Part shown: positions 1 to 64,000 of the stretch, piece after piece
How the letters are laid out: every line of letters starts with the position of its first letter
How positions within the stretch are numbered: the first letter of the stretch is position 1
Assembly (NCBI GenBank): GCA_963850695.1
Contig: CAWKMJ010000001.1
Span: 931,578-995,577 of the forward strand
Reading direction: 5' to 3'
DNA: 64,000 nucleotides
From: an uncultured Actinomycetes bacterium
GTDB taxonomy: Bacteria; Actinomycetota; Coriobacteriia; Anaerosomatales; CAWKMJ01
Position numbers and translations under genes: made by a program
The notes under the pieces: model-generated
The model's database searches: none
What the model was told of the DNA's origin: nothing
What the model saw: the letters and a program-made list of their open reading frames with translations, nothing else

Positions 1-566
1 GTCCCAACAACATCATGAGCGCGACCATCGGCATGATGCACGGCTATCCCAAGGCGCTGCGCTTCATCCTCGGCGTCGTCTGCGGGTTCTCGGTCATCAT
101 GATCTTGGGAGCGGTGGTGGCCAACGCCCTGCTCGCAGTGGTTCCCGCGATCCAGCCGCTGCTCAAGTACGTCGGCGCCGCCTACATCCTGTGGCTTGCC
201 TGGGTCACGTGGTCACACCGCGACGACTTCGGGGGGCAAGACGACGCCGAGCTGACCCGCAGCCAAGGCTTCGTGGGCGGATTCGCCCTGCAGTTCGCCA
301 ACCCCAAGGCCATGACGTACGCCCTGGTCCTGTTCTCGACGTTCCTCTCCGGCGTGATCGGCAACGTCGTGCTCGTGCTGGTCACCGCAGCCGCGCTGGC
401 CGGTGTCGCCTTCCTCGCCACATCCACGTGGGCGCTGGCCGGGGCCGCGATCCGCCGCTGGCTCAAGACCGACCGACAGCGCGCCATCGCGGCGGGCATC
501 CTCGCCGCTGCCCTTGTGTACACGGCGATCGAACTCGCGGAGCTGCCCACGCTCCTCTTCGGCTAG
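1..566 (+). CDS. LysE/RhtB-family amino-acid exporter (5' end off the window)
   Basis: ORF 15..566. The frame stays open back to nt 3 (..PNNIMSATIG..), so the family's PGPNN-type N-terminal motif sits at the window edge. Multiple hydrophobic helices and an AAYILWLAW segment are typical of LysE translocators. Confidence 0.7.
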   Translation, partial: PNNIMSATIGMMHGYPKALRFILGVVCGFSVIMILGAVVANALLAVVPAIQPLLKYVGAAYILWLAWVTWSHRDDFGGQDDAELTRSQGFVGGFALQFANPKAMTYALVLFSTFLSGVIGNVVLVLVTAAALAGVAFLATSTWALAGAAIRRWLKTDRQRAIAAGILAAALVYTAIELAELPTLLFG

Positions 567-645
567 ACGCGCTTGTCTCGGCTCGGCAGGCCATGGGAGA
601 CTGTGAGCGCAGGTCGGCCCGCGTGTGTTCGATTGGGGGAATCAT

Positions 646-863
646 CGTGGAACCGCTACTCCTACTCGCCATCGTCTTGTGGATCTATGGCGCGGCGGTG
701 CATCGTGATCGCGCTCTTCCGCCCGAAGTCTGTGTGGGGACTCGCCAAGATCCAGGGCTTCGTGAAGCTCCTCGGGCAGACGGGCACCGTCATCTTCTTC
801 ATCGTGTGGGGGTTGGCAGCCATCGTGGGCGGCTACTTCGCCTACATCAACGCTGATCTGTAG
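646..863 (+). CDS. small 2-TM membrane protein, hypothetical (possible frameshift near 700)
   Basis: GTG at 646 is preceded by GGGGGAA and gives VEPLLLLAIVLWIYGAAV. This continues after a 1-nt shift into the 573..863 frame (IVIALFRPKSVWGLAKIQGFVKLLGQTGTVIFFIVWGLAAIVGGYFAYINADL). No homology recognised. Confidence 0.35.
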
Positions 864-877
864 TTCTCGCGCGAGGG

Positions 878-1339
878 CTAGAGCTCCCGGGTCTCGCCGT
901 CGAGGCTCACCACGGAGAACGGCCACGAGCAGCCAAGCCACTCGATGACGAACGCCTCCAGCTCTGACTCCAAGCCCGTCCCGAGCTCGTCGGTTCTCAC
1001 CCAGGACCGGATGTCGGCCTCGGTGCCCTCGGCCACGGGCGGATCCACGTACACACAGCCGAGGAGTCGAGACTCATCCGGCGCCATGACCGCGTAGGTG
1101 AAGGTGGAGCCGATCTGGCCCTCCTTCTGATGCCAGGCGAGATCGATGAGGTCTTGCTCCAACGAGAGATCCGGTGCCGGCCAACCCCACAGCTCACCGA
1201 AACGGTCCCACAGCTGTTCGCGACTGGACATGACTGCGTCGTAGTCCTTGACCACGTCGTGGATGGTGATCGGCCGTAGACGGAAACGAGCCGTCTCCTC
1301 GGCCTGGGGAACGCTGAAGTCTGGGGGCAGGAACGTCAT
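878..1339 (-). CDS. GNAT-family N-acetyltransferase-like protein
   Basis: C-terminal 153 codons of ORF 878..1915, starting at MTFLPPDF (ATG at 1339). The pattern FRLRPITIHDVVKDYDAVMSS...LLGCVYVDP resembles GNAT-annotated actinobacterial proteins. The upstream part of the long ORF is low-complexity and probably non-coding. Confidence 0.6.
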   Translation of the reverse strand: MTFLPPDFSVPQAEETARFRLRPITIHDVVKDYDAVMSSREQLWDRFGELWGWPAPDLSLEQDLIDLAWHQKEGQIGSTFTYAVMAPDESRLLGCVYVDPPVAEGTEADIRSWVRTDELGTGLESELEAFVIEWLGCSWPFSVVSLDGETREL

Positions 1340-1544
1340 GCGGGACTCCTTGGTGGTACCGGAACCGTCTCGGACTCGCTGCACCAGGATACGACACCGG
1401 ATGGCCAGGCCGGCCTCGGCAGATCGGCTAGCTGGTGTGATCGCGGCGCTGGCCGCCCGGGCCTCGGCCAGTGTTTTCGGCGGATTCCACACGGGAATAC
1501 TCGCTGCGCAGGCTACAGCGGCAATCGTCTCGTGGGAGGGGAAC

Positions 1545-2385
1545 GTGACGACGGCAAGCGACAGCACCAGCTCGTCCTGCCCCCAGTGCGGAGCCCCCGG
1601 TGAGCCGGGACCCTTCTGCACGGTCTGCGGGGCCAGCGTAGCCGAGACGGGCCACGCGAACGGCTCGTTCTGTCCCCAGTGCGGCGCAGCGGACGAGCCG
1701 GGACCGTTCTGCACGGTGTGCGGTGCGAACGGTAGCAGAAGCGCCCGCCGCGACCCCGACCCCCCAGCAGGCCGCACCCACGACATCGACGGTACCCGCC
1801 ACACCCGCTCCCGCCACCCCGACGAGCGCGCCCCCGACCGGTGCGCCGGTCGCGCCACAGCCGGCGAAACGACGCCGTGGCTGCTGCCTTGGCTGCTCGG
1901 CTGTCGTCCTAGCACTCCTCCTGGGATGCGCGGGCACGTCGCTCTTCTTCGCTCTCAGGAAGTCACCTGCCGAGCGACTGCTCACCGGCACGCCGGATCG
2001 CGTTGCTGCCGAGGAGATCCTTGCCGACATGCAGGCCAGCGGGCTGGACACGACCGGAGTCGACGTCGTCGTCATGCCGATCGGAGACACCGGAGGCAAG
2101 CTCGCCTACGCCAGCGTGGACATGACACTGGACCGCCCGACTACAGAGGACCCGGTCAACGACTACCTCGTGGGACTTGCCACGGGCGACGCGGCCGAGG
2201 AGTACGGGGTGAGCCGAGCAGCGATCGACATGGTCGGGCCGGACGGCGCTCCCTCGATATCGGTCACCGCAGACGCCGAGAGCATCGCCGCCTTCGCGAA
2301 CGGGACGATGAGTCGCGATGAGTTCCTGGGCGAGGTCGATGGCAAGCTGAGCCCTGTCGAGGCAGCGACGGCGGTGCTGCAATGA
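1545..2385 (+). pseudogene. double zinc-ribbon, single-TM membrane protein (frame break near 1725)
   Basis: GTG at 1545 follows GGGAGGGG. There are two CPQCG..(9)..CTVCG ribbons in frame 3 (ORF 1248..2321). After a shift it continues in ORF 1723..2385 with a Pro/Ala/Thr linker, a TM helix (CCLGCSAVVLALLLGCAGTSLFF) and an extracytoplasmic domain. Confidence 0.65.
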
Positions 2386-3061
2386 GCGGGAGCCGACTCC
2401 TCAAGACGCTGGCAGCCCTGTGCCTGGCGGCGATCGTCGCAACGAATCTCGCCGGCTGCACGCCCGAGATGCAGTCGCTGATGATGGAGTACAAGGACGA
2501 CTGGGTCGCGAAGAAGACCAAGGAGGTCGGTATCGGCGGCATGGTCACCGGAGTACTGTGGGGCACCACCGGCGATGATGAGGCAGACGCCGCTCTGGAC
2601 GCCTACACGGCCGTGAAGTCCATCGTCGAGGGCGACAAGCTGATCGAGCGAGCGCAGTACGCCATGGACATGGGCAGACACACCGGCCGCCTGGGACACT
2701 CTCAAAGAGGCCCGCCAGGCCCGACCCAACGACTGGTCGTACATGTACAAGGAGATGGCGTGGGAGTTCGCTGCGGACGATTCGGGTAACGCGGTGAGCC
2801 TGTCCGAGCAAGCCCGTGAGTCTCTCGGCCAATCAGGGTGCGAATCCCGTCGCGGTCTACACCAGCGCGATCGACGAACTCACGGCCGTGCAGTCCCATG
2901 TGCAGGACTCGTCCAACGACACGAAGCGCGCCTACTTCAGCCAGCTCTCGCAGTACTACTCTGTGCGTGCGGAGGAGCACCAGAAGACCGGCAACACGCA
3001 GCAGGCAGCGGCAGACAACCAGATGGCCGAGGACATGGCCTACACCGCAGAGGGCTACTAG
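2382..3061 (+). pseudogene. lipoprotein, hypothetical (two frame breaks)
   Basis: Signal peptide plus lipobox (LAAIVATNLAGC). The ATGA start overlaps the upstream stop. Fragments 2382..2789, 2743.. (TPAAWDTLKEARQ..MYKEMAWEFAADDSGNAVSLSEQARE) and 2816..3061 join into one protein. Confidence 0.6.
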
Positions 3062-3092
3062 CAGCTCGAAACGTTGGCCCCGCTTCAACCGC

Positions 3093-3521
3093 CTACGTCA
3101 GCCAGTACTGCGACTGGGAGCGACTGCTCATGAACGATCTGCGAGCCTCGGACTCCTCGCTCAGGCGTTCGAACGCATCATCCATCGACCTGAGTCGGCC
3201 GGCCAGCGTCTCGAGGAGCTGCCTGACGACGGGATCGCACTGCATCATCTCGAGTGTGTCCCCGCTGATGACGCGAACCTCGACCGGGCCCACAGCGCGA
3301 GCCGATGCCGAGCGAGGCTTGTCGTCGAAGAGAGCCATCTCTCCGAAGAAGTCATCCGGGCCGAGTGTCGCCAGCTCGGTCTCGGTGCCATCGTTGTCCC
3401 GATAGATGCGAACGGCACCCTCGAACACGACGTACATCTCGGACGCCTTGTCTCCGCGCCTGAAGATGACCTCGCCATCTGCGAAGTGCCGACGCTGCCT
3501 GCGCTCGATACTGTGATCCAT
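3093..3521 (-). CDS. stand-alone cyclic-nucleotide-binding (cNMP/Crp-like effector) domain protein, no HTH
   Basis: 142 aa, intact. Motifs GDKASEMYVVFEGAVRIY..GPDDFFGEMALFDDKPRSASARA are the classic cNMP beta-barrel and phosphate-binding cassette. No DNA-binding domain follows. Confidence 0.8.
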   Translation of the reverse strand: MDHSIERRQRRHFADGEVIFRRGDKASEMYVVFEGAVRIYRDNDGTETELATLGPDDFFGEMALFDDKPRSASARAVGPVEVRVISGDTLEMMQCDPVVRQLLETLAGRLRSMDDAFERLSEESEARRSFMSSRSQSQYWLT

Positions 3522-3877
3522 GTGTTTCCCCCGCCTTGATGCTATCGGGTTCGGCCCTCGGACTGCATACGATGCCGCCGTCCGTGACCGACCCCCTCTC
3601 TCCTGACCTTCCTATTCCCCAAACGCACGCCCATTCCTTGTGCGCCGACCGCCGGGAGCGGGCGGGTACCATGCCGCTGGCCCCCGTCGTCGACCTACTC
3701 GGGCCTGGCGAACACGACAATCGGTCATCGGACTCCCTCTCGCCCGCCGCGGCGCTGCGCACTCACATGCTACGCATATCCCCGCACGGGAAGCCGGGGG
3801 TGTCTCGATGCGAGCGGAGTTCTGCGACGCTGTAGGGAGTGTTCACGCGCCAGCCTGGACGCCGCCCGAAGGGGCGC

Positions 3878-6706
3878 CTAGTACTGCAGTCGAATGACCG
3901 CGCCCGGCGTGTTCACGAGGACACTTGGGAACGTGGTCGAGTCCTGGTCGTAGAAGCCCGCACCCGGATCCCAGTACTGGTAGTACACATAGACCCAGTA
4001 CGGCGTGGCGGAGACGGGAAGCACGATGTCATCCACGCCGTCCCACGGGCCCGCGCGGTATCCCGTCGAAACGATCGGGCCGGAGGGCCCGCCGGCTCTG
4101 ATCGTCCAATCGGCCCACTCGCCAGCGCCTGGGGCATGGGCCGGATTCACGTCGGCGTCCCACCACACGAGGCGTAGCGTTGCCGGTGCCCACGATGGTG
4201 AAGTTCACGGTGTTGGTCGCCTCGACGTTGCCCGCAGTAGTCCTCAGACCAGAACCTGAGGGTGTGCGGCTGGGGGCTGGAGCCCACTCGCGGAACGTGG
4301 ACCGAGGTCCCCGTCTGTATGGGACCGCTGTCGACCTGGTAGTAGGTGGCCATGACGCCCGGACGAGCCGTTGTCGGTAGCCGTCAGGGTGATGTTGGCG
4401 TTGCCTGTGTAGGTTGCCTGCGCGTTCGAGGTCGTCACCGGAGGCGTAGTGTCTGCAGTGACGGTGAAGTTCGCAGTCTTGTGCGGCGATCTCCTCGTTG
4501 CCCGCCTGATCCACCGACCAGAACTCGAGCGTGTGGGCACCAGGCGCGGACACGATCGGCGCGCGAACCCGACTGAGTTGCCCCGCCATCGACCTCGTAG
4601 AACGTCGTCCCCACACCGATGAGCCCGTTGTCTGTGATCGAGAACGTGATGTTGGCCCCGCCGACATAGGATGCCTGGGCATCCGATGTCGTGACCGGCG
4701 GTGTTGTGTCGCCTCCGCTGACCCCGGCGTGACAGTTCGCGCACGAGGATGGGCGGGACCTCCCAGCTCGGAGACGCGTGGCACTCGGTGCACTCGACTC
4801 GTCGACCTGAGGCGATAGTGCGCTGTCCCTGAGTCCGCGTGATACGTGGTGTGGCACCCGCCCTGCTGACAGCCCCCCGACCAGGCTCCGAGCGTGTCGA
4901 ACGGAGACGGATGGCATGTGGACATTGGTTCCCGTGGATGGGGCCGAGCTCGGTGCCGTGGCACTGGCTGCAGGCGACGTAGACCTCGCCGTCGCCGATC
5001 ATGGCGCTGTCGTGCTGGCCTGCGGCATAGATCAGCACCCAGCCGCTGCCCGGTGCGGCGGTGTGCTCTGCCGCCTCATAGCCGTGTGCCACGAGCTTGT
5101 CCGGGTGGCAGGTCCCGCAGTCGTTGGTCAGCGGCGTGACGCCATGACACGAATCGCAACCGGCGGGAGCGGCTGCGTGAATCGCCGCAGCATCTCCGCC
5201 GGGATGACAGTCGGTGCAAGCGGCGTAGGCCGCAGGGATGTCGTGTCCGTCTCCGCCGGTCGCGCCCTCATGGTATGTCTCCTGGACCCAGTGGCAGCGC
5301 TGACACACAGCGTCGAGATTGTCCGGACCTACCGTGACGGTCTCGTCGATCACTGTCGGATTGAGTCCTGCCACGTCGACCGAGTAGCTGCCGAGCATCT
5401 TGTAGCCATCGGCCTCCCCCGAGTGCGGGAAGTCAGAGTCGACGTATTCGACTGCGCCGGAATCAAACCTGTTCACGGCGTAGTTGCCGGTGCCGTAGTG
5501 ACACTGCGAGCACGCATCGCCTGAGGCCACCGGCGGAAGGTCTGCTCGATGACAGCTATAGCATTGCCCGGGCCCGCTGAAGGCCCCGACGTAGGGAGCA
5601 GGATGAGTCCTCTCGGTATGTGCCTTGAAGCCGAGTTCGACGTCTGCGAGCTCGTAGGAGCCACCGATGTTGAGATTGTGGCAGTCCGCGCACCAGACGG
5701 AGAGAGCTGCGGTGTTGACGGCGTTGGCGTCACGGTCGGAGCCGGACTCGTCCCCGGCAACGGGGCCGATCTGCTGCGCCACCCAGGCGGGAGCCGCGTA
5801 CTCGGAGCCGAAGTCATCGGTCACCGTGAACTCGGCAGAGACGTTGTCGCTGTAGGTCGCACCAGCGGTGAGCGTGGTCTCGGGCGACCTTCACGACCTG
5901 GCCGGGATCGTAGTTGCCGTAGGTGTTGGCCGACCCGGTCGTCGTGCCGGACGGGAAGAGCTTGAGGAGCTTGTAGCCGCTGCTTCGGGTCGCGCTCGTT
6001 CGGTCCGTACCCACATCGATCTCGTAGGGACGCCAGACCTGGGCCGTGGCGTTGTGGGTCTGGTGGCAGTTCATGCAACGCAGGGCCAGCGGGCCCGACC
6101 TTGCTGTAGCCCGAGCGACCTGTACCCCAATCGCCGTGGCCATGATGGCGCGTGAAGCGGTACATCGACGCCTTGGTGGCGTCGTACGCACGAACCTGGA
6201 TGTCTTCAGAGATCGGGTTCATCGGCCGCATCGACGGAGTCAGCGTGACGGCCTCGGTCCACTGGCTGACCGAGGAGTCAGGGATGGCCGTGCTGGCGCC
6301 GATCGTGTGCCCGTTCTCGGTGTACTTGCCGTAGTCATAGACGACCCGCGAGCTGTGAGCCGAACCGCCGATGTGGCAGTAGTCGCATGCGTCGTCCTGG
6401 GAATCAGCGCGAAGCAGGTAGTAGGCGCCTTCGGCGCGGTGCACGGCGTGGCAGACCTTGCACTTGTTGGTCGTCGTGTCATACCCACCGTGCGGATTGT
6501 CATAGTCGCCGACGAACTCGGTGTCTGTCGAACGCTGCGTAGCCACCTTCATACTTGGCGGAGACGTCCTGGAGATCCTGGTACGAGAATGCGGATGCTC
6601 CGTCGGGAGCGATGACCGAGGGCGGTGCGGCGGCTGCGGCCGCCGGAGCAACGAGGCCGAGACACAGTGCGAGAAGGAAGACATACCGTATAGCGTTCTT
6701 CCGCAC
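3878..6706 (-). pseudogene. multihaem c-type cytochrome, paralog A (at least 13 CXXCH + CQQGGCH), with 2 Ig-like modules and a C-terminal beta-rich domain; many frame breaks
   Basis: GTG at 6706 follows GGAGGTGA. Signal peptide RKNAIRYVFLLALCLGLVAPAAAAAA. Fragments joined: 6500..6757, 5821..6684, 5814..6191, 4244..5824, 4435..4917, 4029..4964, 4147..4353, 3878..4168. Haem motifs: CKVCH CDYCH CMNCH CADCH CYSCH CSQCH CQRCH CTDCH CDSCH CGTCH CSQCH CTECH CANCH, plus one at a frameshift junction (..QC..TCH). Two TTPPVTTS(D/N)AQA..HTL(E/R)FWS.D.(A)GN.E modules. Confidence 0.8.
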
Positions 6707-6750
6707 CGCGTTCACCTCCTGGCATCCACGCCCTATCCCCTGATGCCAGC

Positions 6751-6798
6751 ATTCCATCCCGAGCTCGAATGTTCCTCAACATTGCTTAATGTGGAATA
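6751..6798. promoter_or_regulatory. nested inverted repeat in an AT-rich island of the divergent cytochrome promoter region
   Basis: ATTCCA(6751-56)..AATGTT(6768-73)-CCTC-AACATT(6778-83)..TGGAAT(6793-98). This is the only AT-rich patch in the 234-bp region between the two cytochrome starts (6706 and 6941). Confidence 0.4.
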
Positions 6799-6940
6799 AG
6801 AGTTGTACCAGAGCTTGCTCTGACGGTTCGCACACTCCTCCGTGTCGCCGCCCTGCTCGAGAGACGTAGTACGATTGGCGTGCGCCCGAGCCGCCTGCGG
6901 CGGCACAGCGGCTCTGTTCGCACAACGCACTCCGGCCCTC

Positions 6941-9271
6941 ATGCAACTAGGAGCACTGGTGTCAAAGGGGTCAGTCAAGCTCGCAACAGTCATCGTGCTG
7001 GCAATGTGTTCGCTCCCCATGGTCGCGGACATCGCCGCGGCCTACCCCGACGAACTCCCCGACTACACCGGAGATCTCCCGCGCACGCAGTGCGTCGACT
7101 GCCACAGCGCATCAGGGCCAGACATCCTGAACCCCGGATCGGATCCTGTGCTTCTCGCTGCGGTTCGCAAGGGTCCTCATGGCGGCTACACGACCGGCAC
7201 GAGCAAGTGCCAGACGTGTCATGAGCTGCACGACGCACCGGTCGACGGTCTCAAGCTGCTTCCCGGCGAGACCATCAAGGACACCTGCGAGTCGTGTCAT
7301 GACGGGACCGGCGGCACAGCCGTGTACGGAGTCATCGAGGCGAGAACGGGCCAGGCGCCCGCCTCGGCACACCGAATCGAAGTGACGAGCACGATTCCCG
7401 GCGGTGATGCGGGAGGCGGCTCTCTGACCGGCTCCTTCATGGGCCCGGATGGGACGCTCACGTGCAGCGACTGTCACTCACCCCATGATTCCGATACCGT
7501 GCAGCCGTTCACCGGTGATCGCCTGAGGTCCACGGTCGCAAGTGACCCTGCGTACGAGACCAAGACCAACCGGCTGCTCAGGCAGGCCCCCTCCGGATCG
7601 GCGACCGAAACGGCGGTCTACGGAGCCGGCTGGTGTGCCACATGTCACACGGGACGGGCGAGCCAACATGCCACCGACTCGGGTGCCATGCAGGATCACC
7701 CGGTCATGCAGGACGACCACTACACCTACGACGAGCTGCCCGTGGTGACGGGGGTGGCGTCGACCGACACGACGATCGGGGCTCTGGGCCAGAGCAACCG
7801 AGGCTACGTGATGCCCGACGATCCAGGCGGCGCACCTCTAGAGAAGAGCGCGCTTCAGGAGGGATACGCTCCCCTGTGTCAGCAGTGTCACGAGGACGCC
7901 CGCAACGTCGGGCCTTCGGTCCGCGAGACCAATCCGGTCCTCGTGAACGCCTCGCAGGAGTTCCTCGTGACTCAACCGGACGGGGCGAGCGCCACCGACA
8001 ACCCGCGCTTCCAGGTCTTCCCGCACGAGAGCGACGCCGAGAGCTTCCTCGTGCGCCGCCCAGCCCGTCCACCGATCCCTACATCCTATGTCTGGGATGC
8101 CACTCGCTTATGCATGACGCGACGCCGGGAAGCGACTGGGTGACCATCTTCGCTCCTGGCCAGCATGATTCCGCTCTTCCGGGTTGGCCCAACGCCCCCT
8201 ACCAGGTGTATGCGGACTGCACGATATGCCACACCACGAAGACTCACCGACGCACATGGGGACCAGTGCGAGACCTGCCATCCCGCCCCCTACGACACGC
8301 TCGGAACGTGGACCGGAACGTGCCAAGAGGGAGGTTGCCACGCGACCATCCATGCTGGCTCCCCCGACGCACACGATCCCTGGTCAGCGTCGAGTGGGGG
8401 CGGCTGCGGGACCTGCCACGGACCTCCCGCGTTCTCGGTGACAGACGACAGGTGTGACAACTGCCACTCGGTGTTCAACCCGAGCGATGCCACCCCACCC
8501 GTCACCACATCCGATGCTCAAGCGAGCTACGTGGGCGCTGCCGGCATCGAGTTCACCATCACCGAGGGTGGCAAGGTGGGCATCGGCACCACGTTCTCCA
8601 AAGTCGATGGCGGACCGGTCGTCGTGGGAAGCAGCATCGTGGTCAGCACTCCCGGAACGCACACGCTCGAGTTCTGGTCGATCGATCAGGCTGGCAACGT
8701 CGAGACGCCGGCGAACACTGCGACCTTCACGATCAGTGCGGACACCACGCCGCCGGTGACGACATCGAACGCCGTGTCCACCTACTACTACTATCCCGCC
8801 CAGATCACGTTCTCTGCGACTGACGCAAGCTCGCTGGGAGTGAAGGCGACGTACTACTCGCTCGACGGCGGTGCGACACAGACAGGGACACGCCTCACGG
8901 TCCCCGCCGTCTCCGGCGTCGTGACGCACACCGTCGAGTTCTGGTCCGAGGACTGGTCGGGCAACGTCGAGGCGACCAAGACCGCGAACTTCACCGTGAT
9001 CGGAGGGACCGGGACGGTGCGATTCAACTCCGGCCCGCTCGGAGCGGGCGACTGGGTGGACTGGCTGGTGTGGAGAGGGCCTCGCGACGCGACGCCCGAC
9101 TACGTCGTGTCTCAGGTAGGTCCCTACAACGGCTACGATGACCTGGCTCTCCCCGTGAGTGCGACGCAGTACTACATCGTCGTCTCCTGGGGAACGCCGT
9201 CCGAGCCCTACGATGAATCTGTCATCGGCTACATCACGATAGACAGCCCTGACGACTTCTTCAGCTTCTAG
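6941..9271 (+). pseudogene. multihaem c-type cytochrome, paralog B (11 CXXCH + CQEGGCH), with 2 Ig-like modules and a C-terminal beta-rich domain; two frame breaks
   Basis: ATG at 6941. Signal peptide KGSVKLATVIVLAMCSLPMVADIAAA. Fragments 6842..8143, 7633..8457 and 8165..9271, with shifts near 8055 and 8240. Haem motifs: CVDCH CQTCH CESCH CSDCH CATCH CQQCH CLGCH CTICH CETCH CGTCH CDNCH. The N-terminus (GPHGGYTTGTSKCQTCHELH) parallels paralog A (NPHGGYDTTTNKCKVCHAVH). Confidence 0.85.
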
Positions 9272-9353
9272 CGGCGCCTTCTGGCGTGCCTTCGTGATCC
9301 ATCCGGACTTGCTGAAGCGCATCTGGCCGTAGAGCGAATACCCAGTAGGACCC

Positions 9354-9848
9354 TTACTCGCGAAGCTCCCGATACCGGTAGAGCAGGCCGCCGCCGAGGA
9401 CCATACCCACCAAGCCCACGAGCCCGCGCATAGGCACCGGGTCGTGGGTGCGGGGGCCCCCTACCGAGAGGATCTCGATGCTCTCGGCATGCACATCGAA
9501 CTCGCCGCCGTGCTGCTCACACGTCATGTGAAGCGTGCCTGTCACTCGCACGTAGTCGCCGTCGTATTTGTAGCTGCCGAGATACTCGATCGGCTCGAGC
9601 ATGTCTTCGGTCGCCCACATGCCCAGGCCGACCTCGTCCCCGAGCACGTTGAGCCATTTGCCGCCACCCATAGTGCGAAGCACATCGCCGACTGCCTCCC
9701 CCTCGACGACGATCGCGGAGCCATCCATGGAGGGACTCATCACCACGACCTCGGCGGGCGAGAGCGCCTCCTCGGCCGCGTCGGCGGCCAGCGGCCACGC
9801 GATCACGAGAACGGTCGAGAGAGCGGCCATGAGCAGAAGCCGCTTCAT
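9354..9848 (-). CDS. exported protein with C-terminal TM anchor, hypothetical
   Basis: 164 aa, intact. Signal peptide MKRLLLMAALSTVLVIAWPLAADA and a C-terminal helix GLVGLVGMVLGGGLLY. Its ATGA start overlaps the trkH stop, indicating translational coupling. Confidence 0.6.
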   Translation of the reverse strand: MKRLLLMAALSTVLVIAWPLAADAAEEALSPAEVVVMSPSMDGSAIVVEGEAVGDVLRTMGGGKWLNVLGDEVGLGMWATEDMLEPIEYLGSYKYDGDYVRVTGTLHMTCEQHGGEFDVHAESIEILSVGGPRTHDPVPMRGLVGLVGMVLGGGLLYRYRELRE

Positions 9849-11347
9849 CGCTTGATCAGCCTCCTCGGGTCAAGAGCGAGGAGGATCTGGGCGAACAGGA
9901 CCATGACGGCGATGAACTCCAGTCTGCCCGCCCACATCTGGAACATGTAGACGAACTTGAGACCGACAGGCATCGAGGCAGAGGTCACACCGATCGAGAG
10001 TCCTGAGTTGGCGGTCGCTGAGACCGACTCGAACGCGGCCTGCGCAACGCCGTATCCATACGCTGCTCCAGCGACGCCGCCTACGAGGTATGTCGCGAGG
10101 TAGAGAAGGAAGATCGTCGTGACCGCACTGACCATTCCAGGCGTCAGGGTACGCTCACCGAGGTGCTGGTAGCGCACCATGACGACCGCACTCCTCGGCG
10201 AGAGCGACTGCTTGAGGCTGAGCAGCACGGACTTCCCAAGGATGCCTGCGCGCAGGGCTTTGATGCCGCCACCTGTCGAGGACATGGAGCCGCCTATTCC
10301 CATGGCCATGATGATGGCGAGCAGTCCGATACCCCCGAAGTCGTTGAGGAACTGACTCGGGTATATCGTCTGGTGACCAGCGCTCTGCCCGGCTATCACC
10401 TGGAAGACGCCTTTGCGGAAGACGCCGACGGCACCTCCGGACCACTCGGCATAGGTCATCCCCACCGCGACCAGCAAGATCATGAGGGTGGACACGAACG
10501 CCAGGACCCTGAGCTCCATGTTGCGGAAGAGCTCTCGCCGATCACCTCGCCAGACCATGGCGTGCAGGCCGAAGTTGATCGACCCGGCCATCATCAGGAC
10601 GAGGGCTGAGATCTCCATCATGTAGTTGTGGTAGTACATCAGGTTCATCCGCTGGGGCGCGAAGCCACCGGTGTCAAACGCCGCCACAGATATCCAGAAG
10701 GAGTGCAGAAGACCACGATCGAAGGGCATGCCGAGATAGAGCAGGATCGCGAACATGGCGAGCGTCCCGGTGATCACGTAGGCCCCCGTGACGGTCCAGA
10801 TGAAGCGGGCGGTGTGGATCACGTTGGGAAGGATGCGCTCGTCTCGGCCCTCGGCCATGTAGAGAGAGAAGGCGCCGGCCCTGAGCCCGACCGTCAGCGA
10901 TATGGCGGTCACGACGATACCTTGGCCGCCAAGGAACTGTGTGAGATGGCGCCACATGTTGTGGCTGAGCGCCAGGTGGTCCAAGTCAGCGACGACGGTG
11001 AGTCCCGAGACCGTGAATCCGCTGATAGCGTCGAACGCTGCGTCCAGGTAGGTGGGATAGTTGCCCGAGAGGGCGAGCGGCACGGCTGCTATGGCTGCCG
11101 CGGCCACCCAGCCAAACGCCGTGATCGAGAGCGCATGCATGTAGCCCACGCGCGCGCCCTTGGTCTGTGCGCTGACCATGAGCATCCCCACGGTGAACGC
11201 GACGCCCATCCCTGCAACGTAGTCGAGGGCCGCACTCCACTCACTGAAGACGAGTGCGGTGGCCAGCGGGACGAGCATGGTGATGCCGAGACCGACCACG
11301 AGCATGCCGGAGTAGTGGAGCACCACCCGGAAGTCCTGGAGACGCAT
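9845..11347 (-). CDS. trkH: TrkH/KtrB-family potassium uptake protein
   Basis: Start chosen at MRLQDFRVVLHY (ATG at 11347) within ORF 9845..11413. Polytopic protein with repeated pore-loop glycine signatures (FLGGQGIV, DTGGFA, STGGGIK, TANSGLS). Confidence 0.85.
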   Translation of the reverse strand: MRLQDFRVVLHYSGMLVVGLGITMLVPLATALVFSEWSAALDYVAGMGVAFTVGMLMVSAQTKGARVGYMHALSITAFGWVAAAAIAAVPLALSGNYPTYLDAAFDAISGFTVSGLTVVADLDHLALSHNMWRHLTQFLGGQGIVVTAISLTVGLRAGAFSLYMAEGRDERILPNVIHTARFIWTVTGAYVITGTLAMFAILLYLGMPFDRGLLHSFWISVAAFDTGGFAPQRMNLMYYHNYMMEISALVLMMAGSINFGLHAMVWRGDRRELFRNMELRVLAFVSTLMILLVAVGMTYAEWSGGAVGVFRKGVFQVIAGQSAGHQTIYPSQFLNDFGGIGLLAIIMAMGIGGSMSSTGGGIKALRAGILGKSVLLSLKQSLSPRSAVVMVRYQHLGERTLTPGMVSAVTTIFLLYLATYLVGGVAGAAYGYGVAQAAFESVSATANSGLSIGVTSASMPVGLKFVYMFQMWAGRLEFIAVMVLFAQILLALDPRRLIKR

Positions 11348-11635
11348 GCGGACCCACACGCTGCGCAGCCCCCTACAGAACCCACATGAGCACGAGGGCC
11401 AGGAGCCAGACAAGCAGGAGGAAGGCTCCGAAAGTGGCGAGCTCAGCCAGCAGACCGCTGAACCAGTGCTGGGAGGGGCTTGTGAACCAGTGTGTCTTCA
11501 AGCCAGCCTGTTCCGTCCGGGGGAAGGGCGGTTCGCACCGACAGCATACAGCAGAGCGGTGGGGTCAGGCACAGGCACGTGTCGCACAGAGCGAATCCCT
11601 GATCAGGACCGGATCTCGTCGACATCGCCGAACAT

Positions 11636-12541
11636 CTACCCCGGGGCGTTCAGCTCCTGGTTGAGCTCGTTCACGGCCTGCTCGAGGTCCTCGGCCGTCC
11701 GCATCGTGGTGGCGGTCGGAGTGCTCGTCGTGACGAAGTGCTGCGCGTAGGGGAAGCATGCCGCCTCGAACGGCCTCGGGTCGAGCATGTCGCCCCCGAA
11801 GGTGTTGGTGCACAGCGAGATGCCGTCGAGCGGAAGCTTGAGCGCTCGGGCCATCTCTCCCGGATCGAACACCAGACTGAAGGGCTTGGTGCACTGCTGC
11901 AGCTCACCGCCGTAGTCGACCGAGAGGTTGCCCTCCACCCACAAGCGCTGATCGAGATCGGCAAGCACGCCATCCTTGAGGTCGGCCACGAGCGCGATGC
12001 TGTTGTCAGACTTCTCACTCGCGACGTCGACGATGACCTCGCCTCGGTACGACGTCGTGACGACCGAATGCGCGGTACTCGGCCCGCTGAACCCTCGACT
12101 GGGGTCGTAGCTGTTCGTGTTGCTCTCGTACTCCTCGATGATCCAGGACAGAAGCCCCGTCTCGCAGTTCTCGGCAACCAGATAGAACTCCACACGGTTG
12201 CCCCAGAACACGTTGGTGTGGACGTTGAACGCGCCGAGGATCGCGCAGGGGCGCCCGGGCGTATCGCCGAACATGGCCGAGGGAAGCAGGCTGTAGCCGG
12301 GTGGCAGCAGCTTCTCGGCCGCCTCCGTATCGACGATCTCGAAGGAGAGGAAGACGCTGTAGGGCTCGACGACGAAGCTCATGTACGGGTTGTACTTGGC
12401 CCCCGTGTCGACGATGTAGCGCTGGAGTCCGAGCGGCAGTTTGCGCAGCGTCTCGGTGCGCTTGACCATAGATGCAACCTGAGCCGGCACGACCATCTTC
12501 TCGGTGGTCCTGATGTAGCGCCTGAGGTCCTCAGTCTTCAC
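11636..12541 (-). CDS. hypothetical protein (tentatively acetoacetate-decarboxylase/DUF2071-like fold)
   Basis: 301 aa, intact, cytoplasmic-looking. Only weak pattern similarity (..LLPPGYSLLP..VEFYLVAE..). Function not supported. Confidence 0.5.
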   Translation of the reverse strand: MKTEDLRRYIRTTEKMVVPAQVASMVKRTETLRKLPLGLQRYIVDTGAKYNPYMSFVVEPYSVFLSFEIVDTEAAEKLLPPGYSLLPSAMFGDTPGRPCAILGAFNVHTNVFWGNRVEFYLVAENCETGLLSWIIEEYESNTNSYDPSRGFSGPSTAHSVVTTSYRGEVIVDVASEKSDNSIALVADLKDGVLADLDQRLWVEGNLSVDYGGELQQCTKPFSLVFDPGEMARALKLPLDGISLCTNTFGGDMLDPRPFEAACFPYAQHFVTTSTPTATTMRTAEDLEQAVNELNQELNAPG

Positions 12542-12775
12542 GTCTACTCCTCGCGGTGTGCCTTCTCTGGCAGGATCCGATCATGCGACCCCGACAGCAT
12601 AGAGCAGGAGACCCCGGCGTTCCTGCAGAGGCCCCGAGAGTTGCTGGTGTGCGCTGTCGGAAGGTCTTGCGGTTCTCGCGAGCTGAGCGCTCACCCCGTG
12701 GCTGGCAGCTGAGTCACTGTCAGACCAGCCTCCGGGAACTCCCTCTGCAACCCTGACTGCGTAGGCCGTTCGCCT

Positions 12776-13312
12776 TCAGCCCTTCGGTGAAAGACGATAC
12801 CGCAACTCCACGATTCCGTCGGACCACGTTCTTGCAGACGTCGGTCGAAGCTTGGTTGTACTGTGCGGCGTCACCCAGAGCGGGATGCCATCCCCCAGCA
12901 GAATCGGCTGTATCGCAATCAGATACTCATCAACCAACCCCGCATCCGACAGAGAGGTTGCGAGTTGCCCGCCGCCGAAGAGCCAGATGGTGCCACCATC
13001 CTCGCGCTTCAATCGCTCGACGAAGGTCTCGGCTCGCTCGTCTACGAACGCAACGCCGGACATCGGGTCGAGGTCGTTGCCTGAAGTGAACACATAGACG
13101 CTCTTCCCCTCGAAGACATCGACTCCGCCGTCAAGAGCAAGGGACATCTCATACGTACCACGACCCATGATCAGAGTGTCGATCGTGTCCATCAGTTCGA
13201 GATAGTCGGAAGGGACCTCTTCCGAGGGTGGCAGCAGCCAATCGACACCCCCGCTCCGATCTGCGATGAACCCGTCGAGCGAGGTCGTGAGACAGAGCAA
13301 GACATCGCGCAT
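12776..13312 (-). CDS. dihydrofolate-reductase-family protein (RibD C-terminal domain type)
   Basis: 178 aa. Motifs LTTSLDGFIADRSGGVDWL...LIMGRGTYE...IWLFGGGQLATSL...DEYLIAIQPILLGDGIPLW are typical of this family. Confidence 0.8.
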   Translation of the reverse strand: MRDVLLCLTTSLDGFIADRSGGVDWLLPPSEEVPSDYLELMDTIDTLIMGRGTYEMSLALDGGVDVFEGKSVYVFTSGNDLDPMSGVAFVDERAETFVERLKREDGGTIWLFGGGQLATSLSDAGLVDEYLIAIQPILLGDGIPLWVTPHSTTKLRPTSARTWSDGIVELRYRLSPKG

Positions 13313-13370
13313 GGTCTCTCCTTCTGCGACGACAGTTCAGTCTACTGTGTTCCCAAAGCGGACCGAAAGC

Positions 13371-13995
13371 TCAGGGCCTAGGGCGCGAGGCTGAGCAGCT
13401 GCCACGTAAGAGTGCGCTCATCGCGATCGCATAGGCAACGAGTGCGTAGTACCAGTTGCCGCCGAACTTCGGCGTTCGGATCGGCGCCACGTTCAGCGCG
13501 GCGAGAACCATCATCAGCCCGAACAGCACGATCAGGAACACCGAGGAATCAAGCACGGGCTGGAATGCGAAGAACGCAACCAGAATGATCACGTTGTTGT
13601 CGAGCGCCAAACCCCGGTATGTCGAGCCATCCACCATGCCGATCGTGTTGAAGTAGGCAAGCCGAATGACCGCTGCCGCGAGGACGACGAACCCACCGAG
13701 CACGAATCCAGGTCGAAAGCCCCCTACTGAGAGCAGCAACACCATCGGAGCCACGCCGAAACTGATGACGTCGATGAGCGAATCCAGCTGCGCGCCGTAC
13801 TCACTCTGCTCCTCGGTTCGTCCGCTCATCTTGCGTGCGACGCGACCATCGAGCCAGTCGAACACGACCGCCCAGATGAGTCCGATCATCGCAGCGGGAA
13901 ACACGCCGAGAATGGCGTAGTAGATGCCGAGCCATCGCCGACCCGAGTCCCACAAGGGAGATGAGGTTCGGGAGGTCTTTGGCAAACCACAGCAT
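13371..13995 (-). pseudogene. CDP-alcohol phosphatidyltransferase (PssA-like), one frame break near 13930
   Basis: ATG at 13995 (MLWFAKDLPNLISLVGLG) in the frame of ORF 13801..14073, then ORF 13371..13985. Signature DWLDGRVARKMSGRTEEQSEYGAQLDSLIDVISFGVAP matches D(x)2DG(x)2AR..G(x)3D(x)3D. Confidence 0.75.
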
Positions 13996-14027
13996 GGAGT
14001 GCGGTTCCTTATTGAGCCTGTCCGCCA

Positions 14028-15961
14028 CTACGACTCGACCGCCGCGTCTATGCGCATGTGCGAGTGCCTTCACAAGCGCGCGGTTCTCTTCGTTTCGTGC
14101 GGCAGGCGACGCGAATGTAGCGGCACGAGTCAGGCATCGTCTTGCCGCCGCAATGCTTGATGTAGATGTTGTCCTCGACGAACAGGTGGCGTTCGATGTC
14201 GGGACCCGGACGCGCTCGCATCGGGCAAGCGACAGAAGATGAAGTTCGCATCGGGTTTGTACACGGTCAGACCCGGTACGGAGTGGAGATCCTCGTAGAA
14301 CGCGTCCCTGTCAGCGCGCACGGATCGCAGCTCTCCACGAAGTCCTGTCGGTAGTCGGGGGCGAGACGAAGGAACTCCTCGGCGAACCCGTTGAGGTTCC
14401 AGATGTGCAGGCCGTCGCGGAGGTCGCGTGACGAGCTTCTCGTTGGCCGAGAGGAGATATCCGATCCTCAGGCCGCAGATCCCGTAGGCCTTGCTCATGC
14501 TCTTGAGTACCGCGAGATTGCGGTAGTCGCCGATGACGCCCTCGAGAGACTGCGCGTGGGCGGCATCTGCGAAATCGATGAAGGACTCGTCGACGATCAG
14601 GGTGCAGTCGTGCCCCTCGAGCAGTTCGAGAAGGCGCAAGAGATCGCCGTGTGGCACAAGCAGCGAGGTCGGATTGTTGGGGCTGACGATGACTGCGATA
14701 GTCGGCGCCGCTGCTGATCGCCTCGGCGGCGAAGCGGTCGACGTCGAGCTCAAAGGACGGTGCGTCGAGAGCGAACTCGATGACGCTGCCGGCGGGGCAG
14801 CGTTGGCGTACTCATTGAACGACGGCACCGGGATGATCAGTCTCGAGGCCAGAGGACCGGAGAGTATCTTGATGATCTCGGCCGCCCCGTTGCCCACTAC
14901 GAGCCTCTCTGCAGGCTGTCCGATCAGCTTCCGACCAGATCTGCGAGAACGTTCTGCGCAACCGGGTAGTTGAGCACGAGGTCATGGATTCGGTCCGTGA
15001 ACAGCCTCGAAGAGCGACTCCGGCGGGAAGTAGAGATTGTAGAGGTATGCATGGTCGACGAAGCTGTGACGCCAGTAGCCGCCGTGCTCTGACTGAAGGG
15101 CTTCGTATTCCGCGTTCCGCGTGGCGCGCATATCTTCGATAGGAATCGCCGCTCACCCGGCGACCCCTGCTGCCGCCTCGAACGCTTCACAGCTTCAGCT
15201 GCCTCCGAGTATCGAGGAAACATGATTTCGGCTGCGGCCAGATCCTCAAGCGTGTCTATCTCGTACCAGCTGTCAGCGTCGAAGAGTACGGGCTCAAGGG
15301 TGAGGGAGCCGTCGGCAACCATCTCGGCGAATACCGACTCGTAGTAGTCTCCGGTGCGTTTGGCAGCGATGTAGGTATCGAGACGGTCGGAAATCGTGCG
15401 CCAGGTGCTGCGCGAGAAGCTGTAGATGTTGACGGTCTTGTAGTGAGTCGCATCGGGGCGGCTCATCTCGCCCAGGCAGAATGCGCTCACACCATTCTCG
15501 GCGCCGAACGTGACGGTTGTCCCGTTCATCCAGGGCAGCTGACGGGAGACGGCCATCCGGTCGGGTTTGAGCATCCCCTCGAGCAGCGACCCGTCGAACA
15601 CGAGATCGCTTTCGATCAGCAGCACCGGCTCATCGATCGTCTTGCGCGCAAGCCAGAGGCTGTAGATGTTGTTGGTCGTTCGATAGCAGGAACTCGTGAC
15701 GTAGCTGATCTCGATGTTCCCCGCGCGGTCGCCCAGGTAGTCCTGGATCGACGCCGACTCATGGCCAAGCACGACCACCAGACGAGTGAAACCATTGTCG
15801 CCCAGAGTCCGCAGCAAGCGCTCGAGAATCGTGATTCCGCTCACACCGACAAGGCACTTGGCCGTATCGTCAGTGAGTGGGGCAAGCCGGCTGCCCATGC
15901 CGGCGGCAAGCAGTAGTGCTGTTGTGGGTTGGTCTTCTCGTGCGTCGGAAAGAGTACGCAT
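14028..15961 (-). pseudogene. fusion of a LicC-like nucleotidyl(cytidylyl)transferase and a class I/II PLP aminotransferase/decarboxylase (HisC/CobD-like); several frame breaks
   Basis: ATG at 15961 (MRTLSDARED..ALLLAAGMGSRLAPLT..NNIYSLW..WYEIDTLEDL) gives the NTP-transferase domain in ORF 14924..16105. The aminotransferase half comes from 14812.., 14130..14897 and 14048..14251 (VVGNGAAEIIKIL.., VSPNNPT.., LIVDESFIDF.., PLP-lysine motif LKSMSKAYGICGLRIGYLL). The 3' end is uncertain; TAG at 14028-30 in an alternate frame was chosen. Confidence 0.65.
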
Positions 15962-16430
15962 TGGCAGCTCCAGATCGTCGTGGTCGCGACCGCGACACCC
16001 CTTGGTGCAGCGGTCGAACCAGTGCACACGCAAAGGGCACCTGGCACCTTGACGATGGAAAGGCCGACGCTGCGTCGATCCATCAAGTCGAACGGTGATC
16101 CTCATCCATGTGGTACGCCTCTACCGAAGCGAGAATATGCTGGTAGATGCAGAGAGTTCGTCGAGCCACCGGAGAGGTGAGAGAGGGGCAACCAGACTCT
16201 GGTTGGAGCGCCGCTGGTGCGGCGCAGTAGGCTCTCTACTATAGGGTACGCTGGTGCCACAGGCGAATCTTTGCCCTCGCCAAGGGTCTCTCCCCAGGAG
16301 TAGACTTCGAGTCCGTCCTACGCGGGAGACAGGGGCATATGGAACTCTCGAGGGCTACAGACTACGTAGGCGATGCAGGGAATGCCGAGCCCGTTCACAC
16401 GCATCGCGGAAGCCGGTCAACTTTCGAACA

Positions 16431-16462
16431 ACAAAGGCCCCGAACCCTTAGGTTCGAGACCT
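16431..16462 (-). terminator. intrinsic terminator downstream of the CPBP gene
   Basis: On the minus strand: ggtctCGAACCtaagGGTTCGgggcc followed by TTTGTTGTT. Confidence 0.55.
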
Positions 16463-16507
16463 GTCGTGTTGGTGGGCCATAGTGGTCGTCTTTCGAACAC
16501 CTGAAGG

Positions 16508-17342
16508 TTAGACCGCTCTGTCCGCGCCCCTAGGCAGGTCGTCTGTCGAAAGCCTCGCAGGCCCCCAGTGCCACACAATGATCGCCGCGAGAGCCAGCAG
16601 GAGCCCGAAGTCCATCCAGCGCCCGAGGTCACTGACCCAGAACGGGATAGCCGCTGCGGCTGCGTTTAGTAGACGCATGGAACAGTCCGGCGACTAGAAT
16701 GCTGCCACCCGTGTTGTTGTACAGCCATGTGTAGAAGACAGATAGGACCATCGTCTGCAGGATGAACTGGTACATTGGAATTGCGGCCTGGGTCGTGCCT
16801 TCGATGTAGAAGAGCGGGAGGTGCCACAGCGCCCAAATCAAGCCGAGGGCGAGGCTTGCGCCCAACGCGGTGCCGCTCTGCTGAAGTCGGTCAAGGGCGT
16901 ATCCTCGCCAACCGTACTCTTCCGGCATTGCGTTGAGGAAGAAGATCATCAGAAACACCGGGACGATCGCGGCTGCCGACACCCCGTACTCCCAGGAGAA
17001 CGTCCCGTTGATGGTTAGGATGAATGCTGCGGTGGCAAGTCCGGTGACCGGCCCCAGCAGCAGCGCTGGGACAAGCCACTTCTTCGGGAAGTCGAGTCGC
17101 CAACCGCGCAGCCAGAGCGTCTTTGCACCGGATCTTCCCGAGCGGCGCCATGTCAGCCAGAAGGCCGCCACCGCCGGGCCGAAGGGAGCAAACATCCCAG
17201 GCAACCCGACTATCTCAGGAAGGTCCGGAAACCCGTTGTATCTCAGCACTTGTGGTGCCCACAGTAGCCAGGAGAACACGTACGTGATTCCAATGAACTG
17301 GAGTAGCTCTCGCTTCGGTTCCGATGCCACTCGATCCATCAA
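16508..17342 (-). pseudogene. CPBP-family intramembrane glutamic endopeptidase (CAAX protease/Abi); one frame break near 16665
   Basis: ORF 16629..17342 carries EEYGWRGY and ends ..FHASTK. Deleting one A of the AAA run restores FHASTNAAAAAIPFWVSDLGRWMDFGLLLALAAIIVW.. with a TAA at 16508-10. This is the clearest local example of a homopolymer indel. Confidence 0.8.
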
Positions 17343-17402
17343 TGTAGTCCTCCTGCAGCTTGAAGGCTGTCCTTCCAGCGTGGTGGCGCACGAGCTGTAC
17401 CG

Positions 17403-18279
17403 TCACGAGCGCACTGTGAGGGCAGCCAGTATCTCCTCGATATGGTTGTTGATCGTTGAGAAGTGGGCGCCGTCATCTACAACGTGCAGGGTGCTTGAAG
17501 CCAGCGTGCGTGCGAAATACTCGCCCATAGCCAAGGGCACCTGGACGTCGTAGCGCCCGTACCACAGCGCAACAGGGAAGGCGATCTCCTGCAGGGAGAA
17601 TCCCCAATCGTGCACGTAGAGCGACCATTCGTAGGCATCACCCTCAACGCCGTTCGCATGGGCCTCCTGCGCATCGCGCGCAAAGATGTCGAGTATCTCG
17701 GGGCGCTCTGTGAGAAGCTCGATATCAGGCTGGGGAAGTCGGGTGAGCATCTGGGACCGCATGCGCTCCGAGATTCGAGTAGAATCCCGCCATCTGTCCC
17801 AACAGAAATCGGTTCAGAGGTGGGACTCGAAGGGCGGACCAGTGGATGAGGCGGACTGGAGGCCACATGCCCCTCGTTGTCCCACGCGCGTCAGGAGGCG
17901 TAACGCCACTGACTACGGCTACGCCCGCCACACGTTCTGGCGCTCGATAGGCCATGGCGAGGGCGTGAGGACCGCCGCCTGACAGGCCGAAGACGCCGGC
18001 ACGGTCGACGCCGAGGGCGTCCATCAAGGCGACCACGTCATCAGACGTGGAGAGCAGCGAGCGGCGCGGATCGAAGTCGGATTGCCCGAAACCGGGGCGG
18101 TCTGGCGCGATGATCCGAATGCCGATCTCGCGCGCCGCAGTGTCGAACCACGCGGCCTCGAGGCGCGAGCCGTTTCCGCCGTGGAAGTAGACGACCGGCG
18201 ATCCCGTGGGCTCGCCGTACTCGGCCCACGAAATGCGACGGCCATCAGAGAGGCGAGTGCTTTCCGGTTGCCTCGGCAT
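17403..18279 (-). pseudogene. alpha/beta-fold hydrolase; one frame break near 17760
   Basis: ATG at 18279 (MPRQPESTRLSDGRRISWAEYG..VVYFHGGNGSRL..GVFGLSGGGPHAL) in ORF 17725..18582, continuing in ORF 17403..17762 (..DDGAHFS..). The longer ORF start would overlap tRNA-Val. Confidence 0.75.
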
Positions 18280-18476
18280 CCCGAGTGCTCCTTGTGATAT
18301 GTCCAAGAGTGGCTCTACAGTCCGCGTAGCCCTACGACCAACATACCCATGCTCACTCAGCAGCCATATGGCTTCATCACGCGGCAGCACCACTGTTGCT
18401 CCACTCGAGGGGGCAACGTCTACCCATCGGCATATGCGGAGAGGCCCCGGCATTCCTGCCGAGGCCTCGAAGTTGC

Positions 18477-18551
18477 TGGTGGGCGATACTGGATTTGAAC
18501 CAGTGACTTCTTCCTTGTAAGGGAAGCACTCTCCCGCTGAGTTAATCGCCC
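18477..18551 (-). tRNA. tRNA-Val (anticodon TAC), CCA encoded
   Basis: Hand-folded cloverleaf. Acceptor GGGCGAT/ATCGCCC, D stem ACTC/GAGT, anticodon stem CTTCC/GGAAG with loop CTTACAA, T arm ACTGG-TTCAAAT-CCAGT, then A-CCA. Confidence 0.9.
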
Positions 18552-18684
18552 GTATGGGAACAGGCATGCGCCTGAAGAGCAACTAGCCAAGCGCCCGGGC
18601 ACCGCTGAGCGGGAGGAACATGAGTCCTGCTTGGGCGAACGCCCGAGTGAGCGGCCGCGAGCACGACCATTCGAGCACGAGAAA

Positions 18685-18704
18685 GGCCGCCCAGCTGGGC
18701 GGCC
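18685..18704 (-). terminator. GC hairpin terminator after tRNA-Glu(CTC)
   Basis: GGCCGCCC-agct-GGGCGGCC is a perfect 8-bp stem. It is followed on the minus strand by TTTCT. Confidence 0.55.
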
Positions 18705-18716
18705 TCGGTGTCATGT

Positions 18717-18792
18717 TGGTGCCCCCACGGGAATTCGAATCCCGGTCTCCGCCTTGAGAGGGCGGTGTCCTTGGCCACTAGACGATGGGGGC
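18717..18792 (-). tRNA. tRNA-Glu (anticodon CTC), CCA encoded
   Basis: Acceptor GCCCCCA/TGGGGGC, GTCTAGTGGCCAAGGAC D region, anticodon stem CCGCC/GGCGG with loop CTCTCAA, T arm with TTCGAAT, then A-CCA. Confidence 0.9.
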
Positions 18793-18943
18793 GGCCGCGA
18801 TAGTGTCTAACAATCCAGTGTACAAATCAAGCGTCAGACGCGCGGCACGACCGTGACTAGAGAGCGGCGTGCCAGGGGCGACAGCCGTCGGGCGCCCTCC
18901 GCCCGTTCCTCGCAAACGGCTACATGATGCCGGAGGCCGCACG

Positions 18944-20818
18944 CTACTTGAGTGCGTCGACCTCGGCCTCGGTGAGATCGAGCACCCAGCCGCGCATGAG
19001 TCGGCCGGATCTCTCGACCCGGTCGTACTGCACATGCGCCGCCGTGTCACGAGCCGTGTGATACACGGGGTCATCGCGCCACTCGATCCAGGCAGCGGGG
19101 ATTCCCTTGTACTCGAAGCTGTCGTGATCGCTCCAGCCGGGGTCCTTGAGGTAGGCCAGCGGCTCCTTGGTGTACTTGCCCCAGCTCTTCAGCGAGGCCA
19201 CCACCGTCATCTTCGAGTAGCCGGTGTTGCGCACGTTGAAGGTGCCGCCATAGCCCACCATGTCGATCGAGACCATGCCCTCGGTACGGGCCTTGTCTGC
19301 CGAGGAGAGGGTTGCGACGTAGTGCCTGGAGCCGAAGTGGTGGTCATCGGGCGTGGGCCCGCTGATCTCCTCGGAGCCGAACACCACGAACCTGATGGTA
19401 GGCGCGGCGTCTGAGACAGCGAGCACGCGAGCGAGCTCCAGCATGACCGCGACGCCTGAGCCGTTGTCGTTGCCGCCCGGGGAGGGCGACTTCGAATCGA
19501 TGTGGGCTCCGAGCACGATCGTGTCGGGCGTGGTGCCGACCTTCTCGGCCACGACGTTGACCGATGTCTTGCCGCCCGGTATCCAGAAGGACTGCTTGCT
19601 CACCGTGTAGCCGTAGCTCGTCAGCTGCGCGGCGCAGTAGTCAGCCGCCTTTCGCTCCGCAGAGCTGCCCGCACTCCTCACGCCGTATCCGGTGATGGCG
19701 TACACGTGCGCCTTGGCGCGCCCCTTGGAGAAGTACGGCGCCCGCAACGCGTGCTGACACTCGAGTCGCACGTGCCACGGCACCGTCACGGGCCCGCCGA
19801 AGAACGTGAAGTGCTGCATACTCGCCCGCCGCGACCACAGACGCCCCGCCACCGAATCGGGCACCCTCGCAGGCGCAACCAGGAGCAGCGGCGATCCTTG
19901 CTGGCCGAGGTAGACACCGCCCGCCAGCGCATCGGCGTAGGCCTCGCCCGAGGCGAACCCGGGCTTGTCGCGATCGAATCCTGCGGCGGTGGCCGCGAAG
20001 TCGCTCACGTTGATGGCTACCTGGTAGCGGTCCGCACCGGAAAGGCGGCTCACGTTGGCCGAGCCGAACGCGCTCTGGAGCGCCTTGCTCGTTGAGTACG
20101 GTACCGACGCCGGGCCTCCAGCGATGATGACCTTCTTCACGCCCGCCTTCTTCATGGCGCCGATCGTGGCTGCGGGGTTGCGCGTCGGCTCCATCAGGTA
20201 GATGGGCCAACCCTTGGCCGCAGCGATCGGCGCGCTGGCCAGCGCATCGGTGAAGACGCGCCCTGTGGCCACAAAGGCAGTGTCGACCGAGCCGCCGAGC
20301 ACGTCAGCGGTTTCCGCCGCGACCCGGTTGGCCACAGCGTAGCGGTCGTTTCCGGCGATCCTCACGATCTCGACACCGGGGCCGAGCGTGGCAGCAACCT
20401 GAGTCTGGACCTTGGGCGAAAGCGATGCCGTGCCGCCGAGCAGATACACGCGGCTAGGGTCGAGACGCTGGAGCTCCGTTCGTACCGACCCGGGCACGAG
20501 GTCTTTCTGTGAGAGCAGTATCGGCCCATCACCCGCACCGGCAAGCGCCGATCCGCCGAGCGCATCTGCCCACGCCGTGCCGTTGACGAGCACGACCGTG
20601 TCCGCCGTGCCCGGATACGCCTTCTTCGAGATCTCGATGGCGGTCGTGTAGCGGTCGGGACCGCTGATGGAGGTCGACGCCACGCCGTGGGCCTGCATCG
20701 GCAGGCACAGAGCTGCCATCGCGAGGACGACAAGCACGAGCAGGGCTGCCGGCAGGTGGCCGCGGTCGAGCGCGGCGGCGTGGGACCGAAGCGTGTTGCG
20801 AGAGTGATCCATACGCAT
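18944..20818 (-). CDS. cell-wall-anchored M28-family metallopeptidase (3 CWB2 repeats + aminopeptidase domain)
   Basis: 624 aa, intact, with a signal peptide. Three repeats of the CWB2 type (G(P/N/A)DRY.TA..I.....AD.VVL..G..(W/F)ADAL....LA.....PILL). The C-terminal M28 region has GAHIDS..GGNDNGSGVAVMLELAR..FVVFGSEE..H..D. Confidence 0.85.
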   Translation of the reverse strand: MRMDHSRNTLRSHAAALDRGHLPAALLVLVVLAMAALCLPMQAHGVASTSISGPDRYTTAIEISKKAYPGTADTVVLVNGTAWADALGGSALAGAGDGPILLSQKDLVPGSVRTELQRLDPSRVYLLGGTASLSPKVQTQVAATLGPGVEIVRIAGNDRYAVANRVAAETADVLGGSVDTAFVATGRVFTDALASAPIAAAKGWPIYLMEPTRNPAATIGAMKKAGVKKVIIAGGPASVPYSTSKALQSAFGSANVSRLSGADRYQVAINVSDFAATAAGFDRDKPGFASGEAYADALAGGVYLGQQGSPLLLVAPARVPDSVAGRLWSRRASMQHFTFFGGPVTVPWHVRLECQHALRAPYFSKGRAKAHVYAITGYGVRSAGSSAERKAADYCAAQLTSYGYTVSKQSFWIPGGKTSVNVVAEKVGTTPDTIVLGAHIDSKSPSPGGNDNGSGVAVMLELARVLAVSDAAPTIRFVVFGSEEISGPTPDDHHFGSRHYVATLSSADKARTEGMVSIDMVGYGGTFNVRNTGYSKMTVVASLKSWGKYTKEPLAYLKDPGWSDHDSFEYKGIPAAWIEWRDDPVYHTARDTAAHVQYDRVERSGRLMRGWVLDLTEAEVDALK

Positions 20819-20871
20819 AGCATCGGCCCGAAGAGCTCCGGAGTCCAGCGACGGGACGCCGTTCGCGTGGC

Positions 20872-21297
20872 CTAGCCGATGATACGAGCACCCTCGAGCT
20901 GGCCGTGGGCGCGGCGATCGGCGGAGACGAACTCCACGCCGAGGATGTCTGCGAGTACCGGAGCGGCCGCATCGTAGAAGGTACAGCCGCTGGACTCGCA
21001 GAGCGCAAGCATGGCCAGTATCATCTCCGCGTCGATCCCCACGACGGTGAGATCGTCACGTTCCAGGTGCTCCCATAGCGACCGCGCGCGGGTAGCCCCG
21101 TAGAGACGCCGAGCCACGTCGAGCACCTCGTGGATGAAGATCACCGGCACGACGATGCGCAGCGATCCTGCACCGTGGTCCCGCAGAAGTGAGAGCGCCT
21201 CGTCGCTTCCCGGCTCGTGCTTGAGCCACTTCACGCCCACAGAGGCGTCGAGGACTACGACGCGCGCAGCCGTTTCGGGCTCGGGCCGAGAGCTCAC
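20872..21297 (-). CDS. vapC: PIN-domain toxin VapC
   Basis: GTG at 21297 overlaps the vapB stop (GTGA). VVVLDASVGVKWL..IHEVLDV..FYDAA.. contains the PIN acidic residues. Confidence 0.75.
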   Translation of the reverse strand: MSSRPEPETAARVVVLDASVGVKWLKHEPGSDEALSLLRDHGAGSLRIVVPVIFIHEVLDVARRLYGATRARSLWEHLERDDLTVVGIDAEMILAMLALCESSGCTFYDAAAPVLADILGVEFVSADRRAHGQLEGARIIG

Positions 21298-21602
21298 GGG
21301 CCCTCTCCGGCCTCGTCGTCCCAAGGAGCCCCCGCATCGAGCGGACCCCGGATCTCGCGCAAGACCTCGGCCGCCGAGCGCTGGTCGAGCGCAGAGCTCG
21401 AGGCAAGAGTGTCCAGGAAGCTGAGCGTCTCATCGACCGCCGTGGCCCGGGCAGCATCAGCGTCGCGGGTCTGCATGCCCGCAACATACCGGGCCGACGC
21501 CTCACGGATGAGCGCCGAGCGAGACAGGCCCTCTTCGGCAGCCTCTTCGTCGATAGCCGAGACGAGCTCGTCGGGCAGTGTGATGGTGATTCGCCGTGTC
21601 AT
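21294..21602 (-). CDS. vapB: ribbon-helix-helix (CopG-type) antitoxin VapB
   Basis: MTRRITITLPDELVSAIDEEAAEEGLSRSALIREASARYV is a canonical RHH N-terminus. It has a 4-nt overlap with vapC. Confidence 0.75.
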   Translation of the reverse strand: MTRRITITLPDELVSAIDEEAAEEGLSRSALIREASARYVAGMQTRDADAARATAVDETLSFLDTLASSSALDQRSAAEVLREIRGPLDAGAPWDDEAGEGP

Positions 21603-21717
21603 AGCCGTATCATACCATCGATGCATACCGATTCGTATGCATGGCGAGGAGGCCCGATGTGTGGTCAGCGAGCAACAGGAGCCGCCCCCCGGTGCGGGAG
21701 ACGGCTCCGTGATCTCG

Positions 21718-21793
21718 TGGTGCCCCCAGCGGGATTCGAACCCGCGCTACCACCTTGAAAGGGTGGCGACCTGGGCCACTAGTCGATGGGGGC
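21718..21793 (-). tRNA. tRNA-Glu (anticodon TTC), CCA encoded
   Basis: Acceptor GCCCCCA/TGGGGGC, anticodon stem CCACC/GGTGG with loop CTTTCAA, T loop TTCGAAT, then A-CCA. Confidence 0.9.
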
Positions 21794-21803
21794 GTGTCAA
21801 CGT

Positions 21804-21879
21804 TGGTGGGCCGTGTAGGAATCGAACCTACGACCTTGGGATTAAAAGTCCCCTGCTCTGCCAACTGAGCTAACGGCCC
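21804..21879 (-). tRNA. tRNA-Lys (anticodon TTT), CCA encoded
   Basis: GGGCCGTTAGCTCAGTTGGCAGAGC.., anticodon loop CTTTTAA, T arm GTAGG-TTCGATT-CCTAC, acceptor ..ACGGCCC-A-CCA. Confidence 0.9.
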
Positions 21880-22168
21880 TTCCCGCGACCGACCGCGCGG
21901 GCCGCTCGCAAGGCGAAGCGTAGTGTAGCGTGCGTCCTGGGGCAGGTCAATCGTGGCCGGAGGCGCCTGCGGATACGTCTACCTGCGGCGATGCGCCGCC
22001 ATCGGGCAGGTCTGCCGAGAGGCCGTGCAGCTGGCGCGTCAACGCATCCGATATCGCTTCTAGCTGCGATGACGCGCCGGTGCCCCAAAACGGGAATGCT
22101 AGCATTGGGTGTGAGATGCGCCCGCGCCTGGAGCGCGGGCATCGAGCCATGAGGGGGACCACGCACAG

Positions 22169-24364
22169 ATGAGTGACGCCCAGCGTCTGATCCTGGTATC
22201 CAACCGCCTGCCCGTATCCATAGATCGCAAGAAGAGCGAACTCTCGTTCAAGATGAGCATGGGCGGCGTCGCCACCGGCCTTGGCGCCTACCACGAGACG
22301 CACGAGAGTCTGTGGGTGGGCTGGGCCGACATCCCCGGCAAGGTGACCCCCGAGGTCACCGCCGAGGTGCAGACCCGCTTGCGCGAGGAGCACGGCTGCG
22401 TCCCGGTCTTCCTCACCGGAGCGGACGTGCGCGGCTTCTACTACGGCTTCTCCAACCGCACGCTCTGGCCGCTCTTCCACCACTTCACGCAGTTCACCGA
22501 GTTCGACCCGGCCACGTGGGCCTCGTACGAGGAGGTCAACCGCAAGTACTGCGACGCCGTGATGGAGGTGGCACGTCCCGGCGACATCATCTGGGTGCAG
22601 GACTACCAGCTCATGCTCCTGCCCGGGATGCTCCGCGAGAGGATGGCCGAGGCCACCATCGGCTTCTTCCTCCACATCCCCTTCCCGAGCTTCGAGATCT
22701 TCCGCATGCTGCCCTGGCGCGAGCAGCTGCTCGAAGGGCTCCTCGGCTCCGATCTCATCGGGTTCCACACCTACGACTACGTACGCTACTTCCTCGGCTC
22801 GGTCCGACGGCTGCTCGGCCTGGAGGAGCACCACGGGCGCGTCAACGTGAGCGACCGTCTCGCGCTGGCCGACGCATTCCCCATGGGCATCGACTACGAC
22901 CGCTACGCCGAGGGGGTCGCCTCGCCGACCGGCCGTCGAGGAGGCCGAGACCATCCGCGAGCGCACCGGGGACCGCAAACTCATCCTCGGCATCGACCGG
23001 CTCGACTACACCAAGGGCATCCCGGAGCGCCTGCGAGCGTTCGCCGACTTCCTCGAGCGCTACCCCGAGTGGCGCAGAGCGCGTCGTCATGATCGCCGTG
23101 GCGGTCCCCTCCCGCGAGCGAGTCAACCAGTACAGGGAGCTCAAGAGCGAGGTCGACGAGCTCGTCGGCTCGATCAACGGCAAGTACTCGACCATGGACT
23201 GGACGCCGATCCGCTACCACTACCGCGCGCTCCAGTTCGAGAAGCTCTCGGGCACGTACGCCGCCTCCGACGTCGCGCTCGTGACCCCGCTGCGCGACGG
23301 CATGAACCTGATCGCCAAGGAGTACGTCGCAGGCCGGCTCGACCAGACCGGCGTGCTCGTTCTCTCCGAGATGGCAGGCGCGGCGCGCGAACTCGGAGAG
23401 GCCGTCATGGTCAACCCGTTCGACCGCGACGCGATGGTCGAGGCGATCCGCACGGCGCTCGAGATGCCCGAAGACGAGCAGCGGGAGCGCAACGAGGCGA
23501 TGCAGCGCCGCATCAAGCGCTACACCGTGAGGCGGTGGGCCGAGGACTTCCTCCACAGTCTGGAGAGCATCAAGCTCGACGCAGATCGGCCTGGACGCCC
23601 ATGTCCTCGACGAGTGGGCGCGCGAGCGCATGATCAACGAGTACTCCGCCGCGAAGAAGCGACTTGTCATGCTCGACTACGACGGCACCCTCATGCCGCT
23701 GGCCGACAGCCCCGAGGCCGTGCGTCCCGATCCCGACCTCCTCGCCCTCCTCGATCGCCTCGCCGAGGACGACCGCAACGAGGTCGTGGTCATATCGGGG
23801 CGCGAGCGAGCCACGATCGACTCCTGGCTGGGACACCTCCCGATCGATCTTGTAGCCGAGCACGGCGTGTGGCTCAAGGAGAACCGCGGCGAGTGGATAA
23901 CCTTCGAGCCGATGAGCGCCGAGTGGAAGACGCGCGTGCGCCCGGTGCTCGAGGTGTTCGTCGACCGCACGCCCGGGACGTTCATCGAGGAGAAGGAGTT
24001 CTCGCTCGTCTGGCACTACGCAAAGGTCCATCCTGACCTGGCCGCGACGCGCGTCGATGAACTCAAGCAGGAGCTGATCGCCGTCGTGGGCGACCTTGGC
24101 CTCGGCATCATGGAGGGCAACAAGACGGTCGAGGTGAAGAGCGCGGGCGTGAACAAGGGGCTCGCGGCACACCGCTGGATGGCGCGCGAGGAGCCAGCGT
24201 TCGTGTTCTTCGCTGGCGACGACCGCACGGACGAGGACGTGTTCGAGGCCGCGCCGGACGGGGCGTGGACCGTCAAGGTCGGCCGAGGCAGGACGATCGC
24301 GAGCCACTCGGTCCGCTCGGTGTACGATGTCCGGGACCTGCTCGAAGAGATGCTGGAGGCATAG
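22169..24364 (+). pseudogene. otsAB: bifunctional trehalose-6-phosphate synthase / trehalose-phosphatase (OtsA-OtsB fusion); about 4 frame breaks
   Basis: GT20 motifs LILVSNRLPV, FYYGFSNRTLWPLFH, IWVQDYQLMLLP, IGFFLHIPFPS, FHTYDY (ORF 22169..23092). The middle and C-terminal part of GT20 lies in ORF 22312..24036 ([27 protein letters not shown]..). The HAD phosphatase is ORF 23630..24364 (LVMLDYDGTL..GDDRTDEDVF). No plausible stop separates the two halves once frames are corrected. Confidence 0.8.
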
Positions 24365-25417
24365 GTGCTACAGAGCTTCTGGGACAGCTGGGGTCCGCTC
24401 ATCACATGGACGGCCGGCTCGCTGCTCATCGGGATGATCGTCGACACGATCATCTACACGCTCCTGCAGAGGCGCGCCAAGAGGCGCAGCCATCGCGTAG
24501 GCCAGGAGATCGCCCGCGCGCTGCACGGACTCCCGACCGCGCTGGCGTTGCTGATAGGCGTGAAGATCGGAAGTGTGCGCGGCGCTCTGGCTCCGGAACA
24601 GCTCAGGTTCATCGACCAGGCGCTTCTCGCGGCCTTCATCGTCGTGCTCACCGCCTTCGGCGCGCGCATCGCCGGACGCCTGGTCGCCTTCTACACGAGC
24701 CGGGAGGGCGTGGACCTCCCTCCGAGCACCATCTTCGTGAACTTCGCACGCGGCATCGTCTGGATCATCGGCGGGCTCACGCTGCTCGCGGCGTTCGAGG
24801 TCTCGATCGCACCACTCCTCACAGCCCTCGGTGTCGGCGGTCTGGCCGTGGGCCTGGCGCTCCAGGACACACTGTCCAACCTCTTCGCCGGCATACAGGT
24901 GCTGCTCTCAGGACAGATCCAGCCCGACGACTACATCATGCTCGAGACGGGGCAGGAGGGTTGGGTCGTCGATGTCACGTGGCGCAACACGACCATCAGA
25001 ATGCTCAGCAACGACCTCGTGATCGTGCCCAACTCCAAGATCGGCAGCGAGCTGGTCACCAACTTCACGTCGAAAGACGCCCAGACGGTCATCTGGGTTC
25101 CTGTGGGCGTGGCCTACGACAGCGATCTGGAGCAGGTCGAGCGCGTGACGCGCGAAGTCGCTGCGACGATCGCAGCCTCTGACTATGGCGCCGACCCCAG
25201 CTACGAGTCGCTCCTGCGCTTCGACGAGTTCGGTGACTCTGCGATCAACTTGCGAGTCTCCCTGCGAGCCAACGAGTACGGCGAGCGATGGCTGCTGACG
25301 ACCGAGACGATCAAGCTCCTGCACAAGCGCTACGCCGAGGAGGGCATCACGATCCCCTTCCCGCAGCGCACGGTGCACATGGCGGCAGAGGCGACCGGCA
25401 GCGGGGTCCAGGCGTAG
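24365..25417 (+). CDS. mscS: MscS-family mechanosensitive channel
   Basis: 350 aa, intact. The GTG start immediately follows the otsAB TAG. Motifs GLAVGLALQDTLSNLFAGIQVLLSGQIQPDDYI...VVDVTWRNTTIRMLSNDLVIVPNSKI. Confidence 0.85.
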   Translation: MLQSFWDSWGPLITWTAGSLLIGMIVDTIIYTLLQRRAKRRSHRVGQEIARALHGLPTALALLIGVKIGSVRGALAPEQLRFIDQALLAAFIVVLTAFGARIAGRLVAFYTSREGVDLPPSTIFVNFARGIVWIIGGLTLLAAFEVSIAPLLTALGVGGLAVGLALQDTLSNLFAGIQVLLSGQIQPDDYIMLETGQEGWVVDVTWRNTTIRMLSNDLVIVPNSKIGSELVTNFTSKDAQTVIWVPVGVAYDSDLEQVERVTREVAATIAASDYGADPSYESLLRFDEFGDSAINLRVSLRANEYGERWLLTTETIKLLHKRYAEEGITIPFPQRTVHMAAEATGSGVQA

Positions 25418-25439
25418 GACCCGCCGAGGCGTAGACCGC

Positions 25440-26619
25440 TCAGCCATCGACCCCCAGCACGGGCTGGGCTTTGAGCAGCGTCTCGCGCCACTCCTCGAAC
25501 GGATCCGAGTCGATCGTGATGCCGCCGCCGGTCCCCCACTCGACCTCGCCCTCGCGGTCCACGAGCGTCCTGATCAGCACCGATCCATCGAGCCGACCCG
25601 GCATCGCGGCGACGAGCGAGCCGGTGTAGGGACCGCGAGGCGAGTGTTCGAGTGAGTCGATGACCTCCATGGCCGCGATCTTGGGCGTGCCGGTGACAGA
25701 ACCGCACGGGAACGCGGCCTCGAGCAGCCGCTGCACCGGGCGTTCTCCGTCGACCACACCGCGCACCGTCGAGTACATCTGGTGGCAGTAGGGCGTCTGT
25801 GCGACATCCATGAGCGGCTCGACCGACACGGACCCGGTACGACTCACTCGGCCGAGGTCGTTTCTCTCCAGATCGACGACCATGACGTGCTCGGCCCGCT
25901 CTTTGTCAGACTCGCGCAGCTCATCGGCAAGATGCACGTCACAGTCCGGGCACTCGGAGCGCGGGCGCGTGCCCTTGATGGGCCAGATCTCCGCCACGCT
26001 GCCACCGCCGTCCTCCCACGCGCGCTCAGCAAGCGAGAGGAATCGCTCGGGCGAGACCGAGGCAAGCGAGGTCACCCCGTCGGTGACGAACGCGTTCATC
26101 ATCGAGCTCGCGCGCGCCGACGAGCACCGCGTATGCGTCGCCCGGGGCCAGTGCGCGTTGCCCCCGGATGCGATAGGTGAGGTTCACGAGGTAGACGTCT
26201 CCGGCGCGGATCGCATCGTGGATGGCGCCGACCGCCGCGACGTAGGTGGGCGCGTCCATCCCGTGGATCGCCTCGGCGATGAGGGAGGCTCACCGGGCTG
26301 CGAGATGATCGGGCCCGCTCTGCGCCGAGGTCTCGCTCAGTGGGCTGAGGTCTATCTCGCCGATGGAGACCCATCCCTCGCCATCAGAGACCACGCACCC
26401 CTCGTAGCAGAGCACGGTGCAGCTGCCGTCGTAGTCGGCCACCACGACACAGAGCTCGTGGCCGCGCCCTGCGTACGCCGCGTCCAGGTACTCTGCGGCC
26501 TCATCGACCGAGAGCCCCCGCGCGAGAGTGACCGGGTCCCACGAGGCGACGGCGCGTCCCTCGAACCAGCCCCCGACGTGCGCGGGGTCGAGAACGACGG
26601 GCGCACGCGCAAGCGGCAC
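25440..26619 (-). pseudogene. pabB: aminodeoxychorismate synthase component I (chorismate-binding enzyme); about 2-3 frame breaks
   Basis: Fragments 26290..26619, 26026..26259 and 25440..26102. C-terminal motifs PIKGTRPR, VVDLERNDLGRV, FPCGSVTGTPKIAAMEVI, RGPYTGS. Assigned as PabB rather than TrpE because pabC is adjacent. Confidence 0.7.
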
Positions 26620-26690
26620 GGTGGCGGCAAGCTGCGCGGGCGTGACGCAGTCGGCTTTCGCCCCCGGATGCGGCCTGGACCCTCGTGTCC

Positions 26691-27398
26691 CTACTCCTCT
26701 TCATCATGCTGCGCCTTGAAGATGCGCTCGATGTGCGCGTGAATCCTGGGGGCGGCCAGGCCTGCGTGTCCGCGCGCATCGACCGCCCCGCCGACGGCGG
26801 TGGAGAGGAACACCTCATCGGCCAGGAGCACGTCTTGCTCGTAGACCTGGCGCTCCTCCACCTCGTAGCCCCACAGCGCGGCGCAGTCCATGATGAGGAA
26901 TCGCGAGACCCCGGCCAGCGCGGGTGGGGACGGTGGTGTGACGAGCACGTCGCCGAAGACGAACCACACCGTGGCCTGAGAGCCGTCCATGATCCGTCCA
27001 TCGGCATCGACGAGCAGCGCGACGTCTCCCCCCTGGGCCTTGGCCTGGGCAAGGGCATCGTCCCAAAACGACCGGTCGGCTGGCTTCGCGGCGCCGGGCG
27101 GCAGCTCGGGCGTGAGGGTCCTCACGGGGATGATGACGGGCCCACCATCGACTGAGATCGACGACGGCGCGTCCGTGACGTCGACCGAGACGTCTTCGTC
27201 GACCGTGACCTGCAGTGTCATGCGGCCGTACTCCGGCTCCCACTCGGCGGCAGCCGCGAGCGCCATCTGCTTCGCGCGCGTCAGCGCGTCCTCGCTGCAG
27301 CCGCCCGACTGCAGGCGGTAGAGATGCCTGCCGAGCAGCGGCACACGCCCGTCACAGATGCGGATCGTCTCTCTGAGAGCCTGCTCGAGCACGTGCAC
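26691..27398 (-). CDS. pabC: class IV aminotransferase-fold protein, aminodeoxychorismate lyase-like
   Basis: 235 aa, intact. Class IV fold pattern (LLGRHLYRL.., LLVDADGRIMDGSQATVWFV.., GVSRFLI..) and position upstream of pabB. Confidence 0.6.
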   Translation of the reverse strand: MHVLEQALRETIRICDGRVPLLGRHLYRLQSGGCSEDALTRAKQMALAAAAEWEPEYGRMTLQVTVDEDVSVDVTDAPSSISVDGGPVIIPVRTLTPELPPGAAKPADRSFWDDALAQAKAQGGDVALLVDADGRIMDGSQATVWFVFGDVLVTPPSPPALAGVSRFLIMDCAALWGYEVEERQVYEQDVLLADEVFLSTAVGGAVDARGHAGLAAPRIHAHIERIFKAQHDEEE

Positions 27399-27465
27399 CT
27401 CCCGTCAGCCGATCTGCAGACGGCGGGCGGACGTCTACGCTGGGCCGGTCATGCCCGTCTTCGCC

Positions 27466-29039
27466 CTAGTGACGGAAGTGCCGGTGACCGGTGAAGACCA
27501 TCGCCACGCCGTGCTCGTCGGCCATGTCGATCGCCTCTTGGTCGCGCTGTGAGCCGCCCGGCTGGATCACGGCTGTCACGCCTGCCTCGGCGCACACCTC
27601 GAGCGAGTCTGGGAACGGCATGAACGCGTCGGAGGCGGCCACGGCGCCCTCGGCTCGATCTCCTGCCTTCTCGACAGCGATCTTGGCGGCATCCACGCGA
27701 CTCATCTGCCCCGCGCCGACGCCCACGCTCTGGGAATCCTTGACGAGCAGGATGGCGTTGGACTTGACCGACTTGCCGACCTTCCAGGCGAACAGCAGCT
27801 GCTCCATCTCCTCGTCGCTCGGGGCGCGCTTGGTGACGACCTCGAACGTCGCGGGGTCCTCGGCCACGGTGTCCGACATCTGAACGAGCATCCCGCCCTC
27901 GACCGCGCGCGACTCGTAGTGACCGCCCGGCGGCCTCACGCCGCCCGTCTTGAGGACGCGAGCGTTGGGCTTCTCGGCGATGAGCTCGAGCGCGGCGGGC
28001 TCGTAGTCGGGCGCGATCATGACCTCGACGAACTGCTCGTTGTCGATAGACCGCCTGGATGACCGAGGCGGGCACGGTGCGATTGAAGGCCATCACGCCG
28101 CCGAACGCCGAGATCGGGATCGCCCTCGTGCGCTCTCTTGTATGCGGTCGTGATGTCATCGGCGATCGCCGTGCCGCAGGGGTTCATGTGCTTGACGATG
28201 ACGCATGCGGGCTCGTCGAACTCGCGGACCGCGGCCCAGGCCGCATCCGTGTCGAGGATGTTGTTGTAGGAGAGCGCCTTGCCCTGGATCTGCTCGGCAC
28301 GGGCGAGCGTGTTCTCCTTGGCATCGCCAAAGCGGTAGAACGCCGCATCCTGGTGCGGGTTCTCGCCGTAGCGCAGGTCCTGGACCTTCTCGAGGAAGAA
28401 CCGCACATCGGTCGGGAAGAGCGAGTCGGCCTCATCAGCGCCCTGCGCCGCCAGATACGTGAAGATCGCGTTGTCGTACGCGCTGGTCTTGCGGAAGACC
28501 TCGGTGGCGAGGCGCTTGCGGGTCTCGTAGAGCGTGGCGCCGTCGTTGGCGCGCATCTCGTCGAGGATCGCGGCGTAGTCGTCCGGCTCGGTCACGACCG
28601 CGACCGAGGCGAAGTTCTTGGCCGCCGAGCGCAGCATGCTCGGCCCGCCGATGTCGATGTTCTCGATCGCGTCGGCAAGCGTGACGTCGGGCTTGGCGAT
28701 CGTCTCCTCGAAGGCGTAGAGGTTCACGACGACCATGTCGATCATGCCGATGCCGTGCTCCTCGGCCTGGGCCATGTGATCGGGCTTGGAGCGATCGGCC
28801 AGAAGACCGCCGTGCACCTTGGGATGCAGCGTCTTGACGCGGCCCTCCATCATCTCCGGGAAGCCGGTCAGGTCATCGATGGGGCGCACCGCCACTCCGG
28901 CGTCGGCGATGACGCGTGCGGTGCCTCCCGTCGAGACGATCTCTGCGCCGAACTCCTCGCTGAGCGCCTTGGCGAACTCGGCGACACCGCTCTTGTCGGT
29001 GACCGAGACCAGAACACGACCGACCTTGACCTTGTCCAT
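27466..29039 (-). pseudogene. purH: bifunctional AICAR transformylase / IMP cyclohydrolase; two frame breaks (about 28110 and 28045)
   Basis: ATG at 29039 (MDKVKVGRVLVSVTDKSG..STGGTA..KTLHPKVHGG..). ORFs 28017..29714, 27449..28159 (ISAFGGVMAFNR) and 27466..28020 (..QPGGSQRDQEAI..FTGHRHFRH). The first break is consistent with one extra C in GATCCCGATC. Confidence 0.9.
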
Positions 29040-29194
29040 GAAGCCCCTCACTTCCTGGCGTGGTCTGTGGCGGCGCTCGACCTTCAAGCACGGAACTGCT
29101 CGCGCAACAAGGGAGACGACCGGCACCGACGACGCAGTAGCCGTTGGGTGGAGGATACCCGATTTGGGCCGGAGAGAGTACGCGTCCTTGCGAG

Positions 29195-29599
29195 CTAGAG
29201 ATCGAGACGCGAGCCGACGACCGCCGCGTAGGTCGCACACGCCGTCACGCCGCGCTTCACGGCCTCGCCATCGCCGTTGGATGTGGCGTCGATGGAGTCG
29301 ACGCGGTCGAAGAGATCGCAGGCGATGGTCGGACCGAAGTACTCGACTCCCGCCCTGCGCGCAAGCTCGAGGTCGCAGTCCACACATGGCGTGTAGCCCT
29401 CGGACTGGATGAGAGCATGAGTGGCGGTACGAAAGGCCTCGCGGAGGAGCTCGTCGGCGTGTTCGAGGTTGCCCGCGTAGTACTGGCGTCGGGCGTCGAG
29501 GGCGATGTTCCAGGCGGCAGCCACTGTGTGTGTTGCCGTCTTCTTCTGCGTCTCGTCGGGCTCGATGAGTCCGTCGTCGATCCAGGCTTGCCAGTCCAT
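29195..29599 (-). CDS. hypothetical protein (possibly HEPN-like helical domain) embedded between purN and purH
   Basis: 134 aa, intact, all-helical-looking (..AAAWNIALDARRQYYAGNLEHADELLREAFRTATHALIQ..). No confident family assignment. Confidence 0.5.
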   Translation of the reverse strand: MDWQAWIDDGLIEPDETQKKTATHTVAAAWNIALDARRQYYAGNLEHADELLREAFRTATHALIQSEGYTPCVDCDLELARRAGVEYFGPTIACDLFDRVDSIDATSNGDGEAVKRGVTACATYAAVVGSRLDL

Positions 29600-29805
29600 C
29601 TGCCCACCTCACGGGGTTGCCGGGCTCCTTGGCCGGGAGCCATGGATGCGAACCGCCCAGTGAACGCTTCCCCTCGACCCGAACCCAACTCCTCCGAGTC
29701 TTCTTCCCCATCATATACCTTTAGGAACCTTAATGTTGTGGATTGCGTCACACTTTCCCCCGCGTTCGCCAGGACGTGTCCGAACGTGACGAATGGGGGG
29801 CACAG

Positions 29806-30434
29806 CTACCCGTCTGTGACGCGCACCTTGCGCCCCTCGATGCGCACGCGCTCGGTCGCCAGCCACTGCAGCGCCATCGGGTAGATGCGATGCTCGATCT
29901 CGTGGATCTTGGCCTCGAGCGTCTCGATGGTGTCGTCCTCGGCCACGGCCACGGCCTCCTGGGCGATGATGGGCCCGTCGTCGAAGACCTCGTTGGCGAA
30001 GTGCACCGTCACCCCGGTCACCTTGACCCCGTAGTTGAAGGCGTCATCTGATGCCGGATGCGCCGGGAAACGACGGCAGCAGGGCCGGATGGATGTTCAC
30101 GACACGGTCGGGATAGGCCTCGAGCACCTCGGTGCCGAGCAGTCGCATGTAGCCCGCCATGCACGACGAGGTCGACCTCGTGCTCGTCGAGGATCTCGCG
30201 GATGGCGTGGTTGTAGGCCGAAGGTGCGTCGTACTTGGCGCGGTCGATCCCGATCGCCGGAATGTCCGCCTTGCGAGCGCGCTCGAGTCCGTAGGCGCCC
30301 TCGTGGTTGGCGATGACCACCACGACATCAGCATCGAGCTGCCCGCCTCGGCTCGCATCGATGATCGCCTGGAGATTCGTGCCGCCGCCGGAGATCAGGA
30401 CTCCGATGCGCATCTTCTCTGCCGCGTCACCCAT
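29806..30434 (-). pseudogene. purN: phosphoribosylglycinamide formyltransferase; two frame breaks
   Basis: MRIGVLISGGGTNLQAII (ORF 30018..30434), ..AGYMRLLG..VVNIHPALLPSFPG (30044..30358), ..GVTVHFANEVFDDGPIIAQEAV.. (29806..30021). Confidence 0.85.
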
Positions 30435-31487
30435 AGGTCACGACCCCCGTCCCTTGCTCGATCTCGCCGATCTCGTAGACGGTCTCGCCCGCAGCGCGCA
30501 GGGTGGCCGCCGCATGAGGAGCATCTGATGCCGAGAGGACGAGCGCGAAACCGACACCCATGTTGAAGGTCTTGAGCATCTCGTCAGCGTCGAGCGAGGC
30601 AGCATCGGCGAGCGCGCCGAAGATGGCCGGCTCCCGCCACGAAGCGGGATAGCACGCGCGCATCGCAGTCATCGGGCAGCACGCGGTCGAGGTTCTCGGT
30701 GATGCCGCCGCCCGTGATGTGGGCCATCGCCTTGGGACGGTGCTCGGTCTGGAGCAGCGCCTGGACCGCCCTCACGTAGATGCGCGTGGGCTCGAGGAGA
30801 GCATCGGCGAGCGTGGCGCCGCCGAGATCCACCCGGGCAAGCGCGAGCTCGTCCTCGTGACCCTCGACGAGCACGCGGCGAACGAGCGAGTAGCCGTTGG
30901 AGTGGATGCCTGAGGAGGCAAGGCCCAAGACGACATCGCCCGGGGACACCGTGGAGCCGTCGATGATCCTCGGCTTGTCGACCACGCCGACGCAGAAGCC
31001 GGAGAGGTCGTAGTCATCATCGGGCATGACGCCGGGATGCTCGGCCATCTCGCCGCCGATCAGCGAGCAGCCGGCCTGCGTGCAGCCCTCGGCGATGCCG
31101 GAGACGATGCTTGCGACCTTCTCGGAATCGAGCTTGCCGATGGCGATGTAGTCGAGGAAGAACAGCGGCTCGGCGCCGGTGACGAGGATGTCGTTGGCGC
31201 ACATGGCCACCAGATCGATGCCCGACGGTGTCGTGTCGGTCGAGGAGCTGGGCGAGCTTGAGCTTGGTGCCCACGCCATCGGTTCCGCTCACCAGGATCG
31301 GCTCGGCCATCTCCTTGAACGCCGCTGCCGAGAAGAGTCCGCCGAAGCCACCGATGTCGCCGATGACCTCGGGGCGATAGGTCGACTGGACCTTGGCACG
31401 GATGGCATCGACGGCACGCGCGCCCTCCGACGTGTCCACGCCGGCGTCGGAGTAGGTGGTGGGTCGATCGTTGTTCTCGTCAGTCAT
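30427..31487 (-). pseudogene. purM: phosphoribosylformylglycinamidine cyclo-ligase (AIR synthetase); two frame breaks
   Basis: [30 protein letters not shown] (31017..31487), ..[48 protein letters not shown] (30584..31279), ..FNMGVGFALV.. (30427..30672). Confidence 0.9.
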
Positions 31488-31508
31488 GGCGCCCCCTCGC
31501 CCCTGATT

Positions 31509-32999
31509 CTACCCGCAGCTCTCCAGGCGCAGCTTGCCCGTACGGACCGGCTCGGGAATCTCGATCGGGTAGTTGCCGTCGAAGCACGCCATGCAGTACT
31601 CCTCGGCGGTGCGTCCGGTCGAAGCGACCATGTCATCGATGCTCATGTAGGCAAGCGAGTCGGCGCCGATGAAGTCGCGGACGTACTCGATATCGTGCAT
31701 CGCAGCGATGAGCTGCTCCTGCGTATCGGTGTCGATGCCGTAGAAGCACGGCCAGCGCACGGGAGGTGAGGTGATGCGCATGTGCACCTCGGTCGCGCCG
31801 CCCTCGCGCAGCAGCTCGACGAGCTTGCGCGAGGTGTTGCCGCGCACGATCGAGTCGTCGACGACGACGAGCCGCTTGCCCTCGATCGCATGGCGCATAG
31901 GGTTGAGCTTGAGCCGGATGCCCTGTTGGCGGATGTACTGCGTGGGCGAGATGAACGTGCGGCCGATGTAGCGGTTCTTCACGAGCCCCTCGCCGTACGG
32001 GATGCCTGACTCCTGCGCGTAGCCGACTGCCGCCGGGATGCCGGAGTCCGGCACGCCCATCACGAGATCGGCCTCGACGGGAGCGGAGCGCGCCACCGCG
32101 GCCCCCATGAGCCTGCGTGCCTCATAGAGCGTGCAGTCGTTGAGGACGGTGTCGGGGCGCGCGAAGTAGATGAACTCGAAGATGCACAGGGATGGCTTCT
32201 CGGCAGGTACCGCCTGCTCGGAGCGCAGACCCTTCTCGCTCAGCTTGATCATCTCGCCGGGGGCGACGTCACGGACGAACTCGGCACCGAGGATGTCGAG
32301 CCCGCATGTCTCGCTTGCCACGACCCATCCGATCTCGTCGAGCTTGCCGAGCACGAGGGGACGGACGCCGTAGGGATCGCGGAACGCATAGATGGCGTTC
32401 TCTGTCGTGAGAACCACCGAGTAGGCGCCACGGATGAGCTCCATCGTGTCGCGGATCCCGCTCATGATCGAGTTGTGCTCCTGGGTGAAGTGATCGACGA
32501 GTGTCGCGATGACCTCGGAGTCGGTCGTGGAGCGGAAGCGCACGCCGTTGTCATGGAGCTCGTCACGGAGTTCCGAGACGTTGACGAGGTTGCCGTTGTG
32601 GGCCAGCGCGATGGGCTGCTTGCCGATCGAGGAGAGCATCGGCTGGGCGTTCTCCCAGCTCGTCGATGACCCGGTGGTGGAGTAGCGGGTGTGGCCGATG
32701 GCCACGTCCCCGGTGAGCGTGTCGAGGTCGGACTCTTTGAAGACACGAGAGACAAGGCCGAGGTTCTTGGTGACGGTCACGGTCTCGCCATCGCCAACCG
32801 CGATACCGGCAGACTCCTGGCCGCGATGCTGCAGCGCATGGAGGCCGAAGTAGGTCAGGCGAGCGACATCCTCGCCCGGAGCGTAGACGCCCACGACACC
32901 GCATGCTTCCTCAGGGTGCTCAGGCTTGTCAGCGAGGACCCAGTCCTCGTCTTCGTGGGTGTGGGACGGACGGTCGTGTCCGCAAGATCCCGTGGTCAT
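31509..32999 (-). CDS. purF: amidophosphoribosyltransferase
   Basis: 496 aa, intact. N-terminal nucleophile context ..EEACGVVGVYAP, LQHRGQESAGIA, PRPP-binding VVVDDSIVRGNTS. Confidence 0.9.
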   Translation of the reverse strand: MTTGSCGHDRPSHTHEDEDWVLADKPEHPEEACGVVGVYAPGEDVARLTYFGLHALQHRGQESAGIAVGDGETVTVTKNLGLVSRVFKESDLDTLTGDVAIGHTRYSTTGSSTSWENAQPMLSSIGKQPIALAHNGNLVNVSELRDELHDNGVRFRSTTDSEVIATLVDHFTQEHNSIMSGIRDTMELIRGAYSVVLTTENAIYAFRDPYGVRPLVLGKLDEIGWVVASETCGLDILGAEFVRDVAPGEMIKLSEKGLRSEQAVPAEKPSLCIFEFIYFARPDTVLNDCTLYEARRLMGAAVARSAPVEADLVMGVPDSGIPAAVGYAQESGIPYGEGLVKNRYIGRTFISPTQYIRQQGIRLKLNPMRHAIEGKRLVVVDDSIVRGNTSRKLVELLREGGATEVHMRITSPPVRWPCFYGIDTDTQEQLIAAMHDIEYVRDFIGADSLAYMSIDDMVASTGRTAEEYCMACFDGNYPIEIPEPVRTGKLRLESCG

Positions 33000-33117
33000 G
33001 TGCGTGGTGTGCTCCTCGGCGCGATCGAGGCGCTGCTGACCGGCCTAGGATACCACGCTGTGAAGGCCTACTCGGTGGCGCTGACCGCGTAGCCGAGCGG
33101 AGCTCATGCCCGCGCGC

Positions 33118-33833
33118 CTACTCGGTAGCGCTGACGGCGTAAGTGTCGCCGATGGAGCCGGTCGACTCCCCCTCGGCGTCCACGAACTCTGACACGAAGA
33201 CATCACCTGCGAAGTCGTAGGTGGGCGACAACTGACCGCCGAGGCGGACCACGCCGGTATGTGGGTACGGGTCCCAGCGCTGATCGAGGGGCTCACCGGG
33301 TCGCGAGAGTGTCTCATCGACGGCTCCCTGCGCATCGATCCATCCACTGGCGTTCACGGTGCCGCTGAAGCTCCCGCGCTCCCACAGGTAGTCGGTGTCC
33401 GGATAGCCGGGCGGCATGTTCGTGTAGGAGCCGCCCACAGTGCCGTCCACCGTGCCGTCCGCGTGAACGTTGATCGTGATGTCGAACGCGGGCTGCTCGT
33501 ACTCGTTGATGAGCTTGCCGGCAAGCGTGGCATCGCGGACGACGAACCGGCCGGCTCCTCATCGCCGGACAAGCCGCTCATCCCGTCGTACATACCGCCA
33601 CCCGACGAGTCGGTGTCCGCAGCCTGAGTTGCGGGTGTGGAGGACTGCTGGGCCTGCTGCATCTGCGAGGCGAGCTGGCTGGCTCTCTCGCCGTGCGAGA
33701 GCGCGGTGATCGCGTCGTAGCTGAAGAGCGTGCCAGCGGCGACCGTCACGACGATCGCGCCGGACGCAAGGCCCGCTGCTACCTTGGCGCCCAGCGCAGT
33801 CGTCCCTGCCGCTCCTGAGCCGCCAGCCATCAC
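33118..33833 (-). pseudogene. membrane-anchored extracytoplasmic protein, hypothetical; one frame break near 33540
   Basis: The GTG start at 33833 overlaps the upstream stop (GTGA). TM helix AAGLASGAIVVTVAAGTLF (ORF 33354..33833) joins ORF 33118..33450 through ..FVVRDATLAGKLINEYEQPAFDITINVHADGTVDG... Confidence 0.55.
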
Positions 33834-35188
33834 TCACCACCCTCTGGATCGCCCTCGGTCGCCCAGGAGCACGGCGGGAGCGTGACCTCGCCCTTCGCAG
33901 CCAGGTCGTAGCCCAGCGTGACCGTCATGACAGTCGGTGCCTTCTCGCTCGAGGTCAGGTTGCCCTCGGCGTCGAAACGTTCGAACGTTGCGGTGCCCTC
34001 GAGTGAGAATGTGATGGGATCGCCCTTCGTGGGCACGCCATCAACGTCTTGGGCCGGGAACACCGCTGTCACGACCTGCGCCTCGCCCTCGGTCTTGTAC
34101 GCCACCGCGATCGTGCCATCGAGCGTGAGCATCCCAAGGTTCTCATCGCTGGCATCGACCTTGAGCTCCCCGTACCTTCCAGGTACTCGCGATCGCCCTT
34201 GAGCGTGATGTAGGTCATCTCGATCTCACCCGGCAGCACCATGCCATCTTCGGCCGGCGCCGTCTCTGTCTCGGGCTGAGCCTCCGGCTTGTCTGGAGTC
34301 TCGGCAGCGATCTCGGCCACGATGCGGTCGACCTCGGCCCGCCAGTTGCCCTTGAAGAAGTCCTTGTTGTTGCGGAGTTCCTCCTTGAGCGCCGTCTTGA
34401 GACGGTCGCGCAGCTCGCCGTCGGGATCCTCGAGTCCCTTGGCCCCGAGGAGTCTGCTCGCGTCGTTCTCGATGATCGTGTCGATCACGACGCCGGGATC
34501 CATCCCACCCTCAAGGAACTTGATGATGATGTTGGGATCGATCAGTCGCTTGACCTCTTCGGCCAGCTCATGAATGACGATCTTCTTCGCTCCGCCGAGA
34601 AGCCGCATGAGGACTGACTTGCCGAGGAGCTTGGCCACATCGTCGTTGTTGACACTGGCGGCGCGGCTCCTCGAGCGCGGTGGCCATGCGCCGATGTGTG
34701 TCCTGCAGCAGACGCACCTCGACGAGCTCTGTGACGTCGCCCGCCTGCGGGTTCTTCTTGATCTCGCCGGCGAGCTGCTCGTACTCCTTGGCCATCTGGG
34801 CGTGGTAGTGCGCGTCATCGAGGTAGGCCTGTTTGAGTTTGTCGCGGCTCTCATCCAAGAACTTGATGTCCTCGACGACCTTCTGTACCTCTCTAGCGCG
34901 CGCGAAGATGCGGCCGAGCTCGCGGTTGGTCAGCATGCGTCCGGCAAGCCATCCGGCCGCAACGGGGCCCAGCACCGGTCCCATCCACTTCGTGGCCCAT
35001 GTCGCGACACGCCCCGGTGCCTGGATGATGAACCCAGCGGCTCTACCCAGGGAGCGCCCTATGTTGCGCAGGAAGTCGAAGGGTCCGGCGAACGCCGGCG
35101 CGGGTACTGCAACGAGGAATACGGCGACGAGCAGCACGAGCGAGATGATGCGGCGCATCCTGAGCATCCGGCGAAGCATGCTAGTCAC
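33830..35188 (-). pseudogene. secreted protein, hypothetical; two frame breaks
   Basis: Signal peptide RIISLVLLVAVFLVAVPAPAFA (ORF 34568..35188), helical middle (34069..34854) and beta-rich C-terminus (33830..34132). Confidence 0.55.
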
Positions 35189-36438
35189 CCGCTCCCGGCT
35201 GCCAGACGAACGCGCCCGTGCGGTCGATGTAGGCTGTCGATCCGTCCTCCAGGATCACCGATCCGAGCTCGCCCTCGAACACGCCGATGTCGGCAAACTG
35301 GGGTTCGATGACCCACGCGCCACTCGTGTCGATGAAGCCGCCCCCGTCTTGCGTGAGCACGCCCGCCAGCCCTTCTGAGAACTCACGAGCGCCGTCATAC
35401 TTCTCCTCGATCACGGTGTTGCCGCTCGTATCGATGTAGCCGCCAAGGTAGTCGGTGGATACCACAGCGAGGCCCTCGGAGAACCCCATCGCGCTCATGT
35501 ACTGTGCTGGGATGACCATCTCGCCGCTGGTGTCGACGTAGCCGAAGAACTCAGACCCTTTCGGCACCACCGCCGCATGGCCCTCAGAGAACGGCATCGC
35601 GAAGTCGAACGTCGGCTCGATCACCCACGCGCCGCTCTTGTCGATGTAGCCGAAGAGCTCGCCGTCCGTACTCACCGGCGCAAGCCCGTCTCCGAACGAA
35701 TCGGCCGACTGGAACGTCGGCTCGATGACCCACGCGCCCGAAGGGTCTATGAAGCCATACGTGTCGCCCTGCAGCACGACTGCGAGTCCCTCGGAGAAGT
35801 CCGCGCCCACCTCGTACTGCGGCTCGATGACCGCCGCACCCGTCTCATCGATGTAGCCGAACTGCGTGAGGTCCTTGCTCAGGACGAGCGCCCGTCCGTC
35901 GTGGAACATCTGTGCGCCGACGTAGTCTGTCTCGAAGACGAGCTGGCCGCTCTCATCGATGTAGCCCGTGTGATCGCCAAGGAAGACGGGGTAGAGGTAC
36001 GGGCCCTCTTCGGCAGGGGTCTCGGTCGCCACAGGATCGGTGTCGGTGTCGGAGGTGGCCGCAGGCTCACTCGCCGTCGCGCTCGGCTCCTCAGAGGGAC
36101 CCTGCGACCAGCGATAGACCCCTCGCGCGCCGATGATGGCGATGCCAACGAGGAACCCCGCGAGCATCGAGAATGCGATGAGGCGACCCCAGCGGATGCC
36201 GCCCTGCGGCTCCCGTGGTGTCGCCGCCGGTTGTGGCACCGCTGCCTGGGGCGGGGCCACCTGCGCCGGCTGCGAAGGCGGTGCTAGGGGCGGAGGTGCC
36301 GGTCTGCTCGGCTTCGTCGGGCTGGACTGGCTGCTCCGGCCCAGTGACAGTGGAACGAGCACCGCGGAGATCGCTGCCGCACGCCTGACAGAACGCATCA
36401 CTCTCGCCAGTCTGGTTTCCGCAGTTGGGACAGAACAC
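35181..36438 (-). pseudogene. zinc-ribbon / TM / WG-repeat (KWG-type beta-propeller-like) protein; one frame break in the Pro/Ala linker
   Basis: GTG at 36438. MFCPNCGNQTGESDAFCQACG (ORF 36091..36438), TM helix LIAFSMLAGFLVGIAIIGA, then at least 7 repeats of G(Y/F)ID.SG..VIEP.(F/Y)..A..FSEGLA.V (ORF 35181..36401). Confidence 0.7.
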
Positions 36439-36440
36439 GC

Positions 36441-37091
36441 CTACTCACCTATCCCTATGGTCTGGACGTAGACGAGGTTACCGCCCTCGATAGCGAAGAC
36501 GGCACGGTCGTTCACGTAGGTTTGGACATCGAATTCGCCGAGGAGTTCGGGCGTCTCGTCGATCTCATCGGCCTCGCCACCGAGCACCGCCATGACCTCC
36601 TCGTATCCCATCTCGAAGTCGAACTGAGTGGGGTCGAGATCGGGATAGACGACGTCATCACCCGGGTTCTCCATCGGGTCGACCGAGACGGCCTTGCCCT
36701 CGACGAAGGTGACCTTCTGCTCGTGCTCGGGGTAGTACCAGATCTCGGTGCGGACGAGTTCTTCGCCATCGCGCGGGAGGTAGGCCACGATGAACTGGTC
36801 CGGTGGCCCGAAGACGTCGGCCACCTCGTCCTCGACCGCTTGGGCTTCGGCTGGGGCGTCTGCGGCGGCAACCGGCTCGGGATCCTCGGCCGGAAGCAGC
36901 GCGAAGACGAGCATCGTGCCGAGACAGCCGAGCAGCACGAACGCCGCGACGACGATGGCGACTATCAGGCCGGTCCGGCGGCGCGGTTGCGCGGCAGCGC
37001 TCTCGAGCTGCGCGCCGCACTCGGTGCAGAATCCCCCCGAGTCGAACGAGGCGCCGCACTGCGGACACGTGTACCCAGTGTCGGCAGACAT
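36441..37091 (-). CDS. zinc-ribbon / single-TM protein with extracytoplasmic domain, hypothetical
   Basis: ATG at 37091 (MSADTGYTCPQCGASFDSGGFCTECGAQL), TM helix GLIVAIVVAAFVLLGCLGTMLVFALL, acidic C-terminal domain. No frame break seen. Confidence 0.65.
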   Translation of the reverse strand: MSADTGYTCPQCGASFDSGGFCTECGAQLESAAAQPRRRTGLIVAIVVAAFVLLGCLGTMLVFALLPAEDPEPVAAADAPAEAQAVEDEVADVFGPPDQFIVAYLPRDGEELVRTEIWYYPEHEQKVTFVEGKAVSVDPMENPGDDVVYPDLDPTQFDFEMGYEEVMAVLGGEADEIDETPELLGEFDVQTYVNDRAVFAIEGGNLVYVQTIGIGE

Positions 37092-37173
37092 GCGATTCCC
37101 TCCCCACAACAGTGTACCCGACGCCCGGGTGCCAGCGCGGCTCTCACCTCGCGTATCATGCTCAGTGGGGGGT

Positions 37174-38265
37174 GTGCGCGTGCGAAGGATACTCAGACTC
37201 ATCAACGAGGTCTCGCTCGGCTGGATGCTCGTCGGCCTCACCTTGGTCATCCTCGGCTTCGCCGGGATCTACTGGGCGTTCGGCGTCTTCGGCGTGGGAA
37301 TGCTCGAGTTCACGAGCGGTACCCAGCGCGACGTCAACTTCTGGGACGCGCTGTACTTCTCACTCGTGACGGTCTCATCGCTGGGCTACGGCGACATCCG
37401 CCCCGTGGGCTGGACGCGTCTGCTCGTGGGTGCCGAGGTGATCATCGGTCTGTCATTCTTCGGCCTGCTCGTGGCCAAGATCTCATCGGTGAAGCAGGAC
37501 TACATCCTGCGGCGCATGTACTACTCCGAAGTGATCGACGGGCGCCTGAAGGAGTTCGCCGACGAGCTCGACGAGAAGCTCAAGCTCTACCGCATCACGT
37601 CGAACATGCTGCTCTCCGGCGACATCGATCCCGAGCTCACCTACACGTTCAAGGCCGACGTCAAAGAGACGACGTTCTTCTTCCAGGTGCACAGCCTGCT
37701 GCGCGAGATCAACGAGCTCGTCGAGTTCGAGATCCACAACGGGGACTTCTTCGGTGACGTGTCCGACACGACCATGAGCCGGATCCTCGCCTCGATACAG
37801 GGTCTGCTCGACCACACGCTGCGCATCACCGAGCGAGACCTCGAGAGCGCATGCGAGCACGTTCTGTGCGGCAACGAGAAGCTGCTTGAGGAGATCAACG
37901 ACCTGGCCGAGGAGCTCGCCATGCTCGGCCAGCGCCACTCCAAGAACGAGGAGATCGTCGAGCAGTGCGAGCGGATCGAGGAGCTCGTGGGGCAGGTGCG
38001 TGGGGTAGCGACCGCACGCAGCTTGAGGCGGCCGGACCGGCCGGGATGTAGAGCGCGCGGAGCTGCAGGCTCCCGGGCGAGACTCCTAGGGTTCCAGCGC
38101 GTCGTCGATATCCCCCATCGTGCCCGCCTCGATGCTCGCCGGACCGCCCAGTGTCCAGCACTGATCGATATCGTAGGTGTGGTCGTGGAGGAAGCGTCGG
38201 CTCACCGAAGGCAGGTAGTCGGTGCCGGTGAGAACGAGGCACCCTTGCCGCAGACCGAGTGCTGA
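37174..38265 (+). CDS. 2-TM potassium channel with large helical cytoplasmic domain (3' end uncertain)
   Basis: GTG at 37174. M1 helix LGWMLVGLTLVILGFAGIYWAF, pore helix plus filter ALYFSLVTVSSLGYGD, M2 helix LLVGAEVIIGLSFFGLLVAKI. The in-frame stop at 38265 would overlap the convergent gene by about 180 nt. An alternate-frame TAG near 38006 suggests an indel near the end. Confidence 0.7.
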   Translation: MRVRRILRLINEVSLGWMLVGLTLVILGFAGIYWAFGVFGVGMLEFTSGTQRDVNFWDALYFSLVTVSSLGYGDIRPVGWTRLLVGAEVIIGLSFFGLLVAKISSVKQDYILRRMYYSEVIDGRLKEFADELDEKLKLYRITSNMLLSGDIDPELTYTFKADVKETTFFFQVHSLLREINELVEFEIHNGDFFGDVSDTTMSRILASIQGLLDHTLRITERDLESACEHVLCGNEKLLEEINDLAEELAMLGQRHSKNEEIVEQCERIEELVGQVRGVATARSLRRPDRPGCRARGAAGSRARLLGFQRVVDIPHRARLDARRTAQCPALIDIVGVVVEEASAHRRQVVGAGENEAPLPQTEC

Positions 38266-39545
38266 GCCACCTGTCAATGCATCCGGCAGTCTGGCGACCA
38301 CCCCGGTGTTCGCCGCATCCAACATCGGCGGCATGCCGGCGAGCGCCTCGTCCATGATCGCCGCGGCCGTCTCGTAGCGATCGTCTCCCCACACCCGATT
38401 GCTGACTCGGTCTCCCTCCCCAAGCTGCGCCAGCACAGCGTCCGAGACGGTAGCGGGACCGCCACCGACCACCCGGAATCTGAAGTCAGGATCGGCGAGC
38501 ACCGCTTGAGTCTCGGCAGGAATGTGGTCCCGCCCCACCAGCAGGATCGGCCAGCCGGTCGCCACGCACATGGGCGAGAGTGCCAGTGCATCGAAGAACT
38601 TGTCGGGGTCCTCACCGTTGGCGATGAGCGCAGCCTTGTACCCCACCCACGGCCTCATGAAGGTCTCGTTGGGCCGCTCGGTCTGCATGCGTCGCGCGAT
38701 CGTGGCAGCGAGCTCGTAGCGGTTGGCGTTGGGCTCGAGCCGATCAAAGGTCACCCCCGACACAGTCGAGATGTCGGCAAGCACTCCAGGCCCCACCGAG
38801 ACGGGCCCGCCCACGATGTGCACGTAGAACGGCCCGTTCTCCTGCCTTATCGCGCGCAGTGCCTCGATCACTTGGGACGGCGCGGAGTCGCTCTGGACGA
38901 GGAAGATCGGCGCGCCATACGCGTACGATAGCCCCGCTGCCGAGAGGGGATCTGCTGCAGCTCGGTCCTCCCCGCTCGCGATGACCACGTGATTCACGTT
39001 GCGCCAGCCAGGGAAGTTCTCCTCGGCGATTGTGACCGCCGTGGTGTACCGGTCACTGCCCCACAGGCGTTCGATGTCGGTCGATGCCCGCGGTGCAGGC
39101 CACTCGGCGACGCCATACAGGTAGTAGCCTCCCGCACCGCTCGTCACTGCTCGCCGGACGCGCACGTAGTACCAGCCCGTGGTGGGTGCGACGTACTCAA
39201 TCGTCTCGTGGCTGGTACCAGGCGTCACCGACAGGTCCACCGGCGGAGCGGAGAAGTCCTCTGCGTGGGGCGGGTAGAGGAGGAGTTCGTAGTCGGTACC
39301 GACTGCGCCGCCGAGGTCGAACCTGGCGTCCTGGCCGGCCAGAAGGTACATCCGATGGACGCTGTCCGGCTGCGACGCCGTGAGCTCATCGACCGTGCCG
39401 GAGCACAGGGGCCGGCCGGGTATCGTGCTCGGATCGAGGTAGAGCCGACCGCCGACAATGGCAGGGCGGCGGAGGTGAGCAGCGCAGCGCACAGCATGGC
39501 GGCAAACAGCCCGCCTGAGACGCCGCGCGTACCTGCGGCTCTCAT
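38086..39545 (-). pseudogene. surface protein: PPC-like (pre-peptidase C-terminal) domain + 3 CWB2 repeats; one frame break near 39450
   Basis: ATG at 39545 follows GGGGGCGAGGGAG. Signal peptide GGLFAAMLCAALLTSAAL (alternate frame) joins ORF 38086..39651. PPC-like segment DSVHRMYLLAGQDARFDL..DYELLLY..GWYYVRV. CWB2 repeats GSDRYTTAV.., NANRYELAA.., GDDRYETAA... Confidence 0.75.
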
Positions 39546-39709
39546 CTCCCTCGCCCCCTTGGCATGCCGAGACGGACTCGGCCGTACCAGGTTCATACCC
39601 ACGTTCGACACGACTGCAAGCCGACCCGATGCGCACGGATCCGCAGGGCACTCTCCTCGCGACTTCCTCGACGATGTCCCCGACATGACGATGAGCCGGG
39701 CCCGCCGAG

Positions 39710-42283
39710 CTAGTTCACGATCGCCCGGATCTCGTCGACCACGTTCTCGGTCACCGACTTGGGTCCGCCGAAGACCTGGACCTGCACGACGGTGCCCTTC
39801 GCCTTGGTGAGCACCGAGCGTGTGGCATTCGGCAGCGTGTCGGTCTGTGTGAGCGTCATGACGCCACCGTGGATGCCGACGGCGGGTCCGCCACAGAGCG
39901 AATCTGCGAACTTCTCGTCCGCCCCGTTGGAGACCCCCACGTACCCGTACGTGCTGATGCCGCTCGTGACCCCGTACTCGGCCACTCGTGCAGCGGTCAC
40001 GTAGCGGTCGGCTCCCCACACACGCATGATCGGGGTGCCCGCCATGGCGGACATGGCGCTCAGGGTCGCATCGGTCACGGTCACCGGACCTCCGGCGAGC
40101 ACGGCCTCCTCGATGATGTCGGCTCTGAGTGCTGACTGCGTCGGTCCCGGTACGACGTCTCTGCGTGTGAGGATCAGCGGTGCCTTGGCCTGATAGACCA
40201 CCGGGCTCAGTGACAGCGCGTCTGCCCCGATCTCGCCGCTTGCGAGGAAGGCACGCCCATCGTCGTGACCGAAGGCACGGACTCGCTCGGCGATCGCTGC
40301 CGAGACGACGTAGCGGTCGCTTCCCGCCGATGCGCTCGACGGTGAGCCCCAGGTCGTCTCGCAGATGCGTCTCGATCGAGGGGGCCACCGAGTAGGGACC
40401 TCCCACGATGATGACCTTGCTCGCCTTCGAGCCGCACGATCTCAGCCTCCACGTTGGCCGGCAGGCGGTCTTGGAGCGTGACGAGGATCGGTGCCTCGAG
40501 ACATCCGGCGAGCCCTGAGGCCGACAGCGCATCGGCATAGGTCCAGCCGGTGGCGAGGATGACCTCGTCTGATGAGTCGAAGTTGGCTCTCGAGGCATCG
40601 ACTGCCACCGCGTAGCGGTCGCGCCCTCCTCGGCGGACGATCTCTGTGTAGATGACGAACGGCACGCTGTGGGCCACTTCGATGTTGCCTGCGTGGTCGA
40701 CCGACCAGTACTGCAGCGTGTAGCTCCCGCCGCCGCTCACAGTGATCGGAGCGGTGTAGGTGGCAACGGCGCCACCATTGAGGCGGTAGTAGGTGGCAGC
40801 GACGCCTGAACCGCCGGTATCGGTGGCGACGAGCGAGATCAGGGCCTCGCCGATGTAGGGCGAGGCGACGTCATCGGTCGTCGTCGGGGGTGTGGTATCG
40901 CCGAGGTAGTCGTGGACGAAGACGTCGCGGAACCCGTTGGTGTCTCCCGCGACCAGCGTGGTGGCGAGCGAGCCGAACGCGACATGACGACCGTCGTCGG
41001 AGATCGAGGGTGAGCCGCTGTTGTTGTTGCCCTGGGTGCCGTCGGTCGCCAGGCTCACGCGCACGGTGGTACTCGTCTCGCGGTCTCGAACGAAGATATC
41101 CGCAGCGCCGTTGGTGTCCCCTGCCACCAGCGTGGTGGCCTTCGATCTGAACGCCACATAGCGACCTGCGTAGGAGAGTGAAGGTGCACCACTCAAGTTG
41201 AATGCCTGAGCACCACCGCTGGTGAGGTTCACGCGCTCGGTCGTGCCTGTGCTGAGATCGCGGACGAAGACATCGCGGAAGCCGTTGGTGTCATCGGCGA
41301 ACGAGGGTCGTGGCCACAGACCGGAAGGCCACGTAGCGCCCGTCGGCAGAGATCGCCGGGTACTCGCTCGCGCCGAACGCCTGCCCACCGCCGCTGGCCA
41401 CACTCGCGCGCACGGTGGAGCTGGCCTCGCGGTCGCGCACGAAGATGTCCCACACGCCATTGGTGTCGCCCGCCACGAGATCGGTGGCTGCGGAATGGTA
41501 GGTCACGCGTTGGCCATCTGCGGAGATGGCGACAGCCGAGCTCCAGCCGTTCGCTTGCGAACCATCGCTTGCCACGCTCACGCGCTCGGTCGCGCCGGTC
41601 TGGCGATCGTGGACGAAGACGTCGCGCACCCCGTTCGTGTCGCCTGCCACGAGCGTGGTGGCCTCGGACACGAACGCCACATAGCGGCCGTCATCGGATA
41701 TCGCCGGATACAGACTGTCACCTGCTGCAGTCTGCGTGCCGCTGGTCGTCACGCTCACGCGCACGGTGGTGCTGGTCTCGCGGTCGCGGACGAAGATGTC
41801 GGCAGCGCCGTTCGTGTCACCCGCCACGAGCGTGGTGGCGTAGGAGTGGAACGCCACGTAGCGACCGTCGCCGGAGATGGACGGATCGGTGCTCGCACCG
41901 CCAGCCTGCCCGCCATCGCTGGCCACGCTCACGCGCTCGGTCATGCCAGTCTGGCGGTCGTGGACGAAGCAGTCCTCAACACCGTTCGTGTCACCGGGCA
42001 CGAGATCGACCGAGGCCGAGAAGAAGGTCACATACATGCCATCGGCCGAGATGATCGGGGCATCGCTGTCTCCGCCTGTGGCCTGCGAGCCATTGCTGGC
42101 CACACTGACGCGCGCGGTGTCCCCGGCGGCGGCATGGGAGTACATCGGGATGACCAGAGCGGCGACGGCCACACACGCAAAGACCAGCCACGCCAGCCGG
42201 AATCGCCCGGATGGGGCCAGCCGTCCAGACACGACGTTCCGCAGCGCGTGATCGCTCATCCGAGCCGAGCGCATGTCGAACAT
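39710..42283 (-). pseudogene. surface protein: signal peptide + 7-bladed PD40/TolB-like beta-propeller + Ig-like module + 3 CWB2 repeats; several frame breaks
   Basis: Fragments 41291..42283, 40207..41460, 39225..40598 and 39710..40201. Seven units of RVSV.S.G.Q.......P.IS.DGRYVAF.S.ATTLVAGDTNG..D(I/V)FV(R/H)D. Ig-like module TTPPTTTDDVASPY..YTLQYWSVDHAGNIE. CWB2 repeats GRDRYAVAV.., GSDRYVVSA.., GADRYVTAA... Confidence 0.8.
40905..42115 (-). repeat. tandem coding repeats, about 132 nt (44 aa) x 7 (PD40 blades)
   Basis: Blades share long identical stretches. For example, ATTLVAGDTNGAADIFVRDRETSTTVRVS occurs twice verbatim. Confidence 0.75.
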
Positions 42284-42377
42284 CTCCTCGGGGTCACCTG
42301 ACAGCTGTCACCATTGTAGCGGCATAGGGTGCCATCCCGCCGTGCTGGCCCGGCATCGAGCTCCGTGACAGCGGCCC

Positions 42378-43755
42378 CTACGCCTGCTGCGTCGCCGGCT
42401 GCGGCGCCTTGCCTGCCGCGCTGCCCTTCATGATCTCGGCAACGATCGCGCCATCATTCATCGCCACGCCGAACAGCACGAGCAGCAGGCCCACCGAGTA
42501 CAGGTCCGACGAGCCGAGCAGCAGGAACGCGATGGCCACGATGTAGGTGATCGCCACGATCCATGGAGCCCACGGCGCGCGCTTGAGGGTCACCTTGTCG
42601 CCCACCGGCGTCACTTCCGACGTCCTTCCGGTGACGAAGCCGAGCGCCCCGCCAAGAACAGCGAACACGACGGCCCACAGTATGTTGATGGGCACGCCGC
42701 CCACCAGCAGCATCACGACGAAGACGCCGATAGCCCAGACTCCCCTGAACGCCTGCTTGGCGGGGCTATAGAAGCGTCGGCGCGTCTGCTGGCGAGCCGC
42801 CAGGAGCTCGAGGATCGCCATGACCAGCAGTGCTCCGATGAGGATTGCCTGGATCGTGCCTTCACTCATCGCCGCCACCCCCTTCTCCAGCCGAAGACCC
42901 GCCGCTACTCGGCCCGCCTCCCGCATCGCCTGCCGAGGTGCTGACATCGCCCAACGCGTCGCGAGCGTCAGCGAACGAGGAACCGGCGCTGGCAGGTCAC
43001 CCGCAGCGACGGTGTCCTGCCCCGCTCTCAGCATCTCGCCGAGACGTGTCTTGCTGATGGGCTTGCCGCCGACTATCAGCTCGAGGAGAAGCTGGGCGGC
43101 GATCAGCGCCCCGACTGTGCCGACGACCGTCGCCTTGGTGTTGGTGCCCACCGGCGGGAGCTCTCCGTCCGTACCTGCGCTCAGCGCAACAACGGCATCC
43201 GGCGCCTTGATCGTCTCTTCGTCACCGGCGGTCTCTGCGGGCTCCTGCTCGCCCGCGTCGTTGATCAGTGCCGTCGAGACCTGCGTGTCGGTCGCTCCTG
43301 AGACTCGGGCACCGCCAAAGGTGGCCGAACCGGTCTTGCTCGAAGAACGTCCCGGTGCCCGAGCCGCCGATCTCGTACCCGTCACCCTTCTTGGTGATGG
43401 TGGCCGCGCCCGACCCGCTTCCCAAAACGGGAATCCAGACCGAGCCACTCACCAGGTACTCGGTGTCGCTCACCTGCTCGACAGGGAAGCTCCAGCTGAG
43501 CGCCTTGCCGATCTTGGGTACGACACCCCTCACGGTGGCCTGGGTGCCTCGATCCCAAATGACGATCACGGCGGCGAACTTCTTCCCCGTGCCGGTCGAG
43601 CCACCGATCTCGTACGTTCCGGTGAAGTTGTTGGTGTCCGGCTCAGGCGCCTGATCGGCCTCCTCGGCCAGCGCAAGAGGCGCTATCGCGAGCAGCATCA
43701 GGACCGCCAGAAGACACGTCAGTAGAGTCCGCGCGAGGCGCGTTGACCGATTCAC
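42378..43755 (-). pseudogene. polytopic membrane protein with N-terminal exported domain, hypothetical; one frame break near 43330
   Basis: Signal peptide LLTCLLAVLMLLAIAPLALA (ORF 43222..43755) joins ORF 42378..43448, which has at least 4 TM helices. Confidence 0.55.
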
Positions 43756-43885
43756 GAGCTCCCCCCTCGTCTCGGTTTGGCTAGGTCATGTATACCCTTA
43801 GGCTGGCCGAGAAGGCCAGTCCGCGGGGAAGGATCGGGCGGGCGGCGGGTGGACCGACGCGAGCAGCCGACGATCGCTCGGGAGG

Positions 43886-44455
43886 TCAGCCGCCCTCCAT
43901 GGCGGGCGCGTCGGGCTTGTCGCCTCGGCCGCGCCTGAACCTGCGCACCAGCACGATGACGATGACGATGGCGGCCACACCGGCGAGCACCGGAACGACG
44001 ATAGCGAGAACGGAGAGCACGAGCGCCACTACGTCCTCGAGCGTGCTGAGCACCGGCGCCGCGACACCACCGGTCGCCGTGTTCGCGACCGGGCGCGCCG
44101 TGGCCTTCACGGCATGCACTCCTCCGGCGAGGAGCACGCCCGCGATGATGTAGATGATCGGACTCACGTAGCCATCCCCGACGTTGGCGGCGGCGAAGAG
44201 CAGACCGCCGGCCGCGGGCCTGAGGACCGTCTGGATAGCGTCGTTGACCGTGTCGACGGCCGGTACTTTGTCGGCCACCATCTCGATGATGAGGAGCACG
44301 GCGATCAGCGCGATCGCCCACCACTCGCCAAGGAGTGAGAAGGGCTCGGTGAGCTCGATCCAGCCCAGACGCTCAGCGATCGCGACCGTCAGGAGCGGGA
44401 TGTAGGCGTTGAGCCCAGCGGGGACCGCCAGGCCGATTCCGGCGAGGATATCCAT
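43886..44455 (-). CDS. DUF4126-family membrane protein
   Basis: ATG at 44455 (MDILAGIGLAVPAGLNAYIPLLTVAIAERLGWIELTEPF..EMVADKVPAVD..), inside the read-through ORF 43886..45139. Confidence 0.65.
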   Translation of the reverse strand: MDILAGIGLAVPAGLNAYIPLLTVAIAERLGWIELTEPFSLLGEWWAIALIAVLLIIEMVADKVPAVDTVNDAIQTVLRPAAGGLLFAAANVGDGYVSPIIYIIAGVLLAGGVHAVKATARPVANTATGGVAAPVLSTLEDVVALVLSVLAIVVPVLAGVAAIVIVIVLVRRFRRGRGDKPDAPAMEGG

Positions 44456-44462
44456 GCATCTC

Positions 44463-44468
44463 ATTATA
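44463..44468 (-). promoter_or_regulatory. candidate -10 box (TATAAT) 7 nt upstream of the DUF4126 ATG, possible leaderless transcript
   Basis: Minus strand: cacgaTATAATgagatgcATGgat. The spacing fits leaderless mRNAs common in high-GC Gram-positives. No -35 was evaluated. Confidence 0.3.
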
Positions 44469-44511
44469 TCGTGACGCTCTGAGCTGGGGTTTCGTCGCCG
44501 GCGCTCGGCGG

Positions 44512-46517
44512 TCAGGCTACCGGCGCATCCATGTCGAACTGCCAGCCGAAGTAGCTCTCGCTCCTGCACGCTGCCGGGGACGACACGCAGCCGCCCTGGG
44601 CCCGCCACATAGACCAGCGAGACGCCAGCGTATCTGTTCGCGTCACTGGCTACGGGGCGCAGGCGCATCCTCATCGTGGGGGGAGCGACGATCAAGGTGC
44701 CCTCGGCCAGCTTCATTGCGTCGATCCAGGAGGTACGGGCGGGCCGTTCGACGACTTCGAGCTTGGGCTTGTCCATGCTCACGCCAAGGGCCTCGAGCTG
44801 CTCCGTCGATGCCCCGATCACGCGGAGCATCACGCCAAGGTTCAGGGCTGTGGCACGCGCAACGTCGAGCGCCAGCACGGCGTCCTCGGCATCACCTTCG
44901 CCGTGCAGGAAGCCGCCGATGTCGAGCGCGAGCAGGACATCTGCGAACGTGTCGGTCCTGAAGACGCCGGCGGCGGCTGGGACGGCAAGACGGCGGCCGA
45001 GACGATCGGCCACGGTGCCAAACGCAAGATCGGTCGCCGCCAGTCGGTCATCCCACTGCATCATCACCATGGAGGCGGCCTGCTCTTGGACTGCCTTGAG
45101 GACGCCACTCGTGACCGAGACGACTGCCGAATCCTGCACTCAGCGTCTGCCCCCGCACACGCAGCCGCCTCTTCGGTCGCCTTGAGGAGCTCCTTGGCAG
45201 CTGACTGATCGAGCCGGCCGTCGGTGGTCGCGATGACCGCGGGATGCACGACCCCGTCGTCCATCAGCGCCACTGACTGGGCACCGTGATGAGGCCGCTG
45301 ACATCGCCCTGCGCTGCCACGGGAACCAGCACCGATTCGCCGAGAGTGGGCATACCGTGCTCGGGCAAGGGCACCTTCCGAGCGAAGGACTGCGTGACTA
45401 TGGCTCCCAGCAGCAGTGAGACAACCACGACGAGGACGGCTGCGTTGACGACATCGTCGCCGAAGAGACCGGCCTCGGAGCCCACGAGAACAGCCGCCAG
45501 CGTCGCGGCGGCCTGCGGCAAGGTCATGCCCAGCATGAGTCCGGACTCGGCCCAGGAGAAGTGCATCACTCGGCCACCTACGAGCTGCTGCCGCTGTCTT
45601 GCCGAGCACAGCACCAGCAGGAAGACCAGCGCCAGACTCAGCGTCGAGGCCTGGAACAGCAGGCCGGGGTCGATCTGCGTCCCGACATAGACAAGGAACG
45701 CTGGCACAAGCAGTGAGGCACCGAAGAACTCCACGCGCTCCATGAGAGCCCCGTGGTTGGGAACGACTCTGTTGAGACCCAGACCGGCAAGGAAGGCGCC
45801 GATAAGACCCTCGATCCCGAAGACCGTCGCAAGCGCTGCGGCCGAGGCCATCCCAAACAGGAGGAGGGCGAACCGCATCGAGCGCTCGCGGCCGATACCA
45901 GCAAAGAAGCGCTTGGCGACGATGGGCAGCAGCCAGAACGAGTAGAGCGGCCAGCGAGGGCAAGGCCGATGCCCAGAGTGAGCGTGACCGCCGCAAGGGA
46001 GCCACCATCTGCCGTGGCCACGGCGATCGCCAGAACGGTCAACGCAAGCGTGTCGGTGATGACGGTCGCCCCGCAGAGACCGTAACGACCCGGTGCCCGC
46101 CGAGACCGGCGACCTTCACATCGGGCAGCGTGACAAGCGTGTGCGAGGCCCAGATCGAGCCGATCAACATCGCCGAGACCAACGAGTAGTCGAGCCGCAG
46201 GCCTAGCGAAGGTGCCAAGAGCGAACGGGAATGCGAACGTCAGGAGCCCGAAGAGCACGGCCGCCCGTCTGATTCGCATCGAACTGAGCAAGATCGATCT
46301 CAAGCCCGGCCTGGAACATCAGGTACAACAACCCGATGGAGCCGAGCGTACCCATCGCGGCTTCGTCGAGAAGATTGAGCACGTAGGGCCCCGCGAGCAG
46401 ACCCACGAGAACGAGTCCAATCACTCCCGGCAGGCGGAACCGGGATACGAGCGTCGGACCCACCATGATGGCAAGCGCGACTACGGCAAGCGTCCACTCC
46501 ACTGCTCCGTGCTCCAT
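44512..46517 (-). pseudogene. CPA2-family cation:proton antiporter with C-terminal USP-like cytoplasmic domain; many frame breaks, 3' end uncertain
   Basis: ATG at 46517 follows GGAGG (MEHGAVEWTLAVVALAIMVGPTLVSRFRLPGVIGLVLVGLLAGP). Fragments 46203..46853, 45638..46303, 45264..45878, 45064..46008 and 43886..45139 (N-terminal half). End placed at an alternate-frame TGA at 44512-14. Confidence 0.6.
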
Positions 46518-46566
46518 GCGCAAGCCTCCGTGTCGATCTCCCGTTGCTGTCCCGCTCTGACTCGCG

Positions 46567-48851
46567 CTACCCCTCGCGCAGCTCCTCGGGCTGCCACTGG
46601 CCGCCCACGAGCCTCTCGAGCGTGTGTGCATGCGCCTCGCGCAGCATGTCGACGGCACATCCACCTTGCCCTGGATGGCGAGCATGTCGCCGCCGACCGT
46701 ACCGACCACGCCATAGGGCACCTGGTGCTCGTCGAGGATGTCGATGAATGCTTCGACATCGGTCTCGGCGACCGTAGCCACGATGCGGCTCTGCGTCTCG
46801 CTGAACAGCGCCGAGACCGGCAGGCAGCTCGTCGCCCAGATGCACGTCGGCACCGATGCCGCCCGCCACGCAACACTCGGCGAGCGTGACGCCGATGCCG
46901 CCCTCGGAGCAGTCGTGCGCCGACTTCACGAGGCCCGCGCGGATGCCGGTCGCGCACCGCGGACTGGACGTCACGCTCCAGCTCGAGGTCGAGTGCCGGC
47001 GGCCTGCCGGCGACGGCCCCGTGCACGACGCTGAGGTACTCGCTGCCGCCCAGCTCGTCGAGGGTCTCGCCCACGAGCACGACGACGTCGCCTTCGAGCT
47101 TGAACGCCACGGTCGCGTCGTCGTTGACGTCGTCGAGCGAGCCCGACGAGCCCGACCGTGGGCGTGGGGTAGATCGGCTGGCCGAAGCGACTCGTTGTAG
47201 AAGGAGACGTTGCCGCTGATGACCGGGATGTCCCACTCCTTGCACGCATCGGACATGCCGCGGATCGCCTCGTGGAAGGTCCAGAAGACCTCCGGCTTCT
47301 CGGGCGAGCCGAAGTTGAGGCAGTCGGTGATCGCCGCGGGCTCTCCGCCGACGCACGCGACGTTGCGCGCCGCCTCGGCAAGCGCGATCTGCGCTCCCAC
47401 GTACGGATCCAGGTAGCAGTAGCGCCCGTTGCAGTCGCTGGAGACCGCGATGCCGCGATCGGTCATCTCTCCTCGGCCGGTGTCGCCGATGCGCAGCACC
47501 GCCGCGTCCCCGCCGGGCAGCACGACGGTGTTGACCATGACCTGGTGGTCGTACTGGTCGTAGATCCACTGCCGCGAGCAGATGTTGGGGCTTGCGAGCA
47601 CGCGCAGCAGCGCCTCGGTGAGCTCGGCGACGGACTCGGGGTGCATGAGCGTCGCTCGGGTCGTACGCCTGCACCTTGTCCAGGTACGACGGGCGCTTCA
47701 TCTCCGGGTCGTACATGGGCGCGTCATCGGCGAGCGTCGCCGCCGGCATGTCGCCCACGATCGTCGTCGCCCTCGCGCACCACGAAGCGCCCGGTGTCGG
47801 TGACCTCGCCGATCACCGTGGAGAGCAGGCCCCACTTCTCGCAGATCGCCTGCGCCGCGTCGAGCTTCTCGGGCTCGACGACGGCGAGCATGCGCTCCTG
47901 GGACTCGGAGACCATGATCTCGAAGGCCTGCATCTCGTCCTCGCGCTGCGGGACCTTCGTGACACGTCGATCTCGAGGCCGACGCCGCCACGCGACGCCA
48001 TCTCGCTCGCACTCGACGTGAGTCCGGCAGCACCAAGATCACCGAGCGCCACGAGCAGCTTCCTATCGAGCAGCTCGAGGCACGCCTCGATGAGCAGCTT
48101 CTCCTCGAACGGGTCGCCCACCTGGACGCTGGGACGCTTGTCCTCGGCACGCTCGTCGAACTCCTGGCTGGCGAGCACGCTCGCACCGCCGATGCCGTCG
48201 CGGCCGGTCGTCGAGCCGATGAGCAGCACCTGGTTGCCCGGACCGCTCGCCGTCGCGCGCGTCAGGTTCTCCTCGCGCATGAGGCCGATGGCCATCGCGT
48301 TGATGAGGCAGTTGCCCTCGTAGGCCTCCTCGAAGTAGACCTCGCCGCCCACGGTGGGCACGCCGAGGCAGTTGCCGTAGCCGCCGATGCCGGCGACCGC
48401 GCCTTCGAACAGGTAGCGCTGCCGCGGCTTGTCGAGCGTGCCGAAGCGCAGCGAGTCCAGCGAGGCGATGGGCCGCGCGCCCATCGTGAAGATGTCGCGG
48501 ATGATGCCGCCCACGCCGGTCGCCGCGCCCTGATAGGGCTCGATGGCGCGAGGGATGGTTGTGCGACTCCATCTTGAACGCGACCGCCCAGCCGTCGCCC
48601 ACCGAGATGACGCCGGCGTTCTCGCCGGGGCCCTGGAGGACGTACTCGCCCTCGGTCGGGAACATGCGCAGCGCCTTGCGGGAGTGCTTGTAGCTGCAGT
48701 GCTCGCGACCACATGAGCGAGTACATGTAGAGCTCGGTCACGCTCGGCACGCGGCCGAGGATGCTCGACGATCTTCTCGTACTCGTCGAGCTTGAGGCCG
48801 AGTTCCTCGGCAAGCTGTGGGTGCGATCTCCGGCGTGAGCGTCTCGATCAT
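46567..48851 (-). pseudogene. purL: phosphoribosylformylglycinamidine synthase subunit PurL (FGAM synthase II); at least 6 frame breaks
   Basis: ATG at 48851 ([11 protein letters not shown]..). Motifs [74 protein letters not shown]. Spread over ORFs 48262..48813, 48063..48665, 47813..48712, 47724..47933, 46567..47646, 46203..46853 and others. Confidence 0.9.
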
Positions 48852-48864
48852 GTGATGGCGTCTC

Positions 48865-49226
48865 CTAGGAGTTCTCGGACGGGGCGACTGGCTGTCGCGA
48901 GCGAGCTCATCCTCGTCCGGCTTGGGATAGACGACCTTGAGCAGATAGGAGATCTGGAGGATCACCGCGACCGGCGTGAGCCGCAAGCACGATCCAGCGG
49001 TACTGGCTCGGCAGCACGTCCGCGGGATGATCGTCGCGACCATGGCCACGATGAAGCAGCATCTGCGGACCGGCCCAGAGCACCTTGGACGGTCGCTCGC
49101 GAGCGCTGTCGGCGCGAACGGAGCCGCCAGGCGTCGATCGAGACGAACGACCGCCATGAGCAGCGATGACGACACCGACGGATCGTTGATGAACCAGATG
49201 CCCGGCCCGGTGAGCTCGGCCTCCAC
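48865..49226 (-). pseudogene. small membrane protein, hypothetical, between purQ and purL (frame uncertain)
   Basis: ORF 48738..49226 (MEAELTGPGIWFINDPSVSSSLLMAVV..CCFIVAMVATIIP..LTPVAVILQISYLLKVVY). An alternate-frame TAG at 48865-67 lies inside taGGAG, upstream of the purL ATG. Weak. Confidence 0.3.
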
Positions 49227-49925
49227 TAGCCGGCCACCTCCGCGAGATACTGCGCGACCGAGGTGAAGAACGCCTGCCCGTCCGTGCCGCCCGTGACCGG
49301 ATCGACCGCGCGCTCGGGATGAGGCATGAGACCGAAGACGTTGCCGCGCTCGTTGCAGATGCCCGCGATGTCGTCGAAGGCTCCGTTGGGCGCCGAGCCG
49401 TCCTCGGCACGCTGTCCCGTGCAGTCGCTGTAGCGCAGGACGACCTGCCCGTTGGCGTTGAGCCGGGCGAGCGTCTCCTCGTCACAGATGAAGTTGCCCT
49501 CGTTGTGGTTGATGGGGATGCGCACCACCGTGTCCCGGCCGAGGTCGAGCCACTGGCAGACGTTCTCCTCGACGCGCAGCGTCACCTCTCGGCAGATGAA
49601 CTTGAGGGTGTTGTTGCGCAGCAGCGCGCCGGGCAGCAGATGCGCCTCGGCAAGGATCTGGAACCCGTTGCAGACGCCCATGACCGGACCGCCCGCCTCG
49701 GCGAAGCGGATGACCTCGTTCATGACCGGCGAGAAGCGCGCGACCGCGCCGCAGCGGATGTAGTCGCCGTAGCTGAAGCCGCCCGGCAGCACGAGCGCGT
49801 CGAAGCCGGCGAGGTCCGTGTCGCCGTGCCAGACGTACTCGGCCTCGAAGCCGAGGATGCCGGGCTGCATGGATGACGTCTTGCTCGCAGTTCGAGCCGG
49901 GGAAGATGACGACGCCGAAGCGCAT
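49226..49925 (-). pseudogene. purQ: phosphoribosylformylglycinamidine synthase glutaminase subunit PurQ; one frame break near 49870
   Basis: [17 protein letters not shown] (ORF 49482..49925, ATG after GGAGGAGG), then ORF 49226..49993 ([33 protein letters not shown]). Confidence 0.9.
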
Positions 49926-49928
49926 GCG

Positions 49929-50166
49929 CTACCTCCTCCACCGTCTCGATGCGGTAGTCCTCGATGACGGGGTTGGCCAGCAGCTTGTCGCACATCTCCT
50001 GCGACGGTCGCCGCGATCGACGTCGCCGGCGATGCTGGATGTACTTGCCGATGCGTACGCTCTCGACGCCCTCGTAGCCGAGGTTCTGCAGAGCGTTCTC
50101 GGCGGTCGCTCCGGGCGGGTCGAAGATGCCCTGCTTGTACGTCACGTAGATCTCGTAGCGCGCCAC
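49929..50166 (-). pseudogene. purS: phosphoribosylformylglycinamidine synthase subunit PurS (3' frame disturbed)
   Basis: [60 protein letters not shown]. The in-frame ORF runs on into purQ, and a TAG at 49929-31 is one nt out of frame. Confidence 0.7.
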
Positions 50167-50191
50167 GCCGCCGTCCCCTCTCGGTCAGTCC

Positions 50192-50650
50192 CTACGACTT
50201 CTTCTTCGCGTCCTTCTTCGAGGATGCCTCAGATGAGGCTTCTTCTTGCCGCCACCCTTGTCGAGCTCGGCCGCATACTCCTTGCGCATGCGCCGGATCT
50301 TGGTGACGTCGATGTAGACCGCCGCGAAGATGCACGTGTAAGCGGCCACGAGAGACAACGTGTTGATGGGCCCCGAGAGGTTGTTCTGCCCCCACCAGGC
50401 GCCGAGCGAGAAGACGAGCGCCGCGACGAGCAGGCCCAGCCAGATCCTGCGCCAGCATCTTGAACTCGGGCGTATCCGGCACGGGGAGCGGCTGGAAGAA
50501 CCGGCTCTTCTTCTTCTCTGGCGTCGACTCGAGGTATGATCCCGTGTCGCCCGACGCCCTCTTGGGCTTGGCCGAGGCCGCGCTCTTGCGCGTCTTCCCG
50601 ATCTCCTTGCCCTTCTGATAGCGCGGGTTCTGTGCGCTGCGTCGTGTCAT
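50192..50650 (-). pseudogene. small basic membrane protein, hypothetical, between purC and purS; one frame break
   Basis: ATG at 50650 ([31 protein letters not shown]..) in the frame of ORF 50192..51850. It joins [48 protein letters not shown].. in the 50229.. frame. Confidence 0.5.
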
Positions 50651-50655
50651 GTGGT

Positions 50656-51553
50656 TCAGTCGCCTTCCGGTTGGAACGTGCGTCCCGTGATCGTCTCGTA
50701 GGCCTCGATGTAGCGCTTGCTGGTGCCTTCGATGACGTCGGCGGGCAGCTCGGGCGGCGGCGGGTGTCTTGTCCCAACCGCTGCTCGCTGAGCCAGTCGC
50801 GCACGTACTGCTTGTCGAAGCTGGGCTGCCCGCGTCCGGGCTCGTACTCGTCCATGGGCCAGAACCGGCTCGAGTCCGGCGTGAGGACCTCGTCGATGAG
50901 CGTGACCTGGCCGTCGACGACGCCGAACTCGAACTTGGTGTCCGCGATGATGATGCCGCGTGCTGGCGGCATGCTCGCGCGCCTGCGAGTACAGCGCGAT
51001 CGAGGCGTTCCTGAGCGCCTCGGCAGATGTCTCGCCGATGATGTCGACCATCTGCTCGAAGCTGATGTTCTCGTCGTGATCGCCGATCTCGGCCTTGGTC
51101 GAGGGCGTGAAGATCGGCTCCTCGAGCTTGGCTGATTCGAGCAGGCCGTCGGGAAGCTCGATGCCGCAGATGGTGCCATCGGCCTGGTACTCCTTCCAGC
51201 CCGAACCGGCGACGTAGCCCCGCACGATGCACTCGACCGGGAAGACCTCGGCCTTCTTGACGATCATCGAGCGTCCGCGCAGGTAGTCCGCGTGCGGCGC
51301 GAACTCCTCGGGCAGTGTCGCGACGTCGCTCGAGATGAAGTGGTTGGGCACGACATCGCCGAGCAGATCGAACCAGAACAGCGAGAGCTTGGTGAGCACC
51401 TCGCCCTTGTACGGGAATCGGCTGGTCAAGCACTACGTCGAAGGCGCTGATGCGATCCGATGCGACGAGAAGCAGCCTGTCTCCGAGGTCGTAGATGTCG
51501 CGCACTTTGCCCTGGGTATCCGGGCTCAGGCCCTGCGGCTCGACCACGGGCAT
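50656..51553 (-). pseudogene. purC: phosphoribosylaminoimidazole-succinocarboxamide synthase; about 4 frame breaks
   Basis: ATG at 51553 ([39 protein letters not shown]), then YKGEVLT..ECIVRGY.. (50656..51429), then [34 protein letters not shown] (50229..51179). Confidence 0.9.
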
Positions 51554-51751
51554 ACGGCTCCTTCCGGGGTGTTGGCGAAAGGACCGGCGGCGCCCGTGGG
51601 ATAGGGTGGCTGTGAGAAGCTCCGCGTCGCCGTCATTGTAGGTCAAAGAGTGTTTCGGTTGTAGGTCGGGAATGAGGCCGTGTGACGGGCCTGTGGCCGT
51701 GCGCGTGAGACTGCGTGTGGCCGGTGGCAGGGGCGGGCAACCCGTCCCACA

Positions 51752-51760
51752 TGGTAAAAT
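51752..51760 (+). promoter_or_regulatory. candidate extended -10 promoter (TGgTAAAAT) for panD
   Basis: caTGgTAAAATggg lies about 65 nt upstream of the panD ATG (51825), which is preceded by GAAGGAG. Confidence 0.35.
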
Positions 51761-51824
51761 GGGTGTGCACCTGTAGGATCCGACCTGCGGACGACGGCGG
51801 GCGGGTACCGAGAAGGAGTAGCAC

Positions 51825-52212
51825 ATGCGCCGGACCATGCTCGGTGGCAAGATTCATCGCGCCACCGTCACCCAGGCAGAACTCGAGTACGAGGGCAGCA
51901 TCACTGTTGACCTCGATCTTCTCAACGCTGCCGATATCCTCCCCAACCAGCACGTCCACGTGTGGGACGTGACCAATGGGGCACGCTTCGAGACCTACAC
52001 GCTCGCAGGCGAGCGCGGCTCCGGTGTCGTGTGCGTCAACGGGGCAGCAGCCCACATGGTCGATGTCGGCGACCTCGTGATCATCGCGAGCTTCGTCGAA
52101 CTCGAGGATGCCGAGGCGCAGCGCTGGCAGCCCCACGCGGTCTTCGTCGATGGTGACAACCGCGTCAGAGGAGCTGCGCGCCGAGGAGCTGCCCGAGGCA
52201 CTCCGGGGCTAG
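51825..52212 (+). pseudogene. panD: aspartate 1-decarboxylase; one frame break near 52165
   Basis: [29 protein letters not shown] (pyruvoyl G-S site) ..[22 protein letters not shown]... A 1-nt correction gives ..[20 protein letters not shown] with a TAG at 52210-12. Confidence 0.85.
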
Positions 52213-52337
52213 CGGCCGACGCCATCTCCGTGTGCCTGGCTCAGGTCCGCGAGCGCTCCCTCTTCTGTGAGTTCGCGCACTACGCTGAGCCAGGCCGCTG
52301 CGCTATCATCTTCTGGGGCGACAAGGGAGGAACACGT

Positions 52338-52869
52338 ATGCCCGAAGAGGCCGTATGTCCCACGTGCAGATGCACCGTGGTCGTCACGCAGCAGGGAACG
52401 TGTCCGATGGGACACCCGATCGATGCTGCCGCCGTGAAAGCAGCGTCGCAACAGCCCGCACCTGCACCTGCGCCCGCACCCGAGGCGGCTGCACCGGCAG
52501 CAGCAGCAGCGCGGCAGCCGGCAGCAGGAGCAGCCGCAGCTCCTCAGCAGGCTCCGGCACCGTCAGCGTTCGAGGCCCAGACGATAGCGGATCCGTTCGC
52601 AGCTCCGGGAGCACAGCAGCCCCAGGACCCCGCAGTCCCGACGGGCGACACATCGACGCTACCGCCCGCCGGGCGAATCCGACTTCTTGTCGGGCCCTGC
52701 CCCGAGCCCACAGCAGCGCAGAAGCCCAAGCGCAAGACGAGTCCAGTGTTCGTCATCTTGCTGGTGCTCATCCTGATCCTGGTCGTGGTTGCCGCTGTGA
52801 TCGTCGTGTTCTTCCCCGAGATGATCGGGCTCGCGATGGCCGTCCCTGCTGCTCGCGGCCGTCACCTAG
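52338..52869 (+). CDS. Cys-rich (zinc-ribbon-like) / Pro-Ala-rich / single-TM protein, hypothetical (3' end uncertain)
   Basis: ATG at 52338 follows [33 protein letters not shown], a long [11 protein letters not shown] linker, and TM helix [23 protein letters not shown]. The listed ORF tail overlaps the convergent gene and is probably spurious. Confidence 0.45.
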
Positions 52870-52880
52870 GCGCACCGGGG

Positions 52881-53103
52881 CTAGAAGATCTTCCAGCCGT
52901 TGTAGAGGATCAGCGCGAGCAGTCCGTGCGCCCGCGGTCAGGGCGACGATCGCGTAGGCGGTCCACCTGTGGACCTTCATGTGGGTGCGGCCCTTGAACT
53001 TGATCACGCGCAACCCGACAAGCAGCTCGAACACGAGCATGGCGAACACGACGATGCCCCCGTACATGATGGGCGACCAGCCCAGCTGGATTCCGAAGAT
53101 CAT
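52881..53103 (-). pseudogene. small 2-TM membrane protein, hypothetical; one frame break
   Basis: [59 protein letters not shown], then after a shift [15 protein letters not shown]. The span is 223 nt, not a multiple of 3. Confidence 0.5.
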
Positions 53104-53215
53104 CGTCGCACCTCTCGCCTGTGTCTCATGCGCCTCTGAGTGCCTCGAGCTGCAGTAGCGCACTCTTCAGGCCCCGCCGCTCTGTTCTCATCTATGGTAC
53201 CCGCCTCTGACAACG

Positions 53216-53244
53216 AGAAGGCCCGCGATCTCCGCGGACCTTCT
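53216..53244 (-). terminator. long GC hairpin downstream of the two-component operon
   Basis: AGAAGGCCCGCG-atctc-CGCGGACCTTCT is a 12-bp stem with one mismatch. It has a poor T-tract, so the terminator role is tentative. Confidence 0.4.
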
Positions 53245-53308
53245 CTTCACGTGTGCCCCTGATGAGCGGAGCTTGAGCTGGTCTTCTCACTTGAAGACAT
53301 CACTCTGT

Positions 53309-53794
53309 CTAGAACGTACCCCAGACGGGGCATCTCGCACCGTTCCGTGCATCCTCGGGCGCGATCTGACCCTCCTCGAGTTCGAGTTCCTCAGGGTCTA
53401 TCGGGTTGCCCTCTTCGTCGAAGAGGCGCGGGCCCTCATCGCCCCAGAACGGGTGCCCGCCCTTGAAACCACCTCGGGGACCAGGCATCATGCCTCGGCG
53501 ACCCTTCATGTACTCGTCGTCCCACTCGCCTTCGTCGCATTCGCCCATCCCGGGACCTCGCATGCCCGGGCCGCGTTCACTCGGGTGACCGAACATGGGA
53601 CCGTGTCCCTCAGACTCCTCGGCCATGCCCATCGCCGGGTGAGGCCCACCGTGGACGAACCCGGGCCCACCTGCCACTGCTCGGGCCGCCATGGTCGTCA
53701 TGGCGATCCCCACCGTCGCGGTCATCGCGCCCAGAATGAACGCTCCCACGAGTCCGAAGGCGATCAGGAGCGCGGTCTTGCTCTGCTTGTCCAT
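53309..53794 (-). CDS. membrane-anchored Gly/Pro/His/Met-rich protein, hypothetical (possible metal-binding or envelope-stress protein)
   Basis: 161 aa, intact. TM helix TALLIAFGLVGAFILGAMTATVGIAM, then HGGPHPAMGMAEESEGHGPMFGHPSERGPGMRGPGMGECDEGEWDDE... It is the last gene of the RR-HK operon. Confidence 0.55.
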   Translation of the reverse strand: MDKQSKTALLIAFGLVGAFILGAMTATVGIAMTTMAARAVAGGPGFVHGGPHPAMGMAEESEGHGPMFGHPSERGPGMRGPGMGECDEGEWDDEYMKGRRGMMPGPRGGFKGGHPFWGDEGPRLFDEEGNPIDPEELELEEGQIAPEDARNGARCPVWGTF

Positions 53795-53899
53795 GGGTCA
53801 TGAGTCCCTCTCATTGCGTTTGTGTCATGACGACAGCATGGCAGCCGCAGCATGAAGTGGCCGTGGCACGCGGGTGAAGGTTGTGTGAGAGACGCCGAG

Positions 53900-55293
53900 C
53901 TAGGGCGTGTGCAGCGGCAGATGGATGGCGAACACGCTGCCACCACCCTCGCGGCGCTTGACCGAGACGTAGCCGTGATGGCGCTCGACGATCTCCTTGA
54001 CGATCGAGAGCCCGATGCCGAGCCCGCCACCGGTCGCCCGGTCGCGGGCGTCATCGGCGCGCCAGAAGCGAGCGAAGACGCTGTCGATGTCCTCGGCCGA
54101 GATCCCGATCCCGGTGTCTGCGACCTCGATCACGGCCTGCTCGCTCTCTCTCGAGAGGCGCACGGTCACGTGACCTCCCTCGGGGGTGTAGCGAGCCGCG
54201 TTCGACAGCAGATTGCCGACAGCCTGCGTGAGCCGGTCTGCGGTCACCAGTGACCCAGACGCCGTCGGCAAGGTCGACCGAAAGCGTGAGTCCGGTCGCC
54301 TCCATGAGCGCGTTGTGCGAGTCCACCGCTGTGGCCACCGGAACAGCAAGATCCACGCGCTCCGACTCGAACTCGATGTTGCCGCGCTCAAGCCGCGTGA
54401 GCTCGAGGATCCCGTGAGCAAGACGCGAGAGGCGCATCGTCTCGTCCCGCACGATCCCCAGATGCTCCTCGTCGGCGGGCATGACGCCGTCCTGCATCGC
54501 CTCGACTGTGGCCTGGATGGCCTGCAGCGGGGTGCGCAGCTCGTGGGCCACATCCGCGGTAAGGCGCCGCTCGAGTTCCCGATCGGCCTCGATCGCATCG
54601 GCCATCTCATCGAACGTCCTGCCAAGGACCCCGATCGCGTCATCGCCCTCGAGACCCGTGCGCACATGGCGGTCACCGGAGCGCATCGCCGATGCGGTCG
54701 CTGTGATCTGGTCGATGGGCTTGACCAGCGATCTCGCGAAGATCGTGCCGGCAGCCGAGGCGAGCAGTACCGCGACGATCGCGGCCACGAGGAGGCCGGC
54801 GAAGCTCGACTTCTGGAAGCGCACGTCGTTGTCGGAGAGCAGACTGCCCGGGGAGAGCGACCACACGCGTACGATGCCGACGACCTCATCGCCAACGACA
54901 ACAGGGGATGTGACGACCGGTCCCTCGGGCTGCCGGTATCCGCCCGCCGGCTCGCCCATATCTCCGCGCATGAAGCGGCCGTGGAACGATGTCGTCGTAG
55001 ATGATGCCCCCGTCGGCGGTCTGAACCTGCAGACCGAGACCGCTCATCATCCCCAAACGGGGCAGCTGGGAGAACGAGTCCGTCGTCCAGCAGTTGCCGC
55101 ATTCGATGAACGAAGACGCGAGCAGATGGGAAGCCCCATCGGCGGTCTCCTGCATGCCCTCGCGGACATACGTGTCGAACTGGCGGTTCCAGACGTTGGC
55201 GAGGATGACGGCGGCAAGCAGCGCGGTGATCGCGGCGACAGCCGCGAAAGCGAGAGCAAGTCTGCGGCTCAGACTGCCGCGCGCCGGGGCCAT
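53900..55293 (-). pseudogene. sensor histidine kinase (2 TM, HAMP, HisKA, HATPase_c); two frame breaks
   Basis: Fragments 54886..55293, 54051..54971 and 53900..55102. H-box ADVAHELRTPL, N-box NLLSNAARYTP, G-boxes DTGIGI and GGGLGIGLSIV. Confidence 0.85.
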
Positions 55294-55296
55294 GGA

Positions 55297-56003
55297 CTAC
55301 TCCTCGTCCGCCGGCGCCTCGAAGCGGTAGCCTACGCCGTGCACGGTGTAGATGTACTGCGGGTCCTTGGGATCATCGCCGAGCTTGGCGCGAAGGTTCT
55401 TCACGTGGCTGTCGATGGTGCGCTCATAGCCGACGAAGTCATAGCCGAGCACCTTCTCGACCAGCTCCATGCGGGAGTACACGCGTCCGGGATAGCGTGC
55501 AAGTGTGGCCAGCAGCTTGAACTCGCTCGCGGTCAGATCGACATCGTCGCCGTCGACGCGCACCTTGTGCCCGGCCGAGTCGATCTCGAGATCGCCGTAC
55601 TGCAGGCTGATCGCGCTGGGGCTCCTCGCTCACGTTGCGCGCGCCGCAGCAGCGCGCGGACTCGAGCAACAAGTTCGCGCGGGGAGAACGGCTTGACGAG
55701 ATAGTCGTCGGCGCCAAGCTCCAGACCTGCGACGCGGTCCTCGAGCTCTCCCTTGGCAGTGAGCATGATGATCGGCACGTCAGAGCTCTCACGGATCGTC
55801 TGGCAGACCTCCTCACCGGAGGCCTTGGGAAGCATGAGGTCGAGCACGACCACGTCGAACTGGTGCTTGTCGAACTCGTCAATGGCGGCAATGCCATCGG
55901 CAGCGGCCGTGACCCAGTAGCCCTCTTTCTCGAGGTAGGCGCAGACCGCCTCCCGAATGGCCTTCTCGTCCTCTACGACGAGGATTCGGCGCGTCGCCGT
56001 CAT
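55297..56003 (-). pseudogene. OmpR/PhoB-family response regulator; one frame break near 55620
   Basis: Receiver domain ILVVEDE..VVVLDLMLP..IIMLTAKG..DDYLVKPF (55533..56003). Winged helix LTASEFKLLATLARYPGRVYSR..TIDSHVKNLRAKL..IYTVHGVGYRF (55297..55563). Confidence 0.85.
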
Positions 56004-56193
56004 CGTGCCCTCCTAGCAGTGGCCCGAGCCTCTCGGCCGAGCGTTGTCTCGTGGACTTCTGGGGAGGTCAGGACCGGCTGTCGTGACGACCCGCAGTGGC
56101 ACTGTCACAGAGCAAAGTGTAGCCCTCACCGGCTCGTTCCCTCACTAATCCACGGAATCTCCATGGGCGCTGAGCGCGGCCTCTGAGCCGCGT

Positions 56194-57030
56194 TCAGCCG
56201 ACTCTGAGCGCGTCTGCGAGGGTGCTCGGGAAGACCCTGCTCGCGCATCGCGGCGAGCACGGCTTCGATGTCGTACTCCACGCGATGCTCGATCACGCCG
56301 AGCCAGAGTGTCCGTCGTGCCGACAGCGGCAGTCGCAGCATCATCGCGGGACGGCCGCAGCGGACCTCGTCCTCGCTGCCCATCACGAGCTCGACCCAGC
56401 CCGCGCGCGCATCGCCGTCCTTGGGCTTGCCGACCGAACCGGAGGACACGAAGTGGATGGTCCCGGCATCGGCGGCACCCTGCACGCCGCGGCTCTCATC
56501 GGCGACCGCGGGGAACGAGCGATGGTACGGGATGTGGATGTGCCCGTGACAGACGACGTCGGCGCGAGCTTCCTCGGCAAGTCGTGCGAGCTGCTTCTCG
56601 CTGCGATCGAGCAGCAGGTACTCGTTGATCTTGCGAGGGCTGCCGTGGACAAGCAGGATGCGCGCATCGCCCTCGGCAGCTGGATCTGGGGTTCGACGCG
56701 AGGCAGCCATGTCGGCAGAGTCCTCGATCGAGCTCGAGCTCGGTGAAGTCGTAGGAGCGCTCGCCGTCGTCGCGCGCCTGGTCGGTGGCGTAGTAGCAGC
56801 CGCAGCTCGCCGGCGCGAGGAGCCACGCCCTCGTCGTAGTTGCCCTGGATGGTGAGGTCGCCCGAGTCGCGAACGCGCTCGACGACGCCGACGGGGTCGG
56901 GCCCGTAGCCGATCAGGTCGCCGAGGCAGTAGCGCTCGGCGATGCCGCGCTGCGTCGATATCTGCGTAGACGGCCTCGAGCGCGCGGGAACGTTGCCGTG
57001 GATGTCCGAGTAGAGCGCGACGCGGCGCAC
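56194..57030 (-). pseudogene. metallophosphoesterase-family protein (YfcE/Metallophos_2-like); several frame breaks
   Basis: GTG at 57030. Motifs DIHGN, GDLIGYGPDP, GNYD, LVHGSP, CHGHIH. Fragments 56383..57030 and 56126..56710. Corrected C-terminus ..GLPSTLADALRVG* with TGA at 56194-96. Confidence 0.75.
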
Positions 57031-57031
57031 G

Positions 57032-57476
57032 CTACTTGCCCCATCCCCACCCGAGCGTCATCACGACACCGACGATCGGCGAGGATCATGCCGAGCAGGC
57101 CGATCCCGCCGAGCAGGCCGCCTGCGACGACGCACACCGCCGCGACTGCGGCCATGACCGGACCGCGATGACCGCCGGATCCACGACGAACGGCCTCGCC
57201 AACGAGCGTCCCCCAGAAGAAGGAGATGATGAAGAACGTCCAGCCAAAGAGGCCGAGGAGCCATCCGCCGAGTACGCCGGCGAGAAGACCGAGGGCGGCG
57301 CCTCCGATGAACTGCTTGGGCTTGATGTAGATGTACTGGCTGCGCTTGGGCCTGCCATGCTCGGGACACTTGTACCCAACCGGCGTGTCGATCCACTCCT
57401 TGGGACAGATGGGCTTTCCGCAGGTGGTACAGGTGACGCCGGTCTCGACGTCTGGATGGTACGAGCACTGCGCCAT
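57032..57476 (-). pseudogene. B-box-like zinc-finger / 3-4 TM membrane protein, hypothetical; one frame break near 57090
   Basis: MAQCSYHPDVETGVTCTTCGKPICPKEWIDTPVGYKCPEHG followed by Gly-rich TM helices. Corrected C-terminus ..ILSPIVGVVMTLGWGWGK* with TAG at 57032-34. Confidence 0.55.
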
Positions 57477-57573
57477 GTGAGCCCTACCTCGCGGTCCTTC
57501 TCGGCTTCATGTCCTGATCGGCCGGTCCCGGCCGATGGCTGCGTCCTGCAGGGTGCATTGGCACCCGCACGAC

Positions 57574-58487
57574 CTACGCGAATGATAGCCGAGATGGAAC
57601 CGCGTCCCACAGGGTATCGGCCACAGGCGAGCGCGCGGCGTCGCGCAGACCCGGAGCGCTGGGCCCCTCGGCAGACATGGTCTCGAGCGTGGAGGCGAGG
57701 GACTCGTCGAACGGCACCTCTGCGACGAGATCCACTCCGCGCTCGGCACAGAGCGCCCTAACGCCCTCGCGACCCTCAGTCGAGAGATCGGCCTTGTTGA
57801 GCACGACGACGGATGCGATGGAGAACGAGTCGGCGAGATCGAGCAGGCGCGCCAGATCGTGTGCGCCGGAGACGGTAGGCTCTGTGACGGCTACGAGAAG
57901 GTCGGTATCGGCCAGCGCGGCGATCGTGGGACACCCGACGCCGGGCGGCCCGTCGATCAGGACGAGTCCGCCCCGGACTCGGCTGGCCGAGATCGAGGCC
58001 ATCTTGCGTACCTCGGTCACGAGCTTGCCCGAGAGGTCCTCGCCCGGGCGCGAGAGCGCCCCACGCGATGCTCCCGCCATCCCACGCGCCGAGACAGACG
58101 CTGCCAGCTCGCTCCCGACTCATCTCGATCGCGCCAGACGGGCAGCTCAGCGCGCACCGGCCGCATCCCTCGCATGCCCACGGGTCGACCTCGTAGCGCC
58201 GGAGCGCTCGAGGCGGTCTCGCACAGTGAGATCGCGTCGAACCTGCAAGCCTGCTCGCAGAGCCCACACTGCGTACACGCCGCAGGGTCGATACTCGCCG
58301 TCGGACCCCCTTGGAAGGCCACCCGCGTGGACTCGTGCGCATCGAGGGCGAGCGGCAGATTCGAGGCCTCGACATCGGCGTCTGCAAGCACCGTCTTCAC
58401 CGTGCTCGCGGCTCGAAGCGCCAGCAGCGCCGAGAGTGTGGTCTTGCCGGCCCCGCCTTTGCCTGAGGCGATCGCGATCGTCCTCAT
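57574..58487 (-). pseudogene. MinD/ParA-type P-loop ATPase with inserted 2x[4Fe-4S] ferredoxin domain (ORP-complex-like), copy 2; frame breaks
   Basis: The ATG at 58487 overlaps the upstream stop (ATGA). Walker A IASGKGGAGKTT. Ferredoxin motifs CTQCGLCEQACRFDAI and CEGCGRCALSCPSGAI. C-terminal half in ORF 57574..58080 (VLIDGPPGVGCP..VTEPTVSG.HDL..VVVLNKAD). Confidence 0.8.
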
Positions 58488-59407
58488 AGTGATTCTCCCG
58501 GCCATCTCGCGCGTTCCCACCCGGACGGGTGGGGTCGATGCGATAGCGCGCATCGCTGTGGCCACGTAGCCGAGCCACTCGGCCACCTGTGAGTGAGTCT
58601 GTGCAACGAGTTCGCCGCGGGCATAGGTCTCGGCGATCGAACGCTCGAAGGGGAGATGACCCACGACCGGCACGTCCCACTCATCGCAGAAGCGCTCGAT
58701 GTCGGTGGTGCCGGTCCCAGACCTGTTGACGAGCACGCCCATGGGAAGGCCCAGCGACAGGGTGAGCTCGGCGGCAAGCCGCAGGTCGTGCAGGCCGAAG
58801 ACGGTCGGCTCGGTGACGAGCAGCACTGCGTCAGCACCCCTGATTGACGCGACGGTCGAGCACGAGACCCCCGGCGGTGCATCGACGATGGTCAGTGCCG
58901 CTGCGCTCTCGCGTGCCTTGGAACGAGTGGCCCTGATGACCTCGGGTGCCTTGGTCTGTCCGATGTCCATGACGCCGGTGATCAGCGTCAGCTCCGGATA
59001 CGATGTCGTATCCGACGTGCGGACCTCACCTACACGGACGTCCGTTCTCGCCGATCGCCGAGGCGGGACACGCGAACGAGCACGCGCCACAGCCATGGCA
59101 GAGCTCATCGAATACGACCGCGCGTTCCCCAAGTACCCGTATCGCACCGAACGCGCACGTACGCGAGCAGATACCGCATGCAGTGCACGCGTCTCGGATC
59201 GACCACTGCAAGCGGCACCGAGACCTCGCTGACGTCAGTCGCGTGACCCGCCAAGAAGAGATGCGCGTTGGGTGCCTCCACATCGCAGTCGGCGAGAACG
59301 ACGGGTCCGGACGCGGCCTCGATGGCAGCTACGTTGGTCGCCACGAGCGTCTTGCCCGTACCGCCCTTTCCCGAGGCGATGGCCAGTGTGAAGGAGTCAG
59401 GGTGCAC
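58484..59407 (-). pseudogene. MinD/ParA-type P-loop ATPase with inserted 2x[4Fe-4S] ferredoxin domain (ORP-complex-like), copy 1; frame breaks
   Basis: GTG at 59407. Walker A IASGKGGTGKTL (59105..59407). Ferredoxin motifs CTACGICSRTCAFGAI and CHGCGACSFACPASAI (59026..59283). ..IVDAPPGVSC..VTEPTVFGLHDL..GVLVNRSG (58017..59147). Confidence 0.8.
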
Positions 59408-59416
59408 CGACGTGAC

Positions 59417-59796
59417 CTAGTGCCCGCCGCACACGTTGCGAGCGTCCATCTGCGGCAGCTGCCCGGAGGCGACGAGTCCGATCACATCGCCCACACCGGG
59501 CGTCACGTTGTCGAAGTACACCACGATCCCCACGTCGTTGAATCCGGCGAGCGGTCGCGCGCCCATGCCCGCCACGACGAGGGCTGTGACGTCGTGCCCC
59601 GCGAGCAGCTGCACCGGCTGCAAGACATCCGCCTTCCACATGCGGCGGGTTGTCGATCACCTCAACGGACATGATCTCGCCATCGGCGACATCCACGATC
59701 GTGAAGCAGTCGCACCTGCCAAAATGGCCCGACCTCTCGCTCTCGACGCCACCCTCGCCATTGGAGGGCACCGCCAGCCGTATGCGTCTCGCTCAT
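59417..59796 (-). pseudogene. NifX/NifB-like (MTH1175-type, dinitrogenase FeMo-cofactor-binding fold) protein, copy 2; frame breaks
   Basis: ..RLAVPSNGEGGVESERSGHFGRCDCFTIVDV.. (59397..59771) joins ..LQPVQLLAGHDVTALVVAGMGARPLAGFNDVGIVVY.. (59417..59641). The ATG at 59796 requires one further 1-nt correction. Confidence 0.7.
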
Positions 59797-59876
59797 CTGT
59801 GTCTCCGTTCTCTCCCTGTTCGACATCGTGCGGATGCTGCCCGGATCGCGCGAGCGGCCGGCCAGAGCATGGGCCG

Positions 59877-60241
59877 CTACTCCATGCCCTTGTGGGCTTC
59901 TGATTCGGCAAGGGGGCTCGAGCATTCCATCCTCAAAGGCCTGCACGGCCTCCCGCACCGTCATCCCTGCGCCCCGCGTATCCCTCGATGCCGACCATCG
60001 AGAGCGCGCGGTACGCCTTGGGCCCCAGGTGCCCGGTGATGACAGCCGCAGCCCCGCTGTTGGCGACAAGCTCGGCCGCACCGATCCCGGCACCCTGAAG
60101 CGCGTTGCTGTTCTCGGCGTTGTCGATACACTGCGCCGTCATCGTGCCGCAATCCACGATGAGGAGGTGGTCCGCCCGGCCGAACCTCTCATCGACCGGG
60201 TCGTCCACTGCGGTGCCGAGTGTGGACACCGCGACCTTCAT
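59877..60241 (-). pseudogene. NifX/NifB-like (MTH1175-type) protein, copy 1; frame breaks near the 3' end
   Basis: ATG at 60241 follows GAGGTGG. MKVAVSTLGTAVDDPVDERFGRADHLLIVD..GAGIGAAELVANSGAAAVITGHLGPKAYRAL... Corrected tail ..GMTVREAVQAFEDGMLEPLAESEAHKGME* with TAG at 59877-79. Confidence 0.7.
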
Positions 60242-60439
60242 CGCAACCACCTCGCGCGGGTGCGCAGCCGCCGGCCCAGACCGCGGCCGCCTCCCCGGAG
60301 GAAGCGAGGCTGACCTTGCTCGGTCAAGCGGGCTTCGACCGCTCCATCGTCTGCGGTGGACGACGCATCGGCCACGCCCTCTCCCCGTCATCGCGCCCTC
60401 GGCCCGTGGGACCTCGTCCATCCATTCCAGGCATATCGC

Positions 60440-60988
60440 TCACTCCTTCCCGTTCTCTGATGCTTGGCTCTGGCTCTTGACGCCCTTCCGGGCGCTAGCC
60501 AAGGCGTCCGCAAGCTCCTCGGCGAGCAGGCCCGACAAGCGGACGCGCTCCTCGAGATGAGCGATCCAGTCCTCGGCGAGCTCGTAGCCGGCTGCGGTGA
60601 GCTGGTACTCCCTCTTCTGCGGACCGGAATCGCCGTCGACCCACGTCGAGGTCACGAACCCCTCTTCTTCCATACGCCTGAGCGTGCGGTAGAGACCGCC
60701 CGCATCGACGCTCACGACATCCTCGGTCATCTCGCTGATCGACTTGCGGAGGTCGTAGCCGTGCCCGCCTTCGCGAAGAAGCGCGGCGACGATCGCCGGT
60801 TCCACGAGTGCCCCGCGCCCAGCGCTCCCGCCGTGCCGGCGACTGTCGCAGCAGCGACGGCCGCCTCCGGGGCCTGCACGGCCACCTCTCTGGGCGTGCC
60901 TTTGAGTGCGCGCGGCCTTCTTGTCTTCGTGACGCCGGGCTCGAGCCTCATGGCGAGCCGCACGGCGCTGTCCTGTGACCTCAGTCAT
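60440..60988 (-). CDS. PadR-family transcriptional regulator with Arg/Gly/Cys/His-rich N-terminal extension
   Basis: 182 aa, intact. PadR core LVEPAIVAALLREGGHGYDLRKSI..GGLYRTLRRMEEEGFVTSTW.....REYQLTAAG. About 60 N-terminal residues are rich in R, G and H, with a CC pair. Confidence 0.75.
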   Translation of the reverse strand: MTEVTGQRRAARHEARARRHEDKKAARTQRHAQRGGRAGPGGGRRCCDSRRHGGSAGRGALVEPAIVAALLREGGHGYDLRKSISEMTEDVVSVDAGGLYRTLRRMEEEGFVTSTWVDGDSGPQKREYQLTAAGYELAEDWIAHLEERVRLSGLLAEELADALASARKGVKSQSQASENGKE

Positions 60989-61207
60989 GGTGACTGCTCC
61001 TAACAGGTAGATGCTAGTACGCGCTAGATGTTAGTCGCATCTAGTGAAGTCGTCAAGAGGAGCTCCTCTCTGGAACGCATCCGAACTCGCCGAACCCCGC
61101 CGAAACGGGTGATGTGCGCAGCTCAGTTGGGGTACGAACATGGAGCGGAGGGCGCGCGGCGCAGGCTCACTCGATCGACAGACCGCAACAGGACGAGAGG
61201 TCACACC

Positions 61208-62569
61208 ATGGCGCTGGAGGATGCGGGACCCAAGACTCGCTCGAAGGTGGGCAAGGCCGAGCGCGACAAGGTGGAGCCGTCTGAGCTTGGCGCGTGGGAG
61301 CCCGCGTCCGAATCGCCCGGATCCGGTGAAGCTCCTGGTCGACCAGGGCAAAGGTCGCGTCCAGAAGCTGCTGCCCATCAGGTATGGACGCATGTCGGAC
61401 ACGCCGTTCCGCTTCTACAGAGGTGCTGCGGCGATCATGGCGTGGGACCTGGGCAACGCCCCGTCCACAACGCTCAAGGCCCAGTGCTGCGGGGATGCCC
61501 ATATCAGCAACTTCGGCATCTTCGCCACACCCGAGCGCCGTCTCATCTTCGACGTCAACGACTTCGACGAGACGAGTCTTGCTCCGTTCGAGTGGGACGT
61601 GAAGCGTCTCGCCGCGAGCATCATCATCTGTGGACGAGGCAACGGCTTCTCCGACGACGACAATCGTCGCGCCACAACGACCGCGATCAAGGAGTACCGC
61701 GAGTCGATGGCGAGCTTCGCGGACGAGGGCACGCTCGACCTGTGGTACGAGTCGCTGGACGTCCACGAGCTCATGGACGAGCTGAACAAGAAGGCGAAGA
61801 AGCAGGCTCAGAAGGGCATCAAGAAGGCTGGTCGAGCGAACTAGTCTGGGCTCGCTGGACAAGCTCACGCGTGGTCGTTGACGGCAAGCGCATCATCAAG
61901 GAACGCCCGCACCTCATCGAGCGAGTGGATGCGGACGAAGAGAGACTCGTCGAGATGCAGCGTGCCTTCGGGGAGTACATCGCATCGCTGCCCGCAGAAC
62001 GAAAGAAGCTCGCCGAGAGGTTCTCCTACGTGGACGCGGCGTTCAAGGTCGTTGGCGTGGGCAGTGTGGGGACGCGCGCGTGGATCGTCTACCTCGAAGG
62101 CCAGGGTCCTGGCGAGGATCCGCTCTTCCTCCAGTTCAAGGAGGCCGACCGCTCGGTCCTCGAGGCGCACGCCGGCAAGAGTCGTTTCAAGCACTCGGGC
62201 CATCGAGTGGTGGACGGCCAGCGCATGATGCAGGCATCGAGCGACATCTTCCTCGGATGGACGACCGGCAGGGACGGCACCAACTACTACGGCAGGCAGC
62301 TCCGCGACTTCAAGGGCTCGTCTGAGCCGGACCGACTGGGGAGTCAAGGAGCTCACCGACTACTCCAAGGCCTGTGGATGGACGCTGGCCCGGTCCCACG
62401 CGCGCAGCCAGGACCCGGCGGTGCTGGCCGGCTACATGGGCAAGAAGAGTCACTTCGAGAAGGCGATGGTCAAGTTCGCCGAGACCTATGCGGACCAGAA
62501 CGAGCAGGACTACGAACGCCTCCTCGACGCCATCGACTCAGGGAAGATCGAGGCCGAGAAGGGGATCTA
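61208..62569 (+). pseudogene. DUF2252-family protein; about 3 frame breaks
   Basis: ATG at 61208. ..RPDPVKLLVDQGKGRVQKLLPIRYGRMSDTPFRFYRGAAAIMAWDL..CGDAHISNFGIFATPERRLIFDVNDFDET..FEWDVKRLAAS (61140..61844). Middle part in 61028..62932. Corrected tail ..ACGWTLARSHARS..YADQNEQDYERLLDAIDSGKIEAEKGI* with TAG at 62567-69. Confidence 0.8.
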
Positions 62570-62597
62570 GGTCCCCGGGACGGAGCTTCTCAGGCAC

Positions 62598-63191
62598 GTG
62601 GATCTGGAAACCACACCACAGGAAGCGTCCCTGGCCCTGACCACGGAGTACGACTGGGAGATCGAGCACCAGCTGGCGGTGACGCGCATCGCGCTGGAGC
62701 TCTACGACCAGCTCGACGAGCTCCATGGACTCGGCACGAGAGAGCGCGTCCTGCTCGAGTGCGCCGGGCTCATGCACGATATCGGCTGGGTGGGCGGCCA
62801 GAAGAAGCACCATCGTCGCTCGGCCACGATGATCATGGAGCGTGGAGTGCCGGGACTCGACGAGCAAGAACTCCTCATCGTCGCCGCGATAGCCCGATAC
62901 CACCGCAAGGCCATGCCCGATCCCGAGCATGAGATCTACGGTGACCTCGACGCCGGCGAGCAGGAAGTCGTGCGCTGGTGCTCGAGCATCCTGCGCGTGG
63001 CCGACGGTCTCGACCGAGCCCATGACAGCGCGGTCTCCGCAATCCGAGCTCAGATCGGCGAGGGGACGATCGAGCTCGCAGTCTCGTGCACCCGCAACTG
63101 CGATATCGACATCGCGGGAGGGCAGCGCAAGGTCGGGGCACTCGAGGCCGAGAGCGGCCGCGCTGTCCGTCTGGTCAGGGCACGGGATTAG
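62598..63191 (+). CDS. HD-domain protein of the Ppx/GppA C-terminal type (no ASKHA N-terminal domains)
   Basis: 197 aa, intact. LLECAGLMHDIGW..KKHHRRSATMI..LLIVAAIARYHRK..LRVADGLDRAH matches the HD module that ends exopolyphosphatase/GppA proteins. Confidence 0.7.
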   Translation: MDLETTPQEASLALTTEYDWEIEHQLAVTRIALELYDQLDELHGLGTRERVLLECAGLMHDIGWVGGQKKHHRRSATMIMERGVPGLDEQELLIVAAIARYHRKAMPDPEHEIYGDLDAGEQEVVRWCSSILRVADGLDRAHDSAVSAIRAQIGEGTIELAVSCTRNCDIDIAGGQRKVGALEAESGRAVRLVRARD

Positions 63192-63210
63192 AGATGCGAG
63201 GTGACACAGC

Positions 63211-64000
63211 ATGGTGAGACAGGCCAAGTTCCTGATTCCAGGCGTAGATTCGACCACGCCCCTCGGCGAGGCCGCAACGAAGATCCTGGTCTCCAAGTCC
63301 CGCAGGATGTTCGATCTCGAGGCGGCCGCCGCCGGAGGCAGCGACGTCGAGGCGGTCCACGACATGCGGGTCGCGTCGCGCAGGACACGAGAGGCGCTCG
63401 ACGCGCTGTCCCCCGCGTTCAAGGACAGGACCGCCGAGGAGCTGACCCTGATCGCCAAGACCGTCACCCGGTCTCTCGGTGCGGTGCGGGATGCCGATGT
63501 CTTCCTCGATGAGTTCACGCGATTGGCTGCGAGCGCCGAGGACGCGGCGGAGCGGGTCACGCTCGCCTACCTCATCGGTCGGCGGGAGGCAGAGCGTGCG
63601 GCCGCTCTTCGCAGGATGAGGAGGCGCCTCGGCCGACTCGACCTCAAACAGTCGCGCAAGCGCTTCCGCAAGGTCGCCGCAGCGACCCGCAAGGGCTCGA
63701 GGAAGCAGCCGCTCGTCATGCTCGCGCGCGAGGTGCTGAACGACCGCATGGACGTCGTCTACTCGTACCTGCCGGCCGCCCTCGAAGAGAGCAACGCGCC
63801 CGACCAGCACGCGATGCGCATCGCCTTCAAGCATCTCCGCTACGCGGTCGAGACCTTCGCCCCGTGCTTCGACGGCGGGTTCTCGCGAATCCACAACACC
63901 CTCATCGCCTTCCAGAACGTCCTCGGCGAGATCCACGACCTGGATGTCTTCGCTGAGGCCGTGACCGAAGCCCTCGACCAGGACGAGGCTATCGCCGCCG
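63211..64000 (+). CDS. CHAD-domain protein (3' end off the window)
   Basis: Own translation from ATG 63211 (frame 1, open to the window end; not in the ORF track because no stop is reached). ..VHDMRVASRRTREALD..LGAVRDADVF..QHAMRIAFKHLRYAVE..LGEIHDLDVF are the repeated CHAD helix motifs. Confidence 0.8.
   Translation, partial: MVRQAKFLIPGVDSTTPLGEAATKILVSKSRRMFDLEAAAAGGSDVEAVHDMRVASRRTREALDALSPAFKDRTAEELTLIAKTVTRSLGAVRDADVFLDEFTRLAASAEDAAERVTLAYLIGRREAERAAALRRMRRRLGRLDLKQSRKRFRKVAAATRKGSRKQPLVMLAREVLNDRMDVVYSYLPAALEESNAPDQHAMRIAFKHLRYAVETFAPCFDGGFSRIHNTLIAFQNVLGEIHDLDVFAEAVTEALDQDEAIAA

Follow-up and report, generated by a model that had tools for sequence, protein, structure and literature searches.

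The locus studied here raises the question of what three enzymes, encoded side by side on the minus strand (13378-15961) of the window (the whole 64-kb stretch of DNA that was analysed), do together. An earlier note had read them as an NTP transferase fused to a PLP enzyme and followed by a PssA-like gene, which between them would make an amine-bearing phospho-alcohol, activate it with CTP, and transfer it. All three enzyme domains are real: Pfam assigns them to NTP_transferase/NTP_transf_3, Aminotran_1_2, and CDP-OH_P_transf, as had been named, and the motifs that had been quoted (LLAAGMGSRL, NNIYSLW, YEIDT, and SMSKAYGICGLRIGY) were all found on the minus strand. The window trio consists of three genes, which, with the features around them, are arranged as follows.

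15153..15961, minus strand: ntp, putative LicC-like CTP:phospho-amino-alcohol cytidylyltransferase, 268 aa after indel correction at 15196-15197
14028..15156, minus strand: plp, CobD-like PLP-dependent enzyme, putative O-phospho-L-serine/threonine decarboxylase, 374 aa, GTG start
13378..13995, minus strand: pss-like, a small PssA-type CDP-alcohol phosphotransferase with six helices, 205 aa
15153..15156, minus strand: GTGA, in which the ntp stop (TGA) and the plp start (GTG) overlap in different frames
13996..14027, minus strand: 32-nt spacer from the plp stop (TAG) to the pss-like ATG, placed by alignment to the relatives L001 and L002 and by the corrected ORFs
15962..16462, minus strand: upstream non-coding stretch (consensus scan; Rfam)

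In this genome, ntp and plp are separate genes, not a fusion. The ntp product ends in ...AAAGVAG, directly before the TGA, and the junction in the window, GGGTGAGC, is identical to the ntp/plp junction of the closest intact relatives, L001 and L002 (83-90% amino acid identity), whose separate 268-aa and 374-aa genes are joined by the same GTGA (1682-1685 in L001 and 10001-10004 in L002). The overlap points to translational coupling of the two. The single gene of about 640 codons that had been reconstructed before is found neither in the corrected window nor in L001/L002, all of which have two overlapping genes, and the raw frames are also unjoined. The gap before the PssA-like gene is short, as had been stated, but measures 32 nt and not 33; likewise, 15961 is the true ntp start, whereas 13371 is the stop of a frameshifted ORF, the corrected stop being 13378. 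Because a terminator-like hairpin (16462-16435) closes the gene preceding the trio, the three genes are probably transcribed as a separate unit. The consensus scan detected no sigma-70-like promoter in 15962..16462, and Rfam gave no riboswitch in the window, L001-L003, or L012, with only tRNAs in the window at the gathering threshold.

A three-way DNA alignment revealed 13 indel events (14 nt) between 13411 and 15197 of the window relative to both intact relatives.

15197-15196, 15150, 15006, 14698, 14428, 14204, 14091, 14053, and 13931: insertions
after 14929, 14792, 14325, and 13411: deletions

The corrected ORFs contain no internal stops and have the lengths of their relatives, and their dN/dS against L001/L002 is 0.07-0.12, equal to the value between L001 and L002 themselves. 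Elsewhere in the window, purM, purL, and otsA are each broken across 3-5 frames and, when stitched, each give one full-length NCBIfam match above the cutoff. Because housekeeping genes are frameshifted in the same way and the corrected trio is stop-free with such dN/dS values, we conclude that the breaks in the trio are assembly errors and not gene decay. Codon-usage Viterbi decoding worked for the rest of the window, but within the operon, where GC is lower, it recovered only one of the 13 events; a GC3 frame plot was too noisy for locating frameshifts. The practical lesson for the window is that its assembly is indel-rich and its public gene calls are truncated; database entry P0135, for example, is a truncated call of the window's own ORF.

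The junction between the first two domains was also considered as a site of programmed read-through or recoding, since at split loci outside the window's clade both ORFs lie in the same frame (60 of 60). We rejected this explanation. The stops at these same-frame junctions are a mixture of TAA, TAG, and TGA, sometimes several in succession, and the out-of-frame arrangement of L001/L002 is missing from the best 80 loci despite its higher identity; we therefore ascribe the pattern to ranking bias, with tblastn crossing in-frame stops. L003 is the sole exception that deserves attention in regard to recoding.

The module is conserved: relatives were found in 446 species genomes, and neighbourhoods were counted in 82 studied loci. 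In 75 of the 82, the next gene after the NTP/PLP pair, in the same orientation, is PssA-like; these loci span Actinomycetota, Desulfobulbales, Bacteroidota, Kiritimatiellota, Chloroflexota, Thermotogae, and others, and the ORFs of the trio often overlap or nearly abut. This bears out the earlier view of the three chemistries as a unit. The NTP and PLP domains form one polypeptide in 18 of the 82 loci and neighbouring genes in the remainder, so that the proposed fusion holds for some lineages but not for this genome and its nearest relatives; the fused forms (~625-680 aa, e.g. P0001, P0002, and P0009) come from more distant relatives. It had been said that separate genes with unrelated neighbours would speak against the proposal; the genes are separate, but their neighbours are not unrelated. 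Seven of the 82 loci lack a called PssA-like gene. L013, L033, and L041 have a different CDP-OH transferase instead, accompanied at least in L013 and L033 by a LicD-family gene; L063 has a LicD-family membrane protein; L017 and L035 retain only a fragment of the PssA-like gene at a contig end; and L051 has neither the gene nor a substitute. Further, L071 carries an extra LicD. Usually, when the PssA-like gene is absent, either a LicD-family transferase or another CDP-alcohol phosphotransferase stands in for it. A SAM methyltransferase adjoins the module in 13 loci, and an ATP-grasp (9 loci) or a phosphoesterase (11 loci) lies downstream, these three neighbours giving generic family matches only and no named family. 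Marine or saline sediments are the source of many carriers, the closest relatives of the window being peat or soil MAGs, and cultured carriers include Pontiella sulfatireligans F21 and species of Carboxylicivirga, Saccharicrinis, and Flavivirga. Full-text literature searches found no paper describing the module, which is widespread and apparently unstudied.

We propose that the three genes form an operon whose products would make an amino-alcohol head group in activated form and deliver it. The dN/dS of 0.07-0.12 shows the trio to be under purifying selection. First, the CobD-like PLP enzyme would decarboxylate a phospho-amino acid, for which O-phospho-L-serine would be the most economical substrate because it is a central metabolite and the operon has no conserved kinase; this would yield phosphoethanolamine, or, in a variant of this step, aminopropanol phosphate from threonine phosphate. 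Second, judging from its family, the LicC-like enzyme would convert phosphoethanolamine and CTP to CDP-ethanolamine. Third, the PssA-type membrane enzyme would attach the phospho-amino-alcohol of the CDP conjugate to a hydroxyl of the acceptor, releasing CMP, our leading guess for the acceptor being a diacyl- or alkyl-glycerol and the product a phosphatidylethanolamine-type lipid. Overall, the route would be Kennedy-like but bacterial, with phosphoserine as its de novo source. We give the full statement, from phosphoserine through phosphoethanolamine and CDP-ethanolamine to a phosphatidylethanolamine-type lipid, a probability of roughly 0.4; that the NTP and PLP enzymes make a CDP-activated amino alcohol used as a donor is, taken by itself, likely. 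Fusion or adjacency of the NTP and PLP genes is what would be expected of consecutive steps, the adjoining methyltransferase fits an amine head group, and the LicD-family transferases that replace or join the CDP-alcohol transferase point to a CDP-amino-alcohol as the donor; we know of no LicD enzyme that uses anything other than CDP-alcohol donors. Given the domain assignments and the conserved module, an amine-bearing phospho-alcohol activated with CTP is still the best reading, and the direction of transfer, which had been left as to or from a CDP-activated lipid, can be narrowed by the LicD-family genes of some loci to probable use of a CDP-amino-alcohol donor. The combination of an NTP transferase with a CDP-alcohol transferase in Kennedy-like logic has a bacterial precedent (PMC9246714 and its reference 34).

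The plp product is a class I/II PLP enzyme (PF00155), which shares 86-89% identity with its counterparts in L001 (where the product is P0019) and L002 and 88% with its best database match, P0013. CobD (TIGR01140) is its top-scoring family at 167.1 bits, which is below the equivalog cutoff of 290.55 and in this respect counts against the phosphatidylethanolamine route; hisC (TIGR01141) scores 125.7 bits against a cutoff of 276.55, 41 bits under CobD. In the PDB, the nearest structures to plp are those of phospho-amino-acid decarboxylases, 6OUX (E 1.5e-33) and 1LC5 (E 6e-24). Its Schiff-base lysine lies in SMSKAYG, which aligns with SLSKDFG and SLTKFYA of solved relatives, and an HGG motif stands near the N-terminus. 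Because the best scores are those of CobD, 6OUX, and 1LC5, plp is more likely to be a decarboxylase than an aminotransferase. It shares with CobD, SMUL_1544, and Cj1436 the best profile and structure matches, the conserved lysine motif, and the HGG motif but differs in that it falls under the CobD cutoff, lacks a cobamide or capsule context, works alongside a linked cytidylyltransferase and membrane transferase, and has a shorter N-terminal segment than CobD; no cob/cbi genes were seen among the recurrent neighbours of the studied loci.

Members of the same PLP family act on several substrates, and decarboxylation of phosphoserine has precedents among them. CobD decarboxylates threonine phosphate. 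Cj1436 converts serine phosphate to ethanolamine phosphate, and Cj1437 is a transaminase that forms serinol phosphate from dihydroxyacetone phosphate (PMC12409886); SMUL_1544 has been proposed as a phosphoserine decarboxylase (PMC4585668). A head group other than ethanolamine, either CDP-aminopropanol by way of threonine-phosphate decarboxylation or serinol phosphate by transamination of dihydroxyacetone phosphate as in Cj1437, would give an unusual aminophospholipid, and the substrate is not fixable by sequence alone. We regard this alternative as unlikely, since no PduX-like threonine kinase is found among the conserved neighbours, the CobD profile outscores hisC, and the closest solved structure, 6OUX, although deposited as a 'threonine phosphate decarboxylase-like enzyme', is one that we take to be the Ser-P decarboxylase SMUL_1544.

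The ntp product, 87-90% identical to the 268-aa genes of L001/L002, matches PF00483 (E 9e-10) and PF12804 (E 9e-8) and carries the LxxAGxGxRL nucleotide-binding loop as LLLAAGMGSRL within an NTP_transferase fold. Its best PDB match is LicC (1JYK, E 7e-13, residues 14-245), and the similarity covers the full length, with NNIYSLWL (NNFYSLYL in 1JYK) and the C-terminal acidic metal motif WYEID (IYEID) both aligned, the match to IPCT (2XME/4MND) being weak. In the alignment, ntp carries Glu at the position of Glu104 of Tde-PntC, where LicC has Asp; this Glu104 contacts the primary amine (PMC6697681). From these features, ntp is predicted to form a CDP conjugate from CTP and a phospho-amino-alcohol. 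The module is comparable in this to Streptococcus pneumoniae LicC and Treponema denticola LicCA-Cpt, where a LicC-type cytidylyltransferase uses CTP on a phospho-amino-alcohol before a CDP-alcohol phosphotransferase, such as T. denticola Cpt, or LicD passes the product on. The module differs from these systems in that it has no kinase, its phospho-amino-alcohol apparently arising de novo through a PLP decarboxylase, in the PssA-like character of its transferase, and in the amine-contact Glu, as in PntC. IPCT/DIPPS and the proposed inositol-lipid cluster of Bacteroides vulgatus/Prevotella likewise place a cytidylyltransferase beside, or fused to, a CDP-alcohol phosphotransferase that uses a CDP-alcohol donor, but in the module a decarboxylase would supply an amino alcohol as the head group instead of inositol phosphate, and the transferase belongs to the PssA branch.

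The nature of the transferase bears most directly on the last step. The pss-like product (PF01066) contains the motif D-x2-D-G-x2-A-R-x(n)-G-x3-D-x3-D once in the window, as DWLDGRVARx12GAQLDSLID, and scores under the PssA cutoffs of NCBIfam (TIGR00473, 75.4 versus 107; NF038087, 89.3 versus 240), with no NCBIfam match to the EPT/CPT/CEPT1 family. Its PDB matches are 7POW/7B1K (E ~1e-11), and the AF2 model (pLDDT 88, pTM 0.86) has Methanocaldococcus jannaschii PSS (MjPSS, 7B1K) as its best Foldseek match (TM 0.72, E 7e-7), compared with TM 0.42 and E 3.2 for CEPT1 (8GYW); DIPPS matches only distantly in structure (E 0.055). The enzyme resembles MjPSS in size, six-helix fold, catalytic motif, and Ser1-site residues: Asp62, Ser63, Asp66, and Phe105, together with Arg101, are conserved in the clade, and Ala59 is the majority residue. 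It differs in its sub-cutoff PssA scores, in a four-residue clade insertion in the motif loop (consensus KGRT, SGRT in the window copy), and in having RLAYFN in place of RLARF (clade signature RLxYFN), where the clade-wide change of Arg104 to Tyr is the only one in the serine-site/Arg network. All NCBIfam relatives of pss-like use CDP-diacylglycerol (or CDP-archaeol) as the donor; the constant linkage of pss-like to an enzyme that would form a CDP-amino-alcohol suggests that its donor may differ from that of MjPSS. Three features of the transferase count against the phosphatidylethanolamine route. Its NCBIfam relatives use those other donors, it is PssA-like in sequence and fold and not EPT/CPT-like, and the retained MjPSS serine pocket would fit a serine-like acceptor better than diacylglycerol. 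Further, many carriers (Bacteroidota and Desulfobulbales) probably already make phosphatidylethanolamine via PssA/Psd, and a second route would be redundant there.

These features leave room for two other readings of the transferase, both improbable in our judgement. First, it could use L-serine or another small alcohol as the acceptor and CDP-ethanolamine in place of CDP-diacylglycerol as the donor, yielding a soluble phosphodiester such as serine-phosphoethanolamine, a solute or precursor in the manner of the di-myo-inositol phosphate made by the membrane-bound DIPP synthase. The kept Ser1 pocket, the Arg104-to-Tyr change and the insertion that would remodel the donor loop, the strong genetic coupling to a CDP-amino-alcohol-forming enzyme, and the many marine or saline-sediment carriers are in line with this, as are the downstream ATP-grasp and phosphoesterase genes, which suggest further small-molecule processing. 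The closest relatives of the window, however, are the peat or soil MAGs, a hydrophobic enzyme of six helices could just as well act on a lipid, and serine-phosphoethanolamine has been reported, in the searchable literature, only from animals. The specific form of this reading, in which CDP-ethanolamine and L-serine would give serine-phosphoethanolamine, is slightly less probable again; to our knowledge, serine-phosphoethanolamine synthase (EC 2.7.8.4) has no gene assigned to it. Second, the PssA-like enzyme could be an ordinary phosphatidylserine (or related) synthase using CDP-diacylglycerol, while CDP-ethanolamine from the NTP/PLP pair feeds unlinked transferases, e.g. for glycan decoration, and adjacency would reflect co-regulation of envelope head-group metabolism and no single pathway. 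Sequence, motif, fold, and serine pocket all match PssA, and LicD genes accompany the module in some loci. Against this stand the two missed curated cutoffs, the clade's own signature of insertion and RLxYFN, the want of a psd-like gene as a recurrent neighbour in the studied loci, and the conserved adjacency across phyla with overlapping or near-abutting ORFs, which is hard to explain without a shared pathway.

The remaining alternatives have very little chance of being correct. Phosphonate tailoring, in which the pair would make and activate 2-aminoethylphosphonate for a phosphonolipid, had been suggested from the T. denticola fusion Tde1415 (PntC-AEPT; 6PD1), where a PLP enzyme making a primary amine likewise accompanies its cytidylyltransferase; the analogy stands for the NTP domain, which is homologous (E 4e-9) and shares the Glu104 equivalent, but 6PD1 matches only the N-terminal 125 residues (residues 13-137 of P0009), the PLP domain of Tde1415 belongs to the class V transaminases and has a phosphonate substrate whereas that of the module is class I/II and CobD-like, the window functions are separate genes, and the Ppm motif EDKxxxxxNS had zero matches in the window and none in the 82 loci, which were scanned with flanks of 8-10 kb, so that this reading is largely refuted and a phosphonate substrate unlikely. 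Nor do we see the trio as functionless today, whether as pseudogenes in decay or as a cobamide-linker (CobD) relic, as its 13 frame-breaking indels within 2.6 kb and its best profile match might suggest, because similar indels occur in essential genes across the window, not one nonsense codon remains after correction, dN/dS is ~0.1, and cobalamin genes or a riboswitch were not found nearby, in the window or its relatives.

If the proposed route from phosphoserine to CDP-ethanolamine is true, many bacteria, among them sediment Desulfobulbales, marine Bacteroidota, Chloroflexota, Thermotogae, and Coriobacteriia-like Actinomycetota, would have it without needing free ethanolamine or phosphatidylserine decarboxylase, as a bacterial analogue of the eukaryotic Kennedy pathway assembled from other components, and the annotations 'phosphatidylserine synthase' and 'histidinol-phosphate aminotransferase' in thousands of genomes would read differently. 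If serine-phosphoethanolamine is the product instead, the module would bring a new class of phosphodiester solute or precursor to bacteria and some archaea and provide a sequence for an orphan activity. Overall, the module is a candidate source of aminophospholipids or phosphodiester solutes in uncultured anaerobes, and, with cultured carriers at hand, the question is directly testable and offers a lead for lipid biochemistry.

The motifs that an earlier note had assigned to one fusion gene of about 640 codons followed by a CDP-alcohol phosphatidyltransferase are present on the minus strand of the window at 13.3-16.1 kb, where they are spread across three reading frames and never all fall within one. 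Pfam analysis resolved the locus into three pieces (NTP_transferase/NTP_transf_3, Aminotran_1_2, and CDP-OH_P_transf). When the stitched translation was compared with a large protein collection, we recovered full fusions (~625-645 aa) at no more than 74% identity and stand-alone PLP proteins of 373-375 aa at up to 88%. The contigs fetched for two of the closest PLP-only proteins (loci L001 and L002) shared one layout, in which a 268-aa NTP transferase is followed by a 374-aa PLP enzyme and then by a CDP-alcohol phosphotransferase of 205-216 aa, with the GTG start codon of the PLP gene overlapping the TGA stop codon of the NTP gene (GTGA). A three-way DNA alignment revealed the same NTP/PLP junction in the window and 13 indel events (14 nt), inside 2.6 kb, that distinguish the window from both relatives. 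Removal of these events yielded three ORFs with zero internal stop codons and a 32-nt spacer between plp and pss-like:

15961..15153, minus strand: ntp, LicC-like cytidylyltransferase, 268 aa (indel-corrected ORF)
15156..14028, minus strand: plp, CobD-like PLP enzyme, 374 aa (indel-corrected ORF)
13995..13378, minus strand: pss-like, PssA-like CDP-alcohol phosphotransferase, 205 aa (indel-corrected ORF)

Because the GTGA junction is shared with the relatives and the corrected ORFs are separate, we conclude that the cytidylyltransferase and the PLP enzyme of the window are two translationally coupled genes and not a single fusion gene.

A codon-usage Viterbi pass across the whole window detected same-strand frame switches within many genes, and the following were each broken across 2-5 reading frames; for three of them, the pieces were stitched and scored against NCBIfam, which gave one continuous full-length match in each case:

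22149-24358, plus strand: otsA/otsB (otsA in 3 frames; stitched score 684 bits, cutoff 634)
30455-31493, minus strand: purM (3 frames; 409 bits, cutoff 236)
46258-48704, minus strand: purL (5 frames; 798 bits, cutoff 648)
50779-51417, minus strand: purC
53904-55254, minus strand: histidine kinase

Pseudogene status cannot apply to essential genes across the board, so indel errors abound in the assembly across the whole window, and its frameshifts are artefacts. In agreement with this origin, dN/dS of the corrected trio against L001 and L002 was 0.07-0.12 (0.07-0.11 between L001 and L002), and P0135, a public-collection protein of 194 aa, exactly matched a truncated, frameshifted ORF of the window; the indel errors thus account for truncated public gene calls such as this one. 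The nearest intact transferase homologues were 95% identical, and the named ones came from Coriobacteriia MAGs. Frame switches also break a large, secreted-looking protein at 40324-42295 (minus strand) with many tandem repeats of ~45 aa ('VSVASDGSQANG...DTNGxxDIFVRDR'). Elsewhere in the window, several ORFs dense in CxxCH haem-binding motifs (4935-6721, minus strand; 8165-9271, plus strand) suggest putative multihaem c-type cytochromes, which are unusual in a Coriobacteriia-like actinobacterium.

With an alignment of fusions as the query, we scanned genomes at one per species; 446 species genomes contained a relative, and we studied 82 loci (the best 80 of the scan plus L001 and L002). In 75 of these, the next gene downstream, in the same orientation, was PssA-like; the NTP and PLP genes were separate in 62 loci and truly fused in 18, the latter from Dehalococcoidia, Thermotogae, Bipolaricaulota, Acidimicrobiia, Nitrospirales, and one Coriobacteriia MAG. 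Carriers ranged over Actinomycetota, Desulfobulbales, Bacteroidota, Kiritimatiellota, Chloroflexota, others, and one Methanococcoides MAG; cultured carriers with the split pair include Pontiella sulfatireligans F21 and Flavivirga rizhaonensis RZ03. We note that in the 60 split loci from the scan (L003-L082), the NTP and PLP ORFs were always in the same frame, with gaps in multiples of 3 and a mix of TAA, TAG, and TGA stops between them, a pattern that most likely reflects ranking bias of the tblastn confirmation, not recoding. In a palsa Actinomycetota MAG (L003), PYLIS elements of mttB and mtbB lie shortly upstream of the module (4576-4675 and 6163-6262), and the NTP-PLP linker (8754-8765) holds one in-frame TAG where the fused relative P0009 has Leu; given a pyrrolysine-decoding host, read-through of this codon could yield a fused protein. 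Further, G+C of the operon and its surroundings was 3-5 points under the flanks (window 12500-18500, 0.61 versus 0.66; L012 8001-10576; L003 7959-10534), the neighbourhood of the trio differed between the window, L001, and L002, and tRNA genes lay nearby (window 18477-18792; L012 7660-7733), so that the trio may be laterally mobile.

Against the NTP protein, LicC (1JYK) gave a full-length match (E 7e-13), whereas Tde1415, the PntC-AEPT fusion of Treponema denticola (6PD1), matched only over the first ~120 residues. The glutamate of 'LLIESDL' aligns to Tde-PntC Glu104, which contacts the primary amine of AEP and is Asp at the equivalent site of LicC (PMC6697681). The PLP protein belongs to class I/II; its top NCBIfam model was CobD threonine-phosphate decarboxylase (167 bits, cutoff 290), hisC scored 126 bits, and its top solved relatives were CobD (1LC5) and 6OUX, deposited as a 'threonine phosphate decarboxylase-like enzyme'. 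In the same family, Cj1436 is a phosphoserine decarboxylase that makes ethanolamine phosphate (PMC12409886), and SMUL_1544 has been proposed to do likewise (PMC4585668). Neither riboswitches nor cobamide genes accompanied the module. A phosphonate, previously listed among candidate substrates, is very unlikely here: the Ppm signature EDKxxxxxNS was found neither in the window nor in any of the 82 loci, and the PLP domain differs from class V AEP transaminase.

Seven of the 82 loci had no called PssA-like gene. At three of them (L013, L033, and L041) we found a divergent CDP-alcohol phosphotransferase, with a LicD-family gene in L013 and L033 (a small L041 ORF at the LicD position lay outside the scan) and a histidine-phosphatase-family gene in L013 and L041; L063 encodes a membrane LicD-family protein, and L017 and L035 hold a PssA-like fragment interrupted by the contig end. 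Neither kind of transferase was found at L051, a Deltaproteobacteria MAG locus in which plp is followed by a class III aminotransferase and a 2-hydroxyacid-dehydrogenase-like ORF (10006-11361) and which may represent a variant pathway. An extra LicD gene accompanies the PssA-like gene in L071. LicD enzymes transfer phospho-alcohols from CDP-alcohols, and this non-orthologous replacement by LicD or other transferases therefore points to a CDP-activated alcohol, made by the NTP/PLP pair, as the donor. We assign a probability of about 0.75 to the general reading that a CDP-amino-alcohol is so used.

In the proposed pathway, O-phospho-L-serine would be decarboxylated to phosphoethanolamine, this central metabolite being favoured over threonine phosphate because the operon lacks a conserved kinase; phosphoethanolamine would then be cytidylylated to CDP-ethanolamine, from which the PssA-type enzyme would pass phosphoethanolamine to an acceptor. 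The acceptor is the weak point of this mechanism. The pss-like protein is PssA-like in sequence (7POW/7B1K, E ~1e-11) and fold (AF2 model pLDDT 88; TM 0.72 to Methanocaldococcus jannaschii phosphatidylserine synthase, MjPSS, and 0.42 to CEPT1) and scores under both curated PssA cutoffs. Across its clade (75 members), the catalytic loop contains a conserved insertion of four residues (consensus KGRT), and Tyr replaces MjPSS Arg104; the clade retains the serine-site residues Asp62, Ser63, Asp66, and Phe105 as well as Arg101, and has Ala59 as the majority residue at that position. With a glycerolipid as acceptor, the product would be PE, made by a Kennedy-like route with bacterial precedent (PMC9246714); we regard such a PE-type lipid as a tentative assignment, at somewhat under even odds. 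The retained serine pocket fits a serine-like acceptor equally well, which would give a soluble diester, a product we consider improbable, and is also compatible with an ordinary PS synthase, an identity that seems unlikely for this transferase.

Other genes recur beside the module. An ATP-grasp-like ligase follows the trio in the same orientation in nine loci (L010, L015, L018, L027, L031, L047, L060, L061, and L069), about +0.6 to +1.3 kb past plp, and a calcineurin-like metallophosphoesterase does so in 11 Desulfobulbales loci (L009, L010, L019, L020, L024, L025, L028-L031, and L070); these followers recall Campylobacter jejuni Cj1436 (Ser-P decarboxylase), Cj1438C (ATP-grasp amidation with ethanolamine-P), and Cj1435 (phosphatase). 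A SAM-dependent methyltransferase of ~282 aa with a hydrophobic C-terminus, which gave generic family matches only, adjoins the module, often convergently, in 13 loci of diverse phyla (L007, L011, L026, L042, L049, L062, L064, L065, L073, L074, L077, L080, and L081) and is a candidate for N-methylation of the amine head group.

All of the parts come from well-known superfamilies, and pathways that use CDP-alcohols have been described. Full-text literature searches found no description of the trio combination, in which a LicC-like enzyme is coupled with, or fused to, a predicted de novo decarboxylase of phospho-amino acids and is accompanied by a seemingly dedicated PssA-branch transferase. Overall, we consider the module to be of moderate interest and, because cultured carriers exist, open to testing.

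Follow-up and report, generated by a model that had tools for sequence, protein, structure and literature searches.

Exactly three genes of the window, i.e. the whole 64-kb stretch of DNA analysed here, encode three tandem copies of CWB2 (PF04122): an M28 aminopeptidase gene, a PPC-like gene and a PD40-propeller gene. All three proteins begin with signal-peptide-like segments, as read from their translations. We consider it quite probable that in an uncultured, high-GC and presumably monoderm actinobacterium related to the Coriobacteriia these proteins are exported via Sec and retained in the cell wall, without a covalent bond, by the CWB2 triplet, which would bind a secondary cell-wall glycopolymer. 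The three repeats would fold as one pseudo-threefold triangular unit, comparable to those of C. difficile Cwp6, Cwp8 and SlpA-HMW. Its ligand, by analogy with them, is probably anionic and would not be peptidoglycan itself. Displayed at the wall would be an N-terminally anchored M28 zinc aminopeptidase, predicted to be catalytically competent, as well as two proteins with a C-terminal anchor, one carrying a PD40 propeller of seven repeats and an Ig-like spacer, the other a small beta-sandwich of the PPC-like type.

Triple CWB2 repeats in three window genes

At a Pfam gathering score of 24.9 bits for PF04122, CWB2 was detected in three stretches each of the M28 protein (CW_binding_2, E=8.4e-46, 154.9 bits), the frameshift-corrected PPC-like protein (E=6.2e-37) and the frameshift-corrected PD40 protein (E=1.2e-37). 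A search of the six-frame translation with an HMM trained on the repeats of the window itself found no CWB2 outside these genes. All nine repeats fit the pattern R.xG.DRY.TA ... (V/I)(L/I)A.G ... DAL ... P(I/L)(L/I)L ... GG..(S/T)V in the alignment, and sequence matches in the PDB included Cwp6 (5j72, E=1.9e-29), Cwp8 (5j6q, E=3.4e-21) and SlpA-HMW (7acy, E=1.4e-18). An earlier note on this DNA had claimed triple CWB2 repeats in these three proteins, which is borne out by the Pfam scores and by the alignment of the nine repeats to its motif. It had also allowed that HMM scoring might reject them; these scores, a predicted trimeric fold and the matches to Cwp6, Cwp8 and SlpA-HMW identify them as genuine CWB2. 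The features are as follows:

18944..20818, minus strand: M28 gene, predicted secreted aminopeptidase of 624 aa with N-terminal CWB2 triplet; intact (Pfam and PDB matches)
20684..20818, minus strand: putative signal peptide of the M28 protein, MRMDHSRN...LLVLVVLAMAALCLPMQAHG (read from the translation)
20405..20671, minus strand: M28 protein CWB2 repeat 1, residues 50-138 (HMM envelopes; best Pfam stretch 51-138)
20090..20362, minus strand: M28 protein CWB2 repeat 2, residues 153-243 (HMM envelopes)
19766..20047, minus strand: M28 protein CWB2 repeat 3, residues 258-351 (HMM envelopes)
18989..19558, minus strand: predicted M28 zinc aminopeptidase domain, residues 421-610 (Pfam)
38086..39545, minus strand: PPC-like gene, predicted secreted protein of 486 aa with C-terminal CWB2 triplet; frameshift-corrected (Pfam, AlphaFold2)
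39444..39545, minus strand: putative signal peptide of the PPC-like protein, MRAAGTRGVSGGLFAAMLCAALLTSAALPLSAVG, out of frame with the body (translation)
39094..39417, minus strand: PPC-like (pre-peptidase C-terminal / collagen-binding-domain-like) beta-sandwich (AlphaFold2 fold; weak Pfam match)
38779..39069, minus strand: PPC-like protein CWB2 repeat 1, corrected residues 160-256 (Pfam, HMM envelopes)
38431..38730, minus strand: PPC-like protein CWB2 repeat 2, corrected residues 273-372 (HMM envelopes)
38116..38397, minus strand: PPC-like protein CWB2 repeat 3, corrected residues 384-477 (HMM envelopes)
39710..42283, minus strand: PD40 gene, predicted secreted protein of 856 aa (corrected) with PD40 propeller, Ig-like domain and C-terminal CWB2 triplet (Pfam, translation)
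42128..42283, minus strand: putative N-terminal signal/anchor segment of the PD40 protein, …RFRLAWLVFACVAVAALVIPMYSHAAAG (read from the translation)
40888..42121, minus strand: PD40-type beta-propeller of seven repeats of ~60 residues (Pfam; repeat count from the translation)
40648..40875, minus strand: Ig-like linker domain, …ATYYRLNGG…YTLQYWSVDHAGNIE… (BLASTP to window 8501-9268)
40371..40635, minus strand: PD40 protein CWB2 repeat 1, residues 550-637, interrupted by the frameshift at ~40425 (HMM; L046 alignment)
40061..40334, minus strand: PD40 protein CWB2 repeat 2, residues 650-740, interrupted by the frameshift at ~40322 (HMM; L046 alignment)
39737..40024, minus strand: PD40 protein CWB2 repeat 3, residues 753-848 (Pfam, HMM envelopes)

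On the 1.2-Mb source contig the M28 protein corresponds exactly to P0246, with an annotated start at 20812 (622 aa); Cwp6 is among its PDB sequence matches (E=1.9e-29). Its putative signal peptide shows a charged N-region, a hydrophobic core and AHG ahead of the first CWB2 repeat. The catalytic domain matches Peptidase_M28 with E=5.5e-33, and the motifs GAHIDS, NDNGSG, GSEE, SIDMVG and SDHDSF are conserved in alignments to the aminopeptidases 2ek8, 6hc6 and 1cp7. We take these motifs to be the metal ligands and the catalytic Glu known for family M28. An orthologue with the same combination of M28 and CWB2 was found (P0248); its gene region (L047) shares 88% nucleotide identity with the window.

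The beta-sandwich of the PPC-like protein scored E=0.002 and 19.3 bits against Pfam PPC, below the threshold of 25.9. In the AlphaFold2 model (pLDDT 95, pTM 0.93) its fold matches that of 5sv5, with a target-normalised TM-score (TMt) of 0.75, and also those of the Tk-SP domain 3afg and of the collagen-binding domains of ColG (1nqj/1nqd). The PPC label given before is thus supported at the level of the fold, but not by the Pfam score. For the whole model the top Foldseek matches were Cwp6, Cwp8 and nine SlpA-HMW chains (E=1e-16 to 1e-22), with TMt up to 0.70 against SLPH over the entire chain. Homologues in Actinomycetota show 40–79% identity over the full length and the same architecture of PF04151 and PF04122.

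The PD40 domain was detected with E=1.2e-15 and 57.4 bits, and each propeller repeat ends in (G/D)DTNGxxD(V/I/C)FV(R/H)D. Thousands of propeller homologues are annotated as Tol/TolB-like; the pairing of PD40 with CWB2 is rarer, but present (P0117, P0190, P0196, P0202). The Ig-like linker gave no match in the Pfam scan. It occurs twice more at the C-terminus of a plus-strand multihaem cytochrome (8501-9268; 39–43% identity, E about 1e-12, BLASTP).

Frameshifts in the PPC-like and PD40 genes

While the M28 gene is intact at the coordinates given earlier, the PPC-like and PD40 genes are not single ORFs as had been implied, and their four frameshifts had gone unmentioned. The interval 38086..39545 measures 1460 nt, which is no multiple of 3: a 1-nt deletion near 39445-39452 puts the signal peptide (ATG at 39545) and the body in different frames. 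In the PD40 gene, 1-nt insertions near 41299, 40425 and 40322 break the coding sequence into three frames. With four frameshifts within 4.2 kb, and with only fragments in the source annotation (P0121, 421 aa, for the PPC-like gene; P0244, 163 aa; P0277, 316 aa), the adjacent genes at 38086..42283 could be read as decaying pseudogenes, which would make the supposed surface proteome partly non-functional. We regard this as very improbable. The conserved genes purL, purM, purH, purQ and purC of the window are frameshifted at a similar rate of about 1 per kb, with at least nine frame changes against intact homologues across purH, purM, purL, purQ, purC and a small ORF that lies between the last two; a cytochrome gene is hit at equal density as well. 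A Logan contig assembled independently from short reads encodes the PPC-like protein intact (P0241, 486 aa), and its sequence agrees fully with the corrected one. The homologous module at locus L046 is uninterrupted, and the insertions near 40425 and 40322 are the sole gaps in its 1003-nt alignment with the PD40 gene (~94% identity); for the insertion near 41299 there is no intact sequence to compare directly. After correction of the indels neither protein contains an in-frame stop. Since the pur genes are equally affected, P0241 is intact and the L046 module is gap-free, the four single-base indels are most likely assembly errors, judging by these sequence comparisons.

The CWB2 module across the lineage and its probable ligand

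Relatives of the query were found at 45 loci, mostly in MAGs of Coriobacteriia/Actinomycetota, under the annotation 'cell wall-binding repeat-containing protein [Coriobacteriia bacterium]'. CWB2 proteins are already routinely annotated in uncultured high-GC Gram-positive Coriobacteriia. The window and 47 related loci yielded 47 complete CWB2 triplets. Partner domains in 38 CWB2 proteins scanned with Pfam comprised cadherin/Ig adhesin, CarboxypepD_reg, subtilase, multicopper oxidase, LVIVD, FG-GAP and others. At least two more proteins with the triplet are encoded on the source contig; many related genomes encode several, and some of the CWB2 genes are adjacent. Considering the window, the two other proteins on the same contig and the relatives, the earlier proposal of CWB2 as a general anchor finds support for the lineage, because many relatives encode several such proteins with varied functional domains. 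As the same anchor recurs in so many lineage proteins, these probably form a family of modular wall proteins of the Cwp type.

In 140 of 141 repeats from the 47 modules the nearest neighbour was a repeat of the same position; identity averaged 52% for repeats in the same position of different proteins and 34–36% between positions. This position specificity matches the experimental finding that C. difficile CWB2 repeats are not interchangeable (PMC4973711). Repeat 3 lacks the Pro of P[ILV][ILV][LV] in 46 of the 47 modules (CLVL in the PPC-like, VMTL in the PD40 protein). C. difficile tolerates loss of the Pro from its PILL motif but needs the hydrophobic triplet (PMC4973711).

The lineage-wide loss of this proline, together with an identity of just 18–22% to the C. 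difficile modules and the lack of a PSII-like locus in the scanned window ORFs, could mean that the triplet binds another target (peptidoglycan, a neutral glycan or a protein) by a mechanism unlike the C. difficile one, even though the fold is shared. To our knowledge, Coriobacteriia wall polymers are poorly characterised, which leaves room for such a target. We nevertheless judge it unlikely: the arginines of R.xG.DRY.TA are invariant in all three repeats of the 38 proteins and kept in Cwp6, the three-repeat unit is strictly retained, and among ligands of the family only an anionic polymer has been defined by experiment (PMC4973711). A secondary, probably anionic glycopolymer is therefore the ligand we favor.

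S-layer, cytochromes and known systems

A monoderm host lineage is supported by the Coriobacteriia/Actinomycetota MAG relatives and by the Gram-positive wall of cultivated OPB41/Anaerosomatales, which also bear pili-like appendages (PMC9686372). From CWB2 the earlier note had inferred an S-layer or a Cwp-like wall architecture. A C. difficile-like S-layer built on CWB2, with one abundant CWB2 tile and minor CWB2 proteins inserted, would agree with the homology and predicted structural likeness of the module to the SlpA-HMW tile, and with the several CWB2 genes per contig and the very large proteins (1,400–2,170 aa) ending in a CWB2 triplet that relatives encode. These giants, however, resemble adhesins and bear cadherin, Big_9 and He_PIG domains. 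No SlpA-like LMW/HMW gene, secA2, LCP gene or PSII-like wall-polymer synthesis locus, the last of which had been suggested as a check, was present in the scanned ORFs of the 64-kb window, nor was any SLH domain. The description of cultivated Anaerosomatales does not mention an S-layer (PMC9686372), and CWB2 also anchors non-S-layer proteins such as CwlB/LytC (PMC5817068). The S-layer inference is thus not supported, and we consider such a layer improbable. The consequence drawn before for how the cytochromes reach the cell surface is conjecture: the window cytochromes carry no CWB2, the sampled CWB2 proteins no CXXCH, and no cytochrome-CWB2 fusion was found.

Among the closest described parallels to wall anchoring by CWB2 is the Cwp/SlpA family. 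As in C. difficile, three tandem, non-identical repeats lie at the N- or C-terminus of secreted proteins, share the pseudo-threefold fold (predicted here), pair a single anchor with a wide range of functional domains, among them proteases and adhesin-like repeats, and are encoded by several genes per genome, some adjacent. In contrast, the host here is a high-GC, Coriobacteriia-related actinobacterium and not a firmicute, sequence identity is about 18–22%, and repeat 3 lacks the PILL proline. The window genes are islands in a purine-biosynthesis cluster with no slpA, secA2 or PSII (AP) locus beside them. The earlier note rightly names C. difficile as the best-known case of CWB2 anchoring, yet the domain's occurrence in Actinobacteria had already been reviewed (PMC5817068).

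SLH anchoring, as in Bacillus anthracis Sap/EA1, likewise uses a three-repeat pseudo-trimer bound non-covalently to a pyruvylated secondary wall polymer (PMC5817068; PMC8881574); it is a functional analogue only, with no sequence homology to CWB2. We know of no S-layer in Bacillus subtilis. CWB2 was first identified there, in the amidase CwlB/LytC, and ties this hydrolytic enzyme to a monoderm wall, comparable to the M28 protein (PMC5817068). The partner domains differ, being here an M28 aminopeptidase, a propeller and a PPC-like domain instead of an amidase. Direct homologues of the same kind are the Actinomycetota cell wall-binding repeat-containing proteins of Coriobacteriia MAGs and of Micrococcales, e.g. 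the Herbiconiux match.

Triple CWB2 repeats in three proteins

Three genes in the window encode proteins with three tandem CWB2 repeats (PF04122), the wall-anchoring module known from Clostridioides difficile Cwp6, Cwp8 and SlpA-HMW and abbreviated below as CWB2x3:

18944..20818, minus strand: M28 protein, 624 aa, with putative signal peptide, CWB2x3 (residues 50-351) and M28 zinc aminopeptidase domain
38086..39545, minus strand: PPC-like protein, 486 aa, with putative signal peptide, beta-sandwich of about 110 residues and CWB2x3
39710..42283, minus strand: PD40 protein, 856 aa after correction, with signal/anchor segment, seven PD40-type repeats, Ig-like domain and CWB2x3

The earlier note had described triple CWB2 repeats in these proteins from the sequence alone, and the Pfam scan bears this out. 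The PF04122 scores of the three are 154.9, 126.4 and 128.8 bits, with a gathering score of 24.9. CW_binding_2 was found in three stretches of the M28 ORF (E=8.4e-46) and, after frameshift correction, in the PPC-like (E=6.2e-37) and PD40 (E=1.2e-37) proteins. Three repeat envelopes were obtained by HMM in each protein (3/3), and all nine repeats align to the motif written out in that note. The CWB2 genes it had located are thus real; that 38086..39545 and 39710..42283 are both frameshifted had been overlooked. When the six-frame translation of all 64 kb was searched with an HMM of the window's own repeats, CWB2 was confined to these three genes. Three repeats are also present in 120 of 128 CWB2-positive database homologues and in nearly all such ORFs of related loci from other genomes and metagenomes.

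We compared the repeats of 47 complete CWB2x3 modules, drawn from the window and 47 related loci. The repeats turned out to be position-specific: mean identity between proteins is 52% at the same position as against 34-36% at different positions, and the nearest neighbour occupies the same position for 140 of the 141 repeats. Across the 38 proteins compared, the R.xG.DRY arginines do not vary in any of the three repeats. When the relaxed pattern P[ILV][ILVFYM][LVIM] is applied, repeats 1 and 2 are each positive in 46 of the 47 modules. Repeat 3 has no PILL proline in 46/47 modules, a lineage-specific difference from C. difficile, and the single repeat-3 proline belongs to the M28 protein of the window. 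Window repeats with PIFL and PIYL deviate from the strict P[ILV][ILV][LV] motif as well.

The N-termini of all three proteins, read by eye, are signal-peptide-like. Peptidase_M28 (PF04389) was detected in the M28 protein with E=5.5e-33 (114.8 bits, cut-off 21.3), and its motifs H (GAHIDS), D (NDNGSG), EE (GSEE), D (SIDMVG) and H (SDHDSF) align with those of 2ek8, 6hc6 and 1cp7. In family M28 these residues are the co-catalytic zinc ligands and the catalytic Glu. Compared with the PDB by sequence, the anchor of this protein matches Cwp6 (E=1.9e-29), Cwp8 (3.4e-21) and SlpA-HMW (about 1e-18).

For the PPC-like protein an AlphaFold2 model was calculated from 52 homologues (pLDDT 95, pTM 0.93). 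Its best 11 Foldseek matches in the PDB (5j72, 5j6q, 7acy, 7acx, 7acz, 8bby and 9f8e/f; E=1e-16 to 1e-22) begin with Cwp6 (5j72, E=1.4e-22) and Cwp8 (5j6q, 1.1e-20), followed by nine SlpA-HMW chains, whose target-normalised TM-score (TMt), taken over the whole chain, reaches 0.70. The CWB2 triplet of this protein is accordingly predicted by the model to form a pseudo-threefold triangular unit like that of Cwp6, Cwp8 and SlpA-HMW. Membership of its N-terminal domain in PF04151 (PPC) is borderline: the match scores 19.3 bits, below the cut-off of 25.9, and spans profile positions 42-69 only. Since the fold of this domain resembles pre-peptidase C-terminal/collagen-binding domains (Foldseek: 5sv5, TMt 0.75; 1nqj, 0.70; 3afg) and several homologues exceed the PF04151 threshold, the label PPC-like is justified.

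PD40 (PF07676) was found in the third protein with E=1.2e-15 (57.4-58.6 bits, cut-off 20.9). Its seven repeats of about 60 residues each end in (G/D)DTNGxxD(V/I/C)FV(R/H)D. At least 8000 homologues were retrieved, mostly assigned to PF07676, PF26549 or PF26550 and dominated by propeller-only matches; no protein near-identical to the whole PD40 protein occurs among the matches listed. The names CWB2-anchored wall M28 aminopeptidase, PD40-propeller protein and PPC-like protein can be used in annotation with confidence.

Several features surround the M28 gene. It lies between tRNA genes, with tRNA-Val and tRNA-Glu(ctc) downstream and tRNA-Glu(ttc) and tRNA-Lys upstream (18477-18792, 20872-21879); Rfam detected only four tRNAs in the window. 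A PIN/RHH toxin-antitoxin-like pair is located directly upstream, and the order RHH-PIN-M28 is conserved at 88% DNA identity in L047, a gene region with an orthologue. A likely osmoadaptation group at 13374-16120 and 22115-25414 comprises trehalose-6-phosphate synthase (GT20), trehalose phosphatase and an MscS-type channel. Apart from this group, a CDP-alcohol phosphatidyltransferase adjoins a nucleotidyl transferase in these stretches, possibly serving a CDP-activated polyol-phosphate solute or lipid.

Frame changes in CWB2 and purine genes

A GC3 frame plot was too noisy for gene calling and gave the first hint of pervasive frame changes. The PPC-like gene spans 1460 nt. Its putative signal peptide, read from the ATG at 39545 (MRAAGTRGVSGGLFAAMLCAALLTSAALPLSAVG), is out of frame with the body of the protein, and one base is missing near 39445-39452. 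The PD40 gene is divided into three ORFs (41291..42283, 40207..41460 and 39710..40201) by three single-base insertions near 41299, 40425 and 40322. In the source annotation two of the CWB2 genes are present as fragments only.

Interrupted frames of this kind could be read as pseudogenes or as programmed frameshifting. We therefore looked at conserved purine-biosynthesis genes, whose identities were confirmed by Pfam, using intact homologues from the related loci L026, L031 and L037 as reference for the stretches 27469-31487 and 46570-51577. Compared by tblastn with intact proteins of related MAGs, purL (46570-48865) shows at least three frame changes and purM (30433-31487) two; purQ, purC and the small ORF between them show one each, and purH is split over two frames. 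Indel density in these genes is about 1 per kb, the same as in the CWB2 genes. Two frame changes were also found near 8050-8240 in the plus-strand multihaem cytochrome gene, and the gene at 42381-43785 looks split by eye. Since conserved pur genes are equally defective and the sites are without repeat tracts, pseudogenes and programmed frameshifting were both rejected.

Intact copies point the same way. The truncated source gene call for the PPC-like protein (P0121, 421 aa, from the 1,204,662-bp contig) falls into a 90% cluster that also includes P0241, which is 486 aa long and encoded on an independent Logan short-read contig. P0241 is identical to the corrected PPC-like protein throughout, also in the signal peptide and across the junction. 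Over 1003 nt, at 94% identity, the CWB2 module of the PD40 gene can be aligned with an uninterrupted gene of the related locus L046; gaps occur at two places only, the insertions at 40425 and 40322. An exact look-up found no intact database copy of the corrected 856-aa PD40 protein, so that the frameshift near 41299 was corrected by inference only. From the equal indel density in the pur genes, the identical P0241 and the L046 gene, we conclude at the level of sequence that the frameshifts in the two CWB2 genes are most probably consensus errors and that the genes would be functional. For users of the assembly, about one indel per kb means that gene calls on the contig are cut short or split.

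CWB2 anchors across the lineage and possible exchange of modules

Among the window ORFs scanned, CWB2 is the sole recognisable wall anchor; SLH, LysM and sortase were absent from these ORFs, and the window showed no credible LPXTG sorting signal. At least two further CWB2x3 proteins are encoded on the source contig: P0198, of 627 aa, and P0209, of 494 aa and with CarboxypepD_reg. A protein identical to P0209 also came from the run ERR11523668, which may contain the same organism. In the window and the 47 related loci the module is mostly C-terminal, in proteins of 450-2,170 aa, and several of these loci contain two or three CWB2x3 genes. CWB2 was present in 38/38 proteins scanned with Pfam, where the partner domains were Big_9/cadherin-like (8), CarboxypepD_reg (6), He_PIG (6) and multicopper oxidase (6), besides fn3, subtilase, RibLong, PKD, BNR, FG-GAP, LVIVD and beta-helix.

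A scan of one genome per species returned relatives of the M28 protein at 45 loci; most are on MAGs with the label Coriobacteriia, Coriobacteriaceae, Eggerthellales or Actinomycetota (e.g. EMTCatB1, HGW-Actinobacteria-1, UBA2272). The names of these MAGs are absent from the description of cultivated Anaerosomatales (PMC9686372), and the placement is accordingly given here as Coriobacteriia-related. As the best of these relatives is only 56% identical, the species of the window is not among the species representatives. Proteins most similar to the PPC-like protein carry the name 'cell wall-binding repeat-containing protein [Coriobacteriia bacterium]' or 'putative cell wall-binding protein'. Across an uncultured, subsurface, Coriobacteriia-related lineage with large multihaem cytochromes, CWB2x3 may serve as the main wall anchor. 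If this is true, a conserved anionic wall polymer is implied as ligand, and this would possibly be the first CWB2-based S-layer outside Firmicutes.

The module of the PD40 gene (39710-40640) is about 94% identical in DNA to L046:12383-13315 over 1003 nt, with higher identity within the module. The L046 gene, on an ENA metagenome contig where the neighbouring genes are different, encodes P0245, an LVIVD-propeller protein of 1104 aa. The near-identity sets in precisely at the module boundary, which is the first CWB2 repeat. The next-best modules are 71%, 53% and 47% identical in protein (5.8 billion proteins searched). This suggests that the anchor cassette was recently exchanged or converted between genes whose propellers differ, and the CWB2 anchor seems, judged from these sequences, to be a mobile cassette.

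The PPC-like and PD40 genes belong to an island of CWB2 genes that interrupts the purine cluster between purF (31512-33044) and purL (span 31512-48865). The island also contains genes for a WG-repeat protein, a zinc-ribbon protein, a K+ channel, a DUF4126 protein and a Na+/H+ exchanger fragment. A scan of 37800-42600 for promoters and terminators found none. The WG-repeat (KWG-type) protein (35184-36440, minus strand) has seven beta repeats (PF14903, E=1e-66) and is anchored by a transmembrane segment, not by CWB2. Locus L026 has the same pur backbone with different and much larger CWB2 genes at other junctions, and CWB2 genes adjoin pur genes in L031 and L037, too. The pur cluster may be a hotspot of surface-protein gene turnover. 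Together, the near-identical module of the PD40 protein and P0245 and the shifting pur junctions suggest, from few sequences, turnover and module exchange of wall proteins.

Cytochromes, wall polymer and the S-layer question

Two divergent cytochrome genes lie in the same window:

3881-6711, minus strand: multihaem c-type cytochrome, about 11 CXXCH motifs
about 6900-9271, plus strand: multihaem c-type cytochrome, 9 CXXCH motifs in the listed frame pieces and at least 2 in a shifted frame

Over 3881-9271 we counted 22 CXXCH motifs in the listed frame pieces and two more by eye. Pfam reports Cytochrome_C7, Paired_CXXCH_1 and a weak match to MtrC/MtrF domain II/IV. In cultivated Anaerosomatales (OPB41), a related order, the wall is Gram-positive and 17-18 multihaem cytochromes are present (PMC9686372), and the cytochrome genes at 3881-9271 fit these cytochrome-rich relatives. 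From the taxonomy of the relatives and the cultivated Anaerosomatales we infer a monoderm envelope.

The earlier note had expected CWB2 anchoring to have consequences for the route of the cytochromes to the cell surface. This was not borne out: neither cytochrome contains CWB2, LPXTG or another recognised wall anchor, and no CWB2 protein sampled has a haem motif. A search of 248 retrieved proteins and of every CWB2 ORF from 47 loci gave no cytochrome-CWB2 fusion (0 cases). A direct CWB2-cytochrome link was therefore rejected for the sampled data.

The only link found between the two is an Ig-like domain (…ATYYxLDGG…(F/Y)WSxDxxGNxE…), present twice at the C-terminus of the plus-strand cytochrome (8530-9000) and once in the PD40 protein (40648-40875, minus strand), directly before the CWB2 anchor. 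In loci of relatives, DNA matching the cytochrome's Ig-like copies sits just upstream of their CWB2 modules. Copies of the cytochrome and of the PD40 protein are 39-43% identical (E about 1e-12). Because this spacer is common to cytochrome and CWB2 proteins, wall layer and electron conduit could be physically organised together. That CWB2x3 is the principal anchor of the lineage, that it is a mobile cassette and that wall layer and conduit are organised together is, taken jointly, a reading we consider unlikely to hold in full.

An S-layer, which the earlier note had proposed beside a Cwp-like wall, does not follow from CWB2, a domain originally recognised in the B. subtilis amidase CwlB/LytC (PMC5817068). 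Similarity to SlpA in the PDB is restricted to the CWB2 region. A search for wall-polymer genes, which the note had suggested, found no glycopolymer locus among the window ORFs, nor did these include an SlpA-like gene, secA2 or an LCP ligase. The description of cultivated Anaerosomatales nowhere mentions an S-layer (PMC9686372). The finding alone neither shows an S-layer nor bears on cytochrome export.

CWB2 in Actinobacteria has already been stated in a review (PMC5817068), and pipeline names for such proteins exist; our literature search found no paper treating CWB2 in Coriobacteriia or Anaerosomatales. The window adds a correct domain call in a little-studied lineage. It extends the anchoring principle of C. 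difficile to an uncultured actinobacterial lineage whose cultivated relatives, the Anaerosomatales, reduce Fe(III), and suggests that a secondary wall polymer is worth seeking in such organisms.

In C. difficile anchoring needs all three repeats, which are not interchangeable; the P[ILV][ILV][LV] motif is required, though not its proline, and the module binds the anionic polymer PSII (PMC4973711). The C. difficile repeats form an intertwined triangular prism with positive patches on its cell-facing base (PMC8881574). Since the repeats here are position-specific, as in C. difficile, and their R.xG.DRY arginines invariant, the most likely course is that the CWB2 proteins are exported by Sec and that the folded triplet would then bind a secondary wall polymer non-covalently. 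The lineage of the window thus resembles C. difficile in its position-specific, non-identical repeats and differs from it in a third repeat devoid of the proline (46/47).

Follow-up and report, generated by a model that had tools for sequence, protein, structure and literature searches.

A candidate autoregulated orange-protein-core operon with a Cys-Cys PadR regulator in a Coriobacteriia-like actinobacterium

The orange-protein (ORP) complex of Desulfovibrio vulgaris Hildenborough comprises Orp3, Orp4, Orp5, Orp7, Orp8 and Orp9 and is encoded, together with OrpR, by DVU2103-DVU2109. In clusters of the described D. vulgaris type, ORP binds a [S2MoS2CuS2MoS2] cluster. Orp3 and Orp4 are cluster-receiving Fe-S proteins, and OrpR is a redox sensor of the Fe-S type (PMC6345978, PMC8359166). 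A similar set of genes was noticed in a 64-kb stretch of DNA (hereafter the window) whose host is a high-GC Coriobacteriia-like actinobacterium, whereas the described orp cluster belongs to Desulfovibrio. The locus raises the question of how far the two gene sets correspond, how the genes are controlled here, and what their products might handle.

Gene content and reading frames of the operon

All six genes lie on the minus strand, running from 60988 to 57574 in the order padR-CC, DUF5320, ORP, NIF2, ATPa, ATPb (Table 1). The limits proposed in the earlier note are exact: padR starts with the ATG at 60988, and 57574 is the last base of the ATPase 2 stop codon. That note had counted five co-directional genes; the common direction stands, but the DUF5320 gene had been overlooked. 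Its domain assignments were recovered by Pfam (PadR, two NifX-like proteins of PF02579, and two CbiA/ParA ATPases with nested Fer4 motifs), as was the ATGA overlap between the ATPase genes at 58487-58484, which the intact relative L001 has as well. Intergenic spacing includes gaps of 5 nt and 9 nt and two ATGA overlaps; a consensus scan gave a single promoter-like site, and nothing resembling a terminator was seen inside the operon. From this layout, the six genes would form a single autoregulated operon. The arrangement far exceeds what chance would give; the same order, PadR-(DUF5320)-ORP-NIF2-ATPa-ATPb, recurs in relatives (L001, L005-L008 and about 25 metagenomic loci). The zinc-finger membrane protein and metallophosphoesterase genes said to follow the cluster are both there; the former is conserved solely in the closest relatives (L001, L085 and L086) and was rejected as part of the module. 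Further neighbours encode DUF2252, HD/Ppx-GppA and CHAD proteins and a two-component system.

Table 1. Positions of the operon genes, putative control elements and downstream genes in the window
Feature	Position	Strand	Basis or remark
padR-CC, 182 aa	60440..60988	-	Pfam PF03551, AlphaFold2, subfamily motif
DUF5320, Gly/Arg-rich, 64 aa corrected, MPGMDGRGPTGQGAMTGRGRGRC...	60238..60434	-	Pfam PF17253
ORP-type NifX-like protein, 120 aa corrected	59877..60241	-	PDB 2WFB match, identity
NIF2-type NifX-like protein, 125 aa corrected	59417..59796	-	Pfam PF02579 1e-17
ATPase 1 (ATPa), 306 aa corrected	58484..59407	-	Pfam CbiA/ParA + Fer4
ATPase 2 (ATPb), 303 aa corrected	57574..58487	-	Pfam CbiA/ParA + Fer4
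Sigma70-like promoter TTGACG, 17 nt spacer, TAACAT	61028..61056	-	consensus scan
Putative PadR operator, perfect palindrome CTAGATG-N7-CATCTAG	61024..61044	.	motif scan
Weaker half-conserved second operator copy, 3 mismatches	61008..61026	.	17 bp downstream of first
Zinc-finger membrane protein	57476-57032		after ATPase 2
Metallophosphoesterase	~57030-56126		after zinc-finger membrane protein

The corrected DUF5320 protein scores 38.4 bits against a PF17253 cut-off of 27. Its match spans profile positions 1-56 of 99, with the N-terminal signature MPxxDGTGPxGxGPxTGRGxGxC present and the C-terminal coiled-coil portion missing. The gene starts 5 nt past the padR stop, shares an ATGA overlap with the ORP gene, and is intact at the same position in L001, L006 and L008.

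In the sequence as given, padR is the only intact open reading frame of the operon, and each of the other five genes contains two or three frame changes, each of them +1. Relative to contig L001 (about 88-88.5% identical), the open reading frames contain 12 additional single bases, located near 60400 and 60361 (DUF5320), 59976 and 59918 (ORP), 59784 and 59623 (NIF2), 59198, 59044 and 58494 (ATPase 1), and 58209, 58048 and 57984 (ATPase 2); the ATPase 2 gene also has a compensating deletion near 57965. Five interrupted genes out of six, with 12 insertions in about 3.4 kb, could mark a decaying pseudogene array, with genuine frameshift mutations and an operon that does not function in its host, and only 3 of the 12 insertions adjoin homopolymers, unlike typical homopolymer errors. 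Nevertheless, we regard decay as very improbable. Removal of the insertions restores full-length proteins with zero internal stops, and the corrected genes show dN/dS values of 0.03-0.2 at dS 0.26-0.45 against L001 (0.14 for DUF5320; 0.07 for padR). Similarly dense single-base insertions are found in genes nearby, among them panD, DUF2252 and a response regulator gene, the uniform +1 direction points to a systematic insertion-error profile, and L001 is likewise locally broken in other genes, as expected of unpolished long-read assemblies. The coding sequences are thus under purifying selection, and the frame breaks are therefore most likely assembly consensus errors.

The NifX-like proteins and the ATPases

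Both NifX-like proteins match PF02579 (Nitro_FeMo-Co/NifX-like; 1e-20 and 1e-17). The best PDB match of the corrected ORP protein was the D. gigas ORP (Megalodesulfovibrio gigas, 2WFB; E=1e-24), with 46% identity over about 107-109 residues and a similar length; identity to the ORP of locus L002 is also 46%, compared with 27-32% to NIF2-type proteins. The family-conserved DxRFGR, N, GAG and TGxxGPxA positions are common to both, without a conserved Cys. The D. gigas protein binds a Mo-Cu-sulfide cluster, and the protein described here resembles it in sequence. Judged by these identities, the first NifX-like protein is an orange-protein (Orp8-type) orthologue. No D. vulgaris entry was among the 120 matches listed in the ORP sequence search.

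The second protein, NIF2, carries the motifs HFGRCDC, GGC and VCGGH. Its best PDB matches were PH0822 and MTH1175, which belong to the NifX-like fold family common to ORP and NIF2, with ORP appearing at E=0.1 only. It is 47% identical to the second NifX-like gene product of L002 and L003 and matches positions 264-346 of the NCBIfam MrpORP model (E=8e-11), corresponding to the Di-Nase segment and including the HFGxC motif. The possibility that it is a second ORP was rejected on account of its resemblance to the Di-Nase domain of Orp9, which likewise bears Cys/His residues and is described as having a [3Fe-4S] cluster and the motif CxHFGHCE (PMC6345978). Nitrogenase genes are absent.

In a survey of 80 bacterial and archaeal genomes, in which the loci were scored by HMM for the module and regulator families only, ATPa lay directly upstream of ATPb in 71, with an ORP-type gene nearby in 60 and a NIF2-type gene in 49; the NifX-like genes are thus syntenic with the ATPases in relatives. 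A Zn_ribbon_8 gene follows the module in L002, L003 and 12 of the 80 survey loci. Close relatives of D. gigas have the order ORP-ATPa-ATPb-NIF2-Zn_ribbon_8, which differs from the order here. By sequence comparison, each of the four core genes pairs one-to-one with its orthologue in the modules adjoining close relatives of the D. gigas ORP. By analogy, the operon probably handles metal-sulfur cofactors.

The two ATPases are 38% identical to each other and have the same architecture: a deviant Walker A motif (SGKGGTGKT in ATPa), a 2x[4Fe-4S] insert with two CxxCxxCxxxC(P) motifs, and an invariant cysteine after Walker B (Cys182 in ATPa, Cys185 in ATPb). The inserted ferredoxin domain predicted by the earlier note was confirmed by Pfam, which places two Fer4 motifs within the P-loop match of each protein, with eight invariant cysteines. 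Across 71 genomes, Walker A, DxD, the eight ferredoxin cysteines, Walker B and the extra cysteine are 100% conserved. This extra cysteine follows the Walker B aspartate by seven residues, the spacing of Cys132 in NifH. ATPa shows 38-39% identity to the ATPa proteins of L002 and L003, versus 32-34% to ATPb, while ATPb is 40% identical to the ATPb proteins of the same loci and 88% identical to its orthologue P0001.

The SGKGGxGKT signature-lysine P-loop, the DxD switch I and Walker B are shared with the SIMIBI class (MinD/ParA/Mrp-NBP35/NifH). MinD, FlhG, FleN, HypB, ApbC and Cfd1 superpose on the core of an AlphaFold2 model of P0001 (pLDDT 93.6) at TM 0.5-0.66; the first three are the nearest folds, slightly ahead of the others, an order that counts against cofactor handling. 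The approximately 65-residue 2x[4Fe-4S] insert in the P-loop fold sets the ATPases here apart from the class, and no solved structure has it. The proteins also differ from the class in being without the Mrp CXXC motif and MinC/MinE partners, and in falling under every NCBIfam cut-off. An identity as MinD was rejected (minD_arch 55-61 bits versus 201.75; minD_bact 31-48 bits versus 212.9), as was Mrp/NBP35/ApbC, given scores below the NCBIfam cut-offs and a single invariant Cys (DxPPGxxCP) after Walker B in place of CXXC. CooC was absent from the top PDB sequence matches and the top 50 structural matches, so that a CooC-type identity was likewise discarded; in sequence and fold searches, neither CooC nor any neighbouring enzyme forms a group with the ATPases.

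A further point against the cofactor reading is that work on Desulfovibrio has proposed a connection of the ORP complex with cell division. The ATPases could constitute a MinD-like positioning or cell-division device, acting at the pole or septum, with metal clusters that merely tune activity to the redox state. This would suit the best fold and sequence neighbours of their core (MinD, FlhG, FleN, McdA, Soj) as well as the putative septum positioning, polar MrpORP and MinD-like C-terminal amphipathic helix in Orp3/Orp4 described for Desulfovibrio (PMC3897727; PMC6345978). We consider such a role quite unlikely here, as no minC or minE gene was found adjoining the operon, the NCBIfam MinD models reach 31-61 bits against cut-offs above 200, and the genes that constantly accompany the ATPases encode NifX-like cofactor carriers and not division proteins. 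Moreover, inspection of the sequences, rather than computation, revealed no obvious cationic amphipathic helix at the C-termini (...RVGTREMAGRSL and ...LWDAVPSRLSFA), and the module is found in archaea and bacteria of great diversity, whose division machineries differ.

Alternatively, the proteins could be dedicated maturation factors of the CooC/HypB/Mrp type for one metalloenzyme encoded in the vicinity or elsewhere, such as CODH, a hydrogenase or a Mo/W enzyme, and not an autonomous complex. They share the SIMIBI class with HypB, ApbC and Cfd1, which come close behind MinD in the fold search, an Mrp-like ATPase is also found in 18 of the 80 related loci, and NifX-family proteins are cofactor carriers (PMC5524996). 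This explanation is unlikely, since the genes flanking the operon in the window encode no metalloenzyme and the relatives' loci with inspected gene or ORF lists contain no recurrent enzyme family and neither CODH nor hydrogenase; the lack of CooC among the top structural matches and the D. vulgaris OrpR regulon, which consists of the orp operons only (PMC8359166), point in the same direction.

The PadR regulator and its promoter

The first gene product matches the PadR family (PF03551, 1e-16; 60.8 bits versus a cut-off of 27). It begins with a charged N-terminal helix (residues 3-34), followed by a Gly-rich linker in which C46-C47 is invariant, the winged helix-turn-helix (59-130) and, at the C-terminus, a further helix (132-179). 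Its AlphaFold2 model (pLDDT 87) matches the fold of small PadR structures, and the Cys-Cys linker is predicted to be disordered. The winged helix-turn-helix and the single C-terminal dimerisation helix are common to small PadR repressors (LmrR, Rv3488, TA0346 and 4EJO of Eggerthella lenta), which are without the N-terminal extension of about 58 residues bearing the Cys-Cys linker. The suggestion that a PadR with an unusual N-terminal tail takes the place of OrpR is thus upheld: the extension is absent from all structural matches and the Cys-Cys motif is conserved. Of 106 subfamily members, 104 carry R-P-C-C-R-R, with a constant spacing to the winged helix-turn-helix, within the invariant full linker motif R-P-C-C-R-R-x-G-G-G-x-G-A-L-V-E-P. 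In 24 of 25 metagenomic loci with a CC-PadR, the module follows the regulator gene directly, whereas it lies downstream in 8 of 30 loci with a non-CC PadR. In Chloroflexota, some PadRs adjoining ORP modules have no cysteines, and the CC motif is therefore dispensable for PadR control in general.

The sigma70-like promoter lies within 62 bp that show 100% identity to L001, in contrast to the diverged intergenic DNA on either side. The putative operator overlaps its spacer and -10 element, and resembles the palindromic ATG...CAT operators that small PadR repressors have at their own promoters; the operator of Bacillus subtilis PadR is ATGT-N8-ACAT. The consensus TAKATG-N7-CATMTA has a single match in the 64-kb window, namely this operator, with 0.05 expected by chance, and in most related loci the motif (<=2 mismatches) is found 30-70 bp upstream of padR. 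Tandem sites, as suggested here by the weaker second copy, recur in related loci with a spacing of 17 or 33 bp.

Relation to the D. vulgaris cluster and proposed function

The match to DVU2103-DVU2109 drawn in the earlier note holds for ORP and the paired ATPases, but not for Orp9, the sigma54 activator, the divergent layout or the Zn_ribbon_8-type protein. Orp3 and Orp4 are paralogous MinD-like proteins with two [4Fe-4S] motifs each (PMC6345978); these features are common to ATPa and ATPb, the comparison being based on the published description and orthology on the L002/L003 pairs. Orp8 has its orthologue here, and the Cys/His Di-Nase-type domain of Orp9 is paralleled by NIF2, which is free-standing, whereas in Orp9 the domain is fused to an Mrp/NBP35 P-loop. 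Both clusters belong to anaerobic lineages and encode a dedicated regulator beside the genes. D. vulgaris has two divergent operons under the control of sigma54, IHF and OrpR, an activator of the PAS-[4Fe-4S] type; here, by contrast, all genes run in one direction in a single operon, with a sigma70-like promoter and a PadR as putative repressor; the DUF5320 gene is a further difference. The 64-kb window contains no Orp9/MrpORP (NCBIfam MrpORP 21-45 bits versus a cut-off of 450), no third gene with a deviant Walker A motif, no Zn_ribbon_8-type gene and no sigma54 enhancer-binding protein, the sole match of the corresponding model being a response-regulator receiver domain. From reference 23 of PMC6345978, we infer that Orp5, a small [2Fe-2S] protein, is the Zn_ribbon_8 protein. 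The lack of the Fe-S donor MrpORP and the apparent lack of this small protein are further observations against cofactor handling.

Returning to cofactor handling as the preferred role, we propose the following hypothetical scheme, for which we infer the heterodimer, a bridging cysteine, a CC motif that senses a ligand, and the part played by DUF5320: (i) ATPa and ATPb would form an ATP-dependent heterodimer, each subunit holding two [4Fe-4S] clusters and, at switch II, the additional invariant cysteine; (ii) the heterodimer would cooperate with two NifX-like proteins that carry anionic metal-sulfur species, ORP being the Cys-free type, which in Desulfovibrio binds a Mo/Cu-sulfide cluster non-covalently, and NIF2 a Cys/His-bearing carrier that resembles the [3Fe-4S]-binding domain of Orp9; (iii) the cationic Gly/Arg-rich DUF5320 peptide may join in; and (iv) the whole would be a redox-active machine that stores, builds or hands over a metal-sulfur cofactor, with a logic akin to that of NifH with NifX/NafY, or of Mrp/NBP35. 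With regard to step (iii), the NifX-family protein IssA binds anionic thioferrate through cationic Gly/Arg tails (PMC5524996), which resemble DUF5320 in composition; the IssA tail is part of the protein, whereas here the Gly/Arg-rich segment is a separate polypeptide and neither NifX-like protein has an IssA-like tail. PadR-CC would repress the operon by binding the palindrome that overlaps the promoter (-35/-10). Its flexible R-P-C-C-R-R linkers, providing four thiolates per dimer, may sense redox conditions or a ligand, either a metal or a metal-sulfur species, upon which the protein would let go of the DNA. By analogy, PadR-CC would be the counterpart of the [4Fe-4S]-containing sigma54 activator OrpR of D. 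vulgaris.

In summary, we hold it to be rather probable that the locus is an autoregulated operon with an ORP core, in which Fe-S ATPases and NifX-like carriers handle a metal-sulfur cofactor and PadR-CC acts as sensor and repressor. As far as homology and gene order indicate, the core itself is ordinary, belonging to the widespread orange-protein type of anaerobes in bacteria and archaea. The new element of the locus, according to the same comparisons, is the CC-PadR subfamily, which is narrow, hitherto undescribed and tightly linked to ORP modules.

Operon layout and assembly quality

Reading of the three minus-strand frames recovered padR as the sole uninterrupted open reading frame (ORF) of the array; in every other gene the reading moves on by one frame (+1) at two or three points. 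The gene fragments were stitched by eye across frames and scanned against Pfam, which identified PadR (PF03551, 1e-16), the N-terminus of a DUF5320 protein (PF17253), two Nitro_FeMo-Co/NifX-like proteins (PF02579, 1e-20 and 1e-17; here NifX1 and NifX2) and two CbiA/ParA P-loop ATPases (ATPase1 and ATPase2), with two nested Fer4 motifs within each P-loop match. The boundaries proposed in the earlier note are exact (minus strand, padR ATG at 60988, last stop codon ending at 57574), as is its domain content of PadR, two NifX-like proteins and two ferredoxin-bearing P-loop ATPases; its count of five genes overlooked DUF5320 and read through the frameshifts without mention. The genes are separated by gaps of 5 nt, 9 nt and, once, about 80 nt, with two ATGA overlaps, one promoter-like site and no terminator-like site in the array, and form a tight operon encoding the conserved orange protein (ORP) core under a dedicated PadR.

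A relative contig, L001 (95-kb ENA contig; ERZ25039603 contig_13313), is colinear with positions 47551-63998 at 88.5% DNA identity. All six genes are intact in it (PadR of 182 aa, an uncalled 64-aa ORF, then 120, 125, 306 and 303 aa), including the ATGA overlap between the ATPases, and the homologue search found its 303-aa ATPase2 orthologue, P0001, to be 86% identical to the stitched ATPase2 and 88% identical after frame correction. Compared with L001, the operon ORFs of the window contain 12 extra single bases, none of them in padR, which corresponds to approximately one insertion per 280 coding bases over the six ORFs; any of the four bases may be inserted, an identical neighbour is present in only 3 of the 12 cases, and the density is similar in the neighbouring DUF2252, response-regulator, panD and Zn-finger genes. 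When the inserted bases are deleted, no internal stops remain, and dN/dS relative to L001 is 0.03-0.2 at dS values of 0.26-0.45 for all six corrected genes. Real pseudogenisation is judged unlikely in view of this purifying selection and of the insertions in neighbouring genes; the strong selection, the one-directional error type and the genome-wide distribution speak against gene decay and for consensus errors in a long-read assembly that was not polished.

The window looks like the product of an insertion-prone, unpolished assembly with badly fragmented ORF-based annotation, and illustrates how an intact operon can be hidden from ORF callers. Neighbouring genes within 47551-63998 are also split over frames, several by single-base insertions relative to L001. 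L001 is itself broken in its metallophosphoesterase and histidine-kinase genes, and the purC/purQ region shows many 1-2-bp gaps in the alignment of L001 with the window (in all, L001 11457-12285, 13505-14575 and 17082-19240), so that both assemblies carry indel errors. Four tRNA genes all score full-length despite the indel-rich assembly.

No Mrp-type gene, Zn_ribbon_8, DUF134, sigma54 activator or second copy of any module gene was found in the window, and Rfam and tRNA scans returned nothing near the operon. The divergent plus-strand run at 61208-64000, which by synteny with L001 also includes CHAD and Ppx-GppA genes, resembles a polyphosphate-metabolism cluster, and no link to the operon is evident. 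Behind the operon, the Zn-finger membrane protein occurs only in the closest relatives (L001, L085 and L086) and does not appear to belong to the conserved module. A functional tie to the flanking genes was rejected, since the polyphosphate-type genes upstream and the Zn-finger membrane protein and metallophosphoesterase downstream are kept only in the closest relatives.

Features of the operon and its surroundings in the window
Feature	Position	Strand	Remarks
Histidine kinase	53900-55293		neighbour, split over frames
Response regulator	55297-56003		neighbour, split over frames
Metallophosphoesterase	56126-57030		neighbour, split over frames
Zn-finger-like membrane protein	57032-57476	-	147 aa; N-terminal CxxC...CxxC segment (weak B-box match, E=0.008); Gly-rich membrane segment
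ATPase2 Cys185	~57933	-	extra invariant cysteine
ATPase1 Cys182	~58864	-	extra invariant cysteine
ATPase1 Cys41	~59287	-	D-C-D cysteine
DUF5320 small gene	60434-60238	-	38.4 bits after correction (gathering score 27)
padR	60988-60440	-	182 aa
PadR residues 3-34	60982-60887	-	charged N-terminal segment
Putative operator palindrome	61044-61024
DUF2252	61208-62570	+	neighbour, split over frames; divergent from padR
HD/Ppx-GppA_III-type protein	62598-63191	+	intact; divergent run with DUF2252
tRNA genes Val-TAC, Glu-CTC, Glu-TTC, Lys-TTT	18477-18792 and 21718-21879	-	four genes

The conserved core of the ORP module

Product identities were established from the frame-corrected sequences. The best solved relative of NifX1 is the Desulfovibrio gigas ORP (2WFB, E=1e-24), followed by MTH1175 (1e-15), and NifX1 is 46% identical both to this protein and to the ORP of L002, a locus of a close D. 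gigas ORP relative. Compared with 47 ORP-type proteins, it retains the conserved positions (DxRFGR, N41, GAG and TGxxGPxA) and has no conserved cysteine. NifX2 belongs to another subfamily (designated NIF2), as judged from its best structure matches (PH0822, MTH1175 and TM1290, with ORP only at E=0.1) and from its 47% identity to the second NifX-like gene of L002 and of L003, another such locus. It has the invariant HFG and cysteines at positions 28, 57 and 122. No operon protein reached an NCBIfam family above its cut-off, and neither ATPase passed any model; in the NCBIfam MrpORP model, NifX2 aligns to the Di-Nase segment (positions 264-346, E=8e-11). For this domain in D. vulgaris Orp9 (MrpORP), a CxHFGHCE motif and binding of a [3Fe-4S] cluster have been described (PMC6345978).

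L001 and the related loci L006 and L008 have an intact DUF5320 gene in the same place, and about 20 of the loci surveyed, which span many phyla, carry the N-terminal signature of the family. A variant with the MPxGDGTGPxGQGPxTGRG N-terminus, in which a CxCPxCG...CPxCG zinc-ribbon takes the place of the terminal coiled-coil, adjoins ORP modules in several phyla (L027 4314, L032 4698, L035 5035, L046 5610, L060 4565, L061 2569). Literature searches on DUF5320 and DUF134 yielded nothing relevant.

ATPase1 and ATPase2 share 38% identity. They pair one-to-one with the ATPases of L002 and L003: ATPase1 is closer to the first ATPase (ATPa) of these loci (38-39%, 1e-68) than to the second, ATPb (32-34%), whereas ATPase2 is closer to ATPb (40%, 1e-63) than to ATPa (35%). 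The deviant Walker A (SGKGGxGKT), DxD, the eight ferredoxin cysteines, the Walker B aspartate and an extra cysteine seven residues beyond it (DxPPGxxCP) are 100% conserved in 71 ATPa and 79 ATPb sequences, and the D-C-D cysteine of ATPa is 92% conserved. The spacing between the Walker B aspartate and the extra cysteine equals that between Asp125 and Cys132 of NifH; by analogy, the extra cysteines may form a NifH-like inter-subunit cluster or metal site. PDB sequence and fold searches found no solved structure of an ATPase carrying a ferredoxin insert. The structure was predicted for P0001, the 88%-identical orthologue, in place of the window ATPase2; its AlphaFold2 model (pLDDT 93.6) is closest in fold to MinD, FlhG, FleN, McdA and Soj, followed by ATPase-type HypB, ApbC and Cfd1.

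The L002 and L003/L004 loci were used as proxies for the D. vulgaris orp proteins, and the homologue search with D. gigas ORP returned no DVU entry among the 120 matches listed, which are metagenomic or Desulfobacterota proteins. Two relatives of D. gigas ORP, with 68-75% identity to it, lie in the order ORP-ATPa-ATPb-NIF2-Zn_ribbon_8, and for one of them a DUF134 gene and a Gly/Arg-rich ORF come first. Scanning an ATPb alignment against one genome per GTDB species returned 80 loci spanning Actinomycetota, Chloroflexota, Bacteroidota, Desulfobacterota, Clostridia, methanogens, Bathyarchaeia, Thorarchaeota and others, which were scored with HMMs built from the window, L001, L002 and L003. ATPa lies directly upstream of ATPb in 71 of these 80 loci; an ORP-type gene is found within 3.5 kb in 60, a NIF2-type gene within the same distance in 49, and both in 42. 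Within 5 kb, DUF134 occurs in 16 loci, Zn_ribbon_8 in 12, PadR in 10 and a sigma54 activator in 4, and a ferredoxin-less Mrp-like ATPase is present in 18. L069 (Maridesulfovibrio) was rejected as a canonical orp locus: the neighbours of its ATPa-ATPb pair are a Gly-rich and a CGGC-type ORF.

The earlier note had matched the gene set to the D. vulgaris orp cluster, a comparison that would fail if synteny were lost in relatives or if the ATPases grouped with CooC/Mrp maturation factors of a particular neighbouring enzyme. The exact gene order of the window recurs in the four closest loci, L005-L008 (51-59% identity; Actinobacteria UBA2184 and Coriobacteriia MAGs), so that synteny does not speak against the match, and CooC is absent from the top 50 fold matches of the P0001 model. 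From the window locus and its relatives emerges a minimal core of four genes, for ORP, a NifX-like protein with cysteines and two MinD-like Fe-S ATPases. This core persists without the Fe-S donor MrpORP, and different lineages have put it under DUF134, a sigma54 activator or PadR-CC, the PadR subfamily described below.

The PadR-CC regulator and its putative operator

According to AlphaFold2 and fold searches, the PadR core is a small PadR of the LmrR/Rv3488 type, in which a winged helix-turn-helix (residues 59-130) is followed by a single long C-terminal helix; the structural matches are all of about 100-110 aa and lack the N-terminal extension. In this extension, a charged Arg/His/Lys/Ala/Glu segment (residues 3-34) is predicted with high confidence as one long helix, which the window shares with L001 and a few close relatives alone, and is followed by a low-confidence Gly-rich linker (residues 35-58) containing C46-C47. 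The exact-sequence lookup with the window PadR gave no match. The subfamily is small: among 1.84 billion representatives 3167 matched at E<=1e-3, but only 210 at 1e-10 and 9 at 1e-30. All 153 relatives in the 90%-cluster database (E<=1e-15) are named only "PadR family transcriptional regulator" and derive from Coriobacteriia, Thermoleophilia or Actinomycetota MAGs. The cysteine pair is present in 104 of 106 subfamily members with complete N-termini, mostly 27-30 residues ahead of the HGYD motif and within the linker consensus G-G-R-P-C-C-R-R-A-G-G-G-G-R-G-A-L-V-E-P; many members have one to three further upstream cysteines.

For linkage, the PadR alignment was scanned against metagenomes (80 loci), counting loci with at least 700 bp downstream. 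A PadR with the Cys pair is directly followed by (DUF5320)-ORP-NIF2-ATPa-ATPb in 24 of 25 loci, compared with 8 of 30 for PadR proteins lacking it, two of these eight being N-terminally truncated.

A stretch of 62 bp upstream of padR is identical in the window and L001, whereas the remaining spacer has diverged. It includes a sigma70-like promoter (TTGACG-17-TAACAT), whose spacer and -10 element are overlapped by a perfect palindrome, CTAGATG-N7-CATCTAG. The motif TAKATG-N7-CATMTA occurs once in the 64-kb window (0.05 expected). When up to two mismatches are allowed, most related loci have it 30-70 bp upstream of padR, and a pair of sites spaced by 17 or 33 bp is frequent; the estimated chance rate is about 0.015 per 400 nt. 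In the literature searched, this regulatory arrangement, combining PadR-CC and a conserved operator with DUF5320 and neither Orp9 nor Orp5, is undescribed; a search for Fe-S-binding PadR proteins found nothing relevant.

Arg/Gly-rich, Cys-bearing segments recur in regulators and small proteins of ORP modules from unrelated lineages (L003 6942-7752; L044 8362-8700; PadR-CC tails). Examples are the N-terminal KCR and C-terminal CRGRGRGCRRR of DUF134, TGRGxGxC of DUF5320, RPCCRR of PadR and the Gly/Arg-repeat ORF L003_112; they may represent a shared ligand-binding peptide or mere compositional coincidence.

Proposed mechanism and significance

In D. vulgaris, Orp3, Orp4, Orp5, Orp8 and Orp9 form a complex, MrpORP hands Fe-S clusters to Orp3 and Orp4 (PMC6345978), and the [4Fe-4S] sensor OrpR switches the orp cluster on under reducing conditions (PMC8359166). 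ORP-type proteins hold a Mo-Cu-sulfide cluster non-covalently (PMC6345978; PMC8359166). NifX-family domains bind anionic Fe-S species, which in IssA are stabilised by cationic Gly/Arg tails (PMC5524996). We propose the following as the most likely mechanism, in which (i) ATPa and ATPb would form an ATP-gated heterodimer; (ii) its four ferredoxin-type clusters, possibly with an interface cysteine site, would provide electrons or drive for metal-sulfur transfer; (iii) the metal-sulfur species would be held by ORP, NIF2 and DUF5320; and (iv) PadR-CC would repress from the promoter-overlapping operator and answer the redox state or a metal-sulfur ligand via four thiolates per dimer. A role in cell division, as proposed for Desulfovibrio, is a possible alternative, which the gene context supports less well than metal-sulfur transfer.

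With regard to this metal-sulfur reading, we put forward, as a speculative and rather unlikely extension, that PadR-CC could be the first PadR-family regulator to sense via a metal or metal-sulfur ligand. The two vicinal Cys pairs of the dimer, in a flexible cationic Gly/Arg linker beside the DNA-binding domain, would coordinate either an Fe-S cluster or a thiomolybdate/Cu species that the ORP module handles, coupling module transcription to redox state or cofactor load as a convergent sigma70-type counterpart of the [4Fe-4S] sensor OrpR, with DUF5320, a related Gly/Arg/Cys peptide, perhaps as a small partner presenting the same ligand. If true, such a ligand-sensing regulator would offer a simple genetic handle on the cargo of the ORP system.

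In summary, the core adds a new member to a known system specific to anaerobes, and the locus overturns nothing established. Few gene clusters are conserved as broadly among strict anaerobes as the ORP module, and, to our knowledge, work on it has so far been confined to Desulfovibrio. PadR-CC, with its conserved operator and invariant Cys-Cys, provides a tractable and testable entry to the signal, and hence the cargo, of ORP modules.
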